Assembly (NCBI GenBank): GCA_963834015.1
Contig: CAWIAG010000004.1
Location: forward strand, 1,749,926 to 1,813,925
DNA from: an uncultured Ignavibacteriales bacterium
GTDB taxonomy: Bacteria > Bacteroidota > Ignavibacteria > Ignavibacteriales > Ignavibacteriaceae
Length of the DNA stretch: 64,000 nt
Direction: 5' to 3'
Part shown: positions 1-64,000 of the stretch, piece by piece
How positions within the stretch are numbered: the stretch's first letter is position 1
Layout: every line of letters begins with the position of its first letter
The notes under the pieces: model-generated
Told to the model about the DNA's origin: nothing
Database searches by the model: none
The model's input: only the letters and a program-made list of their open reading frames with translations
Translations under genes and position numbers: made by a program

Positions 1-2
1 GG

Positions 3-1157
3 GGCTCATGGGCTCCCGTGCTGGCGGCATACCTGCAGAATGAACTTGGATTCAGCGGGGTTCAGGTCGGTGTTATTTATAGTTTACTACCTCTGGCAAC
101 AATTATATCGCCTTTTATCGGCGGACAGATTGCCGACCGGTATTTTTCTTCGGAAAAAGTTATTTCTGCCCTGCAATTGTGCGGCGGCGTTTTACTTCTT
201 TTTATTTCCCGCATTACGGATTATTCAACTATGATGTGGCTGATGACGCTTTACTGTTTATTGTATGCTCCTACATTAGCCCTTACAAATTCAATAGCAT
301 TTATAAATCTGAAAGATTCCGAAAAAGATTTTGGAGTGATCAGGGTTTGGGGAACAATCGGATGGATAGCTGCCGGATGGGCTTTAACAGGCTGGAGGGT
401 TTGGTTCAAAACTCCTAATGCAGCCGGGTTCGGCGGCGACCTTTTATTTCTTGCGGGAATTTTTTCTGTAATAATGGGATTGACGTCATTCTCATTGCCG
501 CATACTCCTCCTAAAAAGGAAATTACAAGTCCGTGGGCTTTTGTTGAAGCTTTTAAAATGATGAGGAACAAAAACTTCCTGATCTTTATAATTATATCCT
601 TCGTTGTAGCAACGGAACTGATGTTTTATTACCAGCTTACTTCGCCGTTCTTAGAATCTGCCCGTATTGGGCTTTCCCCGCAAAGTGTGCCGGCAGTTAT
701 GACAATAGCCCAGATGGCGGAGATTTTTGTGATGGCTTTTCTTCTGCCGCGCTTTATTAAAAAATACGGAGTAAGAAACGTGCTCGTTATCGGCGTGCTT
801 GCATGGCCGGTAAGGTATATTATTTTTGCTATCGGAACTCCCGCCTGGCTTGTGATTGCTTCCCTGGCGCTTCACGGTTTCTGCTTCGTCTTTTTCTTTA
901 CGGCGGCATTTATATACGTCGATACAGTTGCACCGCCCGGTATCCGGCACTCTGCCCAGAGCTTAATAACTTTTGCGACTTATGGAATAGGAAATTATGC
1001 GGGCGCTTTTTTTGCAGGATGGATACAGGATTATTTTACTTCTGCCGGATCGGTAAATTGGACGGGCGTTTTTCTTGTGCCGTGTGCATTGACAATTTTG
1101 TGCGCATTGGCTTTTTTGTTTTTCTTTAAAGTTGATAAATCCGTAATTAAAGTTTAA
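3..1157 (+). CDS. MFS transporter, nucleoside:H+ symporter (NupG/XapB-like) family; 5' end runs off the window
   Basis: The frame is open from nt 3 (the ORF track starts it at GTG 18). It is multi-TM and hydrophobic throughout. IRVWGTIGWIAAGW and YAPTLALTNSIAF resemble the E. coli NupG segments IRIWGTIGFI and YMPTLGLINTISY, as I recall them. Confidence 0.75.
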   Translation, partial: GSWAPVLAAYLQNELGFSGVQVGVIYSLLPLATIISPFIGGQIADRYFSSEKVISALQLCGGVLLLFISRITDYSTMMWLMTLYCLLYAPTLALTNSIAFINLKDSEKDFGVIRVWGTIGWIAAGWALTGWRVWFKTPNAAGFGGDLLFLAGIFSVIMGLTSFSLPHTPPKKEITSPWAFVEAFKMMRNKNFLIFIIISFVVATELMFYYQLTSPFLESARIGLSPQSVPAVMTIAQMAEIFVMAFLLPRFIKKYGVRNVLVIGVLAWPVRYIIFAIGTPAWLVIASLALHGFCFVFFFTAAFIYVDTVAPPGIRHSAQSLITFATYGIGNYAGAFFAGWIQDYFTSAGSVNWTGVFLVPCALTILCALAFLFFFKVDKSVIKV

Positions 1158-1191
1158 ATATTTTTTGTGGCTCGCTTAACAGGAAAGAATT

Positions 1192-2439
1192 ATGAATAAA
1201 AAAAGAATTGGCGTCGGGATTATCGGCGCAGGCTTCAATGCCAGGTTTCATATTAAATCATGGGTGTCTGTCAGGGATGCGGATATTTTAGGGATATATG
1301 ACAGGAACCCGGAAACTGCTTCCGCCGCTGCAACGCTTGCAAAAAACCTGCGGGTGGGCGAGGCAAAAGTTTTTAAGTCGATTACTGATATGGCCGCCGA
1401 TCCGGGTATTGATGCGCTTTGGATTTGTTCGCCTAATTTTACACGCATAGAAGTGATGGAAGAAATTACTAATGCGGTTTTAACAGGTAAAGCTGATCTT
1501 ACCGGTATCTGCTGCGAAAAGCCTTTGGGAAGAAATGCAGCGGAAGCAGGAAAGATGCTTGAGCTTGTTCAAAAAACGAAACTGCTGGACGGGTATCTTG
1601 AAAACCAGCTTTTTTCTCCCGCAATTATCCGCGGCAGGGAAATTATCTGGGCAAGAGGCGCACGGTTCGCAGGCCGTCCCTACCTGGCAAGAGCGGCTGA
1701 GGAACACAGCGGCCCGCACAAACCATGGTTCTGGGAGGGAGAATTGCAGGGCGGCGGAGTTCTGAATGATATGATGTGCCATTCTGTTGAGGTTGCCAGG
1801 TTTTTATTAACGGAACCCGGTAAACCAAGGAATTCAATTACCCCGGTTAGTGTTTCCGCCCATGCAGAATGTTTAAAATGGCAGAGGCCCGGGTATGCCG
1901 AAATCCTTGCAAAAAATAGTAACGGTACAACAGATTATATAAACCGTCCGGCAGAAGATTATGCGCATGCTCTTGTTGAGTATAAGGATGAGAACGGGAA
2001 AAAACTTATCGTCGAAGCCACAACCTCATGGGCGTTTGTGGGTGCAGGTTTACGGCTGAGTATGGAATTGCTCGGGCCCGAATACTCGATGGCTGTGAAT
2101 ACTTTGGATTCGGATCTTAAACTTTTCCTGAGCAGAAATATCAAAGCGGATGCGGGTGAAGATTTAATTGAAAAGCAGAATGCGGAAAGCGGACTTATGC
2201 CCGTTGTTAGCAATGAAGAGAATACTTACGGATACGATCTTGAAAACAGGCACATGGTAAAATCATTTATTGAGGGTGTAAGGCCAAGCGAAAACTTTAG
2301 CGACGGCTTTAATGTAACGCAGCTTCTGATGACGGCATATATGAGCGCCGAACAGGGTAAAACTATCCCGTTCCCTCATCCGGATCTCCAAACTTTTATC
2401 CCTCTTGTTGCCAAAGGTAAATGGAATCCCGGGAAATGA
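1192..2439 (+). CDS. Gfo/Idh/MocA family oxidoreductase (cytoplasmic form)
   Basis: N-terminal Rossmann motif IGVGIIGAGFNARFH and the CEKPL motif typical of the family. No signal peptide. An SD-like aggaaag precedes the ATG. Confidence 0.85.
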   Translation: MNKKRIGVGIIGAGFNARFHIKSWVSVRDADILGIYDRNPETASAAATLAKNLRVGEAKVFKSITDMAADPGIDALWICSPNFTRIEVMEEITNAVLTGKADLTGICCEKPLGRNAAEAGKMLELVQKTKLLDGYLENQLFSPAIIRGREIIWARGARFAGRPYLARAAEEHSGPHKPWFWEGELQGGGVLNDMMCHSVEVARFLLTEPGKPRNSITPVSVSAHAECLKWQRPGYAEILAKNSNGTTDYINRPAEDYAHALVEYKDENGKKLIVEATTSWAFVGAGLRLSMELLGPEYSMAVNTLDSDLKLFLSRNIKADAGEDLIEKQNAESGLMPVVSNEENTYGYDLENRHMVKSFIEGVRPSENFSDGFNVTQLLMTAYMSAEQGKTIPFPHPDLQTFIPLVAKGKWNPGK

Positions 2440-2443
2440 ATAA

Positions 2444-2551
2444 TGCGAATTAACACGAATTAGGTTAATACGAATTTACACGAATTATCATTACGAATTT
2501 CCACGAATTATCATTACGAATTTCCACGAATTAGGACGAATTCACGCGAAG
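2444..2551 (+). repeat. Periodic array of about 9-10 units ending in (a/g)cgaatt, spaced 10-15 bp (array A)
   Basis: Read directly: gcgaatt, then acgaatt eight times, then a degenerate gcgaag. It starts 5 nt after the stop codon of the upstream gene. Confidence 0.9.
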
Positions 2552-2700
2552 TATCAGTAGGTGTATATTAAATTAGAGCTTTCATAAAAAATGAAATACA
2601 TTCTTAAAAAGTCCCCTCTTGGGAGGGGTGCAGGGGTGGGTCGAAGCGATTATATTTATAAAACCTCTGCAATTATTTTTATTCGTATAATGAATATACT

Positions 2701-3010
2701 GTAATGTTAGTAGGTACCCATATAAGCAGAACAATTACAAGAAATAAAAACATTACAGGTACATAATTTATCGACATGTAGAGAAGGGGCATGCCCTCCC
2801 GATAAGAAATTGGGACAGGCTGTCTTTACGATGCAATGTGTAATGTTGGAAGGCTCCCATAAAGCAGAACTTTTATAAAATATTTAACACACTACAAACG
2901 AAGTTAATACAATCTAATGTGAATTTTGTTCTAAGTCCCAGCGGGACGAAATATTTATAGCATAACAAACCCCAACAAACCTTTTCCTGAATCCCGGAGG
3001 GATGACATAA
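2701..3010 (+). repeat. Mosaic cluster of short hairpin modules, in the order X'-Y-X-Z
   Basis: X' 2701-2748, Y 2749-2833, X 2841-2880, Z 2934-3010. Each has a reverse-complement counterpart at 6451-6680, and Y has one at 9444-9511. Stems taatgtt..aacatta, gtccc-agc-gggac and atccc-gga-gggat are visible. Confidence 0.8.
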
Positions 3011-3106
3011 TAACGGATAAGTACCATGTCTACGCCTAATTATTCACAATGCCGCTTAATAAAATTCTTAATATCCGCGTAACTTAAATGAATTATTAAG
3101 TGTACA

Positions 3107-3304
3107 TTATTCAATCTTAATTTTCTTCTTAAAATCTTCTTCAGATATATTGGAATCTTGTTTCCTGTCTTCTATGATTTTAATACATTCATTGTCTTCA
3201 ATTATCTCAAGCATCTCTTTGTACACTTTATAATCAACAAGAACACTCTTAGGCTTGCCGCTTTTATTATAAAATATTTTCTCTCTGGTTTTTAACTCGA
3301 TCAT
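3107..3304 (-). CDS. Small antitoxin-like protein (Phd/YefM- or RelB-like), apparently orphan
   Basis: 65 aa. KPKSVLVDYKVYKEMLEIIEDNECIKIIEDRK resembles the N-terminal strand plus acidic helix of type II antitoxins. No intact toxin ORF lies downstream. Confidence 0.45.
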   Translation of the reverse strand: MIELKTREKIFYNKSGKPKSVLVDYKVYKEMLEIIEDNECIKIIEDRKQDSNISEEDFKKKIKIE

Positions 3305-3420
3305 TTTATGTCTCCTGAACTATCGGAAAAAATAATTTATTTAACCTCAAAATCAAATTATATCAATGCTATAAGCATTATGATCATAACAATCCTGAAT
3401 AACTTAAAAATAATTCTGTG

Positions 3421-3556
3421 ATTGAATTACAATGAATGACAACCGAATGACCATCGAATTACAACGAATGACCATCGAATTACAATGAATGACCATCGAA
3501 TGACAACGATTGACCATTGAATGACCATGATTAACCATCGAATGACCATGAATTAT
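3421..3556. repeat. Array of about 12 units with a 10-11 bp period, gaatgaccatc / gaattacaac (array B)
   Basis: Read directly: gaatgacaacc gaatgaccatc gaattacaac gaatgaccatc gaattacaat gaatgaccatc gaatgacaac gattgaccatt gaatgaccat gattaaccatc gaatgaccat gaatt. It lies about 50 nt past the 3' end of the GH30 gene. Confidence 0.9.
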
Positions 3557-3608
3557 GGGCTACGCTTCAGGCAATCAATTCCCCGCAATTTATTTAAAAA
3601 TAAACTAT

Positions 3609-5072
3609 TTAATACACCAGAGTCTGTATTGCGTGCGGCGGAATAGTTACTGCCGCTTCTTTTAATCCGGCGTACAGGCTATAATGTATCTCATTGCCGC
3701 TTTGATTCATTACTACCGTTGCCATCTTACCATTTGGATTTAAAAATGATGCAGTCAGCAGGGCGCTCCTGTTTGAGACGGCGCTTACTCTTCGGGCTCC
3801 CGGGCGTATGAATTTTGAGAAGTGGCCGATATAAAAATAAGATGGTGTGTAAATTAAATTACCGGTTTTTATGTCTGCATGGACAGGTGCAAAACAATAG
3901 TTGCCCACATGATTAGGACCGCCGTTTTCATCAAGAAGAATATTCCAATCCGTCCAGCCGCATGTCCCGTTATTAAGATCATTAATCATTGAGCGGCCGT
4001 AACGCTCTGCATTAGGCCAATAAAAATATTTGGAGGAATCAAATTCTTCTACACAGCCTTCGGTAAATAATATGTTCTTGCAGGGATAATTCTCCCTTAC
4101 GTGTGCAATGTTATCAAACAGTGGCTCGCTGCCCGTCCACGTTTCATACCAGTGGAAACCAAGTCCCCATGCGTATTTTGCGGCGGCGGAATCGGAATAA
4201 ATTACATCAGCCCAATGATTTGCAAAATCCCTGTTATGATCCCAGATTATAATTTTTTTATCCCCAAGGCCGTGATTTTCCATTGCCGGGCCTAAATAGT
4301 TTTTCAGGAAGTCTCTTTCTTCTTCAGCGGTGTAATTACATGATTCAAAACTCTGTACTGCCAATGGTTCATTCTGAATGGTAATTCCCCAAACGGGAAT
4401 ACCCTCCGCCGCATAGGCTTTAATAAATTTTGTAAAGTAATCAGCCCATGATTGGTAGTATTCCGGTAAAAGTTTGCCGCCTTTTAACATGCTTTTATTG
4501 TCCTTCATAAATGCAGGCGGGCTCCACGGGCTGGCGAAGATTGAAATTTCTCCCCCCGCTTTTTCTATTGCCTGTTTGATCAAAGGAATGCGGAATTGTT
4601 TATCATGCTCAATATTAAAGGTTTTCAGTTCTTTATCTTTCGCAGTAACGTAGGTATAGCTCTCGCTGCTGAAATCGCAGCTATTAATGTTTGTACGCAT
4701 CAGTGAATAGCCAATGCCGTTCTGTTTATCGTAATAAGCATTTAATAGTTCCTGCTGTTTATCCGTGGGTAATTTTGCAAAGACTTCCGCAGCAGCATCT
4801 GTAACTGCGCCTCCTATACCAAGAATTTCCTGGAACTGTTTCCCGGGATTTACAAATACGGCGGTTTCAGTTTCAAGAGGCGGGCGAGCTTGTGTAAAAT
4901 CTAAAACGGAAGTTTTGGTAAGCCGTAAGTTTGTACTGTCCGCAGTTGTATAAACAATTATGTTTTCCCATTCGGCAGAGAATTGCTGCTGTGCAAAGAG
5001 CTGCTGAATAATTGATGAACACAGGATCAGCAGGAAAAGGGCCGGGAGAAGGTGGTAGGGGTGTTTTAACAT
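3609..5072 (-). CDS. Glycoside hydrolase family 30 (glucosylceramidase-like), secreted
   Basis: N-terminal signal peptide. GIGGAVTDAAAE, then WGITIQNEP (acid/base Glu context) and ILFTEGCVE (nucleophile Glu context), comparable to the GBA motifs ENEP and SEAC. Confidence 0.85.
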   Translation of the reverse strand: MLKHPYHLLPALFLLILCSSIIQQLFAQQQFSAEWENIIVYTTADSTNLRLTKTSVLDFTQARPPLETETAVFVNPGKQFQEILGIGGAVTDAAAEVFAKLPTDKQQELLNAYYDKQNGIGYSLMRTNINSCDFSSESYTYVTAKDKELKTFNIEHDKQFRIPLIKQAIEKAGGEISIFASPWSPPAFMKDNKSMLKGGKLLPEYYQSWADYFTKFIKAYAAEGIPVWGITIQNEPLAVQSFESCNYTAEEERDFLKNYLGPAMENHGLGDKKIIIWDHNRDFANHWADVIYSDSAAAKYAWGLGFHWYETWTGSEPLFDNIAHVRENYPCKNILFTEGCVEEFDSSKYFYWPNAERYGRSMINDLNNGTCGWTDWNILLDENGGPNHVGNYCFAPVHADIKTGNLIYTPSYFYIGHFSKFIRPGARRVSAVSNRSALLTASFLNPNGKMATVVMNQSGNEIHYSLYAGLKEAAVTIPPHAIQTLVY

Positions 5073-5103
5073 TGTTTAGCTTTCGTTATTGAATTAAATA
5101 ATA

Positions 5104-5205
5104 TGCGAACTAGAATTAATACGAATTTACAATAATACGAATTTCCACGAATTATCTTTACGAATTTTCACGAATTAGGACGAATTTACACGAAGTAGAT
5201 TATGT
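5104..5205 (+). repeat. acgaatt periodic array (array C)
   Basis: gcgaac, then acgaatt six times, then acgaag, with 10-14 bp spacing. It sits between the 3' end of brnA and the 5' end of the GH30 gene. Confidence 0.85.
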
Positions 5206-5318
5206 TCGGTGTAGAAGACGGGGCATGCCCTGTCTTTACGGGAGATACGTGAAAAAATTAAAGATGATATAACAATAAAAAATTAGTATGTGATGCAGCA
5301 GGTTGTTAAAGGAAGATA

Positions 5319-5528
5319 CTATCGCCAATGTATATTAGGTTTCCTGTTTTTTTCAGCGCATTCTCTTAGGTACATATTAATTAAATTTTGATAAGAGATA
5401 TCGGTTTCTGAAGCTAATTTTTTAAAATATTCCACCGTGTCATTCTCTATACGAATTGATATTTGCTTCTTGAGTTTCTTTATATAAGGATTACTAGACG
5501 ATTTTGAAAAATCATATTCTTTCTTCAT
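5319..5528 (-). CDS. brnA: BrnA antitoxin (CopG/RHH-like)
   Basis: MKKEYDFSKSSSNPYIKKLKKQISIRIENDTVEYFKKLASETDISYQNLINMYLRECA matches the BrnA pattern. I prefer the ATG at 5528, which leaves one unpaired nt (5529) between it and the brnT stop codon. The track ORF extends to 5630, and ATG 5543 is another possible start. Confidence 0.85.
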   Translation of the reverse strand: MKKEYDFSKSSSNPYIKKLKKQISIRIENDTVEYFKKLASETDISYQNLINMYLRECAEKNRKPNIHWR

Positions 5529-5529
5529 T

Positions 5530-5820
5530 TTATTTTGCCTCATCGTAATATTTACTTTCAGATTTTGTTGCTTTTCTTGCGGAAATAATCCGGATAATTT
5601 CATCATTCTCTTTATAATTATGCACCACAATAAGAAGATTTAAATTATTAGAAATACCTAAAATAATATATCGTTCTTCTTTGATTGAATGATCAGGATC
5701 AGATATAAGTCGTGCATTGCCATCAAAAAACACGGTCTTAGCTTCTTCAAAAGAAATTTTATGCTTTTTTATATTCGCAAGATTTTTATTTTGATTCCAT
5801 TGGAAACGAATATTATCCAT
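5530..5820 (-). CDS. brnT: BrnT toxin (DUF497 ribonuclease toxin)
   Basis: FQWNQNKNLANIKKHKISFEEAKTVFFD ... IRIISARKATKSE is the canonical BrnT/DUF497 pattern. The toxin-first gene order is typical of brnTA. Confidence 0.9.
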   Translation of the reverse strand: MDNIRFQWNQNKNLANIKKHKISFEEAKTVFFDGNARLISDPDHSIKEERYIILGISNNLNLLIVVHNYKENDEIIRIISARKATKSESKYYDEAK

Positions 5821-6263
5821 AATGATAATATAATGATATTATAATTATCTACAAAATTCTTATAAAAGGAAATTTATAGAATATGAATTCGCGTTAATGC
5901 AAATTTACACGAATAAGGACGAACCTGCATGCCGGCAGGCAGGTTTGAGCAAAGGGAAGAGGAGTGCTTGTCCCAAAGTGCTGAAATGTTTGATGATGGA
6001 TAAAATGGCGTACAATGAGTGATTCATTTCAACAGCAATTCGATCCGCCGTTCTCCAGCCTCCGGTCTCCGTTCTGCTGTCTCCGGTCTCCTCTTTATTT
6101 ACAAACAATATTAAAAATAAATAAATAAATTACACTGCTAATTGCCCTGCGATTATTCAAATTTAAAAACTCTGGTAAAAAAATCAGGAGATTTTAAAAA
6201 TTAAAATATTTAAATTTGCACCCGTGTTATTTACATTAAAATATATGCTAACGATTTCTTGTC

Positions 6264-6320
6264 CATTCGTGAAAATTCGTCCTAATTCGTGAAAATTCGT
6301 ATTAATATAAATTCGTATTC
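6264..6320 (-). repeat. acgaatt periodic array in inverted orientation (array E)
   Basis: On the + strand: cattcgt, then aattcgt four times, spaced 10-17 bp. Confidence 0.8.
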
Positions 6321-6450
6321 CTTTTAAGGAAATTATATCTTTGACATTCTGTTTGACGTATTGAAATACATACGGTGAAGTGTCTTGAATAAATTTTTAT
6401 ATGGGAAATCTGTTTTATTTTTTGCGGCCTACCGATAATTTTACATCTTA

Positions 6451-6680
6451 CATCGTAAAGACAGCCTGCCTATCCCACTTGCCCCGCAGAGTCGGTGGCC
6501 CCGTCTCTACAAAGTGATAAATTATGTACATGTAATGTTTATCATTATTTATAAAAGTTCTTATTTTATGGGAGCCTTCCAACATTATACTTAAGTCCTA
6601 TGTCACCCCGCCGGGGTTCAGGAGAAGGTTTGTTGGTGAGATTTTTTTGCTATAAACATTTCACCCCTCCGGGGTTTGGA
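6451..6680 (-). repeat. Mosaic hairpin-module cluster: reverse complements of modules Y, X and Z
   Basis: rc(Y) 6451-6541, rc(X) 6545-6588, rc(Z) 6596-6680. By-eye alignment to 2749-3010 gives roughly three quarters identity. A more degenerate Z-like copy follows at about 6860-6990. Confidence 0.8.
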
Positions 6681-7357
6681 TATCGTTAATTCAGGTTTGT
6701 GAAATAAGGAGGGAAATAATTATCAATGTTATTGCTAACATTACAATTTTAAGGTAGCTGAATAACGGCAGAGCCGTGAAATGCTGGTAGAATTAAAAGG
6801 AAAAGACAAACACAAGTTAGCATCGTAGATGCGGCATGGTGAATTTGATTACGAAACACCTGTCACCGGAATGCGGTTTAGGAAAGGTTTGATTAGGAAT
6901 TATTGCTACACCCATGCCGTCCAGATTGGACTTAGCGCAACGGATCCGGTTAATGAATCGCTGCATTTCGGAGTGAGTTCTCAGCCCTTTTTAGGCGAAA
7001 AAATTACCAGGATTTTATTAAATTTTAAATTTTAAAAAAACTCATGTTAGCTCCAATAGCATAAACTCTTGATTTTATTAACTTTAAATTTTTATTTTCC
7101 TTGAGCTAAGCTGGATTAAATGATTTGTTTTTAATAAGTTAAATGATTTAACACCTCTTGTTTTTTTTCGCTTTTTTAAAGGTTAAATCCTTTGTATTCA
7201 ATAACTTAATTGATTTTTTAGTGTCAATTTAGGCCCTTTTTATGATATCATTTTGGCATTTTTGGTGTTATTTCCCGTCATATTATGATATTTTTATCTG
7301 TATATATTATAAGGGTTTAGCAAACAGCATAAACCGGAAATTCAAAAAAATAATCCA

Positions 7358-8218
7358 ATGTTAATGAATCAAAATATTCAGGAAATAATCGGACAAAGAT
7401 ATTCATGCCGTTTTTACAACCATGAACCTATTCAGAAAGTGCATCAGCAGGAACTCAGAAAGTTCCTGGAGACTCTGCACACCGGCCCTTTGGGAACACA
7501 TGTTCGTCTTGAACTTGCCGCCGCTGAACCGGAAGAGAGACAATCTTTAAAAGGACTAGGCACATACGGCGTTATCAGGAATCCTGCAGGTTTTATTATA
7601 GGTACGGTAGAACAGGCGCCAGGGGACCTTGAAGATTACGGATACGTTCTTGAGCATGCAATTCTTACAGCTACCGGTATTGGTTTAGGTACCTGCTGGC
7701 TTGGCGGCCCTATTACAAAAAGCAGTTTTGCAAAAAAAATTTCTTTACGGGATAATGAAACAATGCCTGCCGTAGCTGCCGCAGGATATATCGAAGAGAG
7801 AAAAGGAAAAGACGGTGAGATTATTAACTACAGAAGACCGGCCCGCTTGCCTTCAGAACAGTTATTCTTCGCTGATGCATTCGGCAGTGCGTTAATTATG
7901 GAAACTGCAGGCGAATATTCGCAGCCTCTTGAAATGGTCCGTATAGCCCCGTCAGCTTCCAACAAACAGCCGTGGAGAATTGTCAGGATAAATAATGCGT
8001 GGCATTTTTTTCTTCGGCGGACAAGAGGGTACGGCAAAGGGACAGTGTTATTCAGAATTCTCAGGCTCGCCGATCTCCAGCGTGTTGATATGGGTATTGC
8101 CATGTGCCATTTTGAACTCACCGCCCGTGAGCTTGGATTAAACGGCGTTTGGGTTATCGATGATCCAAAAATTCAAATGCCCGGAGGAACGGAATACACG
8201 GCAACGTGGAAAGTTTAA
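7358..8218 (+). CDS. Nitroreductase-family protein
   Basis: RYSCRFY near the N-terminus and RIAPSASNKQPWRIV are typical of the nitroreductase fold. Confidence 0.75.
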   Translation: MLMNQNIQEIIGQRYSCRFYNHEPIQKVHQQELRKFLETLHTGPLGTHVRLELAAAEPEERQSLKGLGTYGVIRNPAGFIIGTVEQAPGDLEDYGYVLEHAILTATGIGLGTCWLGGPITKSSFAKKISLRDNETMPAVAAAGYIEERKGKDGEIINYRRPARLPSEQLFFADAFGSALIMETAGEYSQPLEMVRIAPSASNKQPWRIVRINNAWHFFLRRTRGYGKGTVLFRILRLADLQRVDMGIAMCHFELTARELGLNGVWVIDDPKIQMPGGTEYTATWKV

Positions 8219-8220
8219 GT

Positions 8221-8260
8221 GCGGATTCACACGATTTGTTAATACGAATTTGCATTAATC
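8221..8260 (+). repeat. Short acgaatt-type array (array F)
   Basis: gcggattcacacgatttgttaatacgaatttgcattaatc begins 3 nt after the stop codon, in the same position as array A. Confidence 0.6.
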
Positions 8261-8336
8261 TTTTCCAGGTATTATTTTACGGCTACAAAAGTAGCCATAT
8301 GGTTACAATAGTATCCATAAACAAAACTGATGAAAA

Positions 8337-8945
8337 ATGATTGTTAACAAATTATTAGAAAAATTATTTAGTGCGCCAAGTAATATTTCTGTAATCAGGG
8401 TGCTGAATGAGAGAGTTACGGGAATAACAGGCAGAGAGACTGCAAGGCTTACCAATCTTACACATCGTTCGGCTCTAAAAGCCCTTACTAATCTGGAAGA
8501 GCTTGGCGTTGTATCTCGCATAACAGGCGGTAGAGATCATATATTTACTCTTAACAGGCAGAAATATATTTCTAAAGAGATCATCTACCCGATTTTTGAA
8601 GCTGAAAAAAAATTTAATACAGCTATCAGATCTTCTTTAAAAAAACAATTATCAAAGTTAACTGATAGCATTATTGTATATGGTAGCGTTGCCCGTAAGG
8701 AAGAAACAATATCAAGTGATTATGATGTCTGCATTGTTTATAACGGGCATTTAAATGATATTGAAAATATTGTCTTAAAACTAAGGGACCGGCTTCATGA
8801 CCAATATTCAATTCAACTTGCTCCGATTTATATCAGAACCGCCGAATTTAAAAAACGTGCACGTAAAAAACTACCCCCGGTGAATGATATAGTTAATGAA
8901 GGAGTGGTAATAAGCGGTAAATCAATTCATAAGCTTCTGCAATGA
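8337..8945 (+). CDS. Winged-HTH plus minimal nucleotidyltransferase (MNT-like antitoxin candidate)
   Basis: N-terminal wHTH-like segment (ETARLTNLTHRSALKALTNLEELGVVSR). The NTase motif is YGSVARKEETISSDYDVCIVY (GS..R...DxD). Confidence 0.7.
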   Translation: MIVNKLLEKLFSAPSNISVIRVLNERVTGITGRETARLTNLTHRSALKALTNLEELGVVSRITGGRDHIFTLNRQKYISKEIIYPIFEAEKKFNTAIRSSLKKQLSKLTDSIIVYGSVARKEETISSDYDVCIVYNGHLNDIENIVLKLRDRLHDQYSIQLAPIYIRTAEFKKRARKKLPPVNDIVNEGVVISGKSIHKLLQ

Positions 8946-9343
8946 AACAACCCGTAAAAAAGATTGATGTAAATAAATATTTGGATTTTATAAAAGTTTC
9001 CGATGACTTTTCAAACGGAAGTGAATCTGCATATACATTCGAATACTATAATGCCGCCGGAGTTTTAGTAATTCATGCTGCAATTGCGCTTGCTGATGCT
9101 GTTACAATCAAACTATCCGGCAAAAAATGCAGCGGTGAAAGTCATTATGATATTATAGACTTATTAAGACTTGTCACTCCACCATCGCAGAATAAAAATA
9201 AATCATTAGATCAGTTCAAAAAATTGATTGATCATAAAAATAAAGTTTCATACTATGGTGATATCTATTTTAAGAAAGATGTAGATAAATTATTAAATCA
9301 TTTCAAAAGGTTTAAATCCTGGGCCGGTATGTTGCTAATGTAA
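8942..9343 (+). CDS. HEPN-like helical protein, partner of the nucleotidyltransferase
   Basis: Its ATGA start overlaps the upstream gene by 4 nt. 133 aa and helical. GESHYDIIDLL and LIDHKNKVSYYG resemble PF05168-type HEPN helices, but I find no canonical Rx4-6H motif. Confidence 0.5.
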   Translation: MKQPVKKIDVNKYLDFIKVSDDFSNGSESAYTFEYYNAAGVLVIHAAIALADAVTIKLSGKKCSGESHYDIIDLLRLVTPPSQNKNKSLDQFKKLIDHKNKVSYYGDIYFKKDVDKLLNHFKRFKSWAGMLLM

Positions 9344-9443
9344 AATACTATCTTTAATTGCATTAAGTTCTAAAAGAGATATTGACTTGATTTTACTATA
9401 ATTTAAACCGGCAGGTTTGTAAGAAAGGCATGAGCTTATTTTA

Positions 9444-9511
9444 AGCGTAAAGACATCCTGTTTGTCCCGCTTGTCCCGCCAAGGCGGTGGTCCGATTCCT
9501 TATCGGGAGGG
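9444..9511 (-). repeat. Third copy of module Y (cgtaaagaca...ggtgg..ccg...cttatcgggaggg)
   Basis: By-eye alignment to 6451-6515 and to the reverse complement of 2776-2833. Confidence 0.65.
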
Positions 9512-9598
9512 TTAGGCGAATCACGAATTTTTTTCCCCTCTCTTTATTAGGAGAGAGGGTGATTTTGTATCGTCATGAAACAATAAATGTGTGAATGA

Positions 9599-10267
9599 TT
9601 AATTCAAAAGCTCCATGGGAAATGGTTTGCCATGTCCAGGGTACACCATATTTATTTTTAGCTCGTGAAGTTTTTCTAAACTTTTTGTCAGTTCATCATG
9701 ATCCTGAATTATATTTGCCGATTCCGGTTTTTTGTTATTAACAAGTGTATCTCCTGAAAACAAATCGCCCGCGCCGGTTAATATGCCGATTGAGCCTTTT
9801 GTGTGTCCGGGTAAATGTATAACTTTTGCATTGAACCCATATTCCTGCAGGCTCTGGCCGTCATGCAGATAGATATCCGGTGTAAACTGATCCGTATTTA
9901 TTTTTTTCTTCTTTAATTTTCTTAAAAAAATAATAATTGCAAACATGATTTTTCTTGAAAGGTGTTTTACTTTTCTTTTTCCGGGAGAGCCTGATTGTAT
10001 GATTGAATAATCATCTTTGTGCATTGCTATAACGGCATTATATTTTTCCTTAAGTTTTTTACAATTGCCGGAATGATCCCTGTCCCCGTGTGTTAAAATT
10101 ACCAGTTTTAATTTGCCGGGAAGGCAGCCGTTGGAAATTAATTCTTTTTCCAATTTTCCCCATTGCATGGGTAATCCGGTATCTATTAAAATAAAGCCCG
10201 TGCCCAGCTTAAAAAGATAAGCGTTTACAAAGGAGAGTGGAATGGTTTTTATATTTTCGTCAATCAT
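9599..10267 (-). CDS. MBL-fold metallo-hydrolase
   Basis: ILIDTG, then LTHGDRDHSG (HxDxDH-like variant of the MBL HxHxDH motif), HLPGHTKGS, and PGHG at the C-terminus. Confidence 0.8.
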   Translation of the reverse strand: MIDENIKTIPLSFVNAYLFKLGTGFILIDTGLPMQWGKLEKELISNGCLPGKLKLVILTHGDRDHSGNCKKLKEKYNAVIAMHKDDYSIIQSGSPGKRKVKHLSRKIMFAIIIFLRKLKKKKINTDQFTPDIYLHDGQSLQEYGFNAKVIHLPGHTKGSIGILTGAGDLFSGDTLVNNKKPESANIIQDHDELTKSLEKLHELKINMVYPGHGKPFPMELLN

Positions 10268-10290
10268 ATTTTTATCCTCGGCTTTTATGA

Positions 10291-13062
10291 TTAATTATTT
10301 ATAACGAAGTTATATTTGCCGGATCCGATGTGCAATATAATTTTTCCGCCGGCTGACTGCACCATCTGTATTTCTTTTATCTGCTCTACAGGTTTGCCGC
10401 TTTCAAAGATATTGTCTTTTGAACCTGCCGGCATGAAAACATCCGCCGTGGTGTTGGGCGGAACCTGGATGTTAAGCTGTGTTGAATTATTATCAACTGT
10501 CCAGCCGGATGAAATCATCCCGTATATGGAGTGATATTCTGCTTTGGCATATTTTAACTGTTTTGTTATGTGCGGATCTATAATAATGTTTTTGTAACCG
10601 GGGCTGCCGCTGTCTATATCTATTCCGGCAACACAACTGTAAAGCCATTTGCCGACAGCTCCGTATGCGTAATGATTAAATGAATTCATGCCGTCACTCT
10701 GAAAAGACCCGTTTCTTTTTATTCCGTCCCAGCGTTCCCAAATTGTGGTGGCGCCTTTTGTTACGGGATAAAGCCATGAAGGATATTCTTTTCTGAAGAG
10801 AAGCATATATGCTAAATCCGTGTAACCGTTATCTGTAAGTACCCGGCTGATCCTTGAAGCGCCGAGGAACCCTGTTGTAAGATGCCCGAAATTATTAACA
10901 TCATCCGCCAGGCGTTTAGCCGCCGGTGCAATCATGTCCGCAGGAATAATATTGAAATCCAGAGCCAGTGCATAAGCGGTCTGCGTGTTGGATGCAAGTC
11001 TTCCGTTCTGAGTTATAAATTCTTTTTGAAAGGCTTCTTTAATATTTTTCATTAACGCGGTGAATTCTTGTGCATCCTGTTCATTGCCGAGTATTGAAGC
11101 AATTTTCTGCATAAGGTCTGCGGCATGATAAAAGTATGCAGTGCCTATCAGGTCCTTATCGGTTGTTGCTCCCGGATAGTCTGACCTGTCGGTTGCAAAC
11201 GCAAGCCAATCGCCGAAGCCGACATTTTTATTCCATAAGTAGGAATCGCCGGCAATTTTCTTTATGTAATTAAGCCAGCCTTTCATACAACTGTATTGGG
11301 TTTGAAGTATCCGGGTATCGCCGTAGTTTTGATAGACCGTCCATGGTACGATAATGGCAGCATCGGCCCAGCCTGCTGCACCTCCGCCGTCATTGCCCAG
11401 GATATTTGGAATTACGTGCGGTATCCTGCCGTCTTCAAGCTGATCCGCAGTAAAGTCTTTCATCCACTTGGTGTAGAAAGATGCGGCATCCATATTAAAA
11501 CATGCGGTTGGTGAGAAGACTTCTGCGTCTCCCGTCCATCCTAATCTTTCATCTCGCTGGGGGCAGTCGGTTGGCACATCTACAAAGTTGCCTCTTAATC
11601 CCCACTGGATATTTTTTTGAAGCCGGTTAATTAATGAATCGGAGCACTCAAAATTGCCGGATGGGGTCATATCCGAATGAATCACCATACCGGTTATATC
11701 ATTTAGAGAAATATCGCCGGGATAATTTGTTACAGCCACGTACCTGAAACCCTGGAATGTAAAATGCGGTTGAAATACTTCTGCACCGCTGCCTTTAAAA
11801 GTATATTCAACATTTTGTTTTGCTTTGCGGAGATTTGCCGTATAAATGTTTCCTTCTTTATTCAGTACCTCTGCATGCCGCAGGGTTATTTTATCGCCGG
11901 CATTGCCTTTTAATTTAAATTGAATCCAGCCTACCATATTTTGCCCCATGTCGAAAACCAAATCGCCGTTGGGTGTCTTAAATTCTTTAGCGGGCTTTAT
12001 TGTTTGTGTTATTCTAACGGCAGGCCCTTCGGTTGCTGTAAGAATATCTTTATTGTAATCTTTAACAGTTGTGCCGCTCCAGCCGCTGTCGTCATAGCCA
12101 GGCTTATCCCAGCCGTCTTTTTCCAGCCGTGCATCATAAGTTTCACCGTCATAAATTTCCGACATTAATATCGGGCCGGTGGATGATTTCCATTCCGGGC
12201 CGGATTTAATTATTTCCGATGTCCCGTCCGTATAAGTGATATTGATTTGAAGAAGGAGGCCGGTTTTATCTCCAAAATTATTTGCCTTATAATCCCATGT
12301 TAAAGGTCCTTTGTACCAGCCGTCGCCGAGGATTACGCCGAATGCGTTTTTACCTGACTGGATATTCCGCGTTACATCGTAAACCTGGTATTGAAGGCGT
12401 TTGTTATAGCTGGTCCAGCCGGGAGTGAAAAACCTGTTGCCGATTTTTTCACCGTTGATATGAAACTCATAAAGGCCATGGCATGTTACATAGGCTCTTG
12501 CAGATTTAACGGATTTATGGATTTCAATTTCATCCCTGAGCATAGGGCAGGGGCTGTAATTATTATCGTTTAGTTTCAACTGAGGCTCAATCCATTCAGC
12601 CTGCCAGTCAGATGATTGTAGCAGACCCATTTCCCAGAATGAAACTTCGCTCCATCCGGATTCGTCACCTTCGTTATCCAGGATTTTAACCTGCCAGAAT
12701 ACACGCTGCGCGGATTGCAAAGCGGCGCCGTTATATACAATCTGGTTGGACTGGCCGGAAATAATTTTACCGCTGTCCCATAAAAGATTTTTACCGCTTA
12801 ATAAATCTTTTTCAGACAGTGATGCGCGTACCATGTAAGCGCTCTGCATAATGTTCCTTTTAGAGGAAACAATTTCCCAGCTAAGCCGGGGCTGTTTATC
12901 GCCGATGCCGACGGGATTGAAGATGTAATCCGTCCTGAGATCGGTCACTTTTAATAAGTCAGATGCCATAACAGGATGAAAAAATAGTATAATTTGTAAT
13001 AAAACAAATAATAAAAAGCTGCGGCAGGTATTCCGCGGGAGTAGTCCTGTCATCTGTATCAT
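10291..13062 (-). CDS. Alpha-L-rhamnosidase, glycoside hydrolase family 78, secreted
   Basis: LKVTDLRTDYIFNPVGIGDKQPRLSWEI...QSAYMVRAS is the classic Bac_rhamnosid_N start, with DCPQRDERLGWTGDA in the catalytic domain. I moved the start to ATG 13062 (MIQMTGLL..., signal peptide). The track ORF extends to 13161. Confidence 0.9.
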   Translation of the reverse strand: MIQMTGLLPRNTCRSFLLFVLLQIILFFHPVMASDLLKVTDLRTDYIFNPVGIGDKQPRLSWEIVSSKRNIMQSAYMVRASLSEKDLLSGKNLLWDSGKIISGQSNQIVYNGAALQSAQRVFWQVKILDNEGDESGWSEVSFWEMGLLQSSDWQAEWIEPQLKLNDNNYSPCPMLRDEIEIHKSVKSARAYVTCHGLYEFHINGEKIGNRFFTPGWTSYNKRLQYQVYDVTRNIQSGKNAFGVILGDGWYKGPLTWDYKANNFGDKTGLLLQINITYTDGTSEIIKSGPEWKSSTGPILMSEIYDGETYDARLEKDGWDKPGYDDSGWSGTTVKDYNKDILTATEGPAVRITQTIKPAKEFKTPNGDLVFDMGQNMVGWIQFKLKGNAGDKITLRHAEVLNKEGNIYTANLRKAKQNVEYTFKGSGAEVFQPHFTFQGFRYVAVTNYPGDISLNDITGMVIHSDMTPSGNFECSDSLINRLQKNIQWGLRGNFVDVPTDCPQRDERLGWTGDAEVFSPTACFNMDAASFYTKWMKDFTADQLEDGRIPHVIPNILGNDGGGAAGWADAAIIVPWTVYQNYGDTRILQTQYSCMKGWLNYIKKIAGDSYLWNKNVGFGDWLAFATDRSDYPGATTDKDLIGTAYFYHAADLMQKIASILGNEQDAQEFTALMKNIKEAFQKEFITQNGRLASNTQTAYALALDFNIIPADMIAPAAKRLADDVNNFGHLTTGFLGASRISRVLTDNGYTDLAYMLLFRKEYPSWLYPVTKGATTIWERWDGIKRNGSFQSDGMNSFNHYAYGAVGKWLYSCVAGIDIDSGSPGYKNIIIDPHITKQLKYAKAEYHSIYGMISSGWTVDNNSTQLNIQVPPNTTADVFMPAGSKDNIFESGKPVEQIKEIQMVQSAGGKIILHIGSGKYNFVINN

Positions 13063-13452
13063 GTTGTTGTTCCATTCGTATTTTAAAAATAATTGTTTGC
13101 ATAGAAATACAGTTAAGGTAATATAATTTTTTACGTTCCAGATAATGTTGTAAAACTTCATATTAAAAATAAGCAGTAATTTATTAATTATATTGGCTTC
13201 AGTCGCATGGGCGGAACTATGAAATATCTCTCTGCCAATAATAAGGAATTTTTATTAGCTTTGTATGAGGCTTTGACCAGTTAAGGCAGGTAAAAAAAAA
13301 TAGATTACTATAATACGGTTAGCTTTATTGCATTTAAGCCTGATAAGAGTGAAACATTAAATTAGCGAAGCCTGCCCGTCTGCAGGCAGATGGTTTTCGA
13401 CTTACAAGATAATAATATTAATAATAATTGAATTTAATCCTGGAGATTAAAT

Positions 13453-15363
13453 ATGAATATTGCGCTTAAGAATATTCAGAATATAATTGAGAAAATTAAA
13501 GACGTTAATATTATTTTATACGGAGATTTTTGTCTTGATGCATACTGGGTGCTTGACCCGCGCGGTTCGGAAATTTCCGTTGAAACGGGACTTAAAGCTC
13601 TGGCTGCGGGCAATCAAAAGTATTCACTGGGCGGAGCTTCCAATGTGGCTGCCAATCTTGCAGCGCTAAAACCAAAGCAGGTTAAAATATTCGGAGTGGC
13701 AGGAAGCGATATCTTCGGCCAGGAAATGATAAGGCAGCTTAAGTTTACCGGAATTGATACCGGCGGACTGGTTATTCAGGAAGGAAATTTTGAGACCTAT
13801 ACATTTTCTAAATTAATTCTTGAAGGTAATGAACAGCCCAGGATTGATTTCGGGACGTATAATAAAAGAACTAAAGCTACAGATGATACTATTTTAATAA
13901 ATATCCGCAGCAATATAAAAAGCTCTGATGTAATTGTTATTAACCAGCAGGTTCCTGGCAGCATAACAAACCATGAATTTATTGACGGCTTAAACGAAAT
14001 TGTTAATGATTTTCCCGATAAGATATTCATAGTAGACTCCAGGCATTATTCTGCGGAATTTAAAAATGTATGCATGAAAACCAATGAAATAGAAGCAGCC
14101 ATACTTAACGGCATAAATGCAGAACCTGGAGATATCTTTAATGTAAATGATGTTAAGAAATTTGCGCAAGGTTTGTATGAAAAACATAACAGGCCGTCAT
14201 TCATAAGCCGGGGTAAATACGGTATTATTGCCTGCGATGCAGAAGGAATTCATGAAGTGCCTGGTTTACAATTCATAAAAAAGCTGGATACCGTAGGCGC
14301 GGGTGATACGGCATTAAGTGCTATATCATGTGCGCTTGCTGCAAAAATAAACACGTACGGCGCTATAGAATTTGCAAATTTTGCCGCAGGAGTAACAGTG
14401 CAAAAATTATTTCAAACAGGTACGGCAAGCCCTGAAGAAATATTATCGCTTAGTTCCGATCCTAATTATATATATCAGCCGGAACTGGCTGCGGATATCA
14501 GGTCGGCAAAATATTGGAAAAATTCTGAGATTGAATTATGCGGCAGCAGCCCGGATTTTTTTGAGAAGGGTAAAATTAAACATGCTGTTTTCGACCATGA
14601 CGGTACAATAAGTGTACTGCGTGAAGGATGGGAGCATGTTATGGGGCCAATGATGATAAAAGCTATTCTGGGTGAAAAATATAATAATGCGGATGAATAT
14701 TTGTATAACAAGGTTGTAAACCGGGTGAGGGATTATATTGATAAATCAACCGGGATACAAACAGTGCAGCAAATGGAGGGATTAATTGAACTGATCCGGG
14801 AATTTAATATAGTCCCGAAAGATAAAATCCTGGATAAATTCGGCTATAAAGAAATTTTTAACTATGCATTAATGGAAATGGTGAACAGGCGTGTAGATAA
14901 ATTAAATATGAAAGAACTGGACATCATGGATTTTGCAGTTAAAGGGGCAATTGAATTTTTAAATTACCTGTCGGCAAAAGGAATAAAGCTTTACCTGGCA
15001 AGCGGTACCGATAATGATGATGTAATCAGGGAAGCTAAAGCAATGGGTTATGCCCATTTATTTAACGGCGGAATATACGGAGCTATAGGAGATATAAGTA
15101 GGTATTCGAAAAAAATGGTAATGGAAAAAATAATTAAAGATAATAACCTTCAGGGAACCGAGCTTGTAACTTTTGGAGACGGCCCTGTAGAAATGCGTGA
15201 ATGCAGAAAAGTCGGCGGTATTGCAGTTGGTATAGCAAGCGATGAAATCAGGAGGTATGGTCTAAATGCAGAGAAACGCACCAGGTTAATTAAAGCCGGG
15301 GCCCAGATATTAATCCCGGATTATTCGCAAAGGAAGTATTTACAGGAAATATTATTTGATTGA
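13453..15363 (+). CDS. Fusion protein: RfaE/HldE-domain-I-like PfkB sugar kinase (N-terminal) plus capped HAD-superfamily hydrolase (C-terminal)
   Basis: Kinase half: ILYGDFCLDAYW...GGASNVAANLAAL and DTVGAGDTALSA. HAD half: motif I FDHDGTIS, motif II LYLASGTD, motif IV TFGDGPVE, with about 100 aa between motifs I and II (cap). Confidence 0.7.
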   Translation: MNIALKNIQNIIEKIKDVNIILYGDFCLDAYWVLDPRGSEISVETGLKALAAGNQKYSLGGASNVAANLAALKPKQVKIFGVAGSDIFGQEMIRQLKFTGIDTGGLVIQEGNFETYTFSKLILEGNEQPRIDFGTYNKRTKATDDTILINIRSNIKSSDVIVINQQVPGSITNHEFIDGLNEIVNDFPDKIFIVDSRHYSAEFKNVCMKTNEIEAAILNGINAEPGDIFNVNDVKKFAQGLYEKHNRPSFISRGKYGIIACDAEGIHEVPGLQFIKKLDTVGAGDTALSAISCALAAKINTYGAIEFANFAAGVTVQKLFQTGTASPEEILSLSSDPNYIYQPELAADIRSAKYWKNSEIELCGSSPDFFEKGKIKHAVFDHDGTISVLREGWEHVMGPMMIKAILGEKYNNADEYLYNKVVNRVRDYIDKSTGIQTVQQMEGLIELIREFNIVPKDKILDKFGYKEIFNYALMEMVNRRVDKLNMKELDIMDFAVKGAIEFLNYLSAKGIKLYLASGTDNDDVIREAKAMGYAHLFNGGIYGAIGDISRYSKKMVMEKIIKDNNLQGTELVTFGDGPVEMRECRKVGGIAVGIASDEIRRYGLNAEKRTRLIKAGAQILIPDYSQRKYLQEILFD

Positions 15364-15830
15364 AAATATCAGGATTTTATGTAATATAAACAATTGCGCA
15401 GGAATTATTATATAAGCCGCAATAAATTTTGTTATTCAATTTCGGCAGCTATGCGTATCTGTCTTTTATTCAAAGTATATTACTTTTAATCCTGTTTACG
15501 GAAGGTAAACTGATCCTCCGGAGGCGGACAAGTGAAAGAGTTAAGGGCAAATTTATTAGTATCATTAACAACGCGATTAATCGTGGAGTTAATGATGAAG
15601 CACCTTATAGTCTTCAACCGTTTTAAGGGTTTACGGTACACTTATAAGAAGTAAGGCAAAACAAATTATTGAATATTTGTGAATGAATTTTAACACAAAT
15701 TCTAAAAGTAGAGCTACTAAAACCATGACTGAAGAGTCAAACATTTAAAGCGCCGGGCAGATTGTAGATAAATATGAAATTTAAAATGTTTTATTTGTTA
15801 TATTCAGGAAAATATTTCTTTTATTAAATA

Positions 15831-17243
15831 ATGGATAACCAAATGGATACAAGACGAGAATTTATTAAAAAAATCGGGTTGAGCACTGCGGCTATAGCAG
15901 TAGGCACATCTTTATTAGACGGCCAGCAAGCTAAGATAAATCCTAAGACAAAGCCTGTTGTAACGGACGCTATGCATTACAACCGTATTATCGGTGCGAA
16001 TGACCGCGTTCATGTTGGTGTTGTAGGTTTTTCACATCGTTTTGAAGACACTCTTAGTCTGGCATTCAAAGCAAATGCTAAAGATATGAATATGGAATTT
16101 ACCGCTGTCTCCGATATATGGAACCAAAGAAGAGATGCCGGTATTTATTATCTGAACGGATTAACGGGAAATAAAATTACCGGGTACAGAAACAATGAAG
16201 AATTATATGAGAAATCAAAGGTTGATGCTGTTATTATCAGTACGGCTGATTTTCAGCATGCTTATCATGCCACGGAAGCCGTAAGGGCAGGGCGCGATGC
16301 TTATGTAGAAAAACCTTTAGCGGAATCGATGGCGGATAATAAAATGGTGCTTAATGCGGTAAAGGAGACAAAGAAAATAGTTCAGATAGGTTCCCAGAGG
16401 CGGAGCGCAAAAAATTATCAGACTGCGGCGGAATATATTAAGTCAGGCAAATTCGGCTTTATAAAGTTTGTTGAAATGACATGGAATGTAAACCAGCCGG
16501 ACCGCTGGCGTTTACCAGATGTAGTGGCTAAGTTAAAAGAGAGCGATACAGACTGGCAAAGATTTTTAGTTAACAGGGAAAGAATACCGTTTAATCCCCG
16601 TATTTATTGCGAGTACCGTTTATTCTGGCCTTATTCTTCGGGTATACCGGGGCAATGGATGTGCCATCAGATAGATACGGTGCATTGGTTTACAGGATTT
16701 AAACATCCTTTGAGTGTTGTTGCGGGCGGAGGAATTTATATGTGGAACGACGGCAGGAAAAACGCCGATACATTAACGGCTATATTGGAGTACGGCCCTG
16801 CCAATGATAAAGACACAACAAAGAGATTTCAGGTTAATTATACTTCAAGGTTTTCAAATTCGGCGGGTGATGTAAAGGAAATATATTACTCCAATGGTGG
16901 AGAGTTAAACCTTGATACAAACAAAGTGACTCCACATGGCGGTTTAACTAAAGAGCATGCTGAAAAATACCCGCAGTTCGGGCTTCATGAAAACCTTCTG
17001 CCTGAATTTGAACTTGCGGATAATAAGATAAAAAGCGTTACGGATGCAAATGCAGGAGCAGACCTGATGACGATTGCACACATGAGGAACTGGATGGAAT
17101 GTATTAGAAGCCGTCAACAACCGCATGCGCCAATTGAAGCAGGGTATAATCATTCAGTTGCAAGCATGATGGTAACAGAATCGTTACACAGAGGCAGAAA
17201 AGTTATTTTTGACGAAGGTAAACAGGAAATTGTAAATGCATGA
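15831..17243 (+). CDS. TAT-exported Gfo/Idh/MocA family oxidoreductase
   Basis: Twin-arginine signal TRREFIKKIGLSTAAIAVG, Rossmann motif VGVVGFSHRF, and the EKPL motif (YVEKPLA). Confidence 0.85.
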   Translation: MDNQMDTRREFIKKIGLSTAAIAVGTSLLDGQQAKINPKTKPVVTDAMHYNRIIGANDRVHVGVVGFSHRFEDTLSLAFKANAKDMNMEFTAVSDIWNQRRDAGIYYLNGLTGNKITGYRNNEELYEKSKVDAVIISTADFQHAYHATEAVRAGRDAYVEKPLAESMADNKMVLNAVKETKKIVQIGSQRRSAKNYQTAAEYIKSGKFGFIKFVEMTWNVNQPDRWRLPDVVAKLKESDTDWQRFLVNRERIPFNPRIYCEYRLFWPYSSGIPGQWMCHQIDTVHWFTGFKHPLSVVAGGGIYMWNDGRKNADTLTAILEYGPANDKDTTKRFQVNYTSRFSNSAGDVKEIYYSNGGELNLDTNKVTPHGGLTKEHAEKYPQFGLHENLLPEFELADNKIKSVTDANAGADLMTIAHMRNWMECIRSRQQPHAPIEAGYNHSVASMMVTESLHRGRKVIFDEGKQEIVNA

Positions 17244-17429
17244 GTTCTTACGAGACGGGATCGCATAGGGATAAACTATGCCCTGTCTTGTAAAAGGAAT
17301 GTATCTGATAGTATGCTTAAAGTTAATTATAATTCTGTTTTGCTATTGGAAGCGGTTTTAATGCAGTATTCCCGTCTTGTAATAAAGAAGTGTTTTTATT
17401 TATTTAATATTAATTACTAAATAATAATT

Positions 17430-19676
17430 ATGAAATGTCAAATTTATTTCAAATTAAAAACCCTTGCATTTACCGGGCTTCTTTTACTAAATGCATGTGC
17501 AACAAAAGACATTACACAATATGTTGATCCAAATATCGGAGGTGTGGCGCCTTTATTAACAACATTGACTCCGACTGTTCACCGGCCCCATAGTATGGTA
17601 AGGGTATTTCCGGTTACCAAGCCGGGCCTTGATGACCGGTACCTGAGTGATAAAATATACGGTTTTGCATTGAATATGCCCGCGTACCGCAGGGGATATG
17701 TAACAGAGCTTATGCCCACAAGCGGTAAGCTATTATTTAACAAAGATGATTATGCTTCAGTTTACGACCACGACATGGAAGAACTGTATCCATGGTACCA
17801 TAAAGTTTTGCTTGAAGATTATAATATTACTGCTGACTGGACAACCACCGAACGGGCAATACTTTACAGATTTAAATTTAAAGGTAAAGATTCGAATAAT
17901 ATTTTATTCCGTTCAAACAGTGAATCTTATTTTAGAATAGACGGCAATAATGTAATTCAGGGATGGGAAAAATTTGAAAATACAAAACAATTTTTCTACG
18001 CCGAATTCAGCCGGCCGTTTGATAAATCCGGCTCATTTGAACCGGGAAAAATATCAGATAATGAAACCGAAATATCAGGAAGTAAAACAGGAGTATTTGT
18101 TGTTTTTAATAAAGTAGAAAACCCGGTTGAGGTAAGGAATGGAGTTTCGTTTATTGATGAGAGCCAGGCTGCAGATAATCTTCACAGAGAAACAAACGGA
18201 AAGGGTTTTGAATCCGTTAAAGATGAAAGTTATTCCATCTGGAAAAATGAGCTAGGCAAAATACAGGTAGAAGGCGGGACAGAACGGCAAAAGCGGATTT
18301 TTTATACATCGCTTTATAGAAGTATGGAGCGTATGGTGAACATTTCGGAATACGGAAGATATTATAGCGCGTATGATAAAAAAATTCATAATGATAACGG
18401 GCGGCCTTTTTATGTAGACGACTGGCTTTGGGATACATTCAGAAGCCTGCATCCTCTGATGTTAATATTAGATCCTTCTCAGCAGGCAGATATGGTTGAA
18501 TCTTATGTCCGTATGTATGAACAAAGTAATTGGATGCCGGGTTTTCCACAGTTTTTTGGGAATTATCCGGCTATGATTGGATTTCATTCTGCGGAATTAA
18601 TCTGGGATACATTTCAAAAAGGAGTTAGGAATTTTGATTTGGATAAAGCCTATGAAGGTTTAAGAAAAAACGCAACACAAGCCACAATGCTACCGTGGAG
18701 GACAGGGCCAATGTGTTCACTTGATACATTTTATGTACAGCATGGATGGTATCCTGCCAAACCGGAAAACAGCAAAGATCCTGAACCAAGGGTTGACGGG
18801 TTTGAGAAACGGCAGGCCGTTTCAGTAACGCTTGAGCATAGTTATGATGACTGGTGCCTGGCGCAATTTGCCAAAGCGCTTAATAAGGATACCGATTATA
18901 CTTATTTCATGAACCGCTCACAAAACTATCGAAATGTTTTCAATCATGCTACCGGTTTTTTTGCTCCCAAAACGACGGATGGCAACTGGATTGAACCATT
19001 TGATCCTCAATTGTCAGGCGGTATAGGGAGCCGTGCGTACTTTACCGAAAATAATGCATGGACATGGAATTTCAGCGTTCAACATGACATCCCCGGATTG
19101 ATTGAACTTATAGGCGGTAAAGAAGCATTCGTAAAACGTGTTGATGCGATATTTAACGAACCAACAAGTATTGCAAAATGGAGACTTATGGCTCAATTCC
19201 CGGATGGGACAGGATTAAATGGAATGTTTGTCGCGGGTAATGAGCCATCATTCATCATTCCGTATCTTTATAACTATGCCGGTCAGCCATGGAAAACTCA
19301 GAGGCGACTCCGTGAGATAATGAACTTGTGGTTTGATGACCGTCCGCCCGGTATTCCCGGTGATGAAGATGGCGGAGCGTTATGCTCATGGTATGTTTTT
19401 TCAGCTATGGGCTTCTTCCCGGTAACACCGGGCAGCGGCGAGTATGCAATTGGAAGCCCGTTTTTTAATAAAATTCAAATTCAATTACCTGACGGCAACA
19501 CGTTTACTATTGCAGCAGAAAATTGTTCCCAAAAGAATAAATATATCCAATCGGAAGAGTTAAACGGAAAAGAACTAATGTACGCCTTTATAAGTCACGT
19601 TGATATTATTAGCGGCGGTACCCTTAAACTAATCATGGGTGACCGTCCAAATAAAGAATGGGGAATTAATCCCTGA
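17430..19676 (+). CDS. Glycoside hydrolase family 92 (alpha-mannosidase), lipoprotein-like signal
   Basis: LLLNAC lipobox-like signal. GNEPSFIIPYLYNYAGQPWKTQ and GDEDGGALCSWYVFSAMGFFPV are GH92 hallmarks. Confidence 0.9.
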   Translation: MKCQIYFKLKTLAFTGLLLLNACATKDITQYVDPNIGGVAPLLTTLTPTVHRPHSMVRVFPVTKPGLDDRYLSDKIYGFALNMPAYRRGYVTELMPTSGKLLFNKDDYASVYDHDMEELYPWYHKVLLEDYNITADWTTTERAILYRFKFKGKDSNNILFRSNSESYFRIDGNNVIQGWEKFENTKQFFYAEFSRPFDKSGSFEPGKISDNETEISGSKTGVFVVFNKVENPVEVRNGVSFIDESQAADNLHRETNGKGFESVKDESYSIWKNELGKIQVEGGTERQKRIFYTSLYRSMERMVNISEYGRYYSAYDKKIHNDNGRPFYVDDWLWDTFRSLHPLMLILDPSQQADMVESYVRMYEQSNWMPGFPQFFGNYPAMIGFHSAELIWDTFQKGVRNFDLDKAYEGLRKNATQATMLPWRTGPMCSLDTFYVQHGWYPAKPENSKDPEPRVDGFEKRQAVSVTLEHSYDDWCLAQFAKALNKDTDYTYFMNRSQNYRNVFNHATGFFAPKTTDGNWIEPFDPQLSGGIGSRAYFTENNAWTWNFSVQHDIPGLIELIGGKEAFVKRVDAIFNEPTSIAKWRLMAQFPDGTGLNGMFVAGNEPSFIIPYLYNYAGQPWKTQRRLREIMNLWFDDRPPGIPGDEDGGALCSWYVFSAMGFFPVTPGSGEYAIGSPFFNKIQIQLPDGNTFTIAAENCSQKNKYIQSEELNGKELMYAFISHVDIISGGTLKLIMGDRPNKEWGINP

Positions 19677-19715
19677 TGGCTGATTACCCCGGTTTGAAAA
19701 AATAAAGGTAAAAAA

Positions 19716-20957
19716 ATGAAAATATATGTTGAATTTAACAAAATGGTATTAAGTATGATCCTGGTATTTTCTGTTTTGGCCGGAGCACAGAATAATATAC
19801 TTAATAAATCTATCTGCGATTTCGGAGTGCTGCCTCAGAACAGCGGAGCAGAAAATAAAAAACATCTCCAGGAAGCTATTGATTGGGCATCGCCCAGAGG
19901 TGCGGCACTTTATGTAGAGCCATCGGAGGAACCGTATTGTGTAGACGGCGGTATTGTTTTAAAACAAAATGTCTCTTTAATCGGTGTGCACGGCCCGGTT
20001 GGAAGGTCAACCTGTGATATCGAAAAAAAGCACCCGGTTGGAAGTGTTTTCCAAATTGAGGATGAAAATGATCCGTTTATTATAGTAGAAGGCTCAACTC
20101 AAATACGCGGGATCCAGTTCTGGTATCCGAAACAAACATTTAATGATTCATCAAAGATTATTAAATATCAACCGACTATTCAGGTGTCTCATAAAAATTC
20201 CGTGAAGGGAGTAACGCTTTCCTGTCTTACTTTCTATGGAGAGTATATTGCCATGGATTTTAATGCAAGTAAACAATTTGCATGCGAACAGATTTTATTT
20301 GAACATTGCTACGGTTATCCTTTAAGCGGAGAGTTTATAAAAATTTGTTATTGTTATGATATTCCCCGTATTTTACACTGCCATATTAATCCGGCAAACA
20401 TGGCGTATTTAAACAGGAGTTTTCACAAAGAGGTTATTGATGCTGTAGTGGCCAAAGGGACTTATTCATACACAATTAATACAACCGATAACGCAGTTGT
20501 TATGGATATTTTTTCATTCGGAACTTATGGAGGCATATATCTGGGTGAAGAGACTTACGGACAATTAACCAACTTTAATTTTGATTGTGTAGTTATCGGG
20601 ATCCATAAACTGGGAAATAATTCAAAAAACCGTAATTGGATGATTGCACAGGGATCAATTATTTCAAATACCGGCGATAATCAAGAAAATGTTCATCCCA
20701 TTGTGATTGAAGGCGTAGGGCATACATCACTTTCTAATGTGGAAGCTTTCTCAGGTAACAATTCTGCATTAACCACATTTAGTAATTCACAGGACTATAT
20801 CCTTGTGAAAGGGAATGAAAAACTTACTATTTCTATGTCGGGTTGCAGGATGTCTAACTATTTAGCCGACAAACCTATAACAATTGAAAATCCGAAGGCT
20901 GTAATTCAGGCTTCTGATTGTTTTGATAAAAATGGAAATCCGTTTAATATGCATTAA
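19716..20957 (+). CDS. Secreted right-handed beta-helix protein (Pectate_lyase_3 / GH55- or GH28-related fold), function unknown
   Basis: Signal peptide. ICDFGVLPQNSGAENKKHLQEAIDWAS...LYVEP resembles the v.dfGA.gDG..D.taiQ.Ai start of Pectate_lyase_3 domains. Confidence 0.5.
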   Translation: MKIYVEFNKMVLSMILVFSVLAGAQNNILNKSICDFGVLPQNSGAENKKHLQEAIDWASPRGAALYVEPSEEPYCVDGGIVLKQNVSLIGVHGPVGRSTCDIEKKHPVGSVFQIEDENDPFIIVEGSTQIRGIQFWYPKQTFNDSSKIIKYQPTIQVSHKNSVKGVTLSCLTFYGEYIAMDFNASKQFACEQILFEHCYGYPLSGEFIKICYCYDIPRILHCHINPANMAYLNRSFHKEVIDAVVAKGTYSYTINTTDNAVVMDIFSFGTYGGIYLGEETYGQLTNFNFDCVVIGIHKLGNNSKNRNWMIAQGSIISNTGDNQENVHPIVIEGVGHTSLSNVEAFSGNNSALTTFSNSQDYILVKGNEKLTISMSGCRMSNYLADKPITIENPKAVIQASDCFDKNGNPFNMH

Positions 20958-21022
20958 AATATTAAAAATTGAATTATTTAGAAAATAAAATTATTTACGG
21001 TAATATGCCATTTTAATGAATT

Positions 21023-21063
21023 GTTTAAGTTCCCATGTATTGTACTTAAACACCTGTTTTTTT
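21023..21063 (+). terminator. Rho-independent terminator after the beta-helix gene
   Basis: The stem pairs gtttaagt (21023-21030) with acttaaac (21044-21051). A T7 run follows at 21057-21063. Confidence 0.6.
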
Positions 21064-21306
21064 AGATGTGTACCAGCAAACCATTAAATGAAAATTTATT
21101 TTTCATTATGAAAAATCTAAAATATTAAATATGCTCAAGTAATTATAACTTTTGTAATTGTTTTAATTTTTTGTGATTTTTATAAAATAACGACCAGAAA
21201 TAATATTAAATACCGGGATTAACTCCGTGCGGGTAATAATTCCGGCAAAACAAACAGATAAGATTTATTTATAAACTTAATTAAAGTAAGCAGTTCGGAG
21301 GAATGA

Positions 21307-22563
21307 ATGAAGAGAAACTATTATATAGTGGTCTTAATTTTTCTTGTATTTTTTGTCATTTCTCTGATAACGAACATTTTGGGTTCGCTTAACCCGGACA
21401 TGATTACAAGCTTCCACCTGAGCCTTACACTTTCAGCATTCCTGCCTTTTGCATTTTTTATTGCATACGGAGTAATGTCCATCCCGGCAGGAATTCTTGT
21501 TGAAAAATATAAAGAAAAAAAAATAATGTTTGCTGCTTTTTTCATAGCATTCATCGGGGCTTTGATGTTTTCTTTATTGCCGTATTACCTAGTATTTTTA
21601 CCATCGCTTTTTTTAATGGGAGCCGGTATGGCAATGCTTCAGGTTGCGATCAATCCGTTATTAAGAGTTTCCGGAGGAGAAGAACATTTTGCGTTTAATT
21701 CAGTATTAGCTCAACTGATGTTTGGGGGAGCGTCATTTCTTGCACCTATGCTTTTAACATATTTAGTTTCAAATCTAAATAGTACCAAGTCAAATAATGC
21801 AGTTAAGAAAATTTTTTCGGGCATAGTGCCTGCAGGTATAACCTGGGTATCGTTGTACTGGGTATTTTCAATCGTGCTGCTTTTAATGGTTATCATCGTG
21901 TTTGTATCGAAATTCCCCGAGGTTGATAGAAATGAGGATGAAAAATCAGGCAACTGGTCCACGCATGCAAACTTATTTAAAAATAAAACGGTAGTTTTAT
22001 ATTTCATAGGTATTTTTACTTATGTTGGAACCGAACAGGGAGTTTCATACTGGATATCAAAATTTCTTTTTACCTATCATAATTACGATCCTATCAGTAC
22101 CGGAGCATCTATTGTCGGACGGTTTTGGGGCATGATGTCGATTGGTTGTTTACTCGGGTTAGGATTATTGAAATTATTTGACAGCAGAAAGATATTGAGA
22201 GTAGCCGTAATTTTTGCAGCAATATTATTAGCGGCTGCATTATACGGCCCGGGTAACATTGCGCTGATTGCTTTCCCAATGGTCGGGTTCTCTTTGTCAG
22301 TAATGTGGTCGATAGTATTTTCGTTAGCACTTAACTCGGTTGACAGCCACCACGGATCTTTTGCAGGAATTTTATGTACTGCAATTATCGGTGGCGCTGT
22401 GGTACAGATATTAATCGGATGGCTGGGCGATACATTCGGTTTAAGAGCAGGAATGTCTTTTGTTTTTGTTACGCTTGCATACATATTCAGCATAGGGATC
22501 TGGGCAAAACCTTTAATTGCAAATGAAACAATAAAAACAAAGAAACCGGTATCGGGAAAATAG
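21307..22563 (+). CDS. MFS sugar:H+ symporter, FucP / glucose-galactose transporter-like
   Basis: 12-TM profile. The N-terminal region LGSLNPDMITSFHLSLTLSAFLPFAFFIAYGVMSIPAG resembles the FucP family. It sits upstream of sugar kinases and an isomerase. Confidence 0.7.
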   Translation: MKRNYYIVVLIFLVFFVISLITNILGSLNPDMITSFHLSLTLSAFLPFAFFIAYGVMSIPAGILVEKYKEKKIMFAAFFIAFIGALMFSLLPYYLVFLPSLFLMGAGMAMLQVAINPLLRVSGGEEHFAFNSVLAQLMFGGASFLAPMLLTYLVSNLNSTKSNNAVKKIFSGIVPAGITWVSLYWVFSIVLLLMVIIVFVSKFPEVDRNEDEKSGNWSTHANLFKNKTVVLYFIGIFTYVGTEQGVSYWISKFLFTYHNYDPISTGASIVGRFWGMMSIGCLLGLGLLKLFDSRKILRVAVIFAAILLAAALYGPGNIALIAFPMVGFSLSVMWSIVFSLALNSVDSHHGSFAGILCTAIIGGAVVQILIGWLGDTFGLRAGMSFVFVTLAYIFSIGIWAKPLIANETIKTKKPVSGK

Positions 22564-22788
22564 ATTGATTTCACAAATAGTTTAAGATAATGAAAATATG
22601 CCGTTGATAAATTTAAAAGATACTTTCGCAGATACAGATTTAGGCGACTATGAAGCGGGGATATTAAAAGCAGTTGATACGTTGTGCATCAGATCAATTT
22701 TAAGAGTTAAGAAGAAAGTATAAAAGAAGCCCTATGGAAAAAATTCATTTGTTCAATGGCAATTTTAAAAGTATAAATGAGGTTAACC

Positions 22789-23742
22789 ATGCATGAAGTA
22801 ACATGTCTCGGGATAATCGTAGCTGATGTAATTGCAAGAACAGTAAACGCACTGCCGCAGGAAGGTAAACTTGATCTTATAGACCAGCTTGAACTGCATC
22901 TTGGAGGATGTGCGTCAAATGCGGCAGTTGATCTTGAAAAGATTGGAATAAAAACAGCAGTAATCGGAAGGGTTGGGGAGGATGGATTTGGTTCCTTTGC
23001 AATAAATGAAATGAAGCTTAACAATGTTAATGTTGAAGGTATAACAGTAAGTAATATAAGTAAAACTTCTGCTTCGGTTGTTTCGGTTCATTCAAACGGA
23101 GAGCGATCTTTCCTGCATCATATAGGGGCAAATGCAGATTTTGTAACTGATGATATTAACTATCCAATTATATTTAAATCAAAAATATTATTTATTGCCG
23201 GTGCATTGCTAATGCCGCGCTTTGACGGCATCCCTTCATCAGAAGTATTAAAAGCTGCACAGGAAGCAAAAATAATAACAGTAATGGACACTGCCTGGGA
23301 TTCAACAGGTAAATGGATGCAGAAAATTAAGCCATGTTTACCGTATCTGGATTATTTCATGCCGAGCCTTGAAGAAGCTGAAATGATATCGGGTAAAAGC
23401 AAGCCTGAAGATATTGCCGATGTATTCCTGGAGGCAGGAGTAAAAACAGCTGTAATAAAACTCGGTTCCAAGGGCTGTTATATTAAGAATAAATCAAATG
23501 AACAATATAATATTGGAGCATTCTTGGGAATTAAAACAGTTGATACAACGGGAGCCGGAGATTCATTTGCCGCCGGATTTATAACGGGAATACTCCGCGG
23601 ATGGGATATTCCGGCGTGCGGTGAATTCGCCAATGCTGTGGGGGCACATTGTGTTATGAAAGTAGGAGCTACATCAGGGATAAAAAAATTTGATGAGATA
23701 ATGGATTTTATAAATTCAAATAAAAAAAGAAATGTAAAATGA
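22789..23742 (+). CDS. PfkB-family carbohydrate kinase
   Basis: VTCLGIIVADV, LHLGGCASNAAVDL and DTTGAGDSFAAGF. I chose ATG 22789 because an SD-like tgaggt precedes it. The track start is 22777. Confidence 0.85.
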   Translation: MHEVTCLGIIVADVIARTVNALPQEGKLDLIDQLELHLGGCASNAAVDLEKIGIKTAVIGRVGEDGFGSFAINEMKLNNVNVEGITVSNISKTSASVVSVHSNGERSFLHHIGANADFVTDDINYPIIFKSKILFIAGALLMPRFDGIPSSEVLKAAQEAKIITVMDTAWDSTGKWMQKIKPCLPYLDYFMPSLEEAEMISGKSKPEDIADVFLEAGVKTAVIKLGSKGCYIKNKSNEQYNIGAFLGIKTVDTTGAGDSFAAGFITGILRGWDIPACGEFANAVGAHCVMKVGATSGIKKFDEIMDFINSNKKRNVK

Positions 23743-24284
23743 CAAATAAAACCGAACTTGAATATGCAAGAAGCAGGGCTTTGAATTACTTCCTAAAGGC
23801 TAAAATAACTCTTTCTGAGAAAGAAAAAGAAAACATTGAAGTAGCCGATTTTGGACTAAACAGGTTAAATGAAATAGGCCTTCAAATTCTTGTCTATGTA
23901 AATACAGAAAGGTGCTGTGCCAAAGAGCTTGTCCTTTTCCCTTATCAAATATGCCCTGAGCACCGTCATCCGGATATCAATGGAATCCAGGGAAAAGAGG
24001 AAACATTCAGATGCCGGTTCGGGAAAGTGTACTTATATATTGACGATGAGCCTTCAGAAAACATTTCTGCTGTTATTCCAAAAGATAAACAGAATAGTTT
24101 TACCGTAAAACACGAAATAATTCTTAATCCCGGCGATCAATATACACTTAAACCCGGAATCCTTCACTGGTTTCAGGCTGGCTCAAAAGGTGCAGTAGTA
24201 TCGGAATTTTCGACCAGGAGCAGCGATGAATCTGATTACTTTACCGACCCTGAAATAAAAAGAATACCTGAAATTGAATATTAA
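23739..24284 (+). CDS. D-lyxose/D-mannose ketol-isomerase family cupin
   Basis: ELVLFPYQICPEHRHPDINGIQGKEETFRCRFGKVYLY matches the Lyx_isomer cupin metal-binding region. Its ATGA start overlaps the PfkB stop. Confidence 0.75.
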   Translation: MTNKTELEYARSRALNYFLKAKITLSEKEKENIEVADFGLNRLNEIGLQILVYVNTERCCAKELVLFPYQICPEHRHPDINGIQGKEETFRCRFGKVYLYIDDEPSENISAVIPKDKQNSFTVKHEIILNPGDQYTLKPGILHWFQAGSKGAVVSEFSTRSSDESDYFTDPEIKRIPEIEY

Positions 24285-24347
24285 AAATACATAAAAACCC
24301 GAAAAGCGATTTTAAATAGCCTGATTTTAAAATAATACGGATATAAA

Positions 24348-25208
24348 ATGGGAATACTTGGTATTGATATTGGTGGCACGAATATTCGTACCGGATTGGT
24401 AGAAGACAATAAATTAGTTAAGGTTGAATCCATTGAGGTACCCAAAAGCGGTACTAAAGATGAAATAATTAATAACATAGTTACAATGATCCAAAAGTTC
24501 AGCACTAAAAAGATAAATGGAATAGGCATAGGTGTACCAAGCGTGGTTGACATTGAAAAAGGTATTGTATATGATGTTCAGAACATTCCTTCATGGAAAG
24601 AAGTTCATCTTAAGAAAATATTAGAAAAAGAGTTTAAGGTTCCCGTCTATATTAACAATGATGCCAACTGCTTTGCGGCGGGTGAGAAATATTTCGGCAG
24701 CGTGAAAAAGTATAAGAATATTATCGGCTTAATAATTGGTACGGGGCTTGGTGCGGGTATTATAGTTAACAATCAATTATACTCGGGAAATAATTGCGGA
24801 GCCGGCGAATTCGGGATGATACCCTTTAAAAATAATAATTATGAATATTACTGCTGCGGCCAGTATTTTAATAATGAATTTGGTAAATCGGGTGAAGAGA
24901 TTTTAGCAAGTGCTGAAAAAGGTAATCGCCTTGCTTTAAAAATATTCGACGAATATGGTTCTAATTTAGGCGAAGCCATTAAAATGATTATGTATGCCTT
25001 AGATCCCGAAGTAATTATTCTTGGGGGATCAGTTAGTAAATCATATAAATTTTTCGAAAAAGTAATGTGGAAATCGATAAAAAGATTCGCATATGCAAAA
25101 TCCGCTGCCAAAATAAAAATTGAAGTTTCTAAAGTGAAACATATTGCCATTCTGGGAGCTGCCGCAATATACCTGGATGTGCAGGAAAAGAACTCAATAA
25201 TAAATTGA
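24348..25208 (+). CDS. ROK-family sugar kinase
   Basis: LGIDIGGTNIR at the N-terminus, NDANCFAAGE and GTGLGAGII. Confidence 0.85.
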   Translation: MGILGIDIGGTNIRTGLVEDNKLVKVESIEVPKSGTKDEIINNIVTMIQKFSTKKINGIGIGVPSVVDIEKGIVYDVQNIPSWKEVHLKKILEKEFKVPVYINNDANCFAAGEKYFGSVKKYKNIIGLIIGTGLGAGIIVNNQLYSGNNCGAGEFGMIPFKNNNYEYYCCGQYFNNEFGKSGEEILASAEKGNRLALKIFDEYGSNLGEAIKMIMYALDPEVIILGGSVSKSYKFFEKVMWKSIKRFAYAKSAAKIKIEVSKVKHIAILGAAAIYLDVQEKNSIIN

Positions 25209-25410
25209 ATAATAAAAATTATGATTCTTATACATTGCCGCATTGATAATTAATTCAGGGCGGCAAGCTAAATATTGAATTATCAGAGAACGCAAAAGAG
25301 TAGATTTTAGGGAAGTGTAACGTGAAGTTAACAAAATTACCGTTTTTTATAAATTTTAATATGAATTAGGTAAATTTAGTTAATGTATAAATTTTAATAA
25401 CAGGTTAAGC

Positions 25411-25935
25411 ATGAAAAAACATTTGTAATTTTAGTTTTGCTAATATTTACATACACTGCGTGGGCACAGCCAATACGCCGGGCGGAATATCCGCGTCCTC
25501 AATTTGAGCGGAGTACGTGGATAAATCTTAACGGTACCTGGACTTATTCGTTTTATTTTGGTAATTCCGGCAAAAACAGGAATTTACAGGATAGTAAAGG
25601 TTTTGATGATAAAATTATTGTTCCTTTCTACCCGGAAAGTAAATTGCCCGGTGTTGAGCACAAAGACTTTATAAATAATATGTGGTACCAGCGTAAGATT
25701 TCAATTCCTGCCGGCTGGAGCAATAAAAATATCTTATTGAATTTCGGAGCAGTTTACTATCTGACCGAAGTTTATATCGACGGCAAATTTATAGGCCGGC
25801 ACTTCGGAGGGACGTCTTCATCAAAAAGTATTTGAAAAACGTTTTCACTACTGGGCAGATAAACTTGGTTACCTGACCTGGAGCGAGTTCTCAAGTTGGG
25901 GATCAGATTATAATAATGTAGAATATTATGAATAG
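25411..25935 (+). pseudogene. Decayed glycoside hydrolase family 2 gene: start frameshift, internal deletion and 3' truncation
   Basis: ATG 25411 (MKKH..) hits a stop after 5 codons. The +2 frame then continues KTFVILVLLIFTYTAWAQ, a signal peptide, into a GH2 sugar-binding domain (..NILLNFGAVYYLTEVYIDGKFIGRHFGG) that stops at 25835. A shifted frame at 25828-25935 reads FEKRFHYWADKLGYLTWSEFSSWG, a GH2 TIM-barrel fragment, and then stops. Confidence 0.75.
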
Positions 25936-26279
25936 TCTGCAGCATGGTTAAAGGTTTGAAATACTCTACAATTATTTTGAATCTTTTCATCGAAGTTCAG
26001 TTTAAAAGCAATTTTAAAGCTTAATATTATAAAATTGCGTTCGATGTCCAGATAAAATAGATGAATCAAACGAAAATATTTTGTCAAAAAAAATGTGCTG
26101 ATTTTGTAGAAAAATAAATTTGCCAAACGAATCAAATTTTATTGCCGGAATACAGAAGTACCTCTGCAGCACTATGATCCAGGCAGGTAGATTTAAATCA
26201 ATAAAAAAAATGATGCTTATAAAGTAATTTAAGCTCATACTAAAGGAAGTGTGAAACATAGTTAAAAACTCTTAGTATT

Positions 26280-26317
26280 TCCTCTCTTTGTTTTTAACTA
26301 TCGAGAGGATTTTTTTT
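26280..26317 (+). terminator. Orphan terminator-like hairpin plus T8 in a gene-free AT-rich gap
   Basis: The stem pairs tcctctc (26280-26286) with gagagga (26303-26309). tttttttt follows at 26310-26317. There is no credible ORF upstream. Confidence 0.45.
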
Positions 26318-26443
26318 AAGACCGGGTGTTGAAGCAATCTTATTTATAGCATACATTATTAGAGAGAATTTTAAATTTTAAATACTATATCTCTATTTAT
26401 TAAACAATTATTAAATAATGAAAAAACAGATATAAAAATTATA

Positions 26444-27838
26444 TTGGGAAAAATGATGAGAAATCTAAACGCCATATTATGTGTAATTCTAATTTGCATA
26501 AGCTTACACGCCGGCGACAAGGGATGGACAAATTTATTTAATGGCAAAAATCTTGACGGTTGGAAAGTATTAAACGGTACTGCAGAATTTAAGGCTGAAA
26601 ACGGCTGTATTATTGGGATATATAAACCCAATACACAAAATACTTTTTTGGCAACGACGAAGAATTATGAAAATTTTATTCTTGAATTAGAAGTAAAAAT
26701 GGATACGTCATTAAACTCCGGAGTGCAGATCAGGAGCAGTTGCCAGGCGGATTATAGAAACGGGGTTGTTCACGGAGACCAGGTGGAAATAGACGGGTCT
26801 TCACGTGCATGGAGCGGCGGTATTTATGATGAGCAGGGCAGAGGATGGTTATATAATCTTGAGTGTAATCAAAATGCTAAAGCCGCATATAAAAACGGGA
26901 AATGGAATAAATATCATATCGAAGCTATCGGGAATAATATCCGCGTTTGGATTAACGGAATTCAGACGGCAGATCTTGTAGACGATACTGCCTTAAGCGG
27001 ATTTATTGCATTACAGATACATAGTATTGATAATAATATTAATACCGACCGCACTGTCCAATTTAAAAACTTAAGAATGAAGTCAACGAATCTTGACAAA
27101 GAGAAACGCCCCGAATCAAATAAAATTCCCCAAATAAGTTTTCTTAAGAACAAACTTACAGAAAGAGAAAAAAAAGAAGGATGGAAATTACTATGGGACG
27201 GTAAAACAACAAACGGCTGGCGCGGTGCAAAATTGGATCACTTTCCTGAAAAAGGATGGCATGTTACTGATGGAATTCTAACAGTAGAAAAAAGCGGCGG
27301 ATATGAATCAAGAAACGGCGGGGATATTGTAACCATAATGAAATACAAGAATTTTGAACTGGAAGCTGACTTTTTGTATACCAGGGGTGCCAACAGCGGG
27401 ATAAAATATTTTGTTGATACGGATTTAAATGACGGGCCGGGTTCGGCGATAGGCTGTGAATACCAGATACTTGATGATGATGTTCATCCCGATGCAAAAC
27501 TGGGTGTAAACGGCAACAGGACATTAGCTTCGCTTTACGATCTAATCCCGGCTAATGCTCTTATTTATTCCCCGCATGAAACCACACCTAAACGTGTAAA
27601 TAAGTATGGCTGGAACAGGGCTAAAATAGTGGTTGAAGGAAACCATGTTGTTCACTATTTAAATGGAATTAAATTGGTTGAATATGTTCGCGGAACACAG
27701 ATGTGGAGAGCGCTTGTTGCATACAGTAAGTACAAGAAATGGCCGAATTTTGGCGAACATGAATATGGCAATATTTTGCTTCAGGACCATGGTGATGAAG
27801 TATCGTTTAAAAACATTAAAATTCGTGAGTTGAAGTAA
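26444..27838 (+). CDS. Secreted protein with two tandem DUF1080 (3-keto-disaccharide hydrolase-like, concanavalin fold) domains
   Basis: Signal peptide. Domain 1: [15 protein letters not shown]...NSGVQIRS...VQFKNLRMK. Domain 2: [16 protein letters not shown]...GCEYQILDD...[20 protein letters not shown]. Confidence 0.8.
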
Positions 27839-28448
27839 ATTTTAATAAGGTTTGATTATTTTAACTTCATAAAAAACAGTTACTGGTTGATTCATTATAA
27901 TACGCAGGCTCTCACAGAGTAAATTCAGAGTGAGCGCCTTTATTATGGAGATCAAGAAGGAAGTAAAAAAGGATACAACCCGATGAAACCGGGTAGAAAT
28001 TCGCATTATATGATAATTGCATTTGTAAGGGATTTCATAAGGATTACGCATCGTAGTCCCGGTATACCCTTGGTGGGCCGCCCATTTTATTGAATAGGAT
28101 TAAAATTTTTTTACAGAGGCGCCGAGAAGGAAGTTAAATTAAATGCCTCACTTCTTAATAATTTGTCGCTTAAATATTAATTGTTTGCCCTGAATAATAG
28201 TTTTTATGATGAAAGTTATCCTGCCGGAAATCCTTTCTTTTGCCCATTCCTATAAAAATTCTTGTAATTAATTAATAATTTGAGCAAATTTAAAAATTCA
28301 AAATGAGTTCTGAAGTTATAATCGGAATCCTGCATCCGGAAATTTTCAAAGAATCCGTTAGCAAAAGGCTTTAATAAAGTTTTTGGCCTGTAGAATTTAA
28401 AATTATCAACATGTTTCAATTTTTAAATAATTAGATAGAGGAGAGATA

Positions 28449-29111
28449 ATGAGCAAAGTAATAAAATTCGGCGAGGATGTTGAAGGATATAACATCCCTG
28501 TATTAAATGAACGTGAAGTAAGGGCATCCGCTGGAATATTTTTTTTAGCTATGTTTATTTCATTAATGCTGGTAATATATAATAACAATTTTGTACCTAT
28601 AAAGTATCTTATAACTATATTTTTAACGGATTTTATAATCCGGGTTTTCATTAATCCAAAATTTTCACCATCATTAATAATCGGGCGCTTGATTGTCGGC
28701 AATCAATCCCCTGAATTTGTCGGCGCCCGGCAAAAAAAATTTTCCTGGATAATTGGAATAGTATTATCTTCCATAATGTTCATTTTCCTGGTAGTAGTAA
28801 ATGCATTCAGCCCTATTACTGGTATAATCTGCCTTACTTGCCTGATATTCTTATTCTTCGAATCCGCATTTGGTATTTGCTTAGGATGTAAGGTTTATTC
28901 AATGATCTATAAAGAAAAAGCTCAATATTGTCCGGGTGAAGTTTGTGACGTAAAATCAAGAAAAGATATTCAAAAAACTTCCGGGATTCAGTTATTGATT
29001 GTTTTCGGGTTTATTATATACATTTTACTTGCCGCATTTTTATTCAGTAGTAATTTTAATAAGAAACCATATGATTTGTTTGGAATTTATAAATCCGCAC
29101 AAACTAAATAG
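28449..29111 (+). CDS. DUF4395 family membrane protein
   Basis: VLNEREVRASAGIFFL, ...ARQKKFSWIIG..., and FFESAFGICLGCKVY (the family's C-terminal CxGC motif). Confidence 0.7.
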   Translation: MSKVIKFGEDVEGYNIPVLNEREVRASAGIFFLAMFISLMLVIYNNNFVPIKYLITIFLTDFIIRVFINPKFSPSLIIGRLIVGNQSPEFVGARQKKFSWIIGIVLSSIMFIFLVVVNAFSPITGIICLTCLIFLFFESAFGICLGCKVYSMIYKEKAQYCPGEVCDVKSRKDIQKTSGIQLLIVFGFIIYILLAAFLFSSNFNKKPYDLFGIYKSAQTK

Positions 29112-29341
29112 TATAAATTTTATTTTAGCCTGTAGTTTTATTTATTGCATTTCATCCCTTTTAGGAATGGTATTTTTAGAAGGAAATCATTTTGGAATAA
29201 TCCAACTTGCGTAAAACCGGTTGGTCTTCAGCTTGCAGATTCCTCTTTTAATTTGCCTTACAGATTTGGTAAAAATTATATTATGTTAGAATTAGATAAT
29301 GAAAATTAGATATAAGAAATACTAATCAGGAGTTAAAGTAT

Positions 29342-29518
29342 ATGGATGTTAAAATTGAAAATGGTAAATTAACTATAGTAATTGATTTGCAGGAACCGAC
29401 ACCAAGCGCCTCCGGGAAAACATTGGTTGTTGCAACAACACACGGAAATACGCCTACAAAATGTTTAATTAATGGCAAGCCTGTAGTTATAGGATTGAAT
29501 GCTTATATTAAGAAATAA
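29342..29518 (+). CDS. Small hypothetical protein, 58 aa (below the ORF-track cutoff)
   Basis: My own translation: MDVKIENGKLTIVIDLQEPTPSASGKTLVVATTHGNTPTKCLINGKPVVIGLNAYIKK. The SD caggag lies 9 nt upstream, and the composition is non-repetitive and beta-rich. Confidence 0.4.
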   Translation: MDVKIENGKLTIVIDLQEPTPSASGKTLVVATTHGNTPTKCLINGKPVVIGLNAYIKK

Positions 29519-29694
29519 ATTACGTAAGGTTTTTATGGGAAGGGTCTGGTGCATAATAATGTATAAGTACAGTACAGACTTACCCTTATATATATCCTTG
29601 TTCCTATCCGCTTCGAGAGGGAAATTAATATTGTATTGCGTGGTGAAAAAGGCTCTTAAAAAGGCGGAATATTTTAGTTAAAATATTAAGCCTT

Positions 29695-30804
29695 TTATTT
29701 AAACATAGTTGAAATTACTTCAGGATTACCATGCTCAGGGACAAACGGTAAACCAAGGAATGCTGCTATTGTGGGTGCAACCTGCTTGTTGTAAAGCTGA
29801 CTTTTGCTTTGAACTTCACCAAGCGGTGGAGTGTCCGGTCCGATGACGGCCAGCCACGTTTCCCCTGATTCGGGAATACTTGCTCCGTGCTCCATCCAGT
29901 TCCGTTTAAAGTGATCGCCCCTGCCGTGATCACATAACAAAATTAGTGTGGTTTTATCTTTGTACTGCGGGTCAGATTGTAAAAACCTCCAGAGCTCTGC
30001 AATACACCTGTCGGAAGCATGTACCTGCTCCAAATAATAATCATACAATCCCCGATGAGCTAAATCGTCTGTGCCGTCAAATCCGAGAAAGGCGACACGC
30101 GGATGATATTCTTTTATGTATTCAAATCCTATGTAGTAAGTTAACAGATCCTCACGCACATCGCCGCCGAGAAAATGCGGATCCCCGGATTGTATTTGAT
30201 TAAGCAATTTCATTTCCGGCGACAATTGTTTGCCCGGTATAGCTAACTGTTCACTGCCGCTGTTTATTAAAAGCTTAGAGCGTTCCCTGTTAAGAATTGA
30301 CGGGAATACATCCCATGAAGTAAATACGACAACCTGATCCTTAAAGTCTTCCTGCTGATTTATGAATTCCAAAACATTCTTGTTCGGGTTAAGATTTTTA
30401 TGGTTGCTGTTTATATTAGTATCAGGGTAACCGGTAAACATTTCATTATATCCGGGATATGAAAACTGATACCTGTTTGCTACATTAACAAAGTTCCCGG
30501 TTGTGCGGTTCCCGTACAATTGTCCATCAACAGCAATTACATTCCAAAAAAATGGCAATAATTTTTTACGACTTTTTTCGGGAGTGGATGCGCCGAACAA
30601 GTACTTAATGTCTTCGGGTTCCTTTGTGAAATTTTTATTATTGGCTATAGCAGTATCAATTCCTCCAAATAATTCCTGCCATCGGAAACCATCCAGTGTT
30701 ATAATAATAACATTTTCCGTCCGCCTGTTTTGAGTTTGAGCGGAAGATAAAGAAATACCAATTACTGTGGCTAATAAAACGAAATATATTTTTGTTTTTT
30801 CCAT
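29695..30804 (-). CDS. Secreted alkaline-phosphatase-superfamily enzyme (ENPP/phosphodiesterase-like)
   Basis: Signal peptide. IIITLDGFRWQE resembles the ENPP SLDGFR metal/nucleophile region, and LLCDHGRGDH matches the distal metal site. Confidence 0.6.
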   Translation of the reverse strand: MEKTKIYFVLLATVIGISLSSAQTQNRRTENVIIITLDGFRWQELFGGIDTAIANNKNFTKEPEDIKYLFGASTPEKSRKKLLPFFWNVIAVDGQLYGNRTTGNFVNVANRYQFSYPGYNEMFTGYPDTNINSNHKNLNPNKNVLEFINQQEDFKDQVVVFTSWDVFPSILNRERSKLLINSGSEQLAIPGKQLSPEMKLLNQIQSGDPHFLGGDVREDLLTYYIGFEYIKEYHPRVAFLGFDGTDDLAHRGLYDYYLEQVHASDRCIAELWRFLQSDPQYKDKTTLILLCDHGRGDHFKRNWMEHGASIPESGETWLAVIGPDTPPLGEVQSKSQLYNKQVAPTIAAFLGLPFVPEHGNPEVISTMFK

Positions 30805-31099
30805 GGTTATTATAATATCTATCTAAAAATTAATAAGTAAAAAATGTTACACAAAATCAGATGAATTTTATGTTCGACATAAAGAAGTTCATGAAACTAT
30901 TGTTTAAATAAAATAATCTACATAATGACCTCAAGGCCGGAGCAGTAAATACCTAATCCCCAGCTTAAACCTGCTCGTCTTCCCGTGCAGGCAGGCAGAA
31001 GCCGGGGATACTAAAAAAATAATTGTCAAACAATCCCTGAAGATTACAACGATAAATATATTAATACGGCGAAACAGCGTTCCGCAGTACAAGAGCTTT

Positions 31100-32902
31100 T
31101 TATATATCGGATTTTGGGGCTTCCTCTTTCAGCTTGTCGTGGACCATCATACCGATGAGAACATTCATTATTGATCCGTCACCGTCTGCACCGCCTCCTG
31201 CAATAATATCCGGCACCCATTTATTTGCACTTCCGGCCAGGTTCTTAGAGACTTCTATTGCTGCGTAATTGCTTGACTGCATCGATTTAATTTTTAAGGT
31301 AATTACATCTGCTTCAGCCGTACCAACCGCTTTAATTTTCTCTCCCTCAGCGGCGCCTACTATCTTGAGGACGGTAGCATCCGCTTCTGCGTTAATAGTT
31401 TTTGATTTAGCTTCACCTTCGGCTTTTTTTATTGCTGCCTGCGCCGCGAAATCATTTATCTGAACCGTACGCTCAATGCTGACGACGTTTGCCTGTGTAT
31501 CCGCCATTGCTTTAGCCTGCTGAAGATCTTTTCTTGTTTCTTCGGCTAGCCGTTGTGTGTCATACGTAATTTTTTCCTGCTCGGCTATTTTCCGGTCAGT
31601 CAGGGTTTTCATCAGTTCCGCAGGAGGTGTAATATCTCCTATTAGAGTATCAACGGCGTTCACATTATAGTCGATAAGCGCTTCACTAATTGAAGCCTTT
31701 GCCTCTGACTGCCGTTCACTACGTTTTTTTAAAAAATCAATTACATCAGACCGTTGGGCAGCATTGCGGAAGTAATTTCCGATAGTGGGTTCGAGAACCT
31801 GAGTAACCAGGTTGGGCATATTTCCAAACCGGGCAATTACTTTTGGCGCATCGTTTCGTGGTATGTGGATGATTTGACTTACGTCAAGGTTGAAGGTAAA
31901 TCCGTCAAAGGACCTGACTGTGATAGTTGATAGTTTCTCATCCAGCTTATGAGCTTCGCTTTTATTTGTAGCCCAATTAAGGACAACATTTGCCGTAGGA
32001 ACAATTTCAACCTTGTGAGTGTATGGATTTATAGGATATTTCCCGGGATCCAGGGGCTCAATCCAAACGCCTTTTTGGCTTTTTGAGACAAGATTACCAT
32101 GTTTGAAAGTATCTCCTGTTACATCCTTACCTTCTTCTCCTACATAGGCGATGACAACACCGACATTAGCAATTGGTACGTCCGTCATTGGTTTCTGTTC
32201 AACTGTAGCGAACTTAGGGTTCAAGAAATAACGGCCCGCAAGAATAACCTGTTCCTGCAAACCTTTGTAGCCGCCGTTTGTTATAAATGTTTCCGGATCC
32301 TGATACATATTGTGCCCGGGAATTTCCTTGCCGGCAATTTCCCCTGTTGGTAGCGGTTTCCCGTCTTTTGTAGTTACAACACCGACCATATTGTCGGGAA
32401 TTTCAACTACATCCTCGGTATAAACTGTAAACAATGATGTATTAATCCTGTATGTACCGGGAGGTATAATAGAAATCTGGGGACCACGCTCGCCGCCGTT
32501 TTCAATAAAGGCACGTGCATCCTGGAAAGATTTACATTCCACTGTTCTAGCAAGGACTCTACCGCCGGAAAGTGGTTTACCATCACGTGCCTCAACAGTT
32601 GCGATTTGGTTTCGCTCGACAGTAATAAATTTTTGCAGCTTAATAATATATTGCCAAGGCCACAACCAAAAGTGAATTCCGGGAGCGAGAGTGTCTGCCT
32701 GAAGCCCTGCTTCACCCTTTAAGGCGATGATCGCCCCGTCAGGGAGTGTCCTGTTCCTGCCAAGCAGAACCCATTTTTTGTTAACAATGCCGATTGAATC
32801 TTCCGGAACCAATACTACTCCAAACAGTCTTAGTACCAGTTTATTTGCTATTAGAATTATTATGATTAATAATACCCACCAAAAACTCAATACTGTATCC
32901 AT
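31100..32902 (-). CDS. Flotillin-like SPFH/Band-7 protein
   Basis: N-terminal TM helix, an SPFH-like core, and a C-terminal Ala/Glu-rich coiled repeat (AEGEAKSKTINAEADATVLKIVGAAEGEKIKAVGTAEADV). Confidence 0.75.
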   Translation of the reverse strand: MDTVLSFWWVLLIIIILIANKLVLRLFGVVLVPEDSIGIVNKKWVLLGRNRTLPDGAIIALKGEAGLQADTLAPGIHFWLWPWQYIIKLQKFITVERNQIATVEARDGKPLSGGRVLARTVECKSFQDARAFIENGGERGPQISIIPPGTYRINTSLFTVYTEDVVEIPDNMVGVVTTKDGKPLPTGEIAGKEIPGHNMYQDPETFITNGGYKGLQEQVILAGRYFLNPKFATVEQKPMTDVPIANVGVVIAYVGEEGKDVTGDTFKHGNLVSKSQKGVWIEPLDPGKYPINPYTHKVEIVPTANVVLNWATNKSEAHKLDEKLSTITVRSFDGFTFNLDVSQIIHIPRNDAPKVIARFGNMPNLVTQVLEPTIGNYFRNAAQRSDVIDFLKKRSERQSEAKASISEALIDYNVNAVDTLIGDITPPAELMKTLTDRKIAEQEKITYDTQRLAEETRKDLQQAKAMADTQANVVSIERTVQINDFAAQAAIKKAEGEAKSKTINAEADATVLKIVGAAEGEKIKAVGTAEADVITLKIKSMQSSNYAAIEVSKNLAGSANKWVPDIIAGGGADGDGSIMNVLIGMMVHDKLKEEAPKSDI

Positions 32903-33123
32903 ACTATATTTTCCTCCTATTTTTTTGAGCCGGTTAAAGATTTTACGTGGAGCTAAAGAGTTGACAACGTAAAATAAATAAGAAATAAAACGAAATCAAG
33001 ATAAGCATTAAATTATAGTTTTGGCTCTATTATTTTACGACCTTTTTACTTTAATTGTAACTGTTCATTAAGAATTGTTTGCTCTTTAATTTAAAATATA
33101 ATTACATAACTATTCAGAGTGTA

Positions 33124-34017
33124 ATGGAAGGTATTGTTTTCGATATTCAAAGGTTTTCACTACATGACGGCCCAGGGATAAGAACAACAGTGTTTCTAAA
33201 AGGCTGCCCGCTGCATTGTGTATGGTGTTGTAACCCGGAATCGGTTAAAAACTCGCCTCAATTGGCTTTTATCGAAAAGAACTGCAGTATGTGCAGGAAC
33301 TGCATTACGGCGTGTAAAGAAAATGTATTTTCTTTTTGCGGCGAGAACCTGAAAACCGATTTCTCAAACTGCAATTTGTGCGGAGACTGTATAGAAGCAT
33401 GTGATACAGGAGCATTAAAATTATTCGGCTATAGGGTAAGTGCAGATGCCGTTATTGCCGAGGTTATTAAAGATATTAGTTTTTATAATAATTCCGGCGG
33501 CGGCCTGACGCTTTCAGGCGGTGAACCGCTAGCACAACCGGACTTTGCGATTGAAATTCTTGAAGGTGCAAAGAAATATAATATCCATACCTGTGTTGAG
33601 ACTTCAGGTTTTGTAAATAAAAATTTAATTTTAAAAACTATACCGTTTATCGATATGTATTTATTTGATTTTAAAATTGCATCCGAATCCATGCATCAAA
33701 AATATACAAGTGCCGGCAACAGAATGATACTTGAAAATTTAGAGCTATTAATTAAAAACGGATGCTCTCTTATTCTCCGGTGCCCCATTGTCCCGGGGAT
33801 AAATAATGATGAAATGCATTTCAAAAGCATTGCGGAATTATCAAGGAAATATCCCGGGCTTAAAGGTGTTGAGCTTATGCCTTACCATAACTGGGGCATA
33901 GATAAATATAAACAAACAGGAGTGGAACCTGATTTTAAATTCGGATCAGGAACGAAAGAAGATAAACAAGTTTGGATAAAAAAAATTAGTTCATTCGGCG
34001 GGAAAAATATTTATTAA
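33124..34017 (+). CDS. Glycyl-radical enzyme activating enzyme (radical SAM)
   Basis: FSLHDGPGIRTTVFLKGCPLHCVWCCNPE (CxxxCxxC) plus two ferredoxin-like Cys clusters (CSMCRNCITAC and CNLCGDCIEAC). I moved the start to ATG 33124; the track start is 33079. Confidence 0.9.
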   Translation: MEGIVFDIQRFSLHDGPGIRTTVFLKGCPLHCVWCCNPESVKNSPQLAFIEKNCSMCRNCITACKENVFSFCGENLKTDFSNCNLCGDCIEACDTGALKLFGYRVSADAVIAEVIKDISFYNNSGGGLTLSGGEPLAQPDFAIEILEGAKKYNIHTCVETSGFVNKNLILKTIPFIDMYLFDFKIASESMHQKYTSAGNRMILENLELLIKNGCSLILRCPIVPGINNDEMHFKSIAELSRKYPGLKGVELMPYHNWGIDKYKQTGVEPDFKFGSGTKEDKQVWIKKISSFGGKNIY

Positions 34018-34142
34018 TTGGCGTATAGGTGAAAATTGGTTCAATCATGGTGTTTTATTAAAATTAATATTGTATGATGCTTCGCTTATAATTATTTAAT
34101 TTTAGCCTGCATAAACAAATTAACAATAAGTAATTTATTTGT

Positions 34143-36389
34143 ATGATTACTGCAAACGATTTAGCTGTTTTACTCACGGAGATGACGCGTGTTTATAGGG
34201 AAAACACAAATAATAAATATATGCGCGAAGCTGCATTTCTGAAAGTTCAACAAAAGGCATTGTTCACTCCTATAGAAAAAGACGATTTATTTGTTGGGAG
34301 AACGAAGCAATTACCGATTGGATTTTTACCACAGTCCGATGAAGGGTCCCTTGGTTATTATATCCATCCCGTTGCAATTAAACAGCTTTTGGACGATCCC
34401 GTTCTGACTGCCGGGAACCAAGTAAAGCTTAAGGAAATTGAACAATTCTGGAATGAAAACTCCACAGTAACAAAAGCCAAATCGGCTTTCACCACGGATA
34501 TGATGAAAGCGCTGCCGAGCGACATGTATACCACAGAATCAGGTATAGCTTTTACATTATGGAGAATGAGCGGAGTTCAATTAGATTATGCAAAATTAGT
34601 CAGGCTTGGGATACCGGGTTTAAGGGATGAAATAAGAAAACGAAACTTAAACGCAGTCCCCGGTACGGAGCGATGGAATTTATACCAGTCAATGCTGAAG
34701 GCTCTTGATAACCTGGTTGAATTATGCCAAAGTTATTCGAACGAAGTACGCAGGTTATATAAAGACGAGACCGATACCGGCAGGAAAAAAGATTTAGCTG
34801 AGATGGAGCGCATCCTTCATAAATTACCTGAATCAAAGCCCGGGAGTTTCCGTGAGGGGATTCAATTAATTTATATTTATAATGCCGCGGACGGAGCCAG
34901 AAATTACGGCAGACTGGACAATGCACTGGCTGATTTATACTGCACGGATATTGAAAAAGAAATTATCGACAAGGAAGAAGCAATCCGGCTGCTTTCCGGT
35001 ATGTGGCGGCTTATTATAGACCGCGGCTACAGGTATGACAGCAGGATAATAATAGGAGGCAAAGGAAGGTTTAATGAAGAAAAAGCAAATGCCCTTGCCG
35101 TGACGATTATAGAAACTACACGCAGAGTAAAAGATATAGTGCCGCAATTGGCTTTGCGCTTCAATAAAAATCAAGACCCGGTTTTGTATAATATGGCACT
35201 GGATATTATAGGCGAAGGCAACCCTTACCCGATGCTGTATAACGACGATGTTAACATCCCGTCAGTTATGGAATCGTTTGACATCCCGGAAAATGAAGCC
35301 GAACATATTATCCAGTTCGGGTGCGGCGAATATGCGCTCGACCATAGAAGCGTAGGTACACCAAGCGGGGTGATAAATTTACTTCAGGCGCTGAACGTTA
35401 CAATTAATAATGGGATTGATCCCGTTACACAAAAACTAATGGGCATGCCGACAGAGCGGTATACAAAGTACGGCGAGTTTGAAACGTTTGATGACCTTCT
35501 AAAAGCTTATAAAGAACAGGTTGAATATCATGTGGATTTTCTTGCCAAACATGAAGAACTTGAATATTTGTATGCGGGAAAAGATGCAGCATACTTATAC
35601 TCAAGTATGCTGATGGATGACTGTATTGAAAGAGGAAAAGGAATTTATGAAGGAGGGATCAGGTACCTGGGAGGGACGCTTGAATCCTACGGCAACAGCA
35701 ATACGGCAGATGCTCTTACCGCAATAAAAAAATTAGTTTACGATGAAAAAATCCTTTCAATTTATGAATTAAAGAGCTGCCTTCAGGCAAATTTTTCCGG
35801 CTATGAGCGCATTCAGAAAAAAATGTTAAACTGCCCTAAGTACGGAAATGATAACGAAACGGCAGATAACATGTTGCTTGAAGTGCATAACCATTTATGC
35901 AATTATACATTAAAGCAAAAACACAGCACATCTCTTCATTCATATCTCGTGGTTGTTATAAATAACGATGCAAATACTATCATAGGCGAACATACATCAG
36001 CGTCGGCGGATGGGAGAAAAGCATTTGCTTATATGAACCCGGGCAATGCCCCTGTGGACGGGATGGACAAAAACGGAGTTACTGCATTCCTGAATTCTAT
36101 TGTTAAACCGGATACGCGGATACATGCAGGAGCAGTGCAAAATATGAAATTTTCAAAAGAAATGTTTTCAGAGTACCGGGATAAATTAGAAATTCTGCTG
36201 GCAACGTACTGGCAAAACGGCGCTGCCCAGGCAATGCTTACGGTTGTAGGGCGTAACGACCTTGAGGCTGCTATGGAACACCCGGAACTTTATCAAAACC
36301 TTTTGGTACGTGTGGGAGGCTTTAGCGAGAGATTTGTCAATTTACCACGGCACACTCAGCTTGAAATATTGAACAGAACTTTGTACTGA
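34143..36389 (+). CDS. Glycyl-radical enzyme, PFL2/dehydratase-lyase-like, substrate unknown
   Basis: C-terminal glycyl loop LLVRVGGFSERFVNL (36307-36327) and thiyl loop IQFGCGEYALD (Cys codon 35322-35324), of the GCxE type. At 748 aa it is short for the family. Confidence 0.85.
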   Translation: MITANDLAVLLTEMTRVYRENTNNKYMREAAFLKVQQKALFTPIEKDDLFVGRTKQLPIGFLPQSDEGSLGYYIHPVAIKQLLDDPVLTAGNQVKLKEIEQFWNENSTVTKAKSAFTTDMMKALPSDMYTTESGIAFTLWRMSGVQLDYAKLVRLGIPGLRDEIRKRNLNAVPGTERWNLYQSMLKALDNLVELCQSYSNEVRRLYKDETDTGRKKDLAEMERILHKLPESKPGSFREGIQLIYIYNAADGARNYGRLDNALADLYCTDIEKEIIDKEEAIRLLSGMWRLIIDRGYRYDSRIIIGGKGRFNEEKANALAVTIIETTRRVKDIVPQLALRFNKNQDPVLYNMALDIIGEGNPYPMLYNDDVNIPSVMESFDIPENEAEHIIQFGCGEYALDHRSVGTPSGVINLLQALNVTINNGIDPVTQKLMGMPTERYTKYGEFETFDDLLKAYKEQVEYHVDFLAKHEELEYLYAGKDAAYLYSSMLMDDCIERGKGIYEGGIRYLGGTLESYGNSNTADALTAIKKLVYDEKILSIYELKSCLQANFSGYERIQKKMLNCPKYGNDNETADNMLLEVHNHLCNYTLKQKHSTSLHSYLVVVINNDANTIIGEHTSASADGRKAFAYMNPGNAPVDGMDKNGVTAFLNSIVKPDTRIHAGAVQNMKFSKEMFSEYRDKLEILLATYWQNGAAQAMLTVVGRNDLEAAMEHPELYQNLLVRVGGFSERFVNLPRHTQLEILNRTLY

Positions 36390-36411
36390 CAGCCCGCATT
36401 TCGTGTAATTA

Positions 36412-38256
36412 TCAGATGGTTTTTATGTAATCCAATACGTTTAGCAAGGCAAGATAGTTATCTACCAAAAAACCTTCATAACCCCAACATTCGTTTTTCC
36501 ATGTTTTCCAGTCTTTTGTCATTTCACTTCCGCTGCAGTATCCCTGAAATGCATTTGTTTTATAGCTTTCAAGCAGCGGGAATAATATTTCTTCGGCTTC
36601 ACGGTGCATATTTAATTTGAAAAGTGCATGAATAGTATAATACACGTAACATCCACTGGCGCCCCCGTTTTCATATACCTGAAAATTCTGATAGCCGTAA
36701 CGCGGATTCTGGTCGGTGTAATCCTTATCTGCGATTGGAACCAGGTTGCCGGGCAATCCCAGTCGGAAATCCGTAAAGCCGACTTGCTTCATTTTACCGA
36801 GTAGTGTCAGCATAATTTTTTTAGCTTCTTCCATACTAATAAGATCATAACAAACGGCAACACTGTTAACAAAGGTAAAATAATAATCATGCAATTGCCC
36901 GTCTTCACTGCGCCAGCCTGCCAGAATTCCCGTTTCGGGATTATAAAATTTTGAAAAGTATTGGCTCTTAAGTTTATTTGCAAAAGCTGCAAAGTAAAGG
37001 CTGTCTCCAGAATATCCAAGCGTTTCTGCAACATCTGCCAGTAAAGTTAAAGCTTTGTAAGCCAGGGCGTTCGAATAAGCGTCATCATGCCCGAAACCGA
37101 TTGTATCCCACCAGTTTGCCGGCCGTTTAAAATCTTCTTTGCTCCAGCTATTGGAATTCCCCGAATATCCGTATTCAATAATCCCGTCATGATTTCTATC
37201 TGTGGCAATCATGCCTGCAGCCCAATCCTTAACCGCGTTATAGTTTTGTTTTGCCCAATCGTTATCTTTTGTATCCATGATATAATAACACGCTGAAATA
37301 ATAAGTGAAGGAGCGCTGTCCGATGAATCGAATTTACTTTTCCATACATCGCCTTTATAACCAACCTGTCCGTAGGCTTTCATTCCACCGATATATTCAT
37401 CCAGTGAATTCCTGACAAGATCCATAGCGCCGACGCCTTTTACAAGTTCGGGAGTATGCCGCGCCATTTCTGCATAAATAAAAACCGTAAATGCACATGC
37501 GTCGCTTGCGGAATTATTGGCAAGGCTCCGTATGCGCGGGTTTAATTGGAAAATATTAATATAATTGCGCTTGAAACCGTCAAACCTTGAATCGTTTTTT
37601 ATTTTATCAATAACAGGATAAACAGCAACAGGATCAAAGCGATAAGTAATATCCGGATGATCAATAGAGGCCGGAGAAAAAACTAATTTTACATAAGGGT
37701 CTTTAACGTCGCGGTCTGCATCATAATAAACGTTTGCGCCGGGGTCGCTACAGTAAATACGAAAACTTCCCAGTCCCGGGAAATGCAATAAGCATGGAAA
37801 ATTTACAATGTTTTTCCCGGGCATTATTCCCAACATGGTACAGTGATTTGTTTTATGTGAAAATGTGATTGAAAAGGGAAGGAAATTTTCTTTTTTATTG
37901 TACCTTGTACGGATACTAAAAGTATGAGGGTGCATAATAAATTGCCAATCAGGTATATCTCCCCGGCTACCTTTTGAAAGGTATGATATGCTATCTGACT
38001 TTACAATACTTTCATAATTTATTTCAGGTTTTTGACCTTTTAATAATAAAAGGTTTTCCGGGAATTGCCTGCTGCCTAAACTATCAGCGGAGAAAAAAGA
38101 TAACTCAGGGCGGGCTCTTAATAATTGTAATTTAAAGAAAGGTGACTTATAAGTGAAATCCTTTCCTGTATCCGGCAAAAATGCTAAAGGTGTTGGTATT
38201 CCGGCAGCAATAGCAGCCAGTGCAGTCTTTTGAATAAATTGACGGCGCGAAATCAT
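36412..38256 (-). CDS. TAT-exported protein with a C-terminal (alpha/alpha)6 six-hairpin glycosidase-like domain, family unknown
   Basis: Twin-arginine signal SRRQFIQKTALAAIAAG. WWDTIGFGHDDAYSNALAYKALTLLADVAETLG and YENGGASGCYVYY follow the pattern of GH63/GDE/rhamnosidase-type toroids. Confidence 0.45.
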   Translation of the reverse strand: MISRRQFIQKTALAAIAAGIPTPLAFLPDTGKDFTYKSPFFKLQLLRARPELSFFSADSLGSRQFPENLLLLKGQKPEINYESIVKSDSISYLSKGSRGDIPDWQFIMHPHTFSIRTRYNKKENFLPFSITFSHKTNHCTMLGIMPGKNIVNFPCLLHFPGLGSFRIYCSDPGANVYYDADRDVKDPYVKLVFSPASIDHPDITYRFDPVAVYPVIDKIKNDSRFDGFKRNYINIFQLNPRIRSLANNSASDACAFTVFIYAEMARHTPELVKGVGAMDLVRNSLDEYIGGMKAYGQVGYKGDVWKSKFDSSDSAPSLIISACYYIMDTKDNDWAKQNYNAVKDWAAGMIATDRNHDGIIEYGYSGNSNSWSKEDFKRPANWWDTIGFGHDDAYSNALAYKALTLLADVAETLGYSGDSLYFAAFANKLKSQYFSKFYNPETGILAGWRSEDGQLHDYYFTFVNSVAVCYDLISMEEAKKIMLTLLGKMKQVGFTDFRLGLPGNLVPIADKDYTDQNPRYGYQNFQVYENGGASGCYVYYTIHALFKLNMHREAEEILFPLLESYKTNAFQGYCSGSEMTKDWKTWKNECWGYEGFLVDNYLALLNVLDYIKTI

Positions 38257-38793
38257 ATTTCACCTATTTTAAGAATTTAAAAAAATAGAATTAAACGTCC
38301 TTTCCGGCCAGGGAACCTGGTTGTCCGGACATTATTTTAAAACCATAAGTAATTATAACAAAAAGAAAATGATGATTCAGTTTTAATTCAGACTGAAATC
38401 TAGTCAGTCAAAGTTAATCAGATTCCATAATATATTTCAAAGTTATGAATAGGGAAGCGCCATTTTAAACAGAGTCTTTAAAACGAAGTGTTATTTATAA
38501 AACGGATGAACCTCACTTGATTAGGCTAACATTCATTTTCAGAGATTTTTATGCAGATTAGTTTTCTTATAAAAGTATATTTAAGTTTAGAATTATTATA
38601 CCAGCGCTATTCTCCTTCATTCAACTCAATACTTAACCCTGCCCGGTAATCAGAATACGGATAAGCCGGCAATATTTGCAGATTATTATTTCCTGGAGGC
38701 TATTAAAAGATACCTGGCTTTATAGAGAAAAAAAACGGGAACGGGAGACCGGATATTTAAATCGAATGAGACATTCAGGATTTATTTACGTTA

Positions 38794-38976
38794 TTACAAC
38801 CTTTTTGTCAACAGAAAGAGCTTTTGCCTGATAGCCAATTCTTTCACTATTTCACGCATCACTTCTCTATCGTATTCCCTAAAGAAATCAAGCTCACCAA
38901 ATAATTTTATTAATGTTTCATCTTCAAGATGCTTTAATGAAACATGTACTTTCAATATTTCTTTTTTCATAATCAA
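38794..38976 (-). CDS. Small hypothetical helical protein downstream of the hybrid kinase
   Basis: 60-aa ORF starting 20 nt after the kinase stop, on the same strand. No recognisable family. Confidence 0.3.
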   Translation of the reverse strand: MIMKKEILKVHVSLKHLEDETLIKLFGELDFFREYDREVMREIVKELAIRQKLFLLTKRL

Positions 38977-38995
38977 TTAAATTTTTTATTAAAGA

Positions 38996-41359
38996 TTAAT
39001 TCGTTTTAACCAATCCTTTTATCATATCAATTAATTCTTTTTTATAGAACGGTTTGGCTAGATAGCTTGTAAATCCCTGCTCCAGGAACATTCTTTTATG
39101 CTTCTCGGAAGCATAGCCGGTAATTGCGATTGAGGGAGTTTCCCGATAATTATCCAACTGCCTGATTTGTTTTAAGACTTCTATCCCGGACATGCCCTGG
39201 CCAAGGTTGATGTCTATAAGGAGCAGATCAAAGTTTGAATTTTTTGCACGATTAACCGCCTCTTCGCCGTTATTAACTGAAGATATCTCCCAGTATTTTT
39301 TTAAAAACATCTCTACTACCTCTACATTCAACAAGTTATCCTCAACAAGTAGTATTTTTAATTGTCTATTAAGGAGCGATTCCAGCGATGATAAATTGAT
39401 ACCCGTGCCAGTTACCGTAGTGGGCTTATTATTAAAAGGGATGTTACATTTATTAACAGGGATGAGTACTGAAAAATTCGATCCCTTGTGCCATTCACTT
39501 TCAACCAGGATTTTAATTCCCAATAATTGGGCCATCCTGTTGGCTAATGATAAGCCTAATCCCAATCCTTCAAATTCCCGGTGGAAGCCTTCGCTTACCT
39601 GCCTGAACTTCCGGAAGATAATCTCGTAATTTTCCTTTTTTATACCTATGCCCGTATCTTTCACATTAATTAATGTAAATTCATTTCCCTCATATCTAAT
39701 CTCATTATTTAATTCAACACGAACAATACCCGTTTTAGTATACTTAATTGCATTTTCAACCAGGTTGGAAATGATACCGTATAAAAGATATTCATCGCTT
39801 ATTATTTTAATCCCGTTTTGCGGGATGTCAAGTTCAAATTGCAGATTTTTTTCGGCTGCCCTCTGTTCATAAGATGATTTGAGAGTTGTGCAGAAAAAAT
39901 TCAAATCAATTTCTTTATAATTCGGTCTATAGTTTTTACTTTCAAGCTCCGTGGAGGCAAGTATTAAATTCAAAGTTTGCAAAAGGCGCTTCCCGGAGAG
40001 TGTAATTTTTTCAATTATTAAAGACAACTCAAGATTCTTTTCATTTTCCGATAGCAGTTGAGCAAAACCGAGAACTGCATTTAACGGTGTTCTTAGTTCG
40101 TGCGATATGTTGGCGATAAGCAGGGATTTTGTTTTATTCGCTTCTTCCGCCTCACCTTTAGATTCTATCAGTTCCGCCTCAATTTTTTTGCGGTTTGTTA
40201 TATCATCTTCCACAGAAAGGAAATGGGTAATTACACCTTCATCATTTCTAACCGGTGATACAGACACAGACACAGGGCAGTATTCTCCCGATTTCTTCTT
40301 GATCTCCAGTTCCCCTTTCCAGTTATTGCCTGCAAGGATAGTGTTACAAAGGTCTTTGTAAAGTTCTTCCGTTTGCCGGTCTGATTTAAATATCCGGGGA
40401 GACTGCCCTATCAATTCTTCTTTCTCAAAACCGGTCAACCCGGTCATTTGCTTGTTACTGTAAATGATCTGCCCGTTAATACCGGTTAAAAAAATACCCG
40501 ACGAAATTTGTTCAAGGGCAGTTGAAAGTAAACGGAGCTGTTCATTTGCGGATTTTGATTCGGAAATTTCATACTGGGTGTATTTTTCTTCCAATTCTTT
40601 TAACTTATTTTCTGCCGATTTTCTTAATTGAATTTCATCCTGTAAATTGTTGATCGTATGCTCGAAAAGAATATTTTTTTCCTTAACAAGCATACTGAGC
40701 TCATCGTTCACTCTTTCCATGTCATGTATTTTTTTCCTATGAAGAGAGACATTGCTGCATGTACCGTATAACCGGGTTATAAAGGGCATGTTTGACTCCC
40801 GCACCGGGAAAAACGAAAAATTATACCATGCAATATTTCTTGTGCCGTGCAGGAGCCTTATCTCCACAAATTTTCTTTCCCCGTTTATAGCCTCTGCCAG
40901 GGCCTCCTGAAAATAAGAATAATCGTCATAATGAAGAACGTTTCTGCTTAAATCAACATCCAGTAATGTTTCAAACGGGTACCCCATTTGATCTGAAAAA
41001 TTTTTATTTATCCATTCCAATTTCAAATTGTTTTTGCCGGAAACTATGATTGAAAAGATAAAATCGGTAAAAAGCCCTGTGATAAAATTTAAACGTTCCT
41101 GAACAGATGCATATTGTTCTATCCTGGTGTTTATTCCATTAATTTCATCTTTCAATTTTTTTATAATGGATTTTGCTTCAGTAATTTTTTCAGCTTGAGA
41201 ATTTATGATCAGTTCCTTTTCATTCTCTGAATTTTTGTTATTGCCTACTTCGGGATTTTTACCCGGGGCCAGGTTAATTCCGTTATTATTCACATTTTTT
41301 GAACTTTCATCTTTTGAACTCATATTCTCCCGCCTATTCTTTTGTAAATTTATTTTCAT
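38996..41359 (-). CDS. Hybrid sensor histidine kinase (coiled coil, PAS domains, HisKA, HATPase_c, C-terminal receiver)
   Basis: H-box ISHELRTPLNAV, G-boxes DTGIGI and GLGLGLSLANRM, receiver KILLVEDN...LLLIDINL. PAS-like segments include GIFLTGINGQIIYSN. Confidence 0.9.
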   Translation of the reverse strand: MKINLQKNRRENMSSKDESSKNVNNNGINLAPGKNPEVGNNKNSENEKELIINSQAEKITEAKSIIKKLKDEINGINTRIEQYASVQERLNFITGLFTDFIFSIIVSGKNNLKLEWINKNFSDQMGYPFETLLDVDLSRNVLHYDDYSYFQEALAEAINGERKFVEIRLLHGTRNIAWYNFSFFPVRESNMPFITRLYGTCSNVSLHRKKIHDMERVNDELSMLVKEKNILFEHTINNLQDEIQLRKSAENKLKELEEKYTQYEISESKSANEQLRLLSTALEQISSGIFLTGINGQIIYSNKQMTGLTGFEKEELIGQSPRIFKSDRQTEELYKDLCNTILAGNNWKGELEIKKKSGEYCPVSVSVSPVRNDEGVITHFLSVEDDITNRKKIEAELIESKGEAEEANKTKSLLIANISHELRTPLNAVLGFAQLLSENEKNLELSLIIEKITLSGKRLLQTLNLILASTELESKNYRPNYKEIDLNFFCTTLKSSYEQRAAEKNLQFELDIPQNGIKIISDEYLLYGIISNLVENAIKYTKTGIVRVELNNEIRYEGNEFTLINVKDTGIGIKKENYEIIFRKFRQVSEGFHREFEGLGLGLSLANRMAQLLGIKILVESEWHKGSNFSVLIPVNKCNIPFNNKPTTVTGTGINLSSLESLLNRQLKILLVEDNLLNVEVVEMFLKKYWEISSVNNGEEAVNRAKNSNFDLLLIDINLGQGMSGIEVLKQIRQLDNYRETPSIAITGYASEKHKRMFLEQGFTSYLAKPFYKKELIDMIKGLVKTN

Positions 41360-41374
41360 TACTTCCTGTTACCG

Positions 41375-41413
41375 GAGGTATACCCCCGCCGCCGCCGGCG
41401 GGGGTATACCCTC
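41375..41413. other. Perfect 17-bp GC-rich hairpin immediately upstream of the hybrid-kinase RBS
   Basis: gaggtatacccccgccg (41375-41391), loop ccgcc, then cggcgggggtatacctc (41397-41413). On the minus strand it is followed by cggtaacaggaagtaATG. Confidence 0.7.
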
Positions 41414-41538
41414 TTTTGAATAATGCTGTTATGCAGAACTATTAACTTGCGGCCTTTTAATAAAAATTCATTTTTATTGAATTTTACCTGTTAAAAGTTC
41501 TGATTCAAAAATGGTAAATAGACTGAAGAGCGGGTATA

Positions 41539-41597
41539 ACAGATTGTGTGATACTCTTGTAACAGAATTAAACGCGGCTGTCACAGATTATGTGACA
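41539..41597. promoter_or_regulatory. Candidate regulator-binding sites: three acaga(t/a)t repeats and one 7-5-7 palindrome
   Basis: acagatt at 41539, acagaat at 41562 and acagatt at 41583, spaced 23 and 21 bp. The palindrome tgtcaca-gatta-tgtgaca spans 41579-41597. All lie in the intergenic region 180-240 nt upstream of the hybrid kinase. Confidence 0.25.
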
Positions 41598-41624
41598 AAG
41601 TTATAGGATTAGAGGGACGAAAGG

Positions 41625-41671
41625 GTTATAAAGAAATCATTAACACCGCGATAAATTGCGGTGTTAATGAT
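41625..41671 (-). terminator. Terminator-like hairpin after the PKD-repeat gene
   Basis: A 15-bp stem pairs aatcattaacaccgc (41634-41648) with gcggtgttaatgatt (41657-41671). On the minus strand it is followed by tctttataa. Confidence 0.55.
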
Positions 41672-41693
41672 TAAGCACAGGGGATAAGGGAAA

Positions 41694-44600
41694 TTATTCC
41701 CTGACTTTTACTGTTAAGTTAAATGATTTCTTAACCCTGCCGCAGACTGTACCGGTTTGGTCGTCAACAAGCAGTTCAACTTTATATATTCCTTCTTGTT
41801 TATATTTATGAAATACAATCGGCAAAGCAGATGATTCACCATCCCCAAATTTCCAGACTATCTTTAATAAATTCCCATCGGCATCGACCACGTTGGATGC
41901 ATCGAATTTAACTTCGTCATTTGCACTGTTTATATAAACAACAGAATCCTGCAATTCAGGAATCTGAGGCGGTTCAACTGCATAAACCAGTGTTGAATCA
42001 CTATAAAAAATATTATTCATTCCATCGCTCAAAACAAAATAGTAAATATATTTACCGCTTTTCTGAACAGAATGATTTAATATCCTGCTATCGGAGTTAA
42101 ATAAACCGTTTTTGCCGTTCCATTTAAATTTAAACTCGGCGTCTTTAAATTCCGTTCGAATTACCGGGTTTACGGTAAACATCTCCCCGGCACAAACATT
42201 GATAGATTTGGGAATAGAGCAATCCGGATAATTAATTACTTTCAGGTACTTTGTAGATTCACTAATGCTGTTTTGAGTATTTAATTTGTCTTTGACCACC
42301 AGCCTTATCTTATTTAAACCTGTGCGGCTGAAAATCGTTTTAAATTCAGCTTCATGTGAAACATCAACATCATTTACATACCATTCAAAATCAAGTTCAC
42401 CGCCGGAGTTGGAAGATTTGCTTCCATCCAGTTCAATCTGTTCATTTACAAATAAGTATTCAGGCAGTGAAAAATCAGCAACAGGCTCATCAAAAATATT
42501 TAAATAAATTGTATCCCTGTCGGTGTTATTCTCAACATTTGTATTATCGGTAACTGTTAAAATAACCCTGTACTTCCCTTTGAAAGAATAGGAATGCAAT
42601 ACGGAAATTCCTTTACCGGTAGAGCCGTCGCCGAAATCCCAAATATATTTGGATATACTACCGTCGGGGTCAAATGATTTTTTACCGTCAAATGAAACCG
42701 GTTGATAAACTGCAGCCGTTTGTACAGAACCTATTTTTGCAACCGGGGGAGCATTAACAGAAACCGGCTTTAAAAATAAAGCGGAACTGCATTCATTTTT
42801 AGAATCCGTTTGAATTCTAAGAGTTACGGTAAAATTGCCGGACTTTGAATAGGTGTGGTTTACAACTTTTCCTTTTGTGTAAGAACTATCACCAAAATCC
42901 CAGTTATAATCTGTAATGTTTCCCACACTAGTTGAACTGGAAGATGCATCAAATACCTGCAAAGAATTCTGAGGAATGGAATCGCATGAAGCAAACGAAG
43001 CATAAGGAGCGTCCACAACCGTAACGGTTATCTTATCTAAAGATGTATTATCGCAGCTTCCTTTTTCATTTCCCGTAATCGTGAGCGTAACTTTATATTT
43101 GCCCGTCTTATAGTATGTGTGAACAGGCCTTGCCCCGGCGCCGGTTTCGCCATCGCCGAAATCCCAATCATAGCTTGCAATGGTTCCTCCGGCAGCGGTG
43201 GATTTAGAACCGTCAAATTTAATTTGTGAATTGGCACAAATAATAGTATCGCTGCCCGCGTTTGCAATAGGCGCTTCGTTAACATTCAAAAGTTTTGTAG
43301 TAATAGCCGAACTGCAGGCTAAACCGGAATTATCGGTTACTGTTAAAATAACTTTATGCGCCCCGCCTTTTTTGAATACTTTAAATACACTGCTTCCTGA
43401 TAAATGGGAAGAATCATCAAACGACCATAAATAATCCAGTTGAGTATTGTCGAAAGACCTGGATTTTAAACCGTTCAATATTACTATATCGCCGGCACAA
43501 ACTGTAGTATCAGCTCCTGCATCAGCAACAGGAGGGCGGTGAATTTTTACTGTAATGTTTTTCTTTACGGAAGAATTAGACAAGTTAAGCCCGTCGTTTA
43601 CCGTTAATGTAACCGGAAAAACACCGTAGTCCTTAAAATTATGAGTAATAATTCCGCTTCCCAGAACTTCCTTTTGATCCGGGAAAGTCCAGGAGTAGCT
43701 CAACTGGTCGCCGTCCGGATCGTATGAACCCGAGGCATCAAAAGTAATTATTTTATTGCACGATTCAATATATTCCTGTGTCTTTATAACAGGCGGCGTG
43801 TTGATCTTTATGTATATTGTGTCCGGGACATTAGAATTGGCAACACCGGCATTGTCGGTAACAGTTAAAACTGCGCAGTACAAACCCGATTTATTGAATG
43901 ACCTTTCTACTACTTTTCCTGTTTTCATCAAGCCGTCGCTGAATACCCATGAATAGAATTTTATAGTACCATCGACATCGTATGATTTGGAGGCATCAAA
44001 CCTTAACTTTTGATTCGGGACGGCGATGGCAGTATATTCAATTTTAGGAACCGGCGGCGAGTTGACTATTACTTTTGCATAATCCACACTTGATAAAGGC
44101 TTAACAAAATCATCTGTAACTTCAAGCCCTACTGTATAAGTTCCGGGTTCTTTGAATGCATATTCAAACCGTCTGCCTTCCGAAATGAATTTATTATCTA
44201 CAAACCACCTGCTTTTGAGGGCTCTTCCATCGGGATCAACGGAGCGCGAGCTGCTGAAGCTAACCGTTTGTCCCGGGGCAACCACCTGGTCCGGGCCTAT
44301 ATCCGCAACCGGCCTTCTATCTATTATTACTTTTGAAGTATCAAAAGCAGAATTATTCTTTGCTTCGGTATTATCATATACCTGCAGTGTAACAGTGTAA
44401 GCACCGGCTGTTCTGTAAGTATGCGAAACTGTTTTCCCTTCATCAGTATAGCCGTCTCCAAAATCCCAGATATATCTTGTAATAGTGCCGTCTACATCGT
44501 AAGATTTTGAACCGTCAAAAACTGCATAACCGTTGTTCAGGTACTGATCATTTACAATTTTTGCAACAGGCTGCGCATTAACCGTGATTTCAACAGAGTC

Positions 44601-46472
44601 AATATTAGTATCGGTAACGGTTTCCGAATTATCCCTGACTTTTAATGAGACTATATATTTACCGTATTTAGGATAACTGTGGTAAACTTTTATGCCGCTG
44701 GCTATGGTTCCATCCCCAAAATTCCATTCGAAGTTATTAATTTTATAGCCCTCTGTTGTAGATTTTGAACCGTCAAACAATAGATTTTCATCAGTTGCCA
44801 CAACCCTGTTGGAACCAAGATTGGGAACAGGCTGGTTATGAATTACAACGTTTACGAATGCCGACGAAGTATTATTTGATGCATCGGTATTATCTTTAAC
44901 TGTTAATTTTACCTTGTAACTTCCGGTTTCAGAGAAGCTTTGTGTAACAATTTTTCCTTCTTTTTTACCGAGGGTTCCGAAATCCCAAATATACTGCACA
45001 ATATTTCCATCAGGGTCAAAGCTGGGCGAAGCATCAAAAGTTAACGGTTGACCAGGGGGAGCAGTAAGCCTTTCTTTTGTCTTTGCGACAGGCTGCATAT
45101 TAATGAATATTGAAATGCCGGTTGTATCAAGATTACAAACCTGTTTGGAAGTTTCTTCAACCGTTAGAACAACTGAATACCTGCCCGGATTTTTATAAGT
45201 ATGTAATACTTTAATTCCGCTGCCTGTCTCACCGTCTCCAAAAGACCAGGTATACTTTGTAAGATTGGGATTGTTTACAACTGATTTACTTCCGTCGAAT
45301 TGGACCTTCTCATTAAGCGCCCTGACCAAATCGGTGCCGGCATCAGCTTTTGGTTTAGGCAATATATTAACTTCGTAAGGTTCCAGTTTTGCGCGGGTGA
45401 TAGCATTTGACTGTTCTTCCACCAAAACTTCTTCGTTATATTTTCCCGGGCCGGGAAATTCCTGCCAACATATATCACCATTGCATTTTGCAGCCGGCCC
45501 GTCAGGCCAGTTAAAAATTAAACCATAATTTTCAGGTGAATTTGTGCCCGAAAAATCGAGTTCGGCGCTAAAGCAGCCGGTTTGTTTTATTTGCTTTACT
45601 ATGTTGGGTATAGTTGCCGGTACTTTATTATAGTAAGGCAGTTGAATGGGAAGTTTTTTCCCCTGCTTGTCTGTGAAATAAAAAGTTATATCATTTATAC
45701 TGTGCATTTCAGGGCCGAAATCGAGAGCACATAAATTACCCCTTTCATATTTACTCAAAGGAACTTTTATGCTTGACCAATTTTGGGGATCATTTTCAGT
45801 CAATGGAATTCCATCCCGGAGCAGAGTACTCAGGGCGATATTAGTGCCGTCAAAATCAAAGGTATGAATATTTATTTCGTCATCATTCTTGCCGGGCATG
45901 GTTATAAAAGAAACCTTCATTGGATTTTTCGCCAGTTGAATTGTCGGCTCATAAGAATAAAACTTTACATTATTTATTGTCCTGTTCTGGGATGGTTCGG
46001 AACTGATAAACAATTCAAATACGTTGCCGTCATGGCCTTCGATGCCCTGGGAAACCAGAGTATATACAGACCCGGAATCATTGGGGACACCTGCAAGCAA
46101 TGCCCAGCGTTCAAGATATTTTTTATCATTGCCTACTTCAATTTGTTTAATCAAACTGCTTTGTATTCTTGCCTTAAAATCACCGGGGCTTAACAAGCTG
46201 TCTTCCGGAATTTCACCTTTGTAAAGAGAGAACCGGAACTTAGAATCCCAATTTCCAATTCGTTCATCTAAAGAAGAGCCGCATGCAGCATCAAAAATCC
46301 TGACATAGGCCATACCTTTATAGCCGGCCGGCAGTTTAAAATGAATGGCCTGAATATAGTTGTCATCGCCTTCACCCGGGCTAGCCTGGGGGCCGAAATT
46401 TATAAATCTTAACCTTGTTTGAGCGTTTACAATAAGAGGCAGTAATAACAATAGTAAAAGTAATTTTTTCAT
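41694..46472 (-). CDS. Secreted 1592-aa protein: unknown N-terminal region of about 370 aa followed by about 13 PKD-type Ig repeats
   Basis: Signal peptide MKKLLLLLLLLPLIVNAQ. W(D/S/N)FGDG..G motifs recur with a period of about 90 aa. Confidence 0.85.
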   Translation of the reverse strand: MKKLLLLLLLLPLIVNAQTRLRFINFGPQASPGEGDDNYIQAIHFKLPAGYKGMAYVRIFDAACGSSLDERIGNWDSKFRFSLYKGEIPEDSLLSPGDFKARIQSSLIKQIEVGNDKKYLERWALLAGVPNDSGSVYTLVSQGIEGHDGNVFELFISSEPSQNRTINNVKFYSYEPTIQLAKNPMKVSFITMPGKNDDEINIHTFDFDGTNIALSTLLRDGIPLTENDPQNWSSIKVPLSKYERGNLCALDFGPEMHSINDITFYFTDKQGKKLPIQLPYYNKVPATIPNIVKQIKQTGCFSAELDFSGTNSPENYGLIFNWPDGPAAKCNGDICWQEFPGPGKYNEEVLVEEQSNAITRAKLEPYEVNILPKPKADAGTDLVRALNEKVQFDGSKSVVNNPNLTKYTWSFGDGETGSGIKVLHTYKNPGRYSVVLTVEETSKQVCNLDTTGISIFINMQPVAKTKERLTAPPGQPLTFDASPSFDPDGNIVQYIWDFGTLGKKEGKIVTQSFSETGSYKVKLTVKDNTDASNNTSSAFVNVVIHNQPVPNLGSNRVVATDENLLFDGSKSTTEGYKINNFEWNFGDGTIASGIKVYHSYPKYGKYIVSLKVRDNSETVTDTNIDSVEITVNAQPVAKIVNDQYLNNGYAVFDGSKSYDVDGTITRYIWDFGDGYTDEGKTVSHTYRTAGAYTVTLQVYDNTEAKNNSAFDTSKVIIDRRPVADIGPDQVVAPGQTVSFSSSRSVDPDGRALKSRWFVDNKFISEGRRFEYAFKEPGTYTVGLEVTDDFVKPLSSVDYAKVIVNSPPVPKIEYTAIAVPNQKLRFDASKSYDVDGTIKFYSWVFSDGLMKTGKVVERSFNKSGLYCAVLTVTDNAGVANSNVPDTIYIKINTPPVIKTQEYIESCNKIITFDASGSYDPDGDQLSYSWTFPDQKEVLGSGIITHNFKDYGVFPVTLTVNDGLNLSNSSVKKNITVKIHRPPVADAGADTTVCAGDIVILNGLKSRSFDNTQLDYLWSFDDSSHLSGSSVFKVFKKGGAHKVILTVTDNSGLACSSAITTKLLNVNEAPIANAGSDTIICANSQIKFDGSKSTAAGGTIASYDWDFGDGETGAGARPVHTYYKTGKYKVTLTITGNEKGSCDNTSLDKITVTVVDAPYASFASCDSIPQNSLQVFDASSSSTSVGNITDYNWDFGDSSYTKGKVVNHTYSKSGNFTVTLRIQTDSKNECSSALFLKPVSVNAPPVAKIGSVQTAAVYQPVSFDGKKSFDPDGSISKYIWDFGDGSTGKGISVLHSYSFKGKYRVILTVTDNTNVENNTDRDTIYLNIFDEPVADFSLPEYLFVNEQIELDGSKSSNSGGELDFEWYVNDVDVSHEAEFKTIFSRTGLNKIRLVVKDKLNTQNSISESTKYLKVINYPDCSIPKSINVCAGEMFTVNPVIRTEFKDAEFKFKWNGKNGLFNSDSRILNHSVQKSGKYIYYFVLSDGMNNIFYSDSTLVYAVEPPQIPELQDSVVYINSANDEVKFDASNVVDADGNLLKIVWKFGDGESSALPIVFHKYKQEGIYKVELLVDDQTGTVCGRVKKSFNLTVKVRE

Positions 46473-46482
46473 CTTTGTGTCC

Positions 46483-48801
46483 CTAATTTTTATTTAGCAA
46501 CAAGTAAGTTTTTTTGTTATTTAATTTATCTTCAAGTGTAACCGATTTAATCCGGGGCTTAATGTTATCTGCGCACATAAATGTCAGCTCATAAAGCCCG
46601 GCAGCGGAATTATAAGGCAGAATTTCGGTAAGCCTACTGCCATTTAAACTTAGTTCAACTTCAGCCGATTTACTTAGGCCTGTTTCATCATCAGCCTTAA
46701 CGCTAATTTGATAAAGATTATCGCCTATAATTTTTATATCCGATGATATTAACTTAGGAGGCTGGTCATCGCAAATGATTTTCTTTTCCAATGATTTAAT
46801 ATTTCCGTCTTTATTAACCGCCTCAATTGTAAAGGTGTTGTTAAAGCCGGTTAAATCCTGGGGGGAGTTGAATTCATTTTTTTCATTTAACGGAATTTTA
46901 ACTCCATTAATAAATAATTCTTCAGCACCTAAAACTTTGCCGCTAATGTTTATCTTTTTGTGATTAACAAAAGAAGGTACCGAAGGGTCAAGGATAATTT
47001 CAATGTTTTCGCTTTTCTTCAATACATTAAATGTTGAACTTTTTTCGAACCCGGCGGGTGTGATAACATTAATTAAAAATATTTCACCCAAATTATAAAA
47101 TGGAATTGAAAAATCACATTTGCCCAGAGAATCCGAGTAAGCAGTATATAACGATTGAGAATTTAATGATTCAACCCGAACGCGGGACAGGGGCCGTGTT
47201 GATAAATTAAGATTTAAAATATTTTTGGATGTATAATATGTTGAACTGCGGGTCAAGTCGCCGAAAACCGAATCCGATATTTTAATTTCGGGATCGGACT
47301 CAACAATAACTTTTCTATATATAGTGGTTGCATTACCGATTGGATTTTTTGACTCAATTTCAATTGTATTTTTACCTTCATTTAAAACTAAATCATATTC
47401 AAAACTGCCGTCAGTGCCTGTTACAACTTTATTATGGTTGACTAAAACCTTGCACCCGGAATTGGTTTTGCCTGTTATCTTCAGGCCTGTACTCCGCGAA
47501 ATAAAATTATCTGCGGGAAAATAAATATTTAAAAACGGTTTTGCCGTATCATGTAATATTATAACCGACCTGATCTCCGAAAATGGCCCGGGCAAACCCA
47601 GGCTGTCCACCGAACAAACATGCCAGTAATAAACGCCGGGCTTCAGCCCTGAAATTTCCAGCGAGCTGCCGGTATTTTTGTTGTATGATTTATCCACTAT
47701 TTTAAATGTTCCCGTGGTTGAAATTTCCATCGAATAATCAGGTACACCCGGGGCATTCTGCCAGTTAAATTTTACATTATTCCCTGTAACAGAAGAAAAA
47801 TCTTCCGGGTAGATTAATTCCGGCGGGGGGATTAATTTCCTTGGCTTTGACGGGTAACCGCCGTTAGGAATAACAGAACCCTGGTTTTTCTTTACGATAA
47901 CCGACGAATCCTTTACGCCGAGTGTAATTTCGCCGTTGTAATTTGCCAGCTTTGCATTTGCATTATTTTTTTCGATCCAAAAATATTTAGAGTTGATTTT
48001 TGTCCTTACGCCGGGAATATCAAGGTCGAATTTTTTCTTAGGGCTGTTCAAAAGCATTGCATAAGCATTACCTTTTTCAAGTTTAATTTTTGTATCGGTA
48101 TTATTCCCTATAACATCAACGCGGGATATTTGTATCTCTGCCTCCGAATTTTCATAAAGCTTGATCTGGCTTAGGTCATTAAAAGTAATATTAGCTAATG
48201 ATAAAGATAAAGTTCTTGCCCAGTCATTCTCTTTCAGGTTGTCGTATAGTTGGGCATTCTCCCAGTTTAAAACCGAAGGGAACATTTTTTGGACCGTGCC
48301 TTTTTTATACGAAATTACGGCATCCAAAGTTTTTTCTCTTATTTCCATTGTCTGGTTGTATGCTTTTTTTGCAAGTTTCACGGCTTCTATCAGATAATCA
48401 TGGGATGCATCAAAATCCAGGGAATTTTTAGCTTTTAATGCGTCATAATAATTACCTGATGATTTTTCCAAAAGATCGGGAGAGAGAATTTTAGCGCCTG
48501 CTTTAACTGCATCCTGTATGCTCCTGGAAGCATCATCAAACAATTCCAATAAATCTTTTACTTTCTTTTGTGGAATTGTTACCTCAACAGGTGATTGAAC
48601 GCTGCTTAGATCTTTGATGTTATTATATTTCAGTATATAAGTCCAAAGATCAGGATCGCTGAAATAATCCCGGGCTAACTTTCGCACGTCGGTCTGGTTG
48701 GTAATTGTAACCCGGATATTATCTTTTGTCTGAGCATTCAGGCTGAAGTATTGAAGCAGCATAAATGACAAAGCGGCGAATAAAATAATTTTACGAAACA
48801 T
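46483..48801 (-). CDS. Secreted LysM-like / FecR-like / Ig-fold multidomain protein
   Basis: Signal peptide. LysM-like segment VRKLARDYFSDPDLWTYILKYNNIKDLSSVQSPVEVTIP. FecR-like segment ISYKKGTVQKM...WENAQLYDNLKENDWARTLSLSLANITFNDLSQIKLYENSEAEI...KLEKGNAY. Fn3/Big-like C-terminal repeats. Confidence 0.55.
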   Translation of the reverse strand: MFRKIILFAALSFMLLQYFSLNAQTKDNIRVTITNQTDVRKLARDYFSDPDLWTYILKYNNIKDLSSVQSPVEVTIPQKKVKDLLELFDDASRSIQDAVKAGAKILSPDLLEKSSGNYYDALKAKNSLDFDASHDYLIEAVKLAKKAYNQTMEIREKTLDAVISYKKGTVQKMFPSVLNWENAQLYDNLKENDWARTLSLSLANITFNDLSQIKLYENSEAEIQISRVDVIGNNTDTKIKLEKGNAYAMLLNSPKKKFDLDIPGVRTKINSKYFWIEKNNANAKLANYNGEITLGVKDSSVIVKKNQGSVIPNGGYPSKPRKLIPPPELIYPEDFSSVTGNNVKFNWQNAPGVPDYSMEISTTGTFKIVDKSYNKNTGSSLEISGLKPGVYYWHVCSVDSLGLPGPFSEIRSVIILHDTAKPFLNIYFPADNFISRSTGLKITGKTNSGCKVLVNHNKVVTGTDGSFEYDLVLNEGKNTIEIESKNPIGNATTIYRKVIVESDPEIKISDSVFGDLTRSSTYYTSKNILNLNLSTRPLSRVRVESLNSQSLYTAYSDSLGKCDFSIPFYNLGEIFLINVITPAGFEKSSTFNVLKKSENIEIILDPSVPSFVNHKKINISGKVLGAEELFINGVKIPLNEKNEFNSPQDLTGFNNTFTIEAVNKDGNIKSLEKKIICDDQPPKLISSDIKIIGDNLYQISVKADDETGLSKSAEVELSLNGSRLTEILPYNSAAGLYELTFMCADNIKPRIKSVTLEDKLNNKKTYLLLNKN

Positions 48802-48803
48802 TT

Positions 48804-50741
48804 TTAAACCTCATTGAATACCGGTAGTGAAATAATAAATTCCGCACCATTACCTTTTTCACTCTTAAGCATTATCTCTCCATGCATTAACTCAACAAGT
48901 TTTTTTACAATTGATAATCCCAACCCTGTTGAAAAATCCCCGCCTACAGGCTGTGCTGAGAGCCGGGCAAACTTTTGGAATACTTTTGTTTTATCTTCTT
49001 CTGTAAAGCCGGGCCCCTCGTCTTTTATTCGTGTTTCAACCATCCTGCAATCTTCTGATAAGCCGATAGATATAAAAATATTTTTATTAACCGACGAAAA
49101 TTTTATTGCATTGGATAAAACGTTTTGAATTACCTGAAAAGTTAAATTGTTATCAGCAAAAACATCTTTCACATCATTATTATAGTTATCAATTATTGCC
49201 AGATTTTTTTGTGAAATATTTTCCAGGTTTTGTTTTTTAAGTTCCGTAATAAGAGGGATTAAAGAAACTTTTTCCGGTTTAATATTTATTTTACCCTGTT
49301 CAATCGTGTTAATATCCAGCAAATCTTTAATAATCAAAGACATCCGGTTCGAGGTTTTAATTATAGCGCTTAAAAATTCATTCTGCTGTTCCCCTGAAAT
49401 ATCTTCATCATGTTTTAACGTATCGGCAAAGGAACTTATGGCAAACAAAGGATTTTTTAAATCATGTGCGGCGATAGCTAAGAATTCATCCTTTTCTTCG
49501 TTTAACTCCAAAACCCTTTTATATGCTTTTTTTAATTCTAAATTTGATTCTTTCAACTCATTCGTCCTGTCTTCAACTTTTTTCTCTAAGTTTTTATTAT
49601 ACTCTTCCAATTGTTCTTTTTGATCTGCAATCTCCGCGAAATTCCTTTTCAACTGTTTACTCATCTTTGAAAGCGATTCATTTAATAATCCTATTGAATC
49701 CTTAGCTTTATAATCCACGCTTACATCAAAATTTCCGCTGCTAATGAGTGTGGACGCTTTCGCCATATTTATAATAGGGCGGCTGAGATGCTTTGAGAAA
49801 AGTATGGCAACAATAACAGACAGTATTACACTGATCCCTGCAAAAAATAAGAAAAAGAGAAGAGCCTGGTTAACAACCGCATAGGCAGAACTTTTGCTGA
49901 TAATTGAAACAACAACCCAGTTAACAGCTTCCGCCGGTGAGAAAGAGGAAACAAAATTACCAAGCTGCGGATCCGAATAATTATTTACCAAAGCAACTTT
50001 GTTTTTATTATTTACTAATGATTGTGCATCTGCTATTATTTGATCAGGCAGTTGCAATAAAAAATTATTAGTTAAAAATTTCTTGCCTGTAGCATCAGTT
50101 ACAAACAAGGTTCCGATCCTGTTTAATAAATGGTTTTCAAGATCGGAAACTATATCACGGAGGTCTAGCTGGCAGACCAAATATGACGATGAGGATTTAT
50201 TCAATTTAACGCCGGTAACTTCCCAGCAAATCCATGTTTCCAGAGCTTTATTATATACGGGAGTTGAGATAAAAGGAAGCTTGCGGTTTTTAATATCAAA
50301 AATACCGGGGTCAATTTTTTCCTGTGAACTGTCTACGGGAATAATTTCCCTGCCGCCTTTTTTAAGAAAATCCTTTCCTGTAAAAAATGCCTGGTTATAA
50401 CTACCGTTGTTATCCATAAAAAGCGAAATTGAAATAATATTATCTATTTTTCTTATATTTGAGATCATAAATTCTATTTTTTCGTTGGCAGAGATATCAG
50501 GATTCTCAATGGTACTTTTAATTAAGTCCTGAATTTCAAGAGATTTATTTATTTTAGAATTTATGCTTGAAGAAATTGCGTTGGATGAGAAAATTAATTT
50601 TTCATTTATATTACCTCTCAATTCATTTAAAATGAGGGAAGTAATACTGTAACTAATTAATAAGCCCGGCAGTATAGCCATCAATAGCATTAATATTCCC
50701 AGCTTTATCTGCCAGGGTATCCCATTTAATCGAATTGTCAC
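48804..50741 (-). CDS. Membrane sensor histidine kinase (periplasmic Cache-like domain, HAMP, HisKA, HATPase_c)
   Basis: Two TM segments flank a loop of about 260 aa. HAMP-like segment RPIINMAKASTLISSGNFD, H-box AAHDLKNPL, G2 box GLGLSIVKKLVELMHG. Its stop lies 3 nt from the next gene. Confidence 0.9.
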   Translation of the reverse strand: MTIRLNGIPWQIKLGILMLLMAILPGLLISYSITSLILNELRGNINEKLIFSSNAISSSINSKINKSLEIQDLIKSTIENPDISANEKIEFMISNIRKIDNIISISLFMDNNGSYNQAFFTGKDFLKKGGREIIPVDSSQEKIDPGIFDIKNRKLPFISTPVYNKALETWICWEVTGVKLNKSSSSYLVCQLDLRDIVSDLENHLLNRIGTLFVTDATGKKFLTNNFLLQLPDQIIADAQSLVNNKNKVALVNNYSDPQLGNFVSSFSPAEAVNWVVVSIISKSSAYAVVNQALLFFLFFAGISVILSVIVAILFSKHLSRPIINMAKASTLISSGNFDVSVDYKAKDSIGLLNESLSKMSKQLKRNFAEIADQKEQLEEYNKNLEKKVEDRTNELKESNLELKKAYKRVLELNEEKDEFLAIAAHDLKNPLFAISSFADTLKHDEDISGEQQNEFLSAIIKTSNRMSLIIKDLLDINTIEQGKINIKPEKVSLIPLITELKKQNLENISQKNLAIIDNYNNDVKDVFADNNLTFQVIQNVLSNAIKFSSVNKNIFISIGLSEDCRMVETRIKDEGPGFTEEDKTKVFQKFARLSAQPVGGDFSTGLGLSIVKKLVELMHGEIMLKSEKGNGAEFIISLPVFNEV

Positions 50742-50790
50742 TTTAAGTTTCTATAAAGTTGTAGATTCGATTTAAATATAACTTTTTTTT

Positions 50791-51438
50791 ATGATAAAAA
50801 TAATTGTTGTAGACGACCATCCGATGCTTCGCGCCGGGCTGGTTCAAACTATCAGCCGGGAGCCCGATCTTAAGGTCCTTGATGAATGCGGTAACGGGGA
50901 GGAACTGATCTCAAAAATAACCGGAAACGAGTATGACGTTGTAGTGCTGGACATTGACTTACCAGGGCGAAACGGGATTGAAATATTAAAAGAAGTAAAA
51001 AAGATAAATCCAAAGCTTTCCGTCCTAATTTTGAGCTCATTTCCTGAAGAAAGATATGGTGTGCGCGCCATCAAGGCAGGTGCAAATGCTTATCTTACAA
51101 AGGGGGACGATACAAAAATAATAGTTGAAACAATAAGAGGAATTAAAGGCAATAAAAGAAAAATATCACCTAAACTGGCTGAAATTCTTGCAAATGAATT
51201 AAATGACATATCGGATAAACTACCTCACGAACGATTATCGGACAGGGAACTTGAAGTGATGAGGCATATTGCGCTGGGGAAGTCTACAAGTGAAATCGCC
51301 GTTTTGCTCTCACTCAGTGTGAATACGGTAAACACATACCGTGCAAGGATATTAGAAAAGATGTGCTTTAGTTCAAATACGCAGATAGCTATTTATGCTT
51401 TGGAGAATGGGCTTCTTGACAAAGCTTCACGAAGCTGA
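50791..51438 (+). CDS. NarL/LuxR-type response regulator
   Basis: Receiver IIVVDDHPMLR...VVVLDIDLPGRNG plus LuxR HTH LSDRELEVMRHIALGKSTSEIAVLLSLSVNTVNTYRARILEKM. It is divergent from the kinase by 49 bp. Confidence 0.9.
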   Translation: MIKIIVVDDHPMLRAGLVQTISREPDLKVLDECGNGEELISKITGNEYDVVVLDIDLPGRNGIEILKEVKKINPKLSVLILSSFPEERYGVRAIKAGANAYLTKGDDTKIIVETIRGIKGNKRKISPKLAEILANELNDISDKLPHERLSDRELEVMRHIALGKSTSEIAVLLSLSVNTVNTYRARILEKMCFSSNTQIAIYALENGLLDKASRS

Positions 51439-51487
51439 GATTATAAATAAAACATTAGTTAAGCTACCTCTAAACAATAGAATATAT

Positions 51488-52420
51488 ATGAATAATAAAA
51501 AAATTACTTTCGCATTAGTTCTTGCATTGTTATTTGCCGGAACGGCTTTTTCTCAACAAAAGATATATGATGAACATGTTTTTGTTTATAAAGTTGTGCA
51601 GGGGGATGAAATAAAGGCAAATATATTTGTCCCCAAAACGGGGCGCAGGCATCCCGTATATATATACTTCCACGGAGGCGGATTTATATTCGGCAACCGG
51701 GATAACGGGCTGCCGGATGCATTGCGGGATAAACTGATTGAGCATGATTATGCTGTCGTATCCGCAGATTACAGGCTGGCGCCTGAAACAAAACTTGCCG
51801 GGATTACGGAAGACGTAAGGGATGTTGTAAACTGGATTAGAGAGAACGGCGCAAAGCAATTTCAAATTGATGAAAATAAAATTGCAGTATCGGGAGGTTC
51901 GGCAGGGGGGTACCTTGCAATTACTGCGGGGTATAATGTAAATCCACCGGTGCAGGCAATAGTTGAAATATCGGCACCAACCGGGTTTACAAGTATGAGT
52001 ACACAAATGGGCGATACATCAATCCTGAAGCAGCCTGGCCCTTATGATATTGTTAAGGACCCGATAGTTTCATACGGTGATTATTCCACCAGGGTGGATT
52101 TGTGGCGGTTCCTTTCGAAAAACAGATTAGGGCTTTATGAAATTTTTGGTTTTGATGTAACGCAAGACAGCGTCCGCCTTCAAAATTACACTCTCTCCAA
52201 TCATATTAAAAAAGGATATCCACCAACGCTCATTGTGCATGCTAAAAATGATCATCTTGTAGATTTTTTGCAGGCGGAAAAATTTTATAATTTACTTCAG
52301 GAGAAGGGAGTTGAATCGGAATTGTTCACAGTAGAGAACGGGCATTCCGAGGAAGTAATAAATAATTATCCTGAAGTTGTGGATAAAATTATTAAATTTT
52401 TGGATGCACGTTTGAGATAG
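51488..52420 (+). CDS. Secreted alpha/beta-hydrolase (esterase/lipase, HGGG class)
   Basis: Oxyanion motif FHGGGF and nucleophile elbow GGSAGG. I moved the start to ATG 51488 (MNNKKITFALVLALLFAGTAFSQ); the track start is 51395. Confidence 0.8.
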   Translation: MNNKKITFALVLALLFAGTAFSQQKIYDEHVFVYKVVQGDEIKANIFVPKTGRRHPVYIYFHGGGFIFGNRDNGLPDALRDKLIEHDYAVVSADYRLAPETKLAGITEDVRDVVNWIRENGAKQFQIDENKIAVSGGSAGGYLAITAGYNVNPPVQAIVEISAPTGFTSMSTQMGDTSILKQPGPYDIVKDPIVSYGDYSTRVDLWRFLSKNRLGLYEIFGFDVTQDSVRLQNYTLSNHIKKGYPPTLIVHAKNDHLVDFLQAEKFYNLLQEKGVESELFTVENGHSEEVINNYPEVVDKIIKFLDARLR

Positions 52421-52769
52421 AATTATTATTAATTTAACAATTATTAGCTTGCTTTTTGCAGTCAATATTGTTTAATTTTGTCCTGATATTGGGAAATGGA
52501 GTTTAAGTTTCAGGATTAAGTGTTCTTCAGGGTTAATTTATTAAGGGTGCAGGGAACATGAATGAAAATTCCAACATAAAGGGAAAATTATTTTTACCGA
52601 TAATTACTTATCTCAAAGATTTTGTTTCCGTTAGTGAAGTCATAACCTATATGAATTTTAATACAATATGCTATAATTAAATAGTAGTATGTCTGAACCT
52701 ATGTTAAAAAATAAAATTGCTATGGTGGATTGTAAATAAAGAGTAAATTAATTCAAAAAGGAGAGTACA

Positions 52770-55700
52770 ATGATTCGATCTATAGTACTGAGTTTTTTGT
52801 TTTGCAGTTTACTTCTTGCTTCATCCGGGGTTAAAGAGAGGCGTTATGCACCCGGCGAAATTATTATTAAATATGAAAAGGTAGGGCAAAGAGCAAGGGG
52901 GTCAGAGATAATAACCCAGCATAAAAGCTTTGTTGATAATTTAGAACTAAACATGAAGGGTTTAAAAATAAAAAGTTACTCTCCTGTTTTCAAAAGTTTA
53001 ATTAGGGAAATGACTGACAAAAATCTTACCGAGCAGGAGGTAGTTGAGAATAAAGCTGTTACCAAAAAAAATAAAACATCATCATCTTTTATTAAAAAAA
53101 TAACTTTCTCAAATATCCTTTTACTCAAAATTGATTCAGTAGCAGATATCTTAGAGTTAGCTTCAACTCTAAATAATAACCGAGATTTATTGGCCTCAGA
53201 GGGAATGAGAATTGTTTACGCCGAACCGAATTATTTAAAAAAGACAAGTGTAAACCCGAATGATCCTTTGTATCCTCTGCAATGGTCCTATCGAATAACT
53301 GATGTAGCTAATGCCTGGGATACTACGGAGGGAAGTCCTAATATTAAGATTGCAATTGTTGATACAGGAGTTGATCCAACACATCCGGATTTAATTGCAA
53401 ATCTTATTCAGGGCTATAATTTTGTTAATATCGATACAGACTACTACAAACAAGATTCTAATATAACCTTACTTCCGGGAGAAATTTATACGCAACCCGG
53501 ACCTAATTGTACCGACTATAATGGTCATGGGACTCACTGTGCAGGTATTGCTGCGGCAGCCGGAAATAATGGAATCGGAATTATCGGTGTAGCTCCAAAT
53601 TGTAAGATTATGCCTGTTAGAGCTGGTTTTAGTCTTATGGTTGATGGACAGGAGGAAGGTGTTCTTGAAACTACTTCTATCGTGGAAGGAATTAATTATG
53701 CAGTGGATAATGGTGCAAATGTAATTAGTATGAGTTTTGGTGGCGATAGTTCGAACCTTGAAGAAGAAGCTATTCAGAATGCTTATTACAACAATGTAGT
53801 CTTAGTTGCTGCTGCAGGGAACAACAGTTCATCTGAAAAGTTTTATCCGGCTGGATACAGTGAAGTATTAGCAATAACATCAGTAGATTCAACCAGGTCC
53901 GCTTCTTCATTTACTGAATATGGATATTGGACGTCTGTTGCAGCACCTGGAGAAAATATAATTTCAACTGTACCGTTAACTGGAGGTATCCTTACCGATC
54001 CATCCGGTTATAAGGTATTATCCGGAACTTCAATGGCGTCTCCTTTCGTTGCCGGTGAAGTTGCATTAATTTTATCGCACAATCCTTCTTTATCCAATAA
54101 TCTAATATATCAAATAGTCAGAACTGCAGTTAGTTCGTACTATGCGAGTAATAATTATATAGGTACCGGAATCGTTGATGTAGATAAAGCTTTTATAGGA
54201 ACCGGAGCTTGTATAGCAAAAATTACTGTTCCGTATAATATAAACAATCTGTATATATCCAAGGGAAATATAAGTATTTCCGGAAGAGCATCAGGGTTAT
54301 TATTCCGTAATTATTATTTGCAATACTCAGATTATCAAAATTCAACTGCGATCTGGCAGTCCGCAGGACAAATTTATACTACTCAGGTTGATAGCGGTTA
54401 CCTTGGAACTGTTAGTATAGCACAACCGGGGGTTTATTATATAAGGCTGGTAGTTACAAGCACTAACAATATACAGTATACAGATATAATCGGACCTGTT
54501 ACAGTTGATAACAGATTGAAATCCAATTGGCCGGTTTCAACAGGATCTCCCATCGGTTCTACGCCGGTACTTTCGGATATCTATGGGGACGGGAATGTTG
54601 AGGTAATATTTACAAGTTCAAACGGTGAAATCTATGTTGTAGATCAGAATGGCAATAATAAACCTGGCTGGCCTGTAACATTACCTAATTCCAGTTCTAA
54701 ATCCCAAGTTGGTTATACAAGCCCGGCAGTTGGGGATCTGGACAATGACGGTAAAAAAGAAATAGCAGTGAGAGACGGTCAGTTTATTTATGTATATAAA
54801 AATGATGGTACCATGAGGAATGGATGGCCGGTATCTTTAGGTACAAATATATTTTCGGGAAATGCAATAGTAGGCTCACCCACTATTGCTGATATTAATA
54901 ATGATGGTTATAAAGAAATACTTGTAACATCTCTTAATGGTAAAATATTTGCATTCGATCGTAATGGTTACATTATTTCCGGCTGGCCGGTATCAGTACC
55001 GATTAATTCTGTATGGGCTACTTTGTATTCAACTCCAGTAGTATCAGATATAAAAGGTGATGGTAACGTTGAAATAATAATCCAATGCATTGATGAGTCT
55101 TCCGCTAATTCTATTGGCTACCTATATGTATTTGATAATTTTGGAAATGTTCTTCCCGGCTGGCCGCAAACAATAGGAGGGGGATCATGGACTTCCCCTA
55201 TAACTGCAGATATAAACAATGATGGGCAAAATGAAATAATTGCATCTTCATTTTTGCCGTCCGGTTCTTCATCAGGTTCAATAGGTCTTTACGTTTTTAA
55301 TCCGGCCGGCAGCTTACTAAAAGGATTCCCTGTGCAGTTGAATGATGTGTCCTTTGGATATTATAATATTAAAGCAGGGCTGTCAGCCGGAGATATAAAT
55401 AATGACGGTTATAAAGAAATTATCGTTGCAAGCAGCCAATTGAATTCACTATGGGCGGTTGACAGAAATGGTAAAGTACTCTGGAATTCACAACCAAGCG
55501 AGCCATGGGAGTATAATTTTGCGTCGGTTCCAATTATTGCGGATATCAATAATGACGGCAAACCTGAAATATTAGTTTCTAAATACAATAATACAAATCA
55601 AACCGGCAAAATTATTGTTGTTAATAACACCGGGCAAATAATGGAAAGTCTTTCTTGTGTTCTTCCGGAACAGATATGGGCTACTCCTTCTATTGGTGAT

Positions 55701-57404
55701 ATTGAAGGGAATGGCAATCTCGAATTAATTTGCGGGTCTATTCAGGGCAACGTTTTTTGTTGGGACCTGGGTGTACCATTTGATACTACCTTGATGATCT
55801 GGCCTACATATCAGCAAAACTATCAGAGAACCGGGAGTATTGATCTGCTCAAAACCATACCTGCAGTTACTCATTTAACAGAGCCGCCAAATAATGCAGT
55901 TATTCAACCCGGGGAAATTACTTTTTCCTGGAATCCTGTCCCGGGAGCTCTTAAATATAATTTCGAACTATCTGATTCAATTTCTTTTAATGATATTATT
56001 TTTCAGGATACCTCAATGTCAGCAGTATCCCTTATAGTTGATTCAGTCCAGAGCAGCAGTAAGGGATTAAAGGCAGGTCTGAAAAACACCAGGACTGTAA
56101 GTGCAATTAAAAAGTTAATCACGAATGATAAAAAAATTATAGATCCCAAAAAACATCTAACAGGATTGAATGATGGTGTAAGGTATTATTGGAGAGTAGC
56201 TTCATTAGATTTGATAGGATCAAGTCCTTTTTCGGCAATAAATTCATTTTCTACAATTTTAAATGCACCCGGAACACTTTATGCCCTGGCGCTTCCTTCA
56301 GAAAGAGTAGTATTAAACTGGTCCGGTACATCAAACAATAACACGGGATTTATAATACAAAGGAAACTTTCTACAGATACTATCTACACTGTAATTGATA
56401 CTGTTAAAACAGATACAATCAGTTTTACAGATACAACATTGACATCAATAAATACGTATAATTACAGAATAGAGGCATATAATCAAATAGAAACTTCTGC
56501 ATTCAGCAATGTAGTAACAATAGCAACCCTTCCGCCTTACCCAGCCGCACCTACATTAATAGCTCCAATAAACAATGCATCTATCCTTACAGGTAGTTTA
56601 TATTTAAGCTGGATTAGTTCTGCGAATGCAAGCAGCTACCGGTTACAGGTCTCAACAGATTCGACATTTAAAACATTCTTTTTAAATGATTCGGTTCTTA
56701 CTACCACAACATTTCAGGTAACTAATCTGAGTGACGGCTTAAGATATTACTGGAGAGTAAATTCAAAAAATGTTACCGGAATAAGCATATATTCCGGGGT
56801 GAATTCATTTTCAACAATTTTAAATGCACCTCAAAATTTAAGTGCAATTGCAATGTGGGGTTACAAAGTATCACTTACCTGGATAGGCAAAAGCAATGAT
56901 GAATCTGGTTATATAATTGAACGCAAGCTTAGCAAGGATACTTCGTACACAATTATAGACTCATTAAAACTAAAGGTTACAAGTTTTACTGATTCATCGT
57001 TAACAGCAGTAAACACATATAATTATAGGATAACTGCATATAATGCTTTGGGTACTTCAGGATTCAGTAATGTTATAACTGTAAATACAATAACCTCGGT
57101 AGAAAATAAATCCCGTCAGATACCTGTGAACTATGAATTATCCCAAAACTTCCCCAACCCGTTTAATCCAATAACAGTAATAGAATATGGACTACCGGTA
57201 CAAAGCCGGGTAAAGATTGTAGTCTATAATATATTGGGAGAAGTTGTAAAAGAACTTGTAAATTCTGTTCAGAGTGCGGGATACCATTATATGGACTTTG
57301 GAGGGAACATGAGTTCAGGCGTATACTTCTATAAGATAGATGCAAAAGCCGTTAACAACTCAAGGCAGTTCATGCAAATTAAGAAAATGATGCTTTTAAA
57401 ATAA
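52770..57404 (+). CDS. S8 subtilisin-like protease, FG-GAP/VCBS-type propeller, duplicated Fn3-like module and T9SS C-terminal sorting domain (paralog 1, 1544 aa)
   Basis: Catalytic triad contexts VDTGVD, HGTHCAG and SGTSMASP. DINNDGYKEI-type repeats. C-terminus NFPNPFNPITVIEYGLPVQSRVKIVVYNILGE...GVYFYKIDAK. Confidence 0.9.
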   Translation: MIRSIVLSFLFCSLLLASSGVKERRYAPGEIIIKYEKVGQRARGSEIITQHKSFVDNLELNMKGLKIKSYSPVFKSLIREMTDKNLTEQEVVENKAVTKKNKTSSSFIKKITFSNILLLKIDSVADILELASTLNNNRDLLASEGMRIVYAEPNYLKKTSVNPNDPLYPLQWSYRITDVANAWDTTEGSPNIKIAIVDTGVDPTHPDLIANLIQGYNFVNIDTDYYKQDSNITLLPGEIYTQPGPNCTDYNGHGTHCAGIAAAAGNNGIGIIGVAPNCKIMPVRAGFSLMVDGQEEGVLETTSIVEGINYAVDNGANVISMSFGGDSSNLEEEAIQNAYYNNVVLVAAAGNNSSSEKFYPAGYSEVLAITSVDSTRSASSFTEYGYWTSVAAPGENIISTVPLTGGILTDPSGYKVLSGTSMASPFVAGEVALILSHNPSLSNNLIYQIVRTAVSSYYASNNYIGTGIVDVDKAFIGTGACIAKITVPYNINNLYISKGNISISGRASGLLFRNYYLQYSDYQNSTAIWQSAGQIYTTQVDSGYLGTVSIAQPGVYYIRLVVTSTNNIQYTDIIGPVTVDNRLKSNWPVSTGSPIGSTPVLSDIYGDGNVEVIFTSSNGEIYVVDQNGNNKPGWPVTLPNSSSKSQVGYTSPAVGDLDNDGKKEIAVRDGQFIYVYKNDGTMRNGWPVSLGTNIFSGNAIVGSPTIADINNDGYKEILVTSLNGKIFAFDRNGYIISGWPVSVPINSVWATLYSTPVVSDIKGDGNVEIIIQCIDESSANSIGYLYVFDNFGNVLPGWPQTIGGGSWTSPITADINNDGQNEIIASSFLPSGSSSGSIGLYVFNPAGSLLKGFPVQLNDVSFGYYNIKAGLSAGDINNDGYKEIIVASSQLNSLWAVDRNGKVLWNSQPSEPWEYNFASVPIIADINNDGKPEILVSKYNNTNQTGKIIVVNNTGQIMESLSCVLPEQIWATPSIGDIEGNGNLELICGSIQGNVFCWDLGVPFDTTLMIWPTYQQNYQRTGSIDLLKTIPAVTHLTEPPNNAVIQPGEITFSWNPVPGALKYNFELSDSISFNDIIFQDTSMSAVSLIVDSVQSSSKGLKAGLKNTRTVSAIKKLITNDKKIIDPKKHLTGLNDGVRYYWRVASLDLIGSSPFSAINSFSTILNAPGTLYALALPSERVVLNWSGTSNNNTGFIIQRKLSTDTIYTVIDTVKTDTISFTDTTLTSINTYNYRIEAYNQIETSAFSNVVTIATLPPYPAAPTLIAPINNASILTGSLYLSWISSANASSYRLQVSTDSTFKTFFLNDSVLTTTTFQVTNLSDGLRYYWRVNSKNVTGISIYSGVNSFSTILNAPQNLSAIAMWGYKVSLTWIGKSNDESGYIIERKLSKDTSYTIIDSLKLKVTSFTDSSLTAVNTYNYRITAYNALGTSGFSNVITVNTITSVENKSRQIPVNYELSQNFPNPFNPITVIEYGLPVQSRVKIVVYNILGEVVKELVNSVQSAGYHYMDFGGNMSSGVYFYKIDAKAVNNSRQFMQIKKMMLLK

Positions 57405-57459
57405 CGACAAATGTCGCCTCAGAAACAGTTAAATTTAGAAAGAACAACTGAGGTGACAA

Positions 57460-58302
57460 ATGGAAATAAGGAGGACGATATTAAATAGAAGGCAAACAAA
57501 AAGTTCGGAAGGAGAGTTCATCTATGAGTTAGAGAACTCGTATGAGCTCTCTCCGAAATTAAGTGAATCGATATTAGTAACAGCAAAAGAATGTTTGCTA
57601 AGAGACCACCAATTGAAAGAAGGCCAGATAGAAGTAACGGTAATAGAAATAGAACAGAAAGCAGGACAAGTAATAGAGAAGCTGGAAAAGAAGAAAGTAA
57701 GATTGACCATAGACAATGGAATTGAAGATATAGAAGTAATAAAAGGATATGGTCTGATATCACTACGGCAAATAAAAATAGAAAGGATAACCGAAGAAGC
57801 GATAGAACAAGGAGGAGTATTAAGCCAGGAAGATTTGGGAAAATATTTAGGATGTACGGTAAGGACAATCCAACGGGATATAAAGCAGATAAAGAAGAAA
57901 GGGATAGAAGTAGTAACAAGAGGATATCTACATAATATAGGCAGAGGTCAAACACATAAGGTAAAGATAATAGGGCTGTATTTAGACGGACAAACGTACA
58001 GCGAAATAAAGTTAAGTACAAAACACAGTGTGGGAGCTATAAAAAGATATTTAGGAAGCTTCGTAAAAGTATTGATGTCACAAAGCAGAGGGATATACGG
58101 GACAAAAGATATAAGCATAGTAACAGGGATAAGCGAGGTATTAGTAAAGCAATATGCAGAGTTGATAAGGGAAAGTAAGAAGGATAAGACAAGGAGAGAG
58201 AATTTAAAGCAATTGGTAGAGAGAAGCAGCTATAGGGAAGGGATAAAAAAAACAGTAAAGAGCTATTCAGAGCCTCTGGCAGCTATGATGGGAGGCTTAT
58301 AA
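57460..58302 (+). CDS. Multi-HTH protein A (280 aa), possibly DUF1670-like
   Basis: Three HTH-like segments: GGVLSQEDLGKYLGCTVRTIQRDIKQIKKKG, GQTYSEIKLSTKHSVGAIKRYLGSFVKV and KDISIVTGISEVLVKQYAELIRE. The SD gaggtg lies 4 nt upstream. The family name comes from memory only. Confidence 0.7.
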   Translation: MEIRRTILNRRQTKSSEGEFIYELENSYELSPKLSESILVTAKECLLRDHQLKEGQIEVTVIEIEQKAGQVIEKLEKKKVRLTIDNGIEDIEVIKGYGLISLRQIKIERITEEAIEQGGVLSQEDLGKYLGCTVRTIQRDIKQIKKKGIEVVTRGYLHNIGRGQTHKVKIIGLYLDGQTYSEIKLSTKHSVGAIKRYLGSFVKVLMSQSRGIYGTKDISIVTGISEVLVKQYAELIRESKKDKTRRENLKQLVERSSYREGIKKTVKSYSEPLAAMMGGL

Positions 58303-59105
58303 TGAGTTTGAACCAGACAAGGGACAGATATGAAAGCATAAACAAAAGGAACTTTCATAATGCGATAATAAATTTATTAGAGAATGAATACAAACTGCTG
58401 GGTTCAAGAAAAGTGTTGGAGATGTTGGCCGATGATATAGGGGATCTTCATAGAGAATATTACCCTGGAAAAAATCAAGTAGGATTTGGAGAGATAGTAT
58501 TCACAACAACAAAAGACGATGGACAAAGGCAGAGCTATGGCAAGAAGACGGAAGATTATGCAACAATAACATTAGCTTTGCCATTGATAACGAAGGAAGA
58601 TGTAGAAAGAAGGATATATTTTAAGAAAGGCGACAGAAATAGTAATTATCGACATAGAGAAGCCAGAGACATAGAAACCATGGTAAGATTATTAAAGAGT
58701 GCAAAAACTCAAGGAGGACTATTAAGTGGGGCCGAGTTGAGTATGCTGATGAATCGGAGCTTAAGTACTATACGGAAATACCTGGATGCATATAGAGAGA
58801 AGACGGGAGAGATATTACCATTAAAAGGATATGTATTAGATCAAGGGAGTTTGCCTACGCACAAAGGAATAATAGTCAGTTTGTACGAGCAAGGAATTTC
58901 ACCGGCAGACATAGTACTAAAGACCGGTCACAGTCAGGATGCAGTAGACAGATATATTAAGCATTATGAACAAGTAAAGAAACTGATAAGAAAAGGATTG
59001 ACGGAAGAATCAATACAAGAAATAACAGGCAGGTCGATGAAAGTTATTAAAGAATATATTAAGTTGTACAAAGATCTTAATCCTGTAAGTGAACTGAATA
59101 AGTAA
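58302..59105 (+). CDS. Multi-HTH protein B (267 aa), paralog of protein A
   Basis: The TAATG stop/start overlap indicates translational coupling. It is colinear with A: GGLLSGAELSMLMNRSLSTIRKYLDAYREKTG, ..PTHKGIIVSLYEQGISPADIVLKTGHSQDAVDRYIKHYEQV and LTEESIQEITGRSMKVIKEYIKLY. Confidence 0.7.
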   Translation: MSLNQTRDRYESINKRNFHNAIINLLENEYKLLGSRKVLEMLADDIGDLHREYYPGKNQVGFGEIVFTTTKDDGQRQSYGKKTEDYATITLALPLITKEDVERRIYFKKGDRNSNYRHREARDIETMVRLLKSAKTQGGLLSGAELSMLMNRSLSTIRKYLDAYREKTGEILPLKGYVLDQGSLPTHKGIIVSLYEQGISPADIVLKTGHSQDAVDRYIKHYEQVKKLIRKGLTEESIQEITGRSMKVIKEYIKLYKDLNPVSELNK

Positions 59106-59624
59106 AAAAATACCAGGCGACAAATGTCGTAATAGTAAATAACCAATTATGTGAGGCCATTTTATATGTTTAAAGTTGGAGAGTTGGGGCATGCCCCGGC
59201 TTTACAACACTACAAAATCCTTAAAGGTGATCCTCACATTTAATAATTTTTATTAGCCATTCAATATTATAAGCCATTTAAATCCCAAAAGAGTTTACCC
59301 ATTAAAAAAAACTGGGGATATGACGGCGCGCAATGATTAATTTAGGGCGTTTTTTATTGACCTACTAAATAATAGTTTACTAGTTAATTTCATTCCCGGT
59401 AAATGAATAAAACATTTCTGCACAGGCATTATTACCGGATTATTTGAACCGTATCAGGGATTTTGCTGGAGAAAAATTTCATCTGAACCTATGACTTATT
59501 ACTCCGTTCATTTATCTGAACTAATATCTCCTCCGGTATACTCTCATTTTAGAGAGAATGATTCAAAAGTAGTTCGAATAATATAAGAGTTAATACGTAT
59601 TAGAATATTGTTTTAAGCGAGGTA

Positions 59625-62600
59625 ATGATGCTGCGAAAATTACTGATTAGTATAATATTTTCCGGAATAGTGCTTGTTGGGCAAACGATAAAAGATATAA
59701 AATATGTACCGGGAGAAATTATTATCAAATATGAAAAGACAGGGCAAAGCGCAAGGGGCTCAGATATAATAACCGAACATCAAAATTTCGTAGATAATTT
59801 AAAACTCAGTATGAAGGAGTTGAAAATTAATAGTTACTCACCTGTATTTAAAAGTATAGTCGAAGAAATGACCGAAAAAAATCTTACCGAAAAAGAAGTT
59901 ATTCAGCATAAAACGTTAAACAGAAAAAACATTATCACATTATCACGAATTAAAAAAACAACCTTTTCCAATATCCTGCTTCTTAAAATTGATCCGGCAG
60001 TGGATATTAAGGAAGCGGCGTTAAGTTTAATTAATAATCCCGATATGCTGGCATCACAGGGAATCAGGATAGTTTATGCCGAACCAAATTATTTAAAAAG
60101 AACAAGCATAACCCCGAATGACCCGTTATATACGCAACAATGGTCCCACCGTATAACTAATATAGAGAAGGCATGGGATACAACAGAAGGGAGCCCAAAT
60201 ATTAAGATAGCTATAATTGATACAGGGGTAGACCCGGCACATCCTGATTTAATGGCCAACTTAATTACGGGACATAATTTTGTTGACATAGATACAAACT
60301 ATTATAAATTATTTGCCACTCTGCTGCAGGGAGAAATTTATACACAGCCGGGAACTAATTGTACTGATTACAACGGCCATGGAACACATTGCGCAGGTAT
60401 TGCTGCTGCAGTGGGCAACAATGGAATCGGCGTCATCGGAGCGGCACCAAATTGTAAAATCATGCCGGTAAGAGCAGGCTTCAGCATTCTGGTTGACGAC
60501 CAGGAATACGGCGTTCTGGAAACCGCTACTGTTGTTCAGGCAATAAATTATGCAGTATATAACGGTGCAAATGTAATAAGCATGAGTTTCGGAGGGGATA
60601 GTTCAAGCCTTGAAGAGGAAACAATTCAGAATGCTTATTATAATAATGTAGTGCTTGTAGCCGCTGCCGGTAATAATGATTTTGCAGCAAAACAATATCC
60701 GGGAGGATATAATGAAGTACTTGCAATTACATCTATAGATTCGATTCAAAACTGGTCGACATTTTCTAATTACGGATTATGGACTGCAATTGCCGCGCCA
60801 GGTGAAAATATTGAATCGACAGTACCGTTAAAAGGCGGAGCTATATGCGATAGTACGGGTTACAGGGTATTATCCGGAACGTCAATGGCAACTCCGTATA
60901 TTGCGGGTGTTGCCGCATTAGTGTTATCACATGACTCTTCGATGTCCAATAATTTGGTTTATCAAACACTCCGGAGTTCTGTAAACCCGGCATACTCAAG
61001 TCCTTATTATATAGGTACAGGAATAATTGACGGATCAAAATTATTTTCCGGATCGATAGCCTGCATATCGAAAATTACTGCGCCGGATAATATTAGTAAT
61101 TTATATATAGTTAATGGAAACATAAACATTTCAGGAAGGGCTTCGGGAAAATTATTCAGTAATTATACCTTTGAATATTCTGATTATCAAAGAGTTACTC
61201 CTGATTGGCAGCCCACCGGGCAAACTTTTTCTACACCAGTAGACAGCGGTTTATTAGGGACCGTTAAAATAACTCAAAACGGGATTTATTATATAAGGCT
61301 AAAGGTTACCAGCACTAATAATCTAGTATACAGCGATATTATCGGACCTGTTACAATAGATACCCGGCTAAAAGCAAACTGGTCTGTTTCAACCGGGGCT
61401 CCAGTAAGTTCTTCACCGGTTTTATGCGATATTGACGGGGATGGAAATGTTGAGACAATATTTACCAGTTCCAACGGCGGTATATATGTATTATACCAGT
61501 ACGGCAATAATAAACCCGGCTGGCCTGTGTTTACTTCGAATATTTATTACGGCAGGTCTGTTTTGGGTAGTTGCAGCCCTACCGTAGGCGACCTGGATAA
61601 TAACGGAAAAAAAGAGATAGTAGTGAGGGACGGCAGGTACATTTACGTATATAATTCAGATGGTTCACTCAGGAGCCCGTGGCCTATAGATTTATCGGGA
61701 GATTCATTGGGTTATATTAGTGGAAATGCTTTGTACGGCTCACCTGCAATTACAGATCTTAATAATGACGGTTATAAAGAAATAATTGTAACATATCTTG
61801 ACGGCAATATATTTGCTTTCGATAGATTTGGGAAGGCTGTACACGGTTACCCGGTAAGAGTGCCGACAAAATATATGTGGGCTACTGTATATTCAACGCC
61901 TGTAGTTTCGGATTTAAATGGGGACGGCAAAATTGATGTAATAATTCAAAGCTGTGAAGCTTCGACATCCATTTCTAAAGGATATATATATGTTTTTGAC
62001 CGGTGGGGAAATGTGCTGCCCGGCTGGCCGGAACAATTTGGGCTGGGTTCGGTTAATTCCCCCATCACTGTAGATTTAAATAATGATGGAAAAAACGAAA
62101 TAATTGCTTCCTCATTTTTAAGAGCTGATTCAGCAAATAGTTTAGGTTATTTCGGTATTTATGCTTTTAATAGTGAAGGCAATGTGTTAACAGGTTTTCC
62201 CGTACTACTCACAGATTCTGTATCGGGGTATTATAATCTGAGCGGGGGGATTTCAGCAGGGGATATAAATAACGACGGTTATAAAGAAATTTTAGTTGCC
62301 GGCAGCGGGGGTAAGTATTCTTTATGGGCCATAAACAGGTACGGAAAAATACTATGGAGTTCACTTCCAAGTGAACCGGGTGAATATAATTCCGGCTCGG
62401 TTCCCGTTATTGCAGATATCAATAATAACGGAACTCCCGAGATATTAGTTTCAAAATACAATCAAAATAATCAGACCGGTAAAATATTGGTAGTTAATAA
62501 CACCGGACAGATAATGGAAAGCCTTTCCTGTGTGATCCCGGAATTTCTGTTTGCTTCACCATCCATCGGTGATATTGAAGGGAATCATAAACTGGAATTA

Positions 62601-63053
62601 ATAACCGGGTCAGCAAGCGGAAACCTCTATTGCTGGGAATTGGGTTCCCCTTATGATTCTTCAATGTTAATCTGGCCCACATATCAGCAGAATTACCAGC
62701 GGACTGGCGGTTTTGGGGTGCAGACCAATGTACCAACGGCTATAGCCGCCGGCAATAATAGTAAATTACCTGCTGAATATTCAATCCGGCAGAATTACCC
62801 TAACCCGTTTAACCCTGCGACGGTAGTAGAATATGGATTGCCGGTACAAAGCCGTGTAAAGATAGTTGTTTATAATATATTGGGTGAATTTGTAAAAGAA
62901 ATTGTTAATTCGGTGCAAGGTGCTGGTTATTATAATGTAAACTTCGAAGGAGGTAATCTTAGTTCGGGAGTTTATTTATATAAAATAGATGCAAAAGCCG
63001 TTAATGGTTCAAGAGAATTCACGCAAATAAAGAAAATGATGCTTCTAAAATAA
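59625..63053 (+). CDS. S8 subtilisin-like protease, FG-GAP/VCBS-type propeller and T9SS C-terminal domain (paralog 2, 1142 aa)
   Basis: By eye about three quarters identical to paralog 1 over the protease and propeller. Same triad contexts (IDTGVD, HGTHCAG, SGTSMATP). It lacks the Fn3-like insert of about 400 aa. C-terminus NYPNPFNPATVVEYGLPVQSRVKIVVYNILGE. Confidence 0.9.
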   Translation: MMLRKLLISIIFSGIVLVGQTIKDIKYVPGEIIIKYEKTGQSARGSDIITEHQNFVDNLKLSMKELKINSYSPVFKSIVEEMTEKNLTEKEVIQHKTLNRKNIITLSRIKKTTFSNILLLKIDPAVDIKEAALSLINNPDMLASQGIRIVYAEPNYLKRTSITPNDPLYTQQWSHRITNIEKAWDTTEGSPNIKIAIIDTGVDPAHPDLMANLITGHNFVDIDTNYYKLFATLLQGEIYTQPGTNCTDYNGHGTHCAGIAAAVGNNGIGVIGAAPNCKIMPVRAGFSILVDDQEYGVLETATVVQAINYAVYNGANVISMSFGGDSSSLEEETIQNAYYNNVVLVAAAGNNDFAAKQYPGGYNEVLAITSIDSIQNWSTFSNYGLWTAIAAPGENIESTVPLKGGAICDSTGYRVLSGTSMATPYIAGVAALVLSHDSSMSNNLVYQTLRSSVNPAYSSPYYIGTGIIDGSKLFSGSIACISKITAPDNISNLYIVNGNINISGRASGKLFSNYTFEYSDYQRVTPDWQPTGQTFSTPVDSGLLGTVKITQNGIYYIRLKVTSTNNLVYSDIIGPVTIDTRLKANWSVSTGAPVSSSPVLCDIDGDGNVETIFTSSNGGIYVLYQYGNNKPGWPVFTSNIYYGRSVLGSCSPTVGDLDNNGKKEIVVRDGRYIYVYNSDGSLRSPWPIDLSGDSLGYISGNALYGSPAITDLNNDGYKEIIVTYLDGNIFAFDRFGKAVHGYPVRVPTKYMWATVYSTPVVSDLNGDGKIDVIIQSCEASTSISKGYIYVFDRWGNVLPGWPEQFGLGSVNSPITVDLNNDGKNEIIASSFLRADSANSLGYFGIYAFNSEGNVLTGFPVLLTDSVSGYYNLSGGISAGDINNDGYKEILVAGSGGKYSLWAINRYGKILWSSLPSEPGEYNSGSVPVIADINNNGTPEILVSKYNQNNQTGKILVVNNTGQIMESLSCVIPEFLFASPSIGDIEGNHKLELITGSASGNLYCWELGSPYDSSMLIWPTYQQNYQRTGGFGVQTNVPTAIAAGNNSKLPAEYSIRQNYPNPFNPATVVEYGLPVQSRVKIVVYNILGEFVKEIVNSVQGAGYYNVNFEGGNLSSGVYLYKIDAKAVNGSREFTQIKKMMLLK

Positions 63054-63131
63054 TGCTCGTCCACTTGAGCCTTACTCCAGAGGTGAGCCTCACGTATAGT
63101 AACTAAAATTAAACGGTAATTTAATTATTTT

Positions 63132-63165
63132 ATCCGGAACGGATCACACGTTCCGGATTTTTATT
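63132..63165 (+). terminator. Rho-independent terminator after protease paralog 2
   Basis: atccggaacg (63132-63141), loop gatcaca, cgttccggat (63149-63158), then tttttatt. Confidence 0.8.
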
Positions 63166-63311
63166 ATATCTAGATATCTTGCTCTTGTACAAATTAATAT
63201 CAAAAATAGATGACTTTGTGCTAAGTATTTTCTTGCTTCATGTATCCGTTTTTGCTTTATTTTGTATGCTAAAAATTAAAAAACTACGAATTGGTATAAA
63301 TGGGAGTATTT

Positions 63312-64000
63312 ATGGATGTAAATATTTTTTCTAAGGATGTTTTGGATGAAGCAAGTTCACTAAAAATCCTCAAAAAAAATTTAAAAGGGCGGAAACTAAT
63401 TGAGGGAATAACAATAGACGGACCGGATTCGCTTGACCTGGACGATGCTATTCAACTGGATTATACGGGTGACGGTTATGTCCTTCATGTATCAATTGCG
63501 GATGTTTCAGCTTTTATTAGGCCCGGTTCCGGGTTATTCAATGAAGCAATTAAGCGCACTATGACGCGTTACCTGAGCGATGGAAATATCCCGATGCTGC
63601 CCGAAATTATTTCGGAAGGAAAACTTAGCCTGTTGGAAAATGAAGTAAGACCGGCGCTCACATTTTCAATTACACTGACGCCCGACCTTGAGCTAGACCA
63701 GCTTACTATAAAGGAAACAATATTTAAAAACCGGAGAAGACTTAACTATACTCAAGTCGATTATATAATCGATTCATGCCCCGATGATCCCGATTACCGG
63801 ATGCTAAACGACTGTTATATTCTTGCAAGAAGATTGATGGACAAAAGAAGACAATCCGGAGCATTAGTCATTTTTGATTTACAGCGGCTGCTATTCACCA
63901 ATGAAGACGGTCAGTTAATGCAGATGAAATCTGAAGATGCACATAAATCCAATATAATTATCCAGGAGTTTATGATATTGACGAACGCCGCTGTTGCAGA
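63312..64000 (+). CDS. RNB-domain exoribonuclease (RNase II/R family), 3' end runs off the window
   Basis: Not in the ORF track; I translated it myself and found no stop before nt 64000. IDGPDSLDLDDAIQL, HVSIADVSAFI, TRYLSDGNIPMLPEIISEGKLSL and QEFMILTNAAVA are RNB motifs. The SD gggag lies upstream. Confidence 0.85.
   Translation, partial: MDVNIFSKDVLDEASSLKILKKNLKGRKLIEGITIDGPDSLDLDDAIQLDYTGDGYVLHVSIADVSAFIRPGSGLFNEAIKRTMTRYLSDGNIPMLPEIISEGKLSLLENEVRPALTFSITLTPDLELDQLTIKETIFKNRRRLNYTQVDYIIDSCPDDPDYRMLNDCYILARRLMDKRRQSGALVIFDLQRLLFTNEDGQLMQMKSEDAHKSNIIIQEFMILTNAAVA

Follow-up and report, generated by a model that had tools for sequence, protein, structure and literature searches.

The window analysed here is a stretch of 64,000 nucleotides from an Ignavibacteriaceae MAG. 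Three genes in it lie head to tail on the minus strand: a sensor histidine kinase (48804-50741, 645 aa, GTG start), a 772-aa protein with LysM-like, FecR and Ig domains, which we call the adaptor (46483-48801), and a giant PKD protein of 1592 aa (41694-46472). A NarL/GacA-type response regulator of 215 aa (50791-51438, plus strand) is divergent from them. By ORF coordinates, the kinase and adaptor genes are 2 nt apart, the adaptor and giant genes 10 nt, and the kinase and regulator genes 49 nt. These positions and gaps had been given in an earlier note on the locus and are exact on re-reading of the ORFs; its domain calls for all four genes also proved correct. The Pfam matches on the four proteins are far above chance.

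The short gaps, together with a terminator-like hairpin beyond the giant, suggest that the three packed genes form one operon. The hairpin (41635-41672, minus strand, 15-bp stem), found by consensus scan only, lies 22 nt past the stop codon of the giant and likely marks the 3' end of the operon; the argument is from its position, as the total of such sites in the region is at shuffle background. The 49-bp divergent region between the regulator and the kinase (50742-50790) is presumed to hold the promoter and operator sequences shared by the regulator and the operon. The spacer is comparably short in orthologous loci (49 nt in L004, 79-97 nt in L001). A sigma-70 consensus scan for promoters gave hits at the level of shuffle background, and such a scan is uninformative for this lineage.

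The kinase is encoded on the minus strand in the order expected of a dCache receptor: two predicted transmembrane segments (aa about 10-39 and aa ~285-324) enclose a periplasmic domain of ~250 aa (aa ~36-289; nt 49875-50636), and a HAMP domain follows (aa 315-365; nt 49647-49799, by Pfam). The catalytic part (aa 417-641; nt 48819-49493) has both the HisKA phospho-acceptor box and the HATPase_c domain (Pfam E 2.6e-15 and 7.9e-23, respectively). H426 lies inside the H-box AAHDLKNP, and the N, G1 and G2 boxes are NAIKFS at 544, DEGPGF at 574 and GLGLSIV at 606. The periplasmic domain of the window kinase has no match to dCache_1 (PF02743) in Pfam, even at E < 10. Its orthologues score 20-40 bits against this model, for which the gathering cut-off is 45, with E values down to 3.5e-10; some of these matches span model positions 2-239 of 240 and are still below threshold. 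When a profile of the sensor family was compared with the PDB, the eight best matches were all dCache ligand-binding domains (E 5e-4 to 1e-2), among them PctA (E 5e-4), Mlp24/37 and 3c8c. The sensor domain thus appears to be a divergent dCache_1 domain that is detectable at the profile level only, and its pocket may also bind a small ligand. The protein had been called a Cache/HAMP histidine kinase, and that description holds, with HAMP, HisKA and HATPase_c found by Pfam and Cache by the family profile rather than by Pfam.

The divergent regulator was described as LuxR-type, which Pfam confirms through a receiver domain (Response_reg, E 6.9e-25) and a GerE helix-turn-helix domain (E 7.5e-16). 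It has an acidic pocket (D8/D9), a predicted phospho-acceptor (D54) and the K104-region motif. Its top NCBIfam match is the UvrY/SirA/GacA family, under the cut-off.

The adaptor, also on the minus strand, begins with a signal peptide (aa 1-23, an N-terminal hydrophobic segment). It is followed by a LysM-like domain (aa 29-76; nt 48574-48717), a 3-helix bundle in the AF2 model (aa 78-155; nt 48337-48570), a FecR-fold domain found by Pfam and by structure (aa 161-312; nt 47866-48321), and an FN3-like domain with four Ig-like domains (aa 325-767; nt 46501-47829). Pfam makes no LysM call on the window adaptor itself. The adaptor-family profile, however, matches LysM chains in the PDB over aa 24-81 (E 4.5e-4), the AF2 model has the beta-alpha-alpha-beta topology of LysM at aa 29-76, and a precomputed Pfam LysM match is recorded in two homologues (P0047 and P0061). 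The Pfam FecR model (PF04773) matches aa 196-292 with 28.9 bits against a cut-off of 24, and Glucodextran_B, an Ig-like domain, is also matched. The earlier description of a LysM-like, FecR-like and Ig-repeat protein is therefore borne out for each of its parts: LysM by the family profile and the AF2 model, FecR by Pfam and structure, and Ig by Pfam. The FecR domain had been set beforehand as a point on which the proposal could fail, and it is upheld by HMMs and structure alike. The adaptor has neither an N-terminal cytoplasmic anti-sigma domain nor a transmembrane helix; a segment of the cleavable signal type leads directly into LysM.

The giant has two parts, both encoded on the minus strand. 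After the signal peptide there is a pair of beta-sandwiches like those of PPC and collagen-binding domains (aa 20-294; nt 45591-46415), followed by an array of head-to-tail PKD units (aa 295-1591; nt 41700-45590). Pfam finds PKD_4 in 13 stretches (E 5.4e-248), in agreement with the earlier estimate of about 13 repeats, but a self-profile of the giant raises the count to 15 tandem units of ~87 aa, two of them degenerate. The number of units is 15 across phyla, and the length of the protein is fixed. Units 8-10 are positionally matched in nearly all of 14 orthologues compared, and unit 15 in most. The N-terminal region of 275 aa has no Pfam match even at E < 10. Its sandwiches bear invariant acidic motifs and resemble the collagen-binding/PPC modules of collagenases. 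By exhaustive representative search this domain occurs in 281 representative clusters, with no Pfam model. Homologues of the giant were traced by this search together with tblastn on fetched loci; word-index searches with the N-terminal domain gave 1 and 5 proteins, and evidently missed the long orthologues. The last PKD unit of the giant runs to aa 1591 of 1592, and there is no C-terminal sorting domain. The neighbouring subtilase (52770-57404) does carry a T9SS sorting domain.

How these genes relate to one another can be judged from 58 related loci, 52 of which include downstream sequence. The loci span Ignavibacteria/Melioribacteraceae, KSB1, Cytophagia, Gemmatimonadota, Desulfobacterota, Proteobacteria (Thiocystis violacea) and others. 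Downstream of the FecR-adaptor gene, 48 of the 52 loci encode the giant complete with its unannotated N-terminal domain; the gap is less than 300 bp in 46 of these 48, and in four loci (L031, L033, L040 and L043) the adaptor has no giant beside it. A homologue of the sensor domain of the window kinase (aa ~5-300) is present in 42 of the 58. This strong conservation answers the other point on which the earlier proposal could have failed, the co-occurrence of the three genes. The output attached to the sensor domain varies: HisKA/HATPase in ~32 loci, Guanylate_cyc in 5, SpoIIE PP2C in 2 and GGDEF-EAL in 1, the last being the Thiocystis version, in which the periplasmic domain is followed by HAMP and GGDEF-EAL. 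Orthologues of the divergent regulator occur in 19 loci, all of the Ignavibacteria/Melioribacter lineage. Since the giant follows the adaptor, the same sensor is joined to four outputs and the regulator is lineage-specific, the conserved unit consists of the sensor domain, the FecR adaptor and the PKD giant, and this module is conserved across several bacterial phyla. The NarL regulator, which the earlier note had listed with the operon, is a real gene, but it is confined to the Ignavibacteria/Melioribacter loci.

Within the module, the adaptor and the giant are the tightest pair. Eleven loci with adequate flanks have no adjacent sensor homologue; they are mostly from Desulfobacterota, including Desulfonema magnum, with Ca. 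Venteria as a further case. Most Desulfobacterota loci have the pair but no sensor next to it, so the pair may also serve an independent function. A candidate for a fifth output was rejected: the HAMP-MCPsignal protein that Desulfonema magnum encodes 1.5 kb beyond the giant has a helical sensor and no match to the sensor profile at E < 10. Pairwise distances of the adaptor, the N-terminal domain of the giant and the sensor correlate (r = 0.84-0.92, 31 loci), which fits inheritance of the three together, although vertical descent alone could produce it. Loci of the cyclase type group together in all three components.

Outside the module, conservation of neighbouring genes is restricted to particular lineages. 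The KSB1/Cytophagia loci have a STAS protein and an ABC-type fusion protein. In Desulfobacterota, the downstream neighbours are an MBL protein, STAS, an RsbW-like protein and PP2C, and the upstream neighbours are RACo, a cyclase and a cNMP-binding protein. That the genes are independent and merely happen to be neighbours is already contradicted by these comparisons, and we regard it as extremely improbable: order and adjacency are kept over at least six phylum-level groups, while the flanking genes are unrelated in each.

We propose that the three genes make up a copy of a conserved envelope-sensing module with three parts, in which the sensor, the adaptor and the giant work together, and assign this reading a probability of about one half. 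Retention of a sensor domain while its output is swapped is the classic signature of a link on the periplasmic side, and conservation of the sensor domain with the adaptor and the giant argues that both exported proteins act with the periplasmic domain of the sensor. The genes, domains, folds and operon packing, and the co-occurrence with swapping of output domains, are observed; from them we infer localisation, protein contacts, the kind of signal and which way it is passed, as follows. The first part would be a transmembrane sensor with a divergent dCache_1 periplasmic domain coupled via HAMP to an output. The second would be a Sec-exported adaptor, anchored to peptidoglycan by its LysM-like domain and continuing through the 3-helix bundle and the FecR fold to a stalk of FN3 plus four Ig domains. 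The third would be a Sec-exported giant of fixed length, with two binding modules of the Ca-type beta-sandwich followed by the 15 PKD units. The giant may use its N-terminal sandwiches and its PKD array to bind or monitor a macromolecular feature, such as a polymer of the cell wall or envelope or a captured polymer. The adaptor, seated on peptidoglycan, could then pass the status of the giant on to the dCache domain by means of its FecR-fold domain. The FecR fold in PupR and FecR contacts the signalling domain of a partner. HAMP would in turn switch the cytoplasmic output, and the HisKA kinase in the window most probably passes phosphate to the NarL/GacA-type regulator encoded divergently from it, a predicted pairing with indirect support from conservation of the divergent arrangement in the 19 Ignavibacteria/Melioribacter loci. 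It had been suggested that the input of the kinase is the FecR and PKD proteins and not a small ligand. The comparative data are best read in this way, whether the proteins replace a ligand or add to it, with the correction that it is the dCache-HAMP sensor domain, and not the kinase, that is conserved as the partner.

Both the adaptor and the giant start with a hydrophobic signal segment. Neither has a T9SS sorting domain (Por_Secre_tail, or type A or B; TIGR04183/PF18962) or a lipobox Cys, so both are probably retained in the periplasm or envelope. The option of adhesion, which had been offered alongside sensing, has no direct support. The same features bear on the idea that the module captures and senses a nutrient polymer, with the giant and adaptor secreted to the surface, where they bind an insoluble polysaccharide or protein substrate and induce degradative genes. 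The likeness of the N-terminal domain of the giant to collagen-binding/PPC modules would fit such a role, as would the abundance of secreted hydrolases in the window (GH78 rhamnosidases, two subtilase/FG-GAP proteins and an esterase). However, the proteins have no route across the outer membrane, as the C-terminal domain of T9SS that is present in the neighbouring protease is missing from both; no TonB-dependent transducer is available to bring a signal inward; and the LysM domain points to peptidoglycan and hence to the periplasm. Moreover, the flanking hydrolase genes are not conserved at other loci, and the carriers include sulfate reducers and purple sulfur bacteria, which differ in nutrition. 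We consider nutrient capture unlikely.

A less easily dismissed alternative is that the sensor controls the adaptor and the giant rather than listening to them. The adaptor and the giant could form an envelope or surface structure, such as an adhesin or a component of a matrix or sheath, and a sensor responding to an unrelated small ligand in its dCache pocket could govern the synthesis of this structure or, as in inside-out control of LapA by LapD, its retention. A sensor that regulates the pair predicts adjacency equally well. The divergent arrangement of regulator and operon is typical of autoregulated two-component systems, the architecture of the Thiocystis protein matches that of LapD, PKD and collagen-binding-domain-like modules are frequent in adhesins and polymer-binding proteins, and the pair is kept without an adjacent sensor in Desulfobacterota. 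Control of this kind nevertheless leaves it hard to explain why the periplasmic sensor domain is conserved and the outputs are not, with four unrelated chemistries joined to one specific sensor. The flanks (up to 10 kb) lack a LapG-type protease, T1SS and RTX features, there is neither a T9SS sorting domain nor an anchor, and the number of PKD units, fixed at 15 across phyla and with units 8-10 positionally matched in nearly all orthologues compared, is unlike the variable length of typical adhesins. We therefore rate this alternative as possible but doubtful.

The envelope-sensing reading can be carried further, though only tentatively. The module may represent a phylum-spanning and so far undescribed class of envelope sensor that depends on accessory proteins. 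In this view a dCache receptor would sense by means of the giant and the adaptor, which might signal a change in the condition or geometry of the cell wall or envelope, or that a macromolecule has been captured. Its dCache domain would dock proteins instead of holding a small ligand in a pocket, and one head would be plugged into kinase, cAMP/cGMP, c-di-GMP or partner-switching outputs according to lineage.

FecR accessory proteins are encoded beside CHASE2 sensors in many bacteria, and to our knowledge none has been assigned a function, signal or mechanism. The present module makes their role for sensors directly testable. Its anatomy is unusually informative: the dCache-HAMP sensor is recognisable and takes any of four outputs, the adaptor has a probable wall anchor, and the giant keeps a strictly constant length and bears a new binding domain. 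The module also occurs in cultured bacteria, namely Thiocystis violacea DSM 208 and Desulfonema magnum 4be13. Two unannotated families are also defined, the ~275-aa N-terminal domain of the giant and a divergent dCache subfamily missed by current gathering thresholds.

Our search of the literature found no paper describing a module of sensor, FecR adaptor and PKD giant, in line with the statement in the earlier note that the arrangement is not a recognised system. Among described systems, the nearest are those that pair a LysM-FecR protein with a CHASE2 sensor. P. aeruginosa PA4035/PA4036 is one example (LysM-FecR, COG4254). Others are the "BiofilmReg" operon of Burkholderia, which encodes a response regulator, a LysM-FecR protein, a CHASE2 kinase and DUF4136 (PMC5192318), and a cluster in Campylobacterota with a CHASE2 cyclase, a FecR protein, a PDE and a TPR protein (PMC9239204). 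As in the present module, an exported protein with LysM and FecR is encoded together with a membrane-spanning sensor whose extracytoplasmic domain is large, in one operon, the output alternates between kinase and cyclase, and a response regulator adjoins. The sensor here, however, is dCache_1-like with HAMP; CHASE2 is absent from all 20 sensor proteins scanned, each of which gives dCache_1 or nothing. The adaptor here has roughly double the length and includes a 3-helix bundle, FN3 and four Ig domains, a PKD giant of 1592 aa whose N-terminal domain is new joins as the third partner, and the regulator is of the NarL type instead of the OmpR/CreB type.

Magnetospirillum MtxA is likewise encoded beside a CHASE2 adenylate cyclase, and deletion of mtxA is without phenotype (PMC4439547). 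It resembles the adaptor in being an exported multi-domain protein with an Ig-like domain, and weak Pfam MtxA_N matches are found in Desulfobacterota homologues of the adaptor. Unlike the adaptor, MtxA is only ~313 aa long and has no PKD-giant partner. Membership of the adaptor in the MtxA family was rejected, as the adaptor has no MtxA_N match at E < 10 and its family profile misses the solved MtxA chain; MtxA is kept as an analogy.

The FecA-FecR-FecI and PupB-PupR systems differ from the module in several respects. The adaptor has a signal peptide and LysM in place of an anti-sigma domain and transmembrane helix, and output is through a dCache-HAMP sensor. The neighbours of the adaptor are the kinase, the regulator, the PKD giant, an esterase and a hybrid kinase; no ECF sigma factor or TonB-dependent transducer is found in the neighbourhood, or as a conserved cluster in the related loci.

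LapD-LapG-LapA is a system for adhesin retention, in which LapD has a periplasmic domain followed by HAMP and GGDEF-EAL. Like the proposed module, it combines a giant protein made of repeats with an accessory protein in the periplasm and with an inner-membrane protein that has periplasmic, HAMP and cytoplasmic signalling domains. No LapG-type cysteine protease, T1SS or RTX/C-terminal secretion signal is found in the flanks (up to 10 kb) or among the conserved neighbours, and the giant here bears a Sec signal peptide. Most of the sensors in the module have enzymatic outputs (kinase, cyclase, PP2C), which implies outside-in signalling, unlike LapD.

LuxQ-LuxP and TorS-TorT are sensor kinases that perceive their signals via a periplasmic partner protein; LuxQ senses through LuxP with a double-PAS, Cache-like periplasmic domain. 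The partners here are not small solute-binding proteins but a multi-domain adaptor, probably anchored to the cell wall, and a beta-sandwich protein of ~175 kDa. The proposed principle is nonetheless the same, in that a Cache/PAS-like domain would dock a partner encoded in the same operon, and the partner would carry the binding site.

Comparison with related loci indicates that the conserved unit here is a dCache-HAMP sensor, a LysM-FecR-Ig adaptor and a giant PKD protein. In the window, which comes from an Ignavibacteriaceae MAG, the giant (41694-46472, 1592 aa), the adaptor (46483-48801, 772 aa) and a histidine kinase carrying the sensor (48804-50741, 645 aa, GTG start) lie on the minus strand, and a NarL-type response regulator (50791-51438, 215 aa; Response_reg and GerE in Pfam) is divergent on the plus strand. 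The ORF map reproduced exactly the layout described in the earlier note, with gaps of 10 nt (giant/adaptor), 2 nt (adaptor/kinase) and 49 nt (kinase/regulator). NCBI names the adaptor 'FecR domain-containing protein' and the giant 'PKD domain-containing protein', and nothing more. A hairpin with a 15-bp stem lies 22 nt past the stop codon of the giant. Beyond it, directly downstream on the same strand, is a hybrid PAS-HisKA-HATPase-REC kinase (38996-41359), which is probably outside the module because it is retained only in L004, the closest relative. Read from its first ATG, a BD-FAE/alpha-beta-hydrolase ORF (51395-52420) would share 44 nt with the 3' end of the regulator gene; the likelier start is a Met further on (MNNKKITF...), after which comes a signal-peptide-like segment. 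Elsewhere, a glycyl-radical enzyme (PFL-like + Gly_radical, 34143-36389) adjoins its radical-SAM activase (33079-34017).

The kinase has a predicted periplasmic domain (aa ~36-289) between two hydrophobic segments, followed by HAMP, the H-box (H426) and the N/G1/G2 boxes; Pfam recognizes HAMP, HisKA and HATPase_c. Pfam found no Cache domain in the window kinase, even at E<10. Sensor orthologues give dCache_1 matches below threshold (20-40 bits, where the cut-off is 45; E to 3.5e-10), some spanning the whole model, and the best eight PDB matches of a profile from 17 sequences of the sensor region are all dCache ligand-binding domains; the PDB matches include PctA (E 5e-4), Mlp24/37, 3c8c and a 'Cache domain protein'. 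By these orthologue and profile matches, the earlier assignment of a Cache domain was right, but only at the level of remote homology.

An AF2 model of the adaptor (26 homologues, pLDDT 86.4) comprises a signal peptide (aa 1-23), a beta-alpha-alpha-beta LysM-like unit (aa 29-76), a three-helix bundle (aa 78-155), a beta-rich FecR domain (aa 161-312), an FN3-like domain (aa 325-415) and four Ig-like domains (aa 420-767). The FecR domain proposed from the sequence is supported by Pfam (28.9 bits, gathering score 24), which also reports an Ig-like Glucodextran_B domain. The LysM-like call is borne out by the model topology and by the adaptor family profile, which matches LysM chains at aa 24-81 (E 4.5e-4); Pfam LysM is present in two homologues. 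Adaptor homologues are full-length and collinear in Ignavibacteria (to ~35% identity) and Desulfobacterota (28-29%).

The giant was first credited with about 13 PKD repeats, and Pfam does call PKD_4 in 13 stretches (E 5e-248), but a self-profile gives 15 contiguous units of ~87 aa each (aa 295-1591), the protein ending one residue past the last. The 275 aa before these units have no Pfam match at all; the AF2 model of this N-terminal domain is all-beta (pLDDT 87.8). An exhaustive search (E<=1e-3) found the domain in 281 representative clusters, mainly ~1600-aa proteins that carry it at the N-terminus. Acidic/Gly motifs are invariant in an alignment of 22 sequences: G35-D36 (D36 in at least 90% of sequences), D61/G65/D69 (FDxDCGGxxD), W123, G146-D148-N150, D206 and N260. 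The domain also occurs in ~300-aa proteins and, in a few others, internally or C-terminally (P0157, P0160, P0167-P0174, P0187, P0190, P0210 and P0216, which may be fragments or distinct architectures). In 14 full-length orthologues representing all groups, the giant spans 1592-1705 aa; PKD units 8, 9, 10 and 15 are matched best by their positional counterparts in most of them, and unit 10 in 14/14. The giant is thus of fixed length in these orthologues, unlike adhesins with variable-number repeats. Polymer capture at the cell surface is an improbable role for the system.

Neither a T9SS sorting domain nor a lipobox was found in adaptor or giant, and T9SS cargo was rejected for the module on the former ground. 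A neighbouring subtilase (52770-57404, 1544 aa, with fn3) does have a T9SS Por_Secre_tail; it and a second subtilase (59625-63053, 1142 aa), both large secreted proteins with FG-GAP beta-propellers, flank tandem DUF1670/HTH paralogues whose stop and start codons overlap (57460-58302 and 58302-59105; whole region 52770-63053).

A word-index protein search missed long orthologues. A one-genome-per-species scan yielded 55 true-relative loci (L004-L058), and exact look-ups added L001-L003; the set is partly redundant (L001 = L018, L041 ~ L042, and L044/L045/L053 nearly identical). Going by the labels on the deposited MAG records, the sources are Ignavibacteria/Melioribacteraceae, KSB1, Cytophagia, Gemmatimonadota, Desulfobacterales including Desulfonema magnum, Thiocystis violacea, Ca. 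Venteria ishoeyi and MAGs labelled Hoeflea. The kinase-FecR-PKD neighbourhood proposed earlier recurs: a giant with the N-terminal domain follows the adaptor in 48 of the 52 loci having downstream sequence, within 300 bp in 46 of those 48, and an iterated profile finds a sensor homologue in 42/58 loci, almost always encoded directly upstream of the adaptor. Adjacency by chance is extremely unlikely. No further gene is conserved across the whole set, and the flanks are unrelated between lineages. The divergent regulator, present in the window as described, is confined to 19 loci, all Ignavibacteria/Melioribacter. Across 31 loci, the pairwise distances calculated for the adaptor, the N-terminal domain of the giant and the sensor are correlated (r = 0.84-0.92), and cyclase-type loci cluster together in all three. 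Such a pattern fits joint inheritance of the three, although common vertical descent could by itself produce it.

The adaptor lacks a following giant in L031, L033, L040 and L043. L031 (RR-HK-adaptor) shares a Melioribacteraceae chromosome (OY760517.1) with a paralogous module, L035 (cyclase-adaptor-giant). L040 (1-5034) has tandem FecR-like adaptor genes (777 and 772 aa); the 3.6 kb beyond them contain no giant. In L043 (Ca. Venteria ishoeyi, 12488-15610), a 1040-aa NHL-repeat beta-propeller protein replaces the giant, which suggests that the large partner is exchangeable. L044, L045 and L053 have a split or expanded giant, with ORFs of 951 and 2110 aa, and their sensor homologue lies ~9 kb downstream at the locus edge; the Hoeflea label of these MAGs (records of 7.9 Mb and 3.9 Mb) looks doubtful in view of genome size and gene content.

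While the sensor domain is kept, its output varies, so the kinase of the earlier note is a conserved member only through that domain. HisKA/HATPase is found in ~32 loci, Guanylate_cyc in five (L035, L041, L042, L050, L056), SpoIIE PP2C in two (L034, L058, where genes for a STAS protein and an RsbW-like partner-switching protein are present as well) and GGDEF-EAL in one (L057, Thiocystis; E 3e-59 to the sensor profile); the homologues of L044 and L053 run off the locus end and stand outside this count. Retention of one periplasmic sensor domain with four exchanged output chemistries argues that the sensor is functionally linked to the two exported proteins on the periplasmic side. It likewise favours the earlier proposal that these proteins provide the kinase's input, for which we infer periplasmic location, protein contacts, signalling direction and the signal itself. 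The sensor may instead regulate the adaptor/giant pair, by transcription or by LapD-like inside-out control, the main rival reading though a less likely one, to which the LapD-like architecture in Thiocystis and Desulfobacterota loci with the pair but no adjacent sensor lend support. The neighbours of the pair in Desulfobacterota are cyclic-nucleotide and partner-switching genes. Those upstream are divergent and encode a RACo-like protein, a 437-aa guanylate/adenylate cyclase and a cNMP-binding/PatA_N protein (L002, L055, L058); those downstream encode an MBL/Apyc1-like hydrolase, a STAS protein, an RsbW-like kinase and a dCache-HAMP-SpoIIE sensor (L002, L034, L054, L058).

We put at about one in two the probability that adaptor and giant are co-sensors or accessory proteins of the sensor. 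LuxQ-LuxP is a precedent for protein-mediated sensing by Cache/PAS-like kinase domains, and the co-sensor reading fits it, as it fits the FecR fold, a protein-protein relay in PupR/FecR. It also fits the recurrence of FecR-domain proteins beside CHASE2 sensors (PMC5192318, PMC9239204, PMC4439547).

A FecIRA-type system was ruled out, since the module has no anti-sigma domain, TM helix, ECF sigma factor or TonB-dependent transducer, and the Lap system was rejected as its identity on flanks of up to 10 kb. Like the earlier note, which did not recognize the three-gene arrangement, we found no description of it in the full text of open-access papers. In its workings the module would come closest to the LysM-FecR/CHASE2 modules, themselves poorly understood, but differs from them in its dCache-HAMP sensor family, its much longer adaptor and its giant as obligatory partner.

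Follow-up and report, generated by a model that had tools for sequence, protein, structure and literature searches.

A mobile two-gene DUF1670 cassette at the 3′ ends of T9SS cargo genes

The locus studied here raises the question of what a pair of helix-turn-helix (HTH) genes of unusual composition, bracketed by an identical 12-mer, is doing between two tandem protease paralogs, and how such a cassette might move when no standard recombinase gene accompanies it. The window, that is, the whole 64,000-nt stretch of genomic DNA from an uncultured Ignavibacteriales bacterium, contains the following genes at this place.

52770 to 57404, + strand: S8 protease paralog 1, the host target gene, an ORF with a T9SS C-terminal sorting domain ending in ...GVYFYKIDAKAVNNSRQFMQIKKMMLLK*
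57460 to 58302, + strand: ORF A, a DUF1670 protein of 280 aa (profile match; purifying selection)
58302 to 59105, + strand: ORF B, a DUF1670 protein of 267 aa, coupled to ORF A and better conserved than it (profile match)

The two ORFs overlap in TAATG at 58300 to 58304, as originally described, and the tentative suggestion that their products belong to the DUF1670 family was borne out. Both proteins matched Pfam DUF1670 (PF07900; 220 model positions, gathering score of 25 bits) over its full length, with E = 4.6e-46 and 157.4 bits for ORF A (model positions 5 to 220) and E = 1.3e-49 and 169 bits for ORF B (positions 1 to 220). The products had also been called full-length paralogs of each other. 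A direct BLASTP comparison aligned only the C-terminal ~130 aa (30% identity, E = 1e-12), but the shared HMM and a shared predicted architecture suggest that the relationship extends over the whole length. In this predicted architecture, N-terminal helices are followed by a beta-hairpin, which corresponds to the G.I..T...V.LT...ED.E segment of the original description, and then by three HTH units; ORF A would carry an additional long C-terminal helix beyond these. Both genes are under purifying selection. For ORF B, the differences per site at codon positions 1, 2, and 3 were about 0.17, 0.09, and 0.42, respectively.

The cassette is mobile, as had been suspected. It corresponds to a 1,738-bp insertion-sequence-like element (window 57399 to 59136) whose only genes are the two translationally coupled DUF1670 paralogs, each predicted to consist of a small alpha/beta domain at the N terminus plus the three HTH units. 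Six identical copies of the element were found in the MAG CAVXRO, each in different flanks, and at least 10 copies, all differently flanked, in the Cloacimonadales MAG CAXXPU. An identical ORF B protein occurred at three or more different sites, and the flanks of the copies compared here were unrelated. Several near-identical copies within one genome, in unrelated flanks, are what is generally expected of an insertion sequence. Homologues were numerous (1,115 clusters at 90% identity for B and 1,016 for A), and very many of them were on contigs of 1,737 to 1,750 bp that consisted of the element alone. Many copies were spread over Ignavibacteria, Bacteroidota, and Cloacimonadota, and the A+B pair was retained in nearly all loci. 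The presence of these two genes only, in all three phyla and in more distant relatives elsewhere, argues for autonomy, and the cassette in the window is probably one copy of an autonomous, site-specific element of the insertion sequence type.

Other traces of movement were searched for at the window locus. A scan of metagenome contigs (left flank plus 3 to 30 nt plus right flank) returned no empty site, for which the expected sequence is ...CTTTTA AAATAA CCAATT..., and searching for the exact protein sequence of protease paralog 1 gave no record. A metagenome-contig scan for an excised circle or a head-to-tail tandem of the window subfamily, expected to show the junction ...TAATAGT AA ATAACGACA..., was likewise negative; the tandems seen in these contigs occurred only with remnants of other subfamilies. 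No plasmid relatives were found. There was no Rfam family and no terminator-like site, and promoter-like sites were at chance level only.

The cassette had been described as compositionally foreign, which holds for its purine skew but not for its G+C content. The reported 45 purines in the first 60 nt of ORF A were confirmed by count, and the coding-strand purine fraction was 0.70 for A and 0.65 for B compared to about 0.54 across the 30 remaining long ORFs in the window. Purines occupied 78% (A) and 66% (B) of third codon positions, and ATA and GTA each made up 87% of the isoleucine and valine codons, respectively, compared to 45% each in the neighboring proteases. The stop-free run of 167 codons on the complementary strand is real (57518 to 58021). 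However, the G+C content of the cassette (about 0.36) was that of its neighbors, and across copies the G+C content of the element tracked that of the host. The purine skew was confined to one element clade and was absent from the active Cloacimonadota copies.

Comparison of the copies defined the ends of the element, which in the window are as follows.

57399 to 57404, + strand: left junction hexamer AAATAA, element-borne, with which the protease gene now ends (Lys codon plus stop)
57405 to 57416, + strand: left terminal palindromic 12-mer CGACAAATGTCG, followed by CC, the core of the left inverted repeat
59118 to 59129, + strand: right terminal palindromic 12-mer CGACAAATGTCG, preceded by GG (conserved end architecture)
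59130 to 59136, + strand: heptamer TAATAGT at the right terminus, the element's last bases, conserved in 39 right ends (family consensus YWATAGT)
59137 to 59142, + strand: the protease's original Lys-stop hexamer AAATAA, displaced to the right junction, as identified by comparing right hexamers across loci

The window contains exactly two occurrences of the 12-mer CGACAAATGTCG, compared to a chance expectation of 0.14. Its left copy lies where it had been reported, but the right copy is at 59118 to 59129 instead of 59117 to 59128 and starts 12 nt, not 11 nt, after the ORF B stop. The 43 left and 39 right ends shared the architecture AAATAR-12mer-CC / GG-12mer-YWATAGT, which was the same in a family member of only 29% identity. 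These are the defined ends with terminal inverted repeats that characterize insertion sequences. The half-sites CGACA and TGTCG stayed symmetric while the 2-nt spacer between them varied freely (AA, TT, AT), a pattern that suggests that the left 12-mer is a binding site for a protein dimer. By eye, no clear pattern related the 12-mer variant to ORF A divergence.

Two readings of the 12-mers had been offered, as a target-site duplication made when a horizontally acquired cassette inserted, or as end sites. The first accords with the window copy, where two identical 12-mers stand in direct orientation. However, the 12-mers were element-borne and conserved or covarying in all of more than 40 related copies, and the two were often unlike each other or inverted, the usual arrangement being CGACATTTGTCG at the left and CGACAAATGTCG at the right. 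Nor was there any fixed-length duplication: at most AA could be duplicated, and the left and right hexamers differed in many copies. The empty site that had been proposed, with one 12-mer left behind, also disagrees with the free target at the end of the second protease gene (see below), which has none. A duplication origin is therefore rejected, and the second reading, end sites, is the one that held: the 12-mers are the cores of the terminal inverted repeats.

What the element recognizes became apparent from the sequences upstream of its left end, and two places in the window illustrate it.

57381 to 57398, + strand: target motif AAGAAAATGATGCTTTTA (codons K-K-M-M-L-L), directly 5′ of the insertion point (40-flank consensus)
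63030 to 63053, + strand: potential but empty target, AAGAAAATGATGCTTCTAAAATAA, where the protease paralog 2 gene ends; TGCTCG comes next, and there is no 12-mer

The 40 distinct left flanks gave the consensus AAgAAGATGaTtcTgaTG, or in codons AAR AAR ATG NTN NTN NTN AAR TAR; the complete 24-nt T9SS-end target is AAGAAAATGATGCTTTTAAAATAA. Of 39 distinct flanks, 38 had the left end placed after the K-K-M-x-L-L-K-stop end of differing T9SS C-terminal domain (CTD) genes, always in the same orientation relative to the target gene, and 33 of 34 upstream ORFs ended in the T9SS CTD motif. Domain searches with C-terminal 75-aa fragments likewise identify T9SS cargo as the target. The fragment of protease paralog 1 scored 23.8 bits against PF18962 (Por_Secre_tail), below the cutoff of 27 bits, and two of five tested fragments exceeded it (39.5 and 30.3 bits). 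The fourth matched only FlgD_ig and CHU_C, which are related end-domain families, and the fifth, from locus L044, matched Prismane. Among upstream genes homologous to the window protease, precomputed Por_Secre_tail matches were present at loci L069 (unmarked) and L070 (marked weak). L044 is an off-target insertion after a prismane gene, where the target DNA motif is present and the protein domain is absent. On the 3′ side of the target stop codon there was no conservation; the target is conserved on one side only. That the cassette lies between two protease paralogs is of no importance in itself; the deciding feature is the T9SS CTD gene end directly upstream.

Because the pair is always co-oriented with and directly downstream of T9SS cargo genes, and because A and B look like transcription factors, they might instead be resident, nonmobile regulators of these genes that were spread by homologous recombination between CTD-coding ends. 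This is very unlikely. The right flanks are unrelated, so a second homology arm is missing; the terminal inverted repeats are conserved; one copy sits off target after the prismane gene; related subfamilies occupy non-T9SS sites; and the element-only contigs reflect the repeat behavior expected of a mobile element.

At the junctions, the left hexamer was constant among the copies of one genome and among the sites of the same element, whereas the right hexamer varied independently of it. The right hexamers found across loci (AAATAA, AAATAG, AAGTAA, AAGTAG, and AAGTGA) encode Lys followed by any of the three stops. The element thus brings its own AAATAR while the target's AAR-stop survives at the right junction. 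Two things follow from this. First, the exchange is confined to two bases (AA), with the crossover within the first two A's of the left hexamer or immediately ahead of them. Second, the host gene is left intact: since the left end restores its last codon and stop, every T9SS cargo gene is a harmless landing site.

Immediately inside the left end, the transcript can fold into a hairpin.

57412 to 57458, + strand: leader hairpin in which 57412 to 57422 (UGUCGCCUCAG) pairs with 57448 to 57458 (CUGAGGUGACA) (folding, covariation)

The 57448-to-57458 arm holds the Shine-Dalgarno sequence of ORF A. The hairpin has a minimum free energy of −16.5 kcal/mol (z = −5.1), and almost all of 30 distinct leader variants adopted the same fold, with compensatory changes between subfamilies. 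Such a structure may sequester the ORF A ribosome binding site (RBS) in transcripts that read through from the host gene.

The question of which enzyme cuts and joins the DNA was approached through the two proteins. The statement that no standard recombinase gene is present stood up to family and fold searches: no catalytic fold or motif was found in A or B, and Pfam, NCBIfam, PHROGs, and PADLOC gave HTH families only, the PADLOC defense models matching just a 17-bit WYL/HTH stretch. Specifically, neither protein showed an RNase H-like DDE/DEDD domain with an acidic triad (IS3, IS630, and IS110 included), a resolvase domain with the nucleophilic Ser of serine recombinases (resolvase/invertase, IS607), the tyrosine recombinase fold with R-K-H-R-H/W-Y, or a family or fold match to an HUH (Y1/Y2) motif with catalytic Tyr in an RRM-like fold. 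None of the polar residues in the N-terminal domain was invariant. In the HTH recognition helices, Tyr218 (invariant) and Tyr252 (nearly so) fill the structural aromatic position, which leaves only His187, Lys188, and His210 (B numbering) as unexplained polar near-invariants. The conserved R, K, H, R, and Y might suggest a tyrosine recombinase, but this reading was rejected, since these residues stand at standard HTH or wing positions and no fold match was found. The PDB sequence match 8vd6 is uninformative, being an HTH repeat protein designed de novo.

Both genes appear to be needed, as indicated by the retention of the pair, the codon-position bias, the distant A+B cassettes, and the fusions. 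The distant members (29 to 36% identity) were also A+B cassettes with similar ends in varied contexts. Fusion proteins of 530 to 546 aa joined A and B in the order of the genes, others of 930 to 952 aa comprised three or four units, and neither kind contained an extra Pfam domain. A mechanism that would fit these features is as follows. An A/B hetero-oligomer would bind both end palindromes as dimers and would also read, on double-stranded DNA, the sequence encoding the last T9SS CTD residues. It would then join element to target in a single orientation, within the AA that begins the terminal Lys codon, while the leader hairpin would block translation from host-gene read-through. We infer from these patterns that A and B bind these sites, act together, and themselves, rather than a host enzyme, cleave and join the DNA. 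That the agent is the A/B complex is a best guess, and a borrowed host recombinase is its main rival. Taken further, the DUF1670 proteins may tentatively be proposed as a previously unrecognized recombinase or transposase class (tandem HTH plus a small N-terminal domain), unrelated to the DDE, DEDD, HUH, serine, tyrosine, and Cas1 enzymes. Site-specific insertion elements of this kind, in bacteria and probably also in archaea, would then form a new superfamily, one clade of which uses T9SS-tag DNA as a multicopy safe harbor.

In the main rival reading, the element moves but relies on the host for catalysis: the DUF1670 proteins would only mark the ends and target and recruit or activate a host recombinase or topoisomerase (e.g., a Xer-type tyrosine recombinase). 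This would explain why only DNA-binding folds were detected and why the non-HTH domain lacks an invariant polar residue, and the precise, oriented junctions without duplication resemble those of site-specific recombination. However, the ends, judged by eye, are not obviously dif-like, and the conservation of the target is one-sided, compared to the two arms of Xer sites. Furthermore, the occurrence of the element and its remote relatives in several phyla at different targets means that the helper would have to be universal, and the hexamer mismatches restrict the exchange to no more than 2 nt, a poor fit to the 6- to 8-nt overlap of tyrosine recombinases. Dependence on a host enzyme is thus rather unlikely, though it deserves serious consideration. 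A single-stranded, IS200/IS605-like peel-and-paste pathway, with the terminal palindromes as hairpins and the purine-rich strand transposed, is considerably less probable. It would account for insertion that duplicates nothing, has a single orientation, and always falls on the 3′ side of a specific sequence, for the subterminal palindromes at both ends, and for the extreme strand asymmetry of one clade. However, no HUH/Y1 domain was detected, the stems are just 5 bp with 2-nt loops, the free central dinucleotide between symmetric half-sites is as for a dimer on double-stranded DNA, and the active Cloacimonadota copies lack the skew.

If A and B are themselves the recombinase, this multi-HTH pair contains a new class of DNA-breaking and -joining enzyme; if not, the element is a new case of host-enzyme hijacking. 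Either way, an uncharacterized Pfam family acquires a role, DUF1670 pairs being the hallmark genes of widespread small mobile elements. The searchable literature yielded no paper mentioning DUF1670/PF07900 or such an element, and nothing relevant was found on T9SS together with insertion sequences or on novel transposases with HTH domains. The target strategy, homing to secretion-signal-domain DNA with repair of the displaced gene end, was not found described; a genome from a T9SS-bearing phylum contains dozens of copies of such DNA. In practice, metagenome assemblies break at T9SS genes because of these elements, which are also misbinned. Examples are copies labeled as an archaeon, Nanoarchaeota, or Arcobacter, at least one of which has a T9SS gene flank. 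A compact recognizer of a long, specific DNA target could also interest genome engineers.

Among known systems, a close parallel in targeting is Tn7. There TnsD, a sequence-specific DNA-binding protein, recognizes the conserved final coding stretch of a host gene at attTn7 and directs oriented, harmless insertion. The element would likewise read a gene 3′ end, and it inserts in one orientation without harm to the product. However, it has no TnsA, TnsB, TnsC, TnsD, or TniQ homologues and makes no 5-bp duplication, its target is a multicopy domain-coding motif instead of a single essential gene, and it inserts at the last codon itself, replacing codon and stop. Phage and ICE integrases that act at gene 3′ ends (tRNA genes; icd for phage 21/e14) also carry a replacement 3′ end and form precise, oriented junctions. 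In contrast, the 1.7-kb, multicopy element lacks a tyrosine or serine integrase, replaces a segment of only 4 to 6 nt, and shows imperfect core identity with its target beyond AA. With IS200/IS605 and IS91/ISCR it shares oriented insertion 3′ of a specific sequence, the absence of duplication, and subterminal palindromes, but it has no HUH enzyme and its palindromes look like dimer sites on double-stranded DNA. IS607, which uses a serine recombinase, is similar in its small size, its lack of duplication, and a crossover confined to a dinucleotide. In IS10 and IS50, the left-end sequence pairs with the transposase RBS in read-through transcripts and guards against outside activation; here too the left end pairs with the RBS of ORF A, in a different element family and with a hairpin function deduced from covariation only. 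Finally, TLC phage exploits XerCD and supplies only a small HTH activator, XafT. Like such Xer-exploiting elements (IMEX), the cassette codes for small HTH proteins alone, without a recombinase; it differs from them in having no evident dif-like site, in its one-sided recognition, and in the many T9SS targets available per genome compared to a single dif locus.

The cassette between the tandem S8 protease genes (paralogs 1 and 2) is a site-specific insertion element, with the following features.

57399-59136 (equivalently 57401-59138), + strand: element, 1738 bp
57460-58302, + strand: ORF A, 280 aa, between the two protease paralogs
58302-59105, + strand: ORF B, 267 aa, overlapping ORF A in TAATG

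The two coupled ORFs of the original prediction were both found, with the shared TAATG, and the supposed mobile cassette proved to be a multicopy element with identical copies at different sites. There were 1115 homologous clusters for ORF B and 1016 for ORF A; the best 120 of each were at least 78-83% identical, and very many of these homologues lie on element-only contigs of 1737-1750 bp. With one genome scanned per species, 68 loci were recovered, mostly in Ignavibacteria, Bacteroidota, and Cloacimonadota MAGs (the hosts were MAGs throughout), and the A+B pair is retained at nearly all of them. For instance, the long-read MAG CAVXRO has six identical copies, each at a different place, and the Cloacimonadales MAG CAXXPU has at least 10. 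A protein identical to window ORF B is encoded at this locus in related strains and also at no fewer than two other sites. Scanned metagenome contigs contained neither an empty site nor an excision product, and an exact-protein look-up of protease paralog 1 gave no record. Some copies are internally deleted or frameshifted with both ends kept (loci L063, L028, L038, and L010) and may be nonautonomous derivatives; in L063, A residues 1-53 are fused to B residues 178-267 within ~1.15 kb.

The ends were set where identity among aligned copies begins or stops (43 left and 39 right ends). The left end consists of AAATAR, a palindromic 12-mer (CGACAWWTGTCG, TGCCATTTGGCA, TGACAAATGTCC, and others), and CC, and the right end consists of GG, a 12-mer, and YWATAGT. 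The 12-mer CGACAAATGTCG does occur twice in the window as predicted (chance expectation, 0.14), first at 57405-57416, but the second copy is at 59118-59129, one base from the predicted position. These 12-mers are not a target-site duplication, as had been proposed, but the cores of terminal repeats, in keeping with the alternative proposal that they are end sites. In most copies the two are inverted relative to each other; the window copy has an AA central dinucleotide at both ends and therefore gives the appearance of a direct repeat. The half-sites stay symmetric even though the two bases between them vary freely, a pattern that would be expected for a protein dimer on double-stranded DNA.

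Analysis of the junctions showed where the element inserts. A type IX secretion C-terminal sorting domain (T9SS CTD) end, ...GxYFY...KKMxLLK*, was present in 33 of the 34 ORFs terminating at the left junction, in genes that are otherwise unrelated. The corresponding Pfam family, PF18962 (Por_Secre_tail), matched three of five tested 75-residue gene ends, two of them above the cut-off; the window target gene end scored 23.8 bits, just under the 27-bit cut-off, and a fourth tested end matched the related families FlgD_ig and CHU_C and not PF18962. The genes upstream of loci L069 and L070 have precomputed Por_Secre_tail matches, the one for L070 marked as weak. At the DNA level, 40 distinct left flanks share the consensus AAgAAGATGaTtcTgaTG immediately 5′ of the hexamer, and among 34 distinct right flanks nothing is conserved past the hexamer. 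An apparently off-target copy in the Cloacimonadales MAG (L044, 2065-2120) follows a prismane/hybrid-cluster-protein gene whose protein ends in ...ENMMAGK* and whose DNA end, ...AACATGATGGCAGGG|AAATAG, resembles the T9SS target. This means that recognition acts on DNA, since L044 has the DNA motif without the T9SS protein domain. The window has two gene ends of the target type, of which paralog 1 is occupied and paralog 2 (63030-63053) is free, with no 12-mer after it. The paralogs (52770-57404 and 59625-63053) have protease, FG-GAP, and T9SS parts in common, and paralog 1 is ~400 aa longer, with homologues of the extra region annotated as fn3; the element is at paralog 1 only, despite near-identical target motifs in both.

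The left hexamer is uniform within a genome: it is AAATAG in six of six CAVXRO copies and AAATAA for the window's own element at its different sites. The hexamer following YWATAGT varies (AAATAA, n = 14; AAATAG, n = 9; AAGTAG, n = 4; AAGTAA, n = 4; AAGTGA, n = 1), but is always a Lys codon followed by TAA, TAG, or TGA. A constant left and a variable Lys-stop right hexamer indicate that the right one is the original Lys-stop of the target and that the left one is borne by the element. Judged from these junctions, exchange must occur inside the first two A of the hexamer or immediately 5′ of them; any duplication at insertion is 2 nt or less, and the host protein is unaltered. Orientation relative to the target gene was identical in all insertions. 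Oriented, duplication-free insertion would also fit a single-strand route like that of IS200/IS605, but such a route agrees with the data only in part because the palindromes are 5 bp, their central dinucleotide varies freely, and the HUH domain is absent.

Several other features were noted. First, remnants of further elements lie directly 3′ of the right junction hexamer in two loci (L008, 3838-4150; L020, 3835-3967), including a solo right-end-like GGAAGATCTTCC-TAATAGT-AAATAG and a 12-mer-like TATCAAATGATRCC, and L008 additionally has a DUF1670 C-terminal fragment in the opposite orientation; these suggest repeated use of one site followed by decay. Second, loci L048, L049, and L055 of the Cloacimonadales MAG have an identical upstream gene end, ...GGKSKAQKMLLLK, so that either a cargo gene and the element were duplicated as a unit or this is an assembly repeat. 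Third, near-identical elements were found on short contigs labeled "archaeon," "Nanoarchaeota," "Arcobacter nitrofigilis," and "Syntrophaceae" (loci L005, L018, and L032 and proteins P0070/P0340); given the T9SS-CTD gene end upstream in L005, the repeat probably caused these contigs to be misbinned. Finally, a G+C-rich palindrome, GGGGCATGCCCC within GTTGGAGAGTTGGGGCATGCCCCGGCTTTACAAC, lies ~40 nt 3′ of the element (59175-59208) and may be the original terminator region of paralog 1, now 1.7 kb away. There is no terminator-like site within the element.

The element is always directly 3′ of a host gene and codirectional with it. The minimum-energy fold of its leader has the same pairing in almost all of 30 distinct variants: CCTCAG, together with the inner half of the left 12-mer, pairs with the ORF A region around the Shine-Dalgarno sequence and ATG (57412-57422 with 57448-57458 in the window copy; −16.5 kcal/mol, z = −5.1). 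Compensatory changes occur between subfamilies (CCUCAG/CUGAGG, CCUCAA/UUGAGG, and CCUCGU/ACGAGG, as well as CCCCUC/GAGGGG and GUCGUC/GACGAC). The hairpin likely blocks translation from read-through transcripts; such translation is also blocked in IS10 and IS50. As a result of the complementarity, the ORF A ATG region (GGTGACAAATG) resembles the right-end half-site (GGCGACAAATG) and could also be an autoregulatory operator, a role that these data do not separate from the RNA role.

The coding strand is purine rich, as predicted (0.70 in A and 0.65 in B, compared to ~0.54 in the other 30 long ORFs of the window), with 78% and 66% purine, respectively, at third codon positions and with ATA and GTA each making up 87% of the Ile and Val codons of the cassette. 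The stop-free antisense frame results from this skew, as had been proposed. The claim of a foreign composition holds for the purine bias but not for G+C, which equals that of the host; among elements, G+C tracks host G+C from 0.33 to 0.54. Third-position purine is 0.62-0.75 in elements of both Ignavibacteria and Bacteroidota and 0.45-0.56 in multicopy Cloacimonadota elements, which lack the skew, as do distant elements. Therefore, the skew is neither required for mobility nor a sign of recent foreign origin. The synonymous-site excess (window 57460-59102; loci L007-L061) is absent in an equally active Cloacimonadota clade (L027, L039, and L043).

The suspected DUF1670 resemblance was borne out by whole-model PF07900 matches (E = 4.6e-46 for A and 1.3e-49 for B). 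Weaker Pfam matches were to HTH families and nothing else, and searches of Pfam, NCBIfam, PHROGs, and PADLOC gave HTH matches and no other kind. AlphaFold models (mean pLDDT, 87 for B and 80.5 for A) predict that the two are built alike, with helices at the N terminus, then a two-stranded beta-hairpin and three HTH units, and that A has an extra C-terminal helix. The two had been called full-length paralogs; the shared build agrees with this, but direct alignment covers only the C-terminal 130 residues, at 30% identity. Foldseek returned no match at E < 0.1, the lone PDB sequence match was a designed HTH repeat protein, and Topo VI-A/Spo11 and Tn3 resolvase/Sin as candidate folds scored no better, with large rmsd. 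Sequence differences fall mostly at the third base of codons (per site, ~0.17, 0.09, and 0.42 at positions 1, 2, and 3 for B and ~0.20, 0.13, and 0.42 for A), which indicates purifying selection on both genes. In alignments spanning 25-90% identity, conserved positions are mostly accounted for by structure, such as P173, G176, D180, and G182 (ORF B numbering) in the wing of the first winged helix and Y218 and Y252 in recognition helices 2 and 3, at their aromatic core position. The sole polar near-invariants without a structural explanation are H187, K188, and H210 around HTH2, and the N-terminal domain has none.

The wider family comprises 773 related clusters in a 50%-identity library. Proteins of 530-546 aa consist of an A-like and then a B-like unit, matching the gene order, and those of 930-952 aa are built of three or four such units, with no further Pfam domain; these fused forms support an A/B hetero-oligomer. 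The distant relatives are mobile elements too. A pair whose protein P0165 is 29% identical to B was found on 18 contigs with varied neighbors, with CGACATATGTCG-type ends and a leader hairpin and not at T9SS genes. A 36% relative keeps the AAATAA-12-mer ... 12-mer-TAATAGT ends at a non-T9SS site. The inverted repeats of the fused 932-aa form (L078) are different, and an 11-bp direct repeat, TTATCTTCTAA, flanks this form where an ORF ends. Hence, the family as a whole has the two-gene module and its palindromic ends, and T9SS targeting belongs to one clade. The loci of the 29-36% pairs and the fused form (L080-L087, L079, and L078) are bounded by inverted repeats in varied contexts with other targets, and in the L080 group ...AAAT terminates both sides.

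The element is small, has defined ends, inserts in one orientation at the final Lys codon of genes with a T9SS CTD, replaces the displaced codon and stop, and encodes two conserved, coupled, predicted DNA-binding proteins. In the mechanism that we propose, an A/B hetero-oligomer would bind both the palindromes at the ends and the one-sided motif of the target, and the same complex would perform strand exchange at the AA. The chemistry is the weak point because A and B resemble no known nuclease or recombinase, and we put the chance that the element hides a new class of recombinase at somewhat below even. In the chief alternative, A and B give specificity only and a host enzyme cuts and joins. 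The one-sided target recognition, the exchange region of at most 2 nt, and the spread of the family across phyla with different targets argue against a host enzyme, although none of these is decisive.

None of the papers in the library searched mentions DUF1670 (PF07900) or an element that targets the ends of T9SS genes. As had been predicted, there is no standard recombinase gene; every defining catalytic domain tested was absent, which places the element outside the Tn7, integrase, and IS10/IS50 families. Nevertheless, it is like Tn7/TnsD in reading a conserved gene end while sparing the gene, like integrases that reconstitute the 3′ terminus of the target gene in restoring the displaced gene end, and like IS10/IS50 in its protection against read-through.
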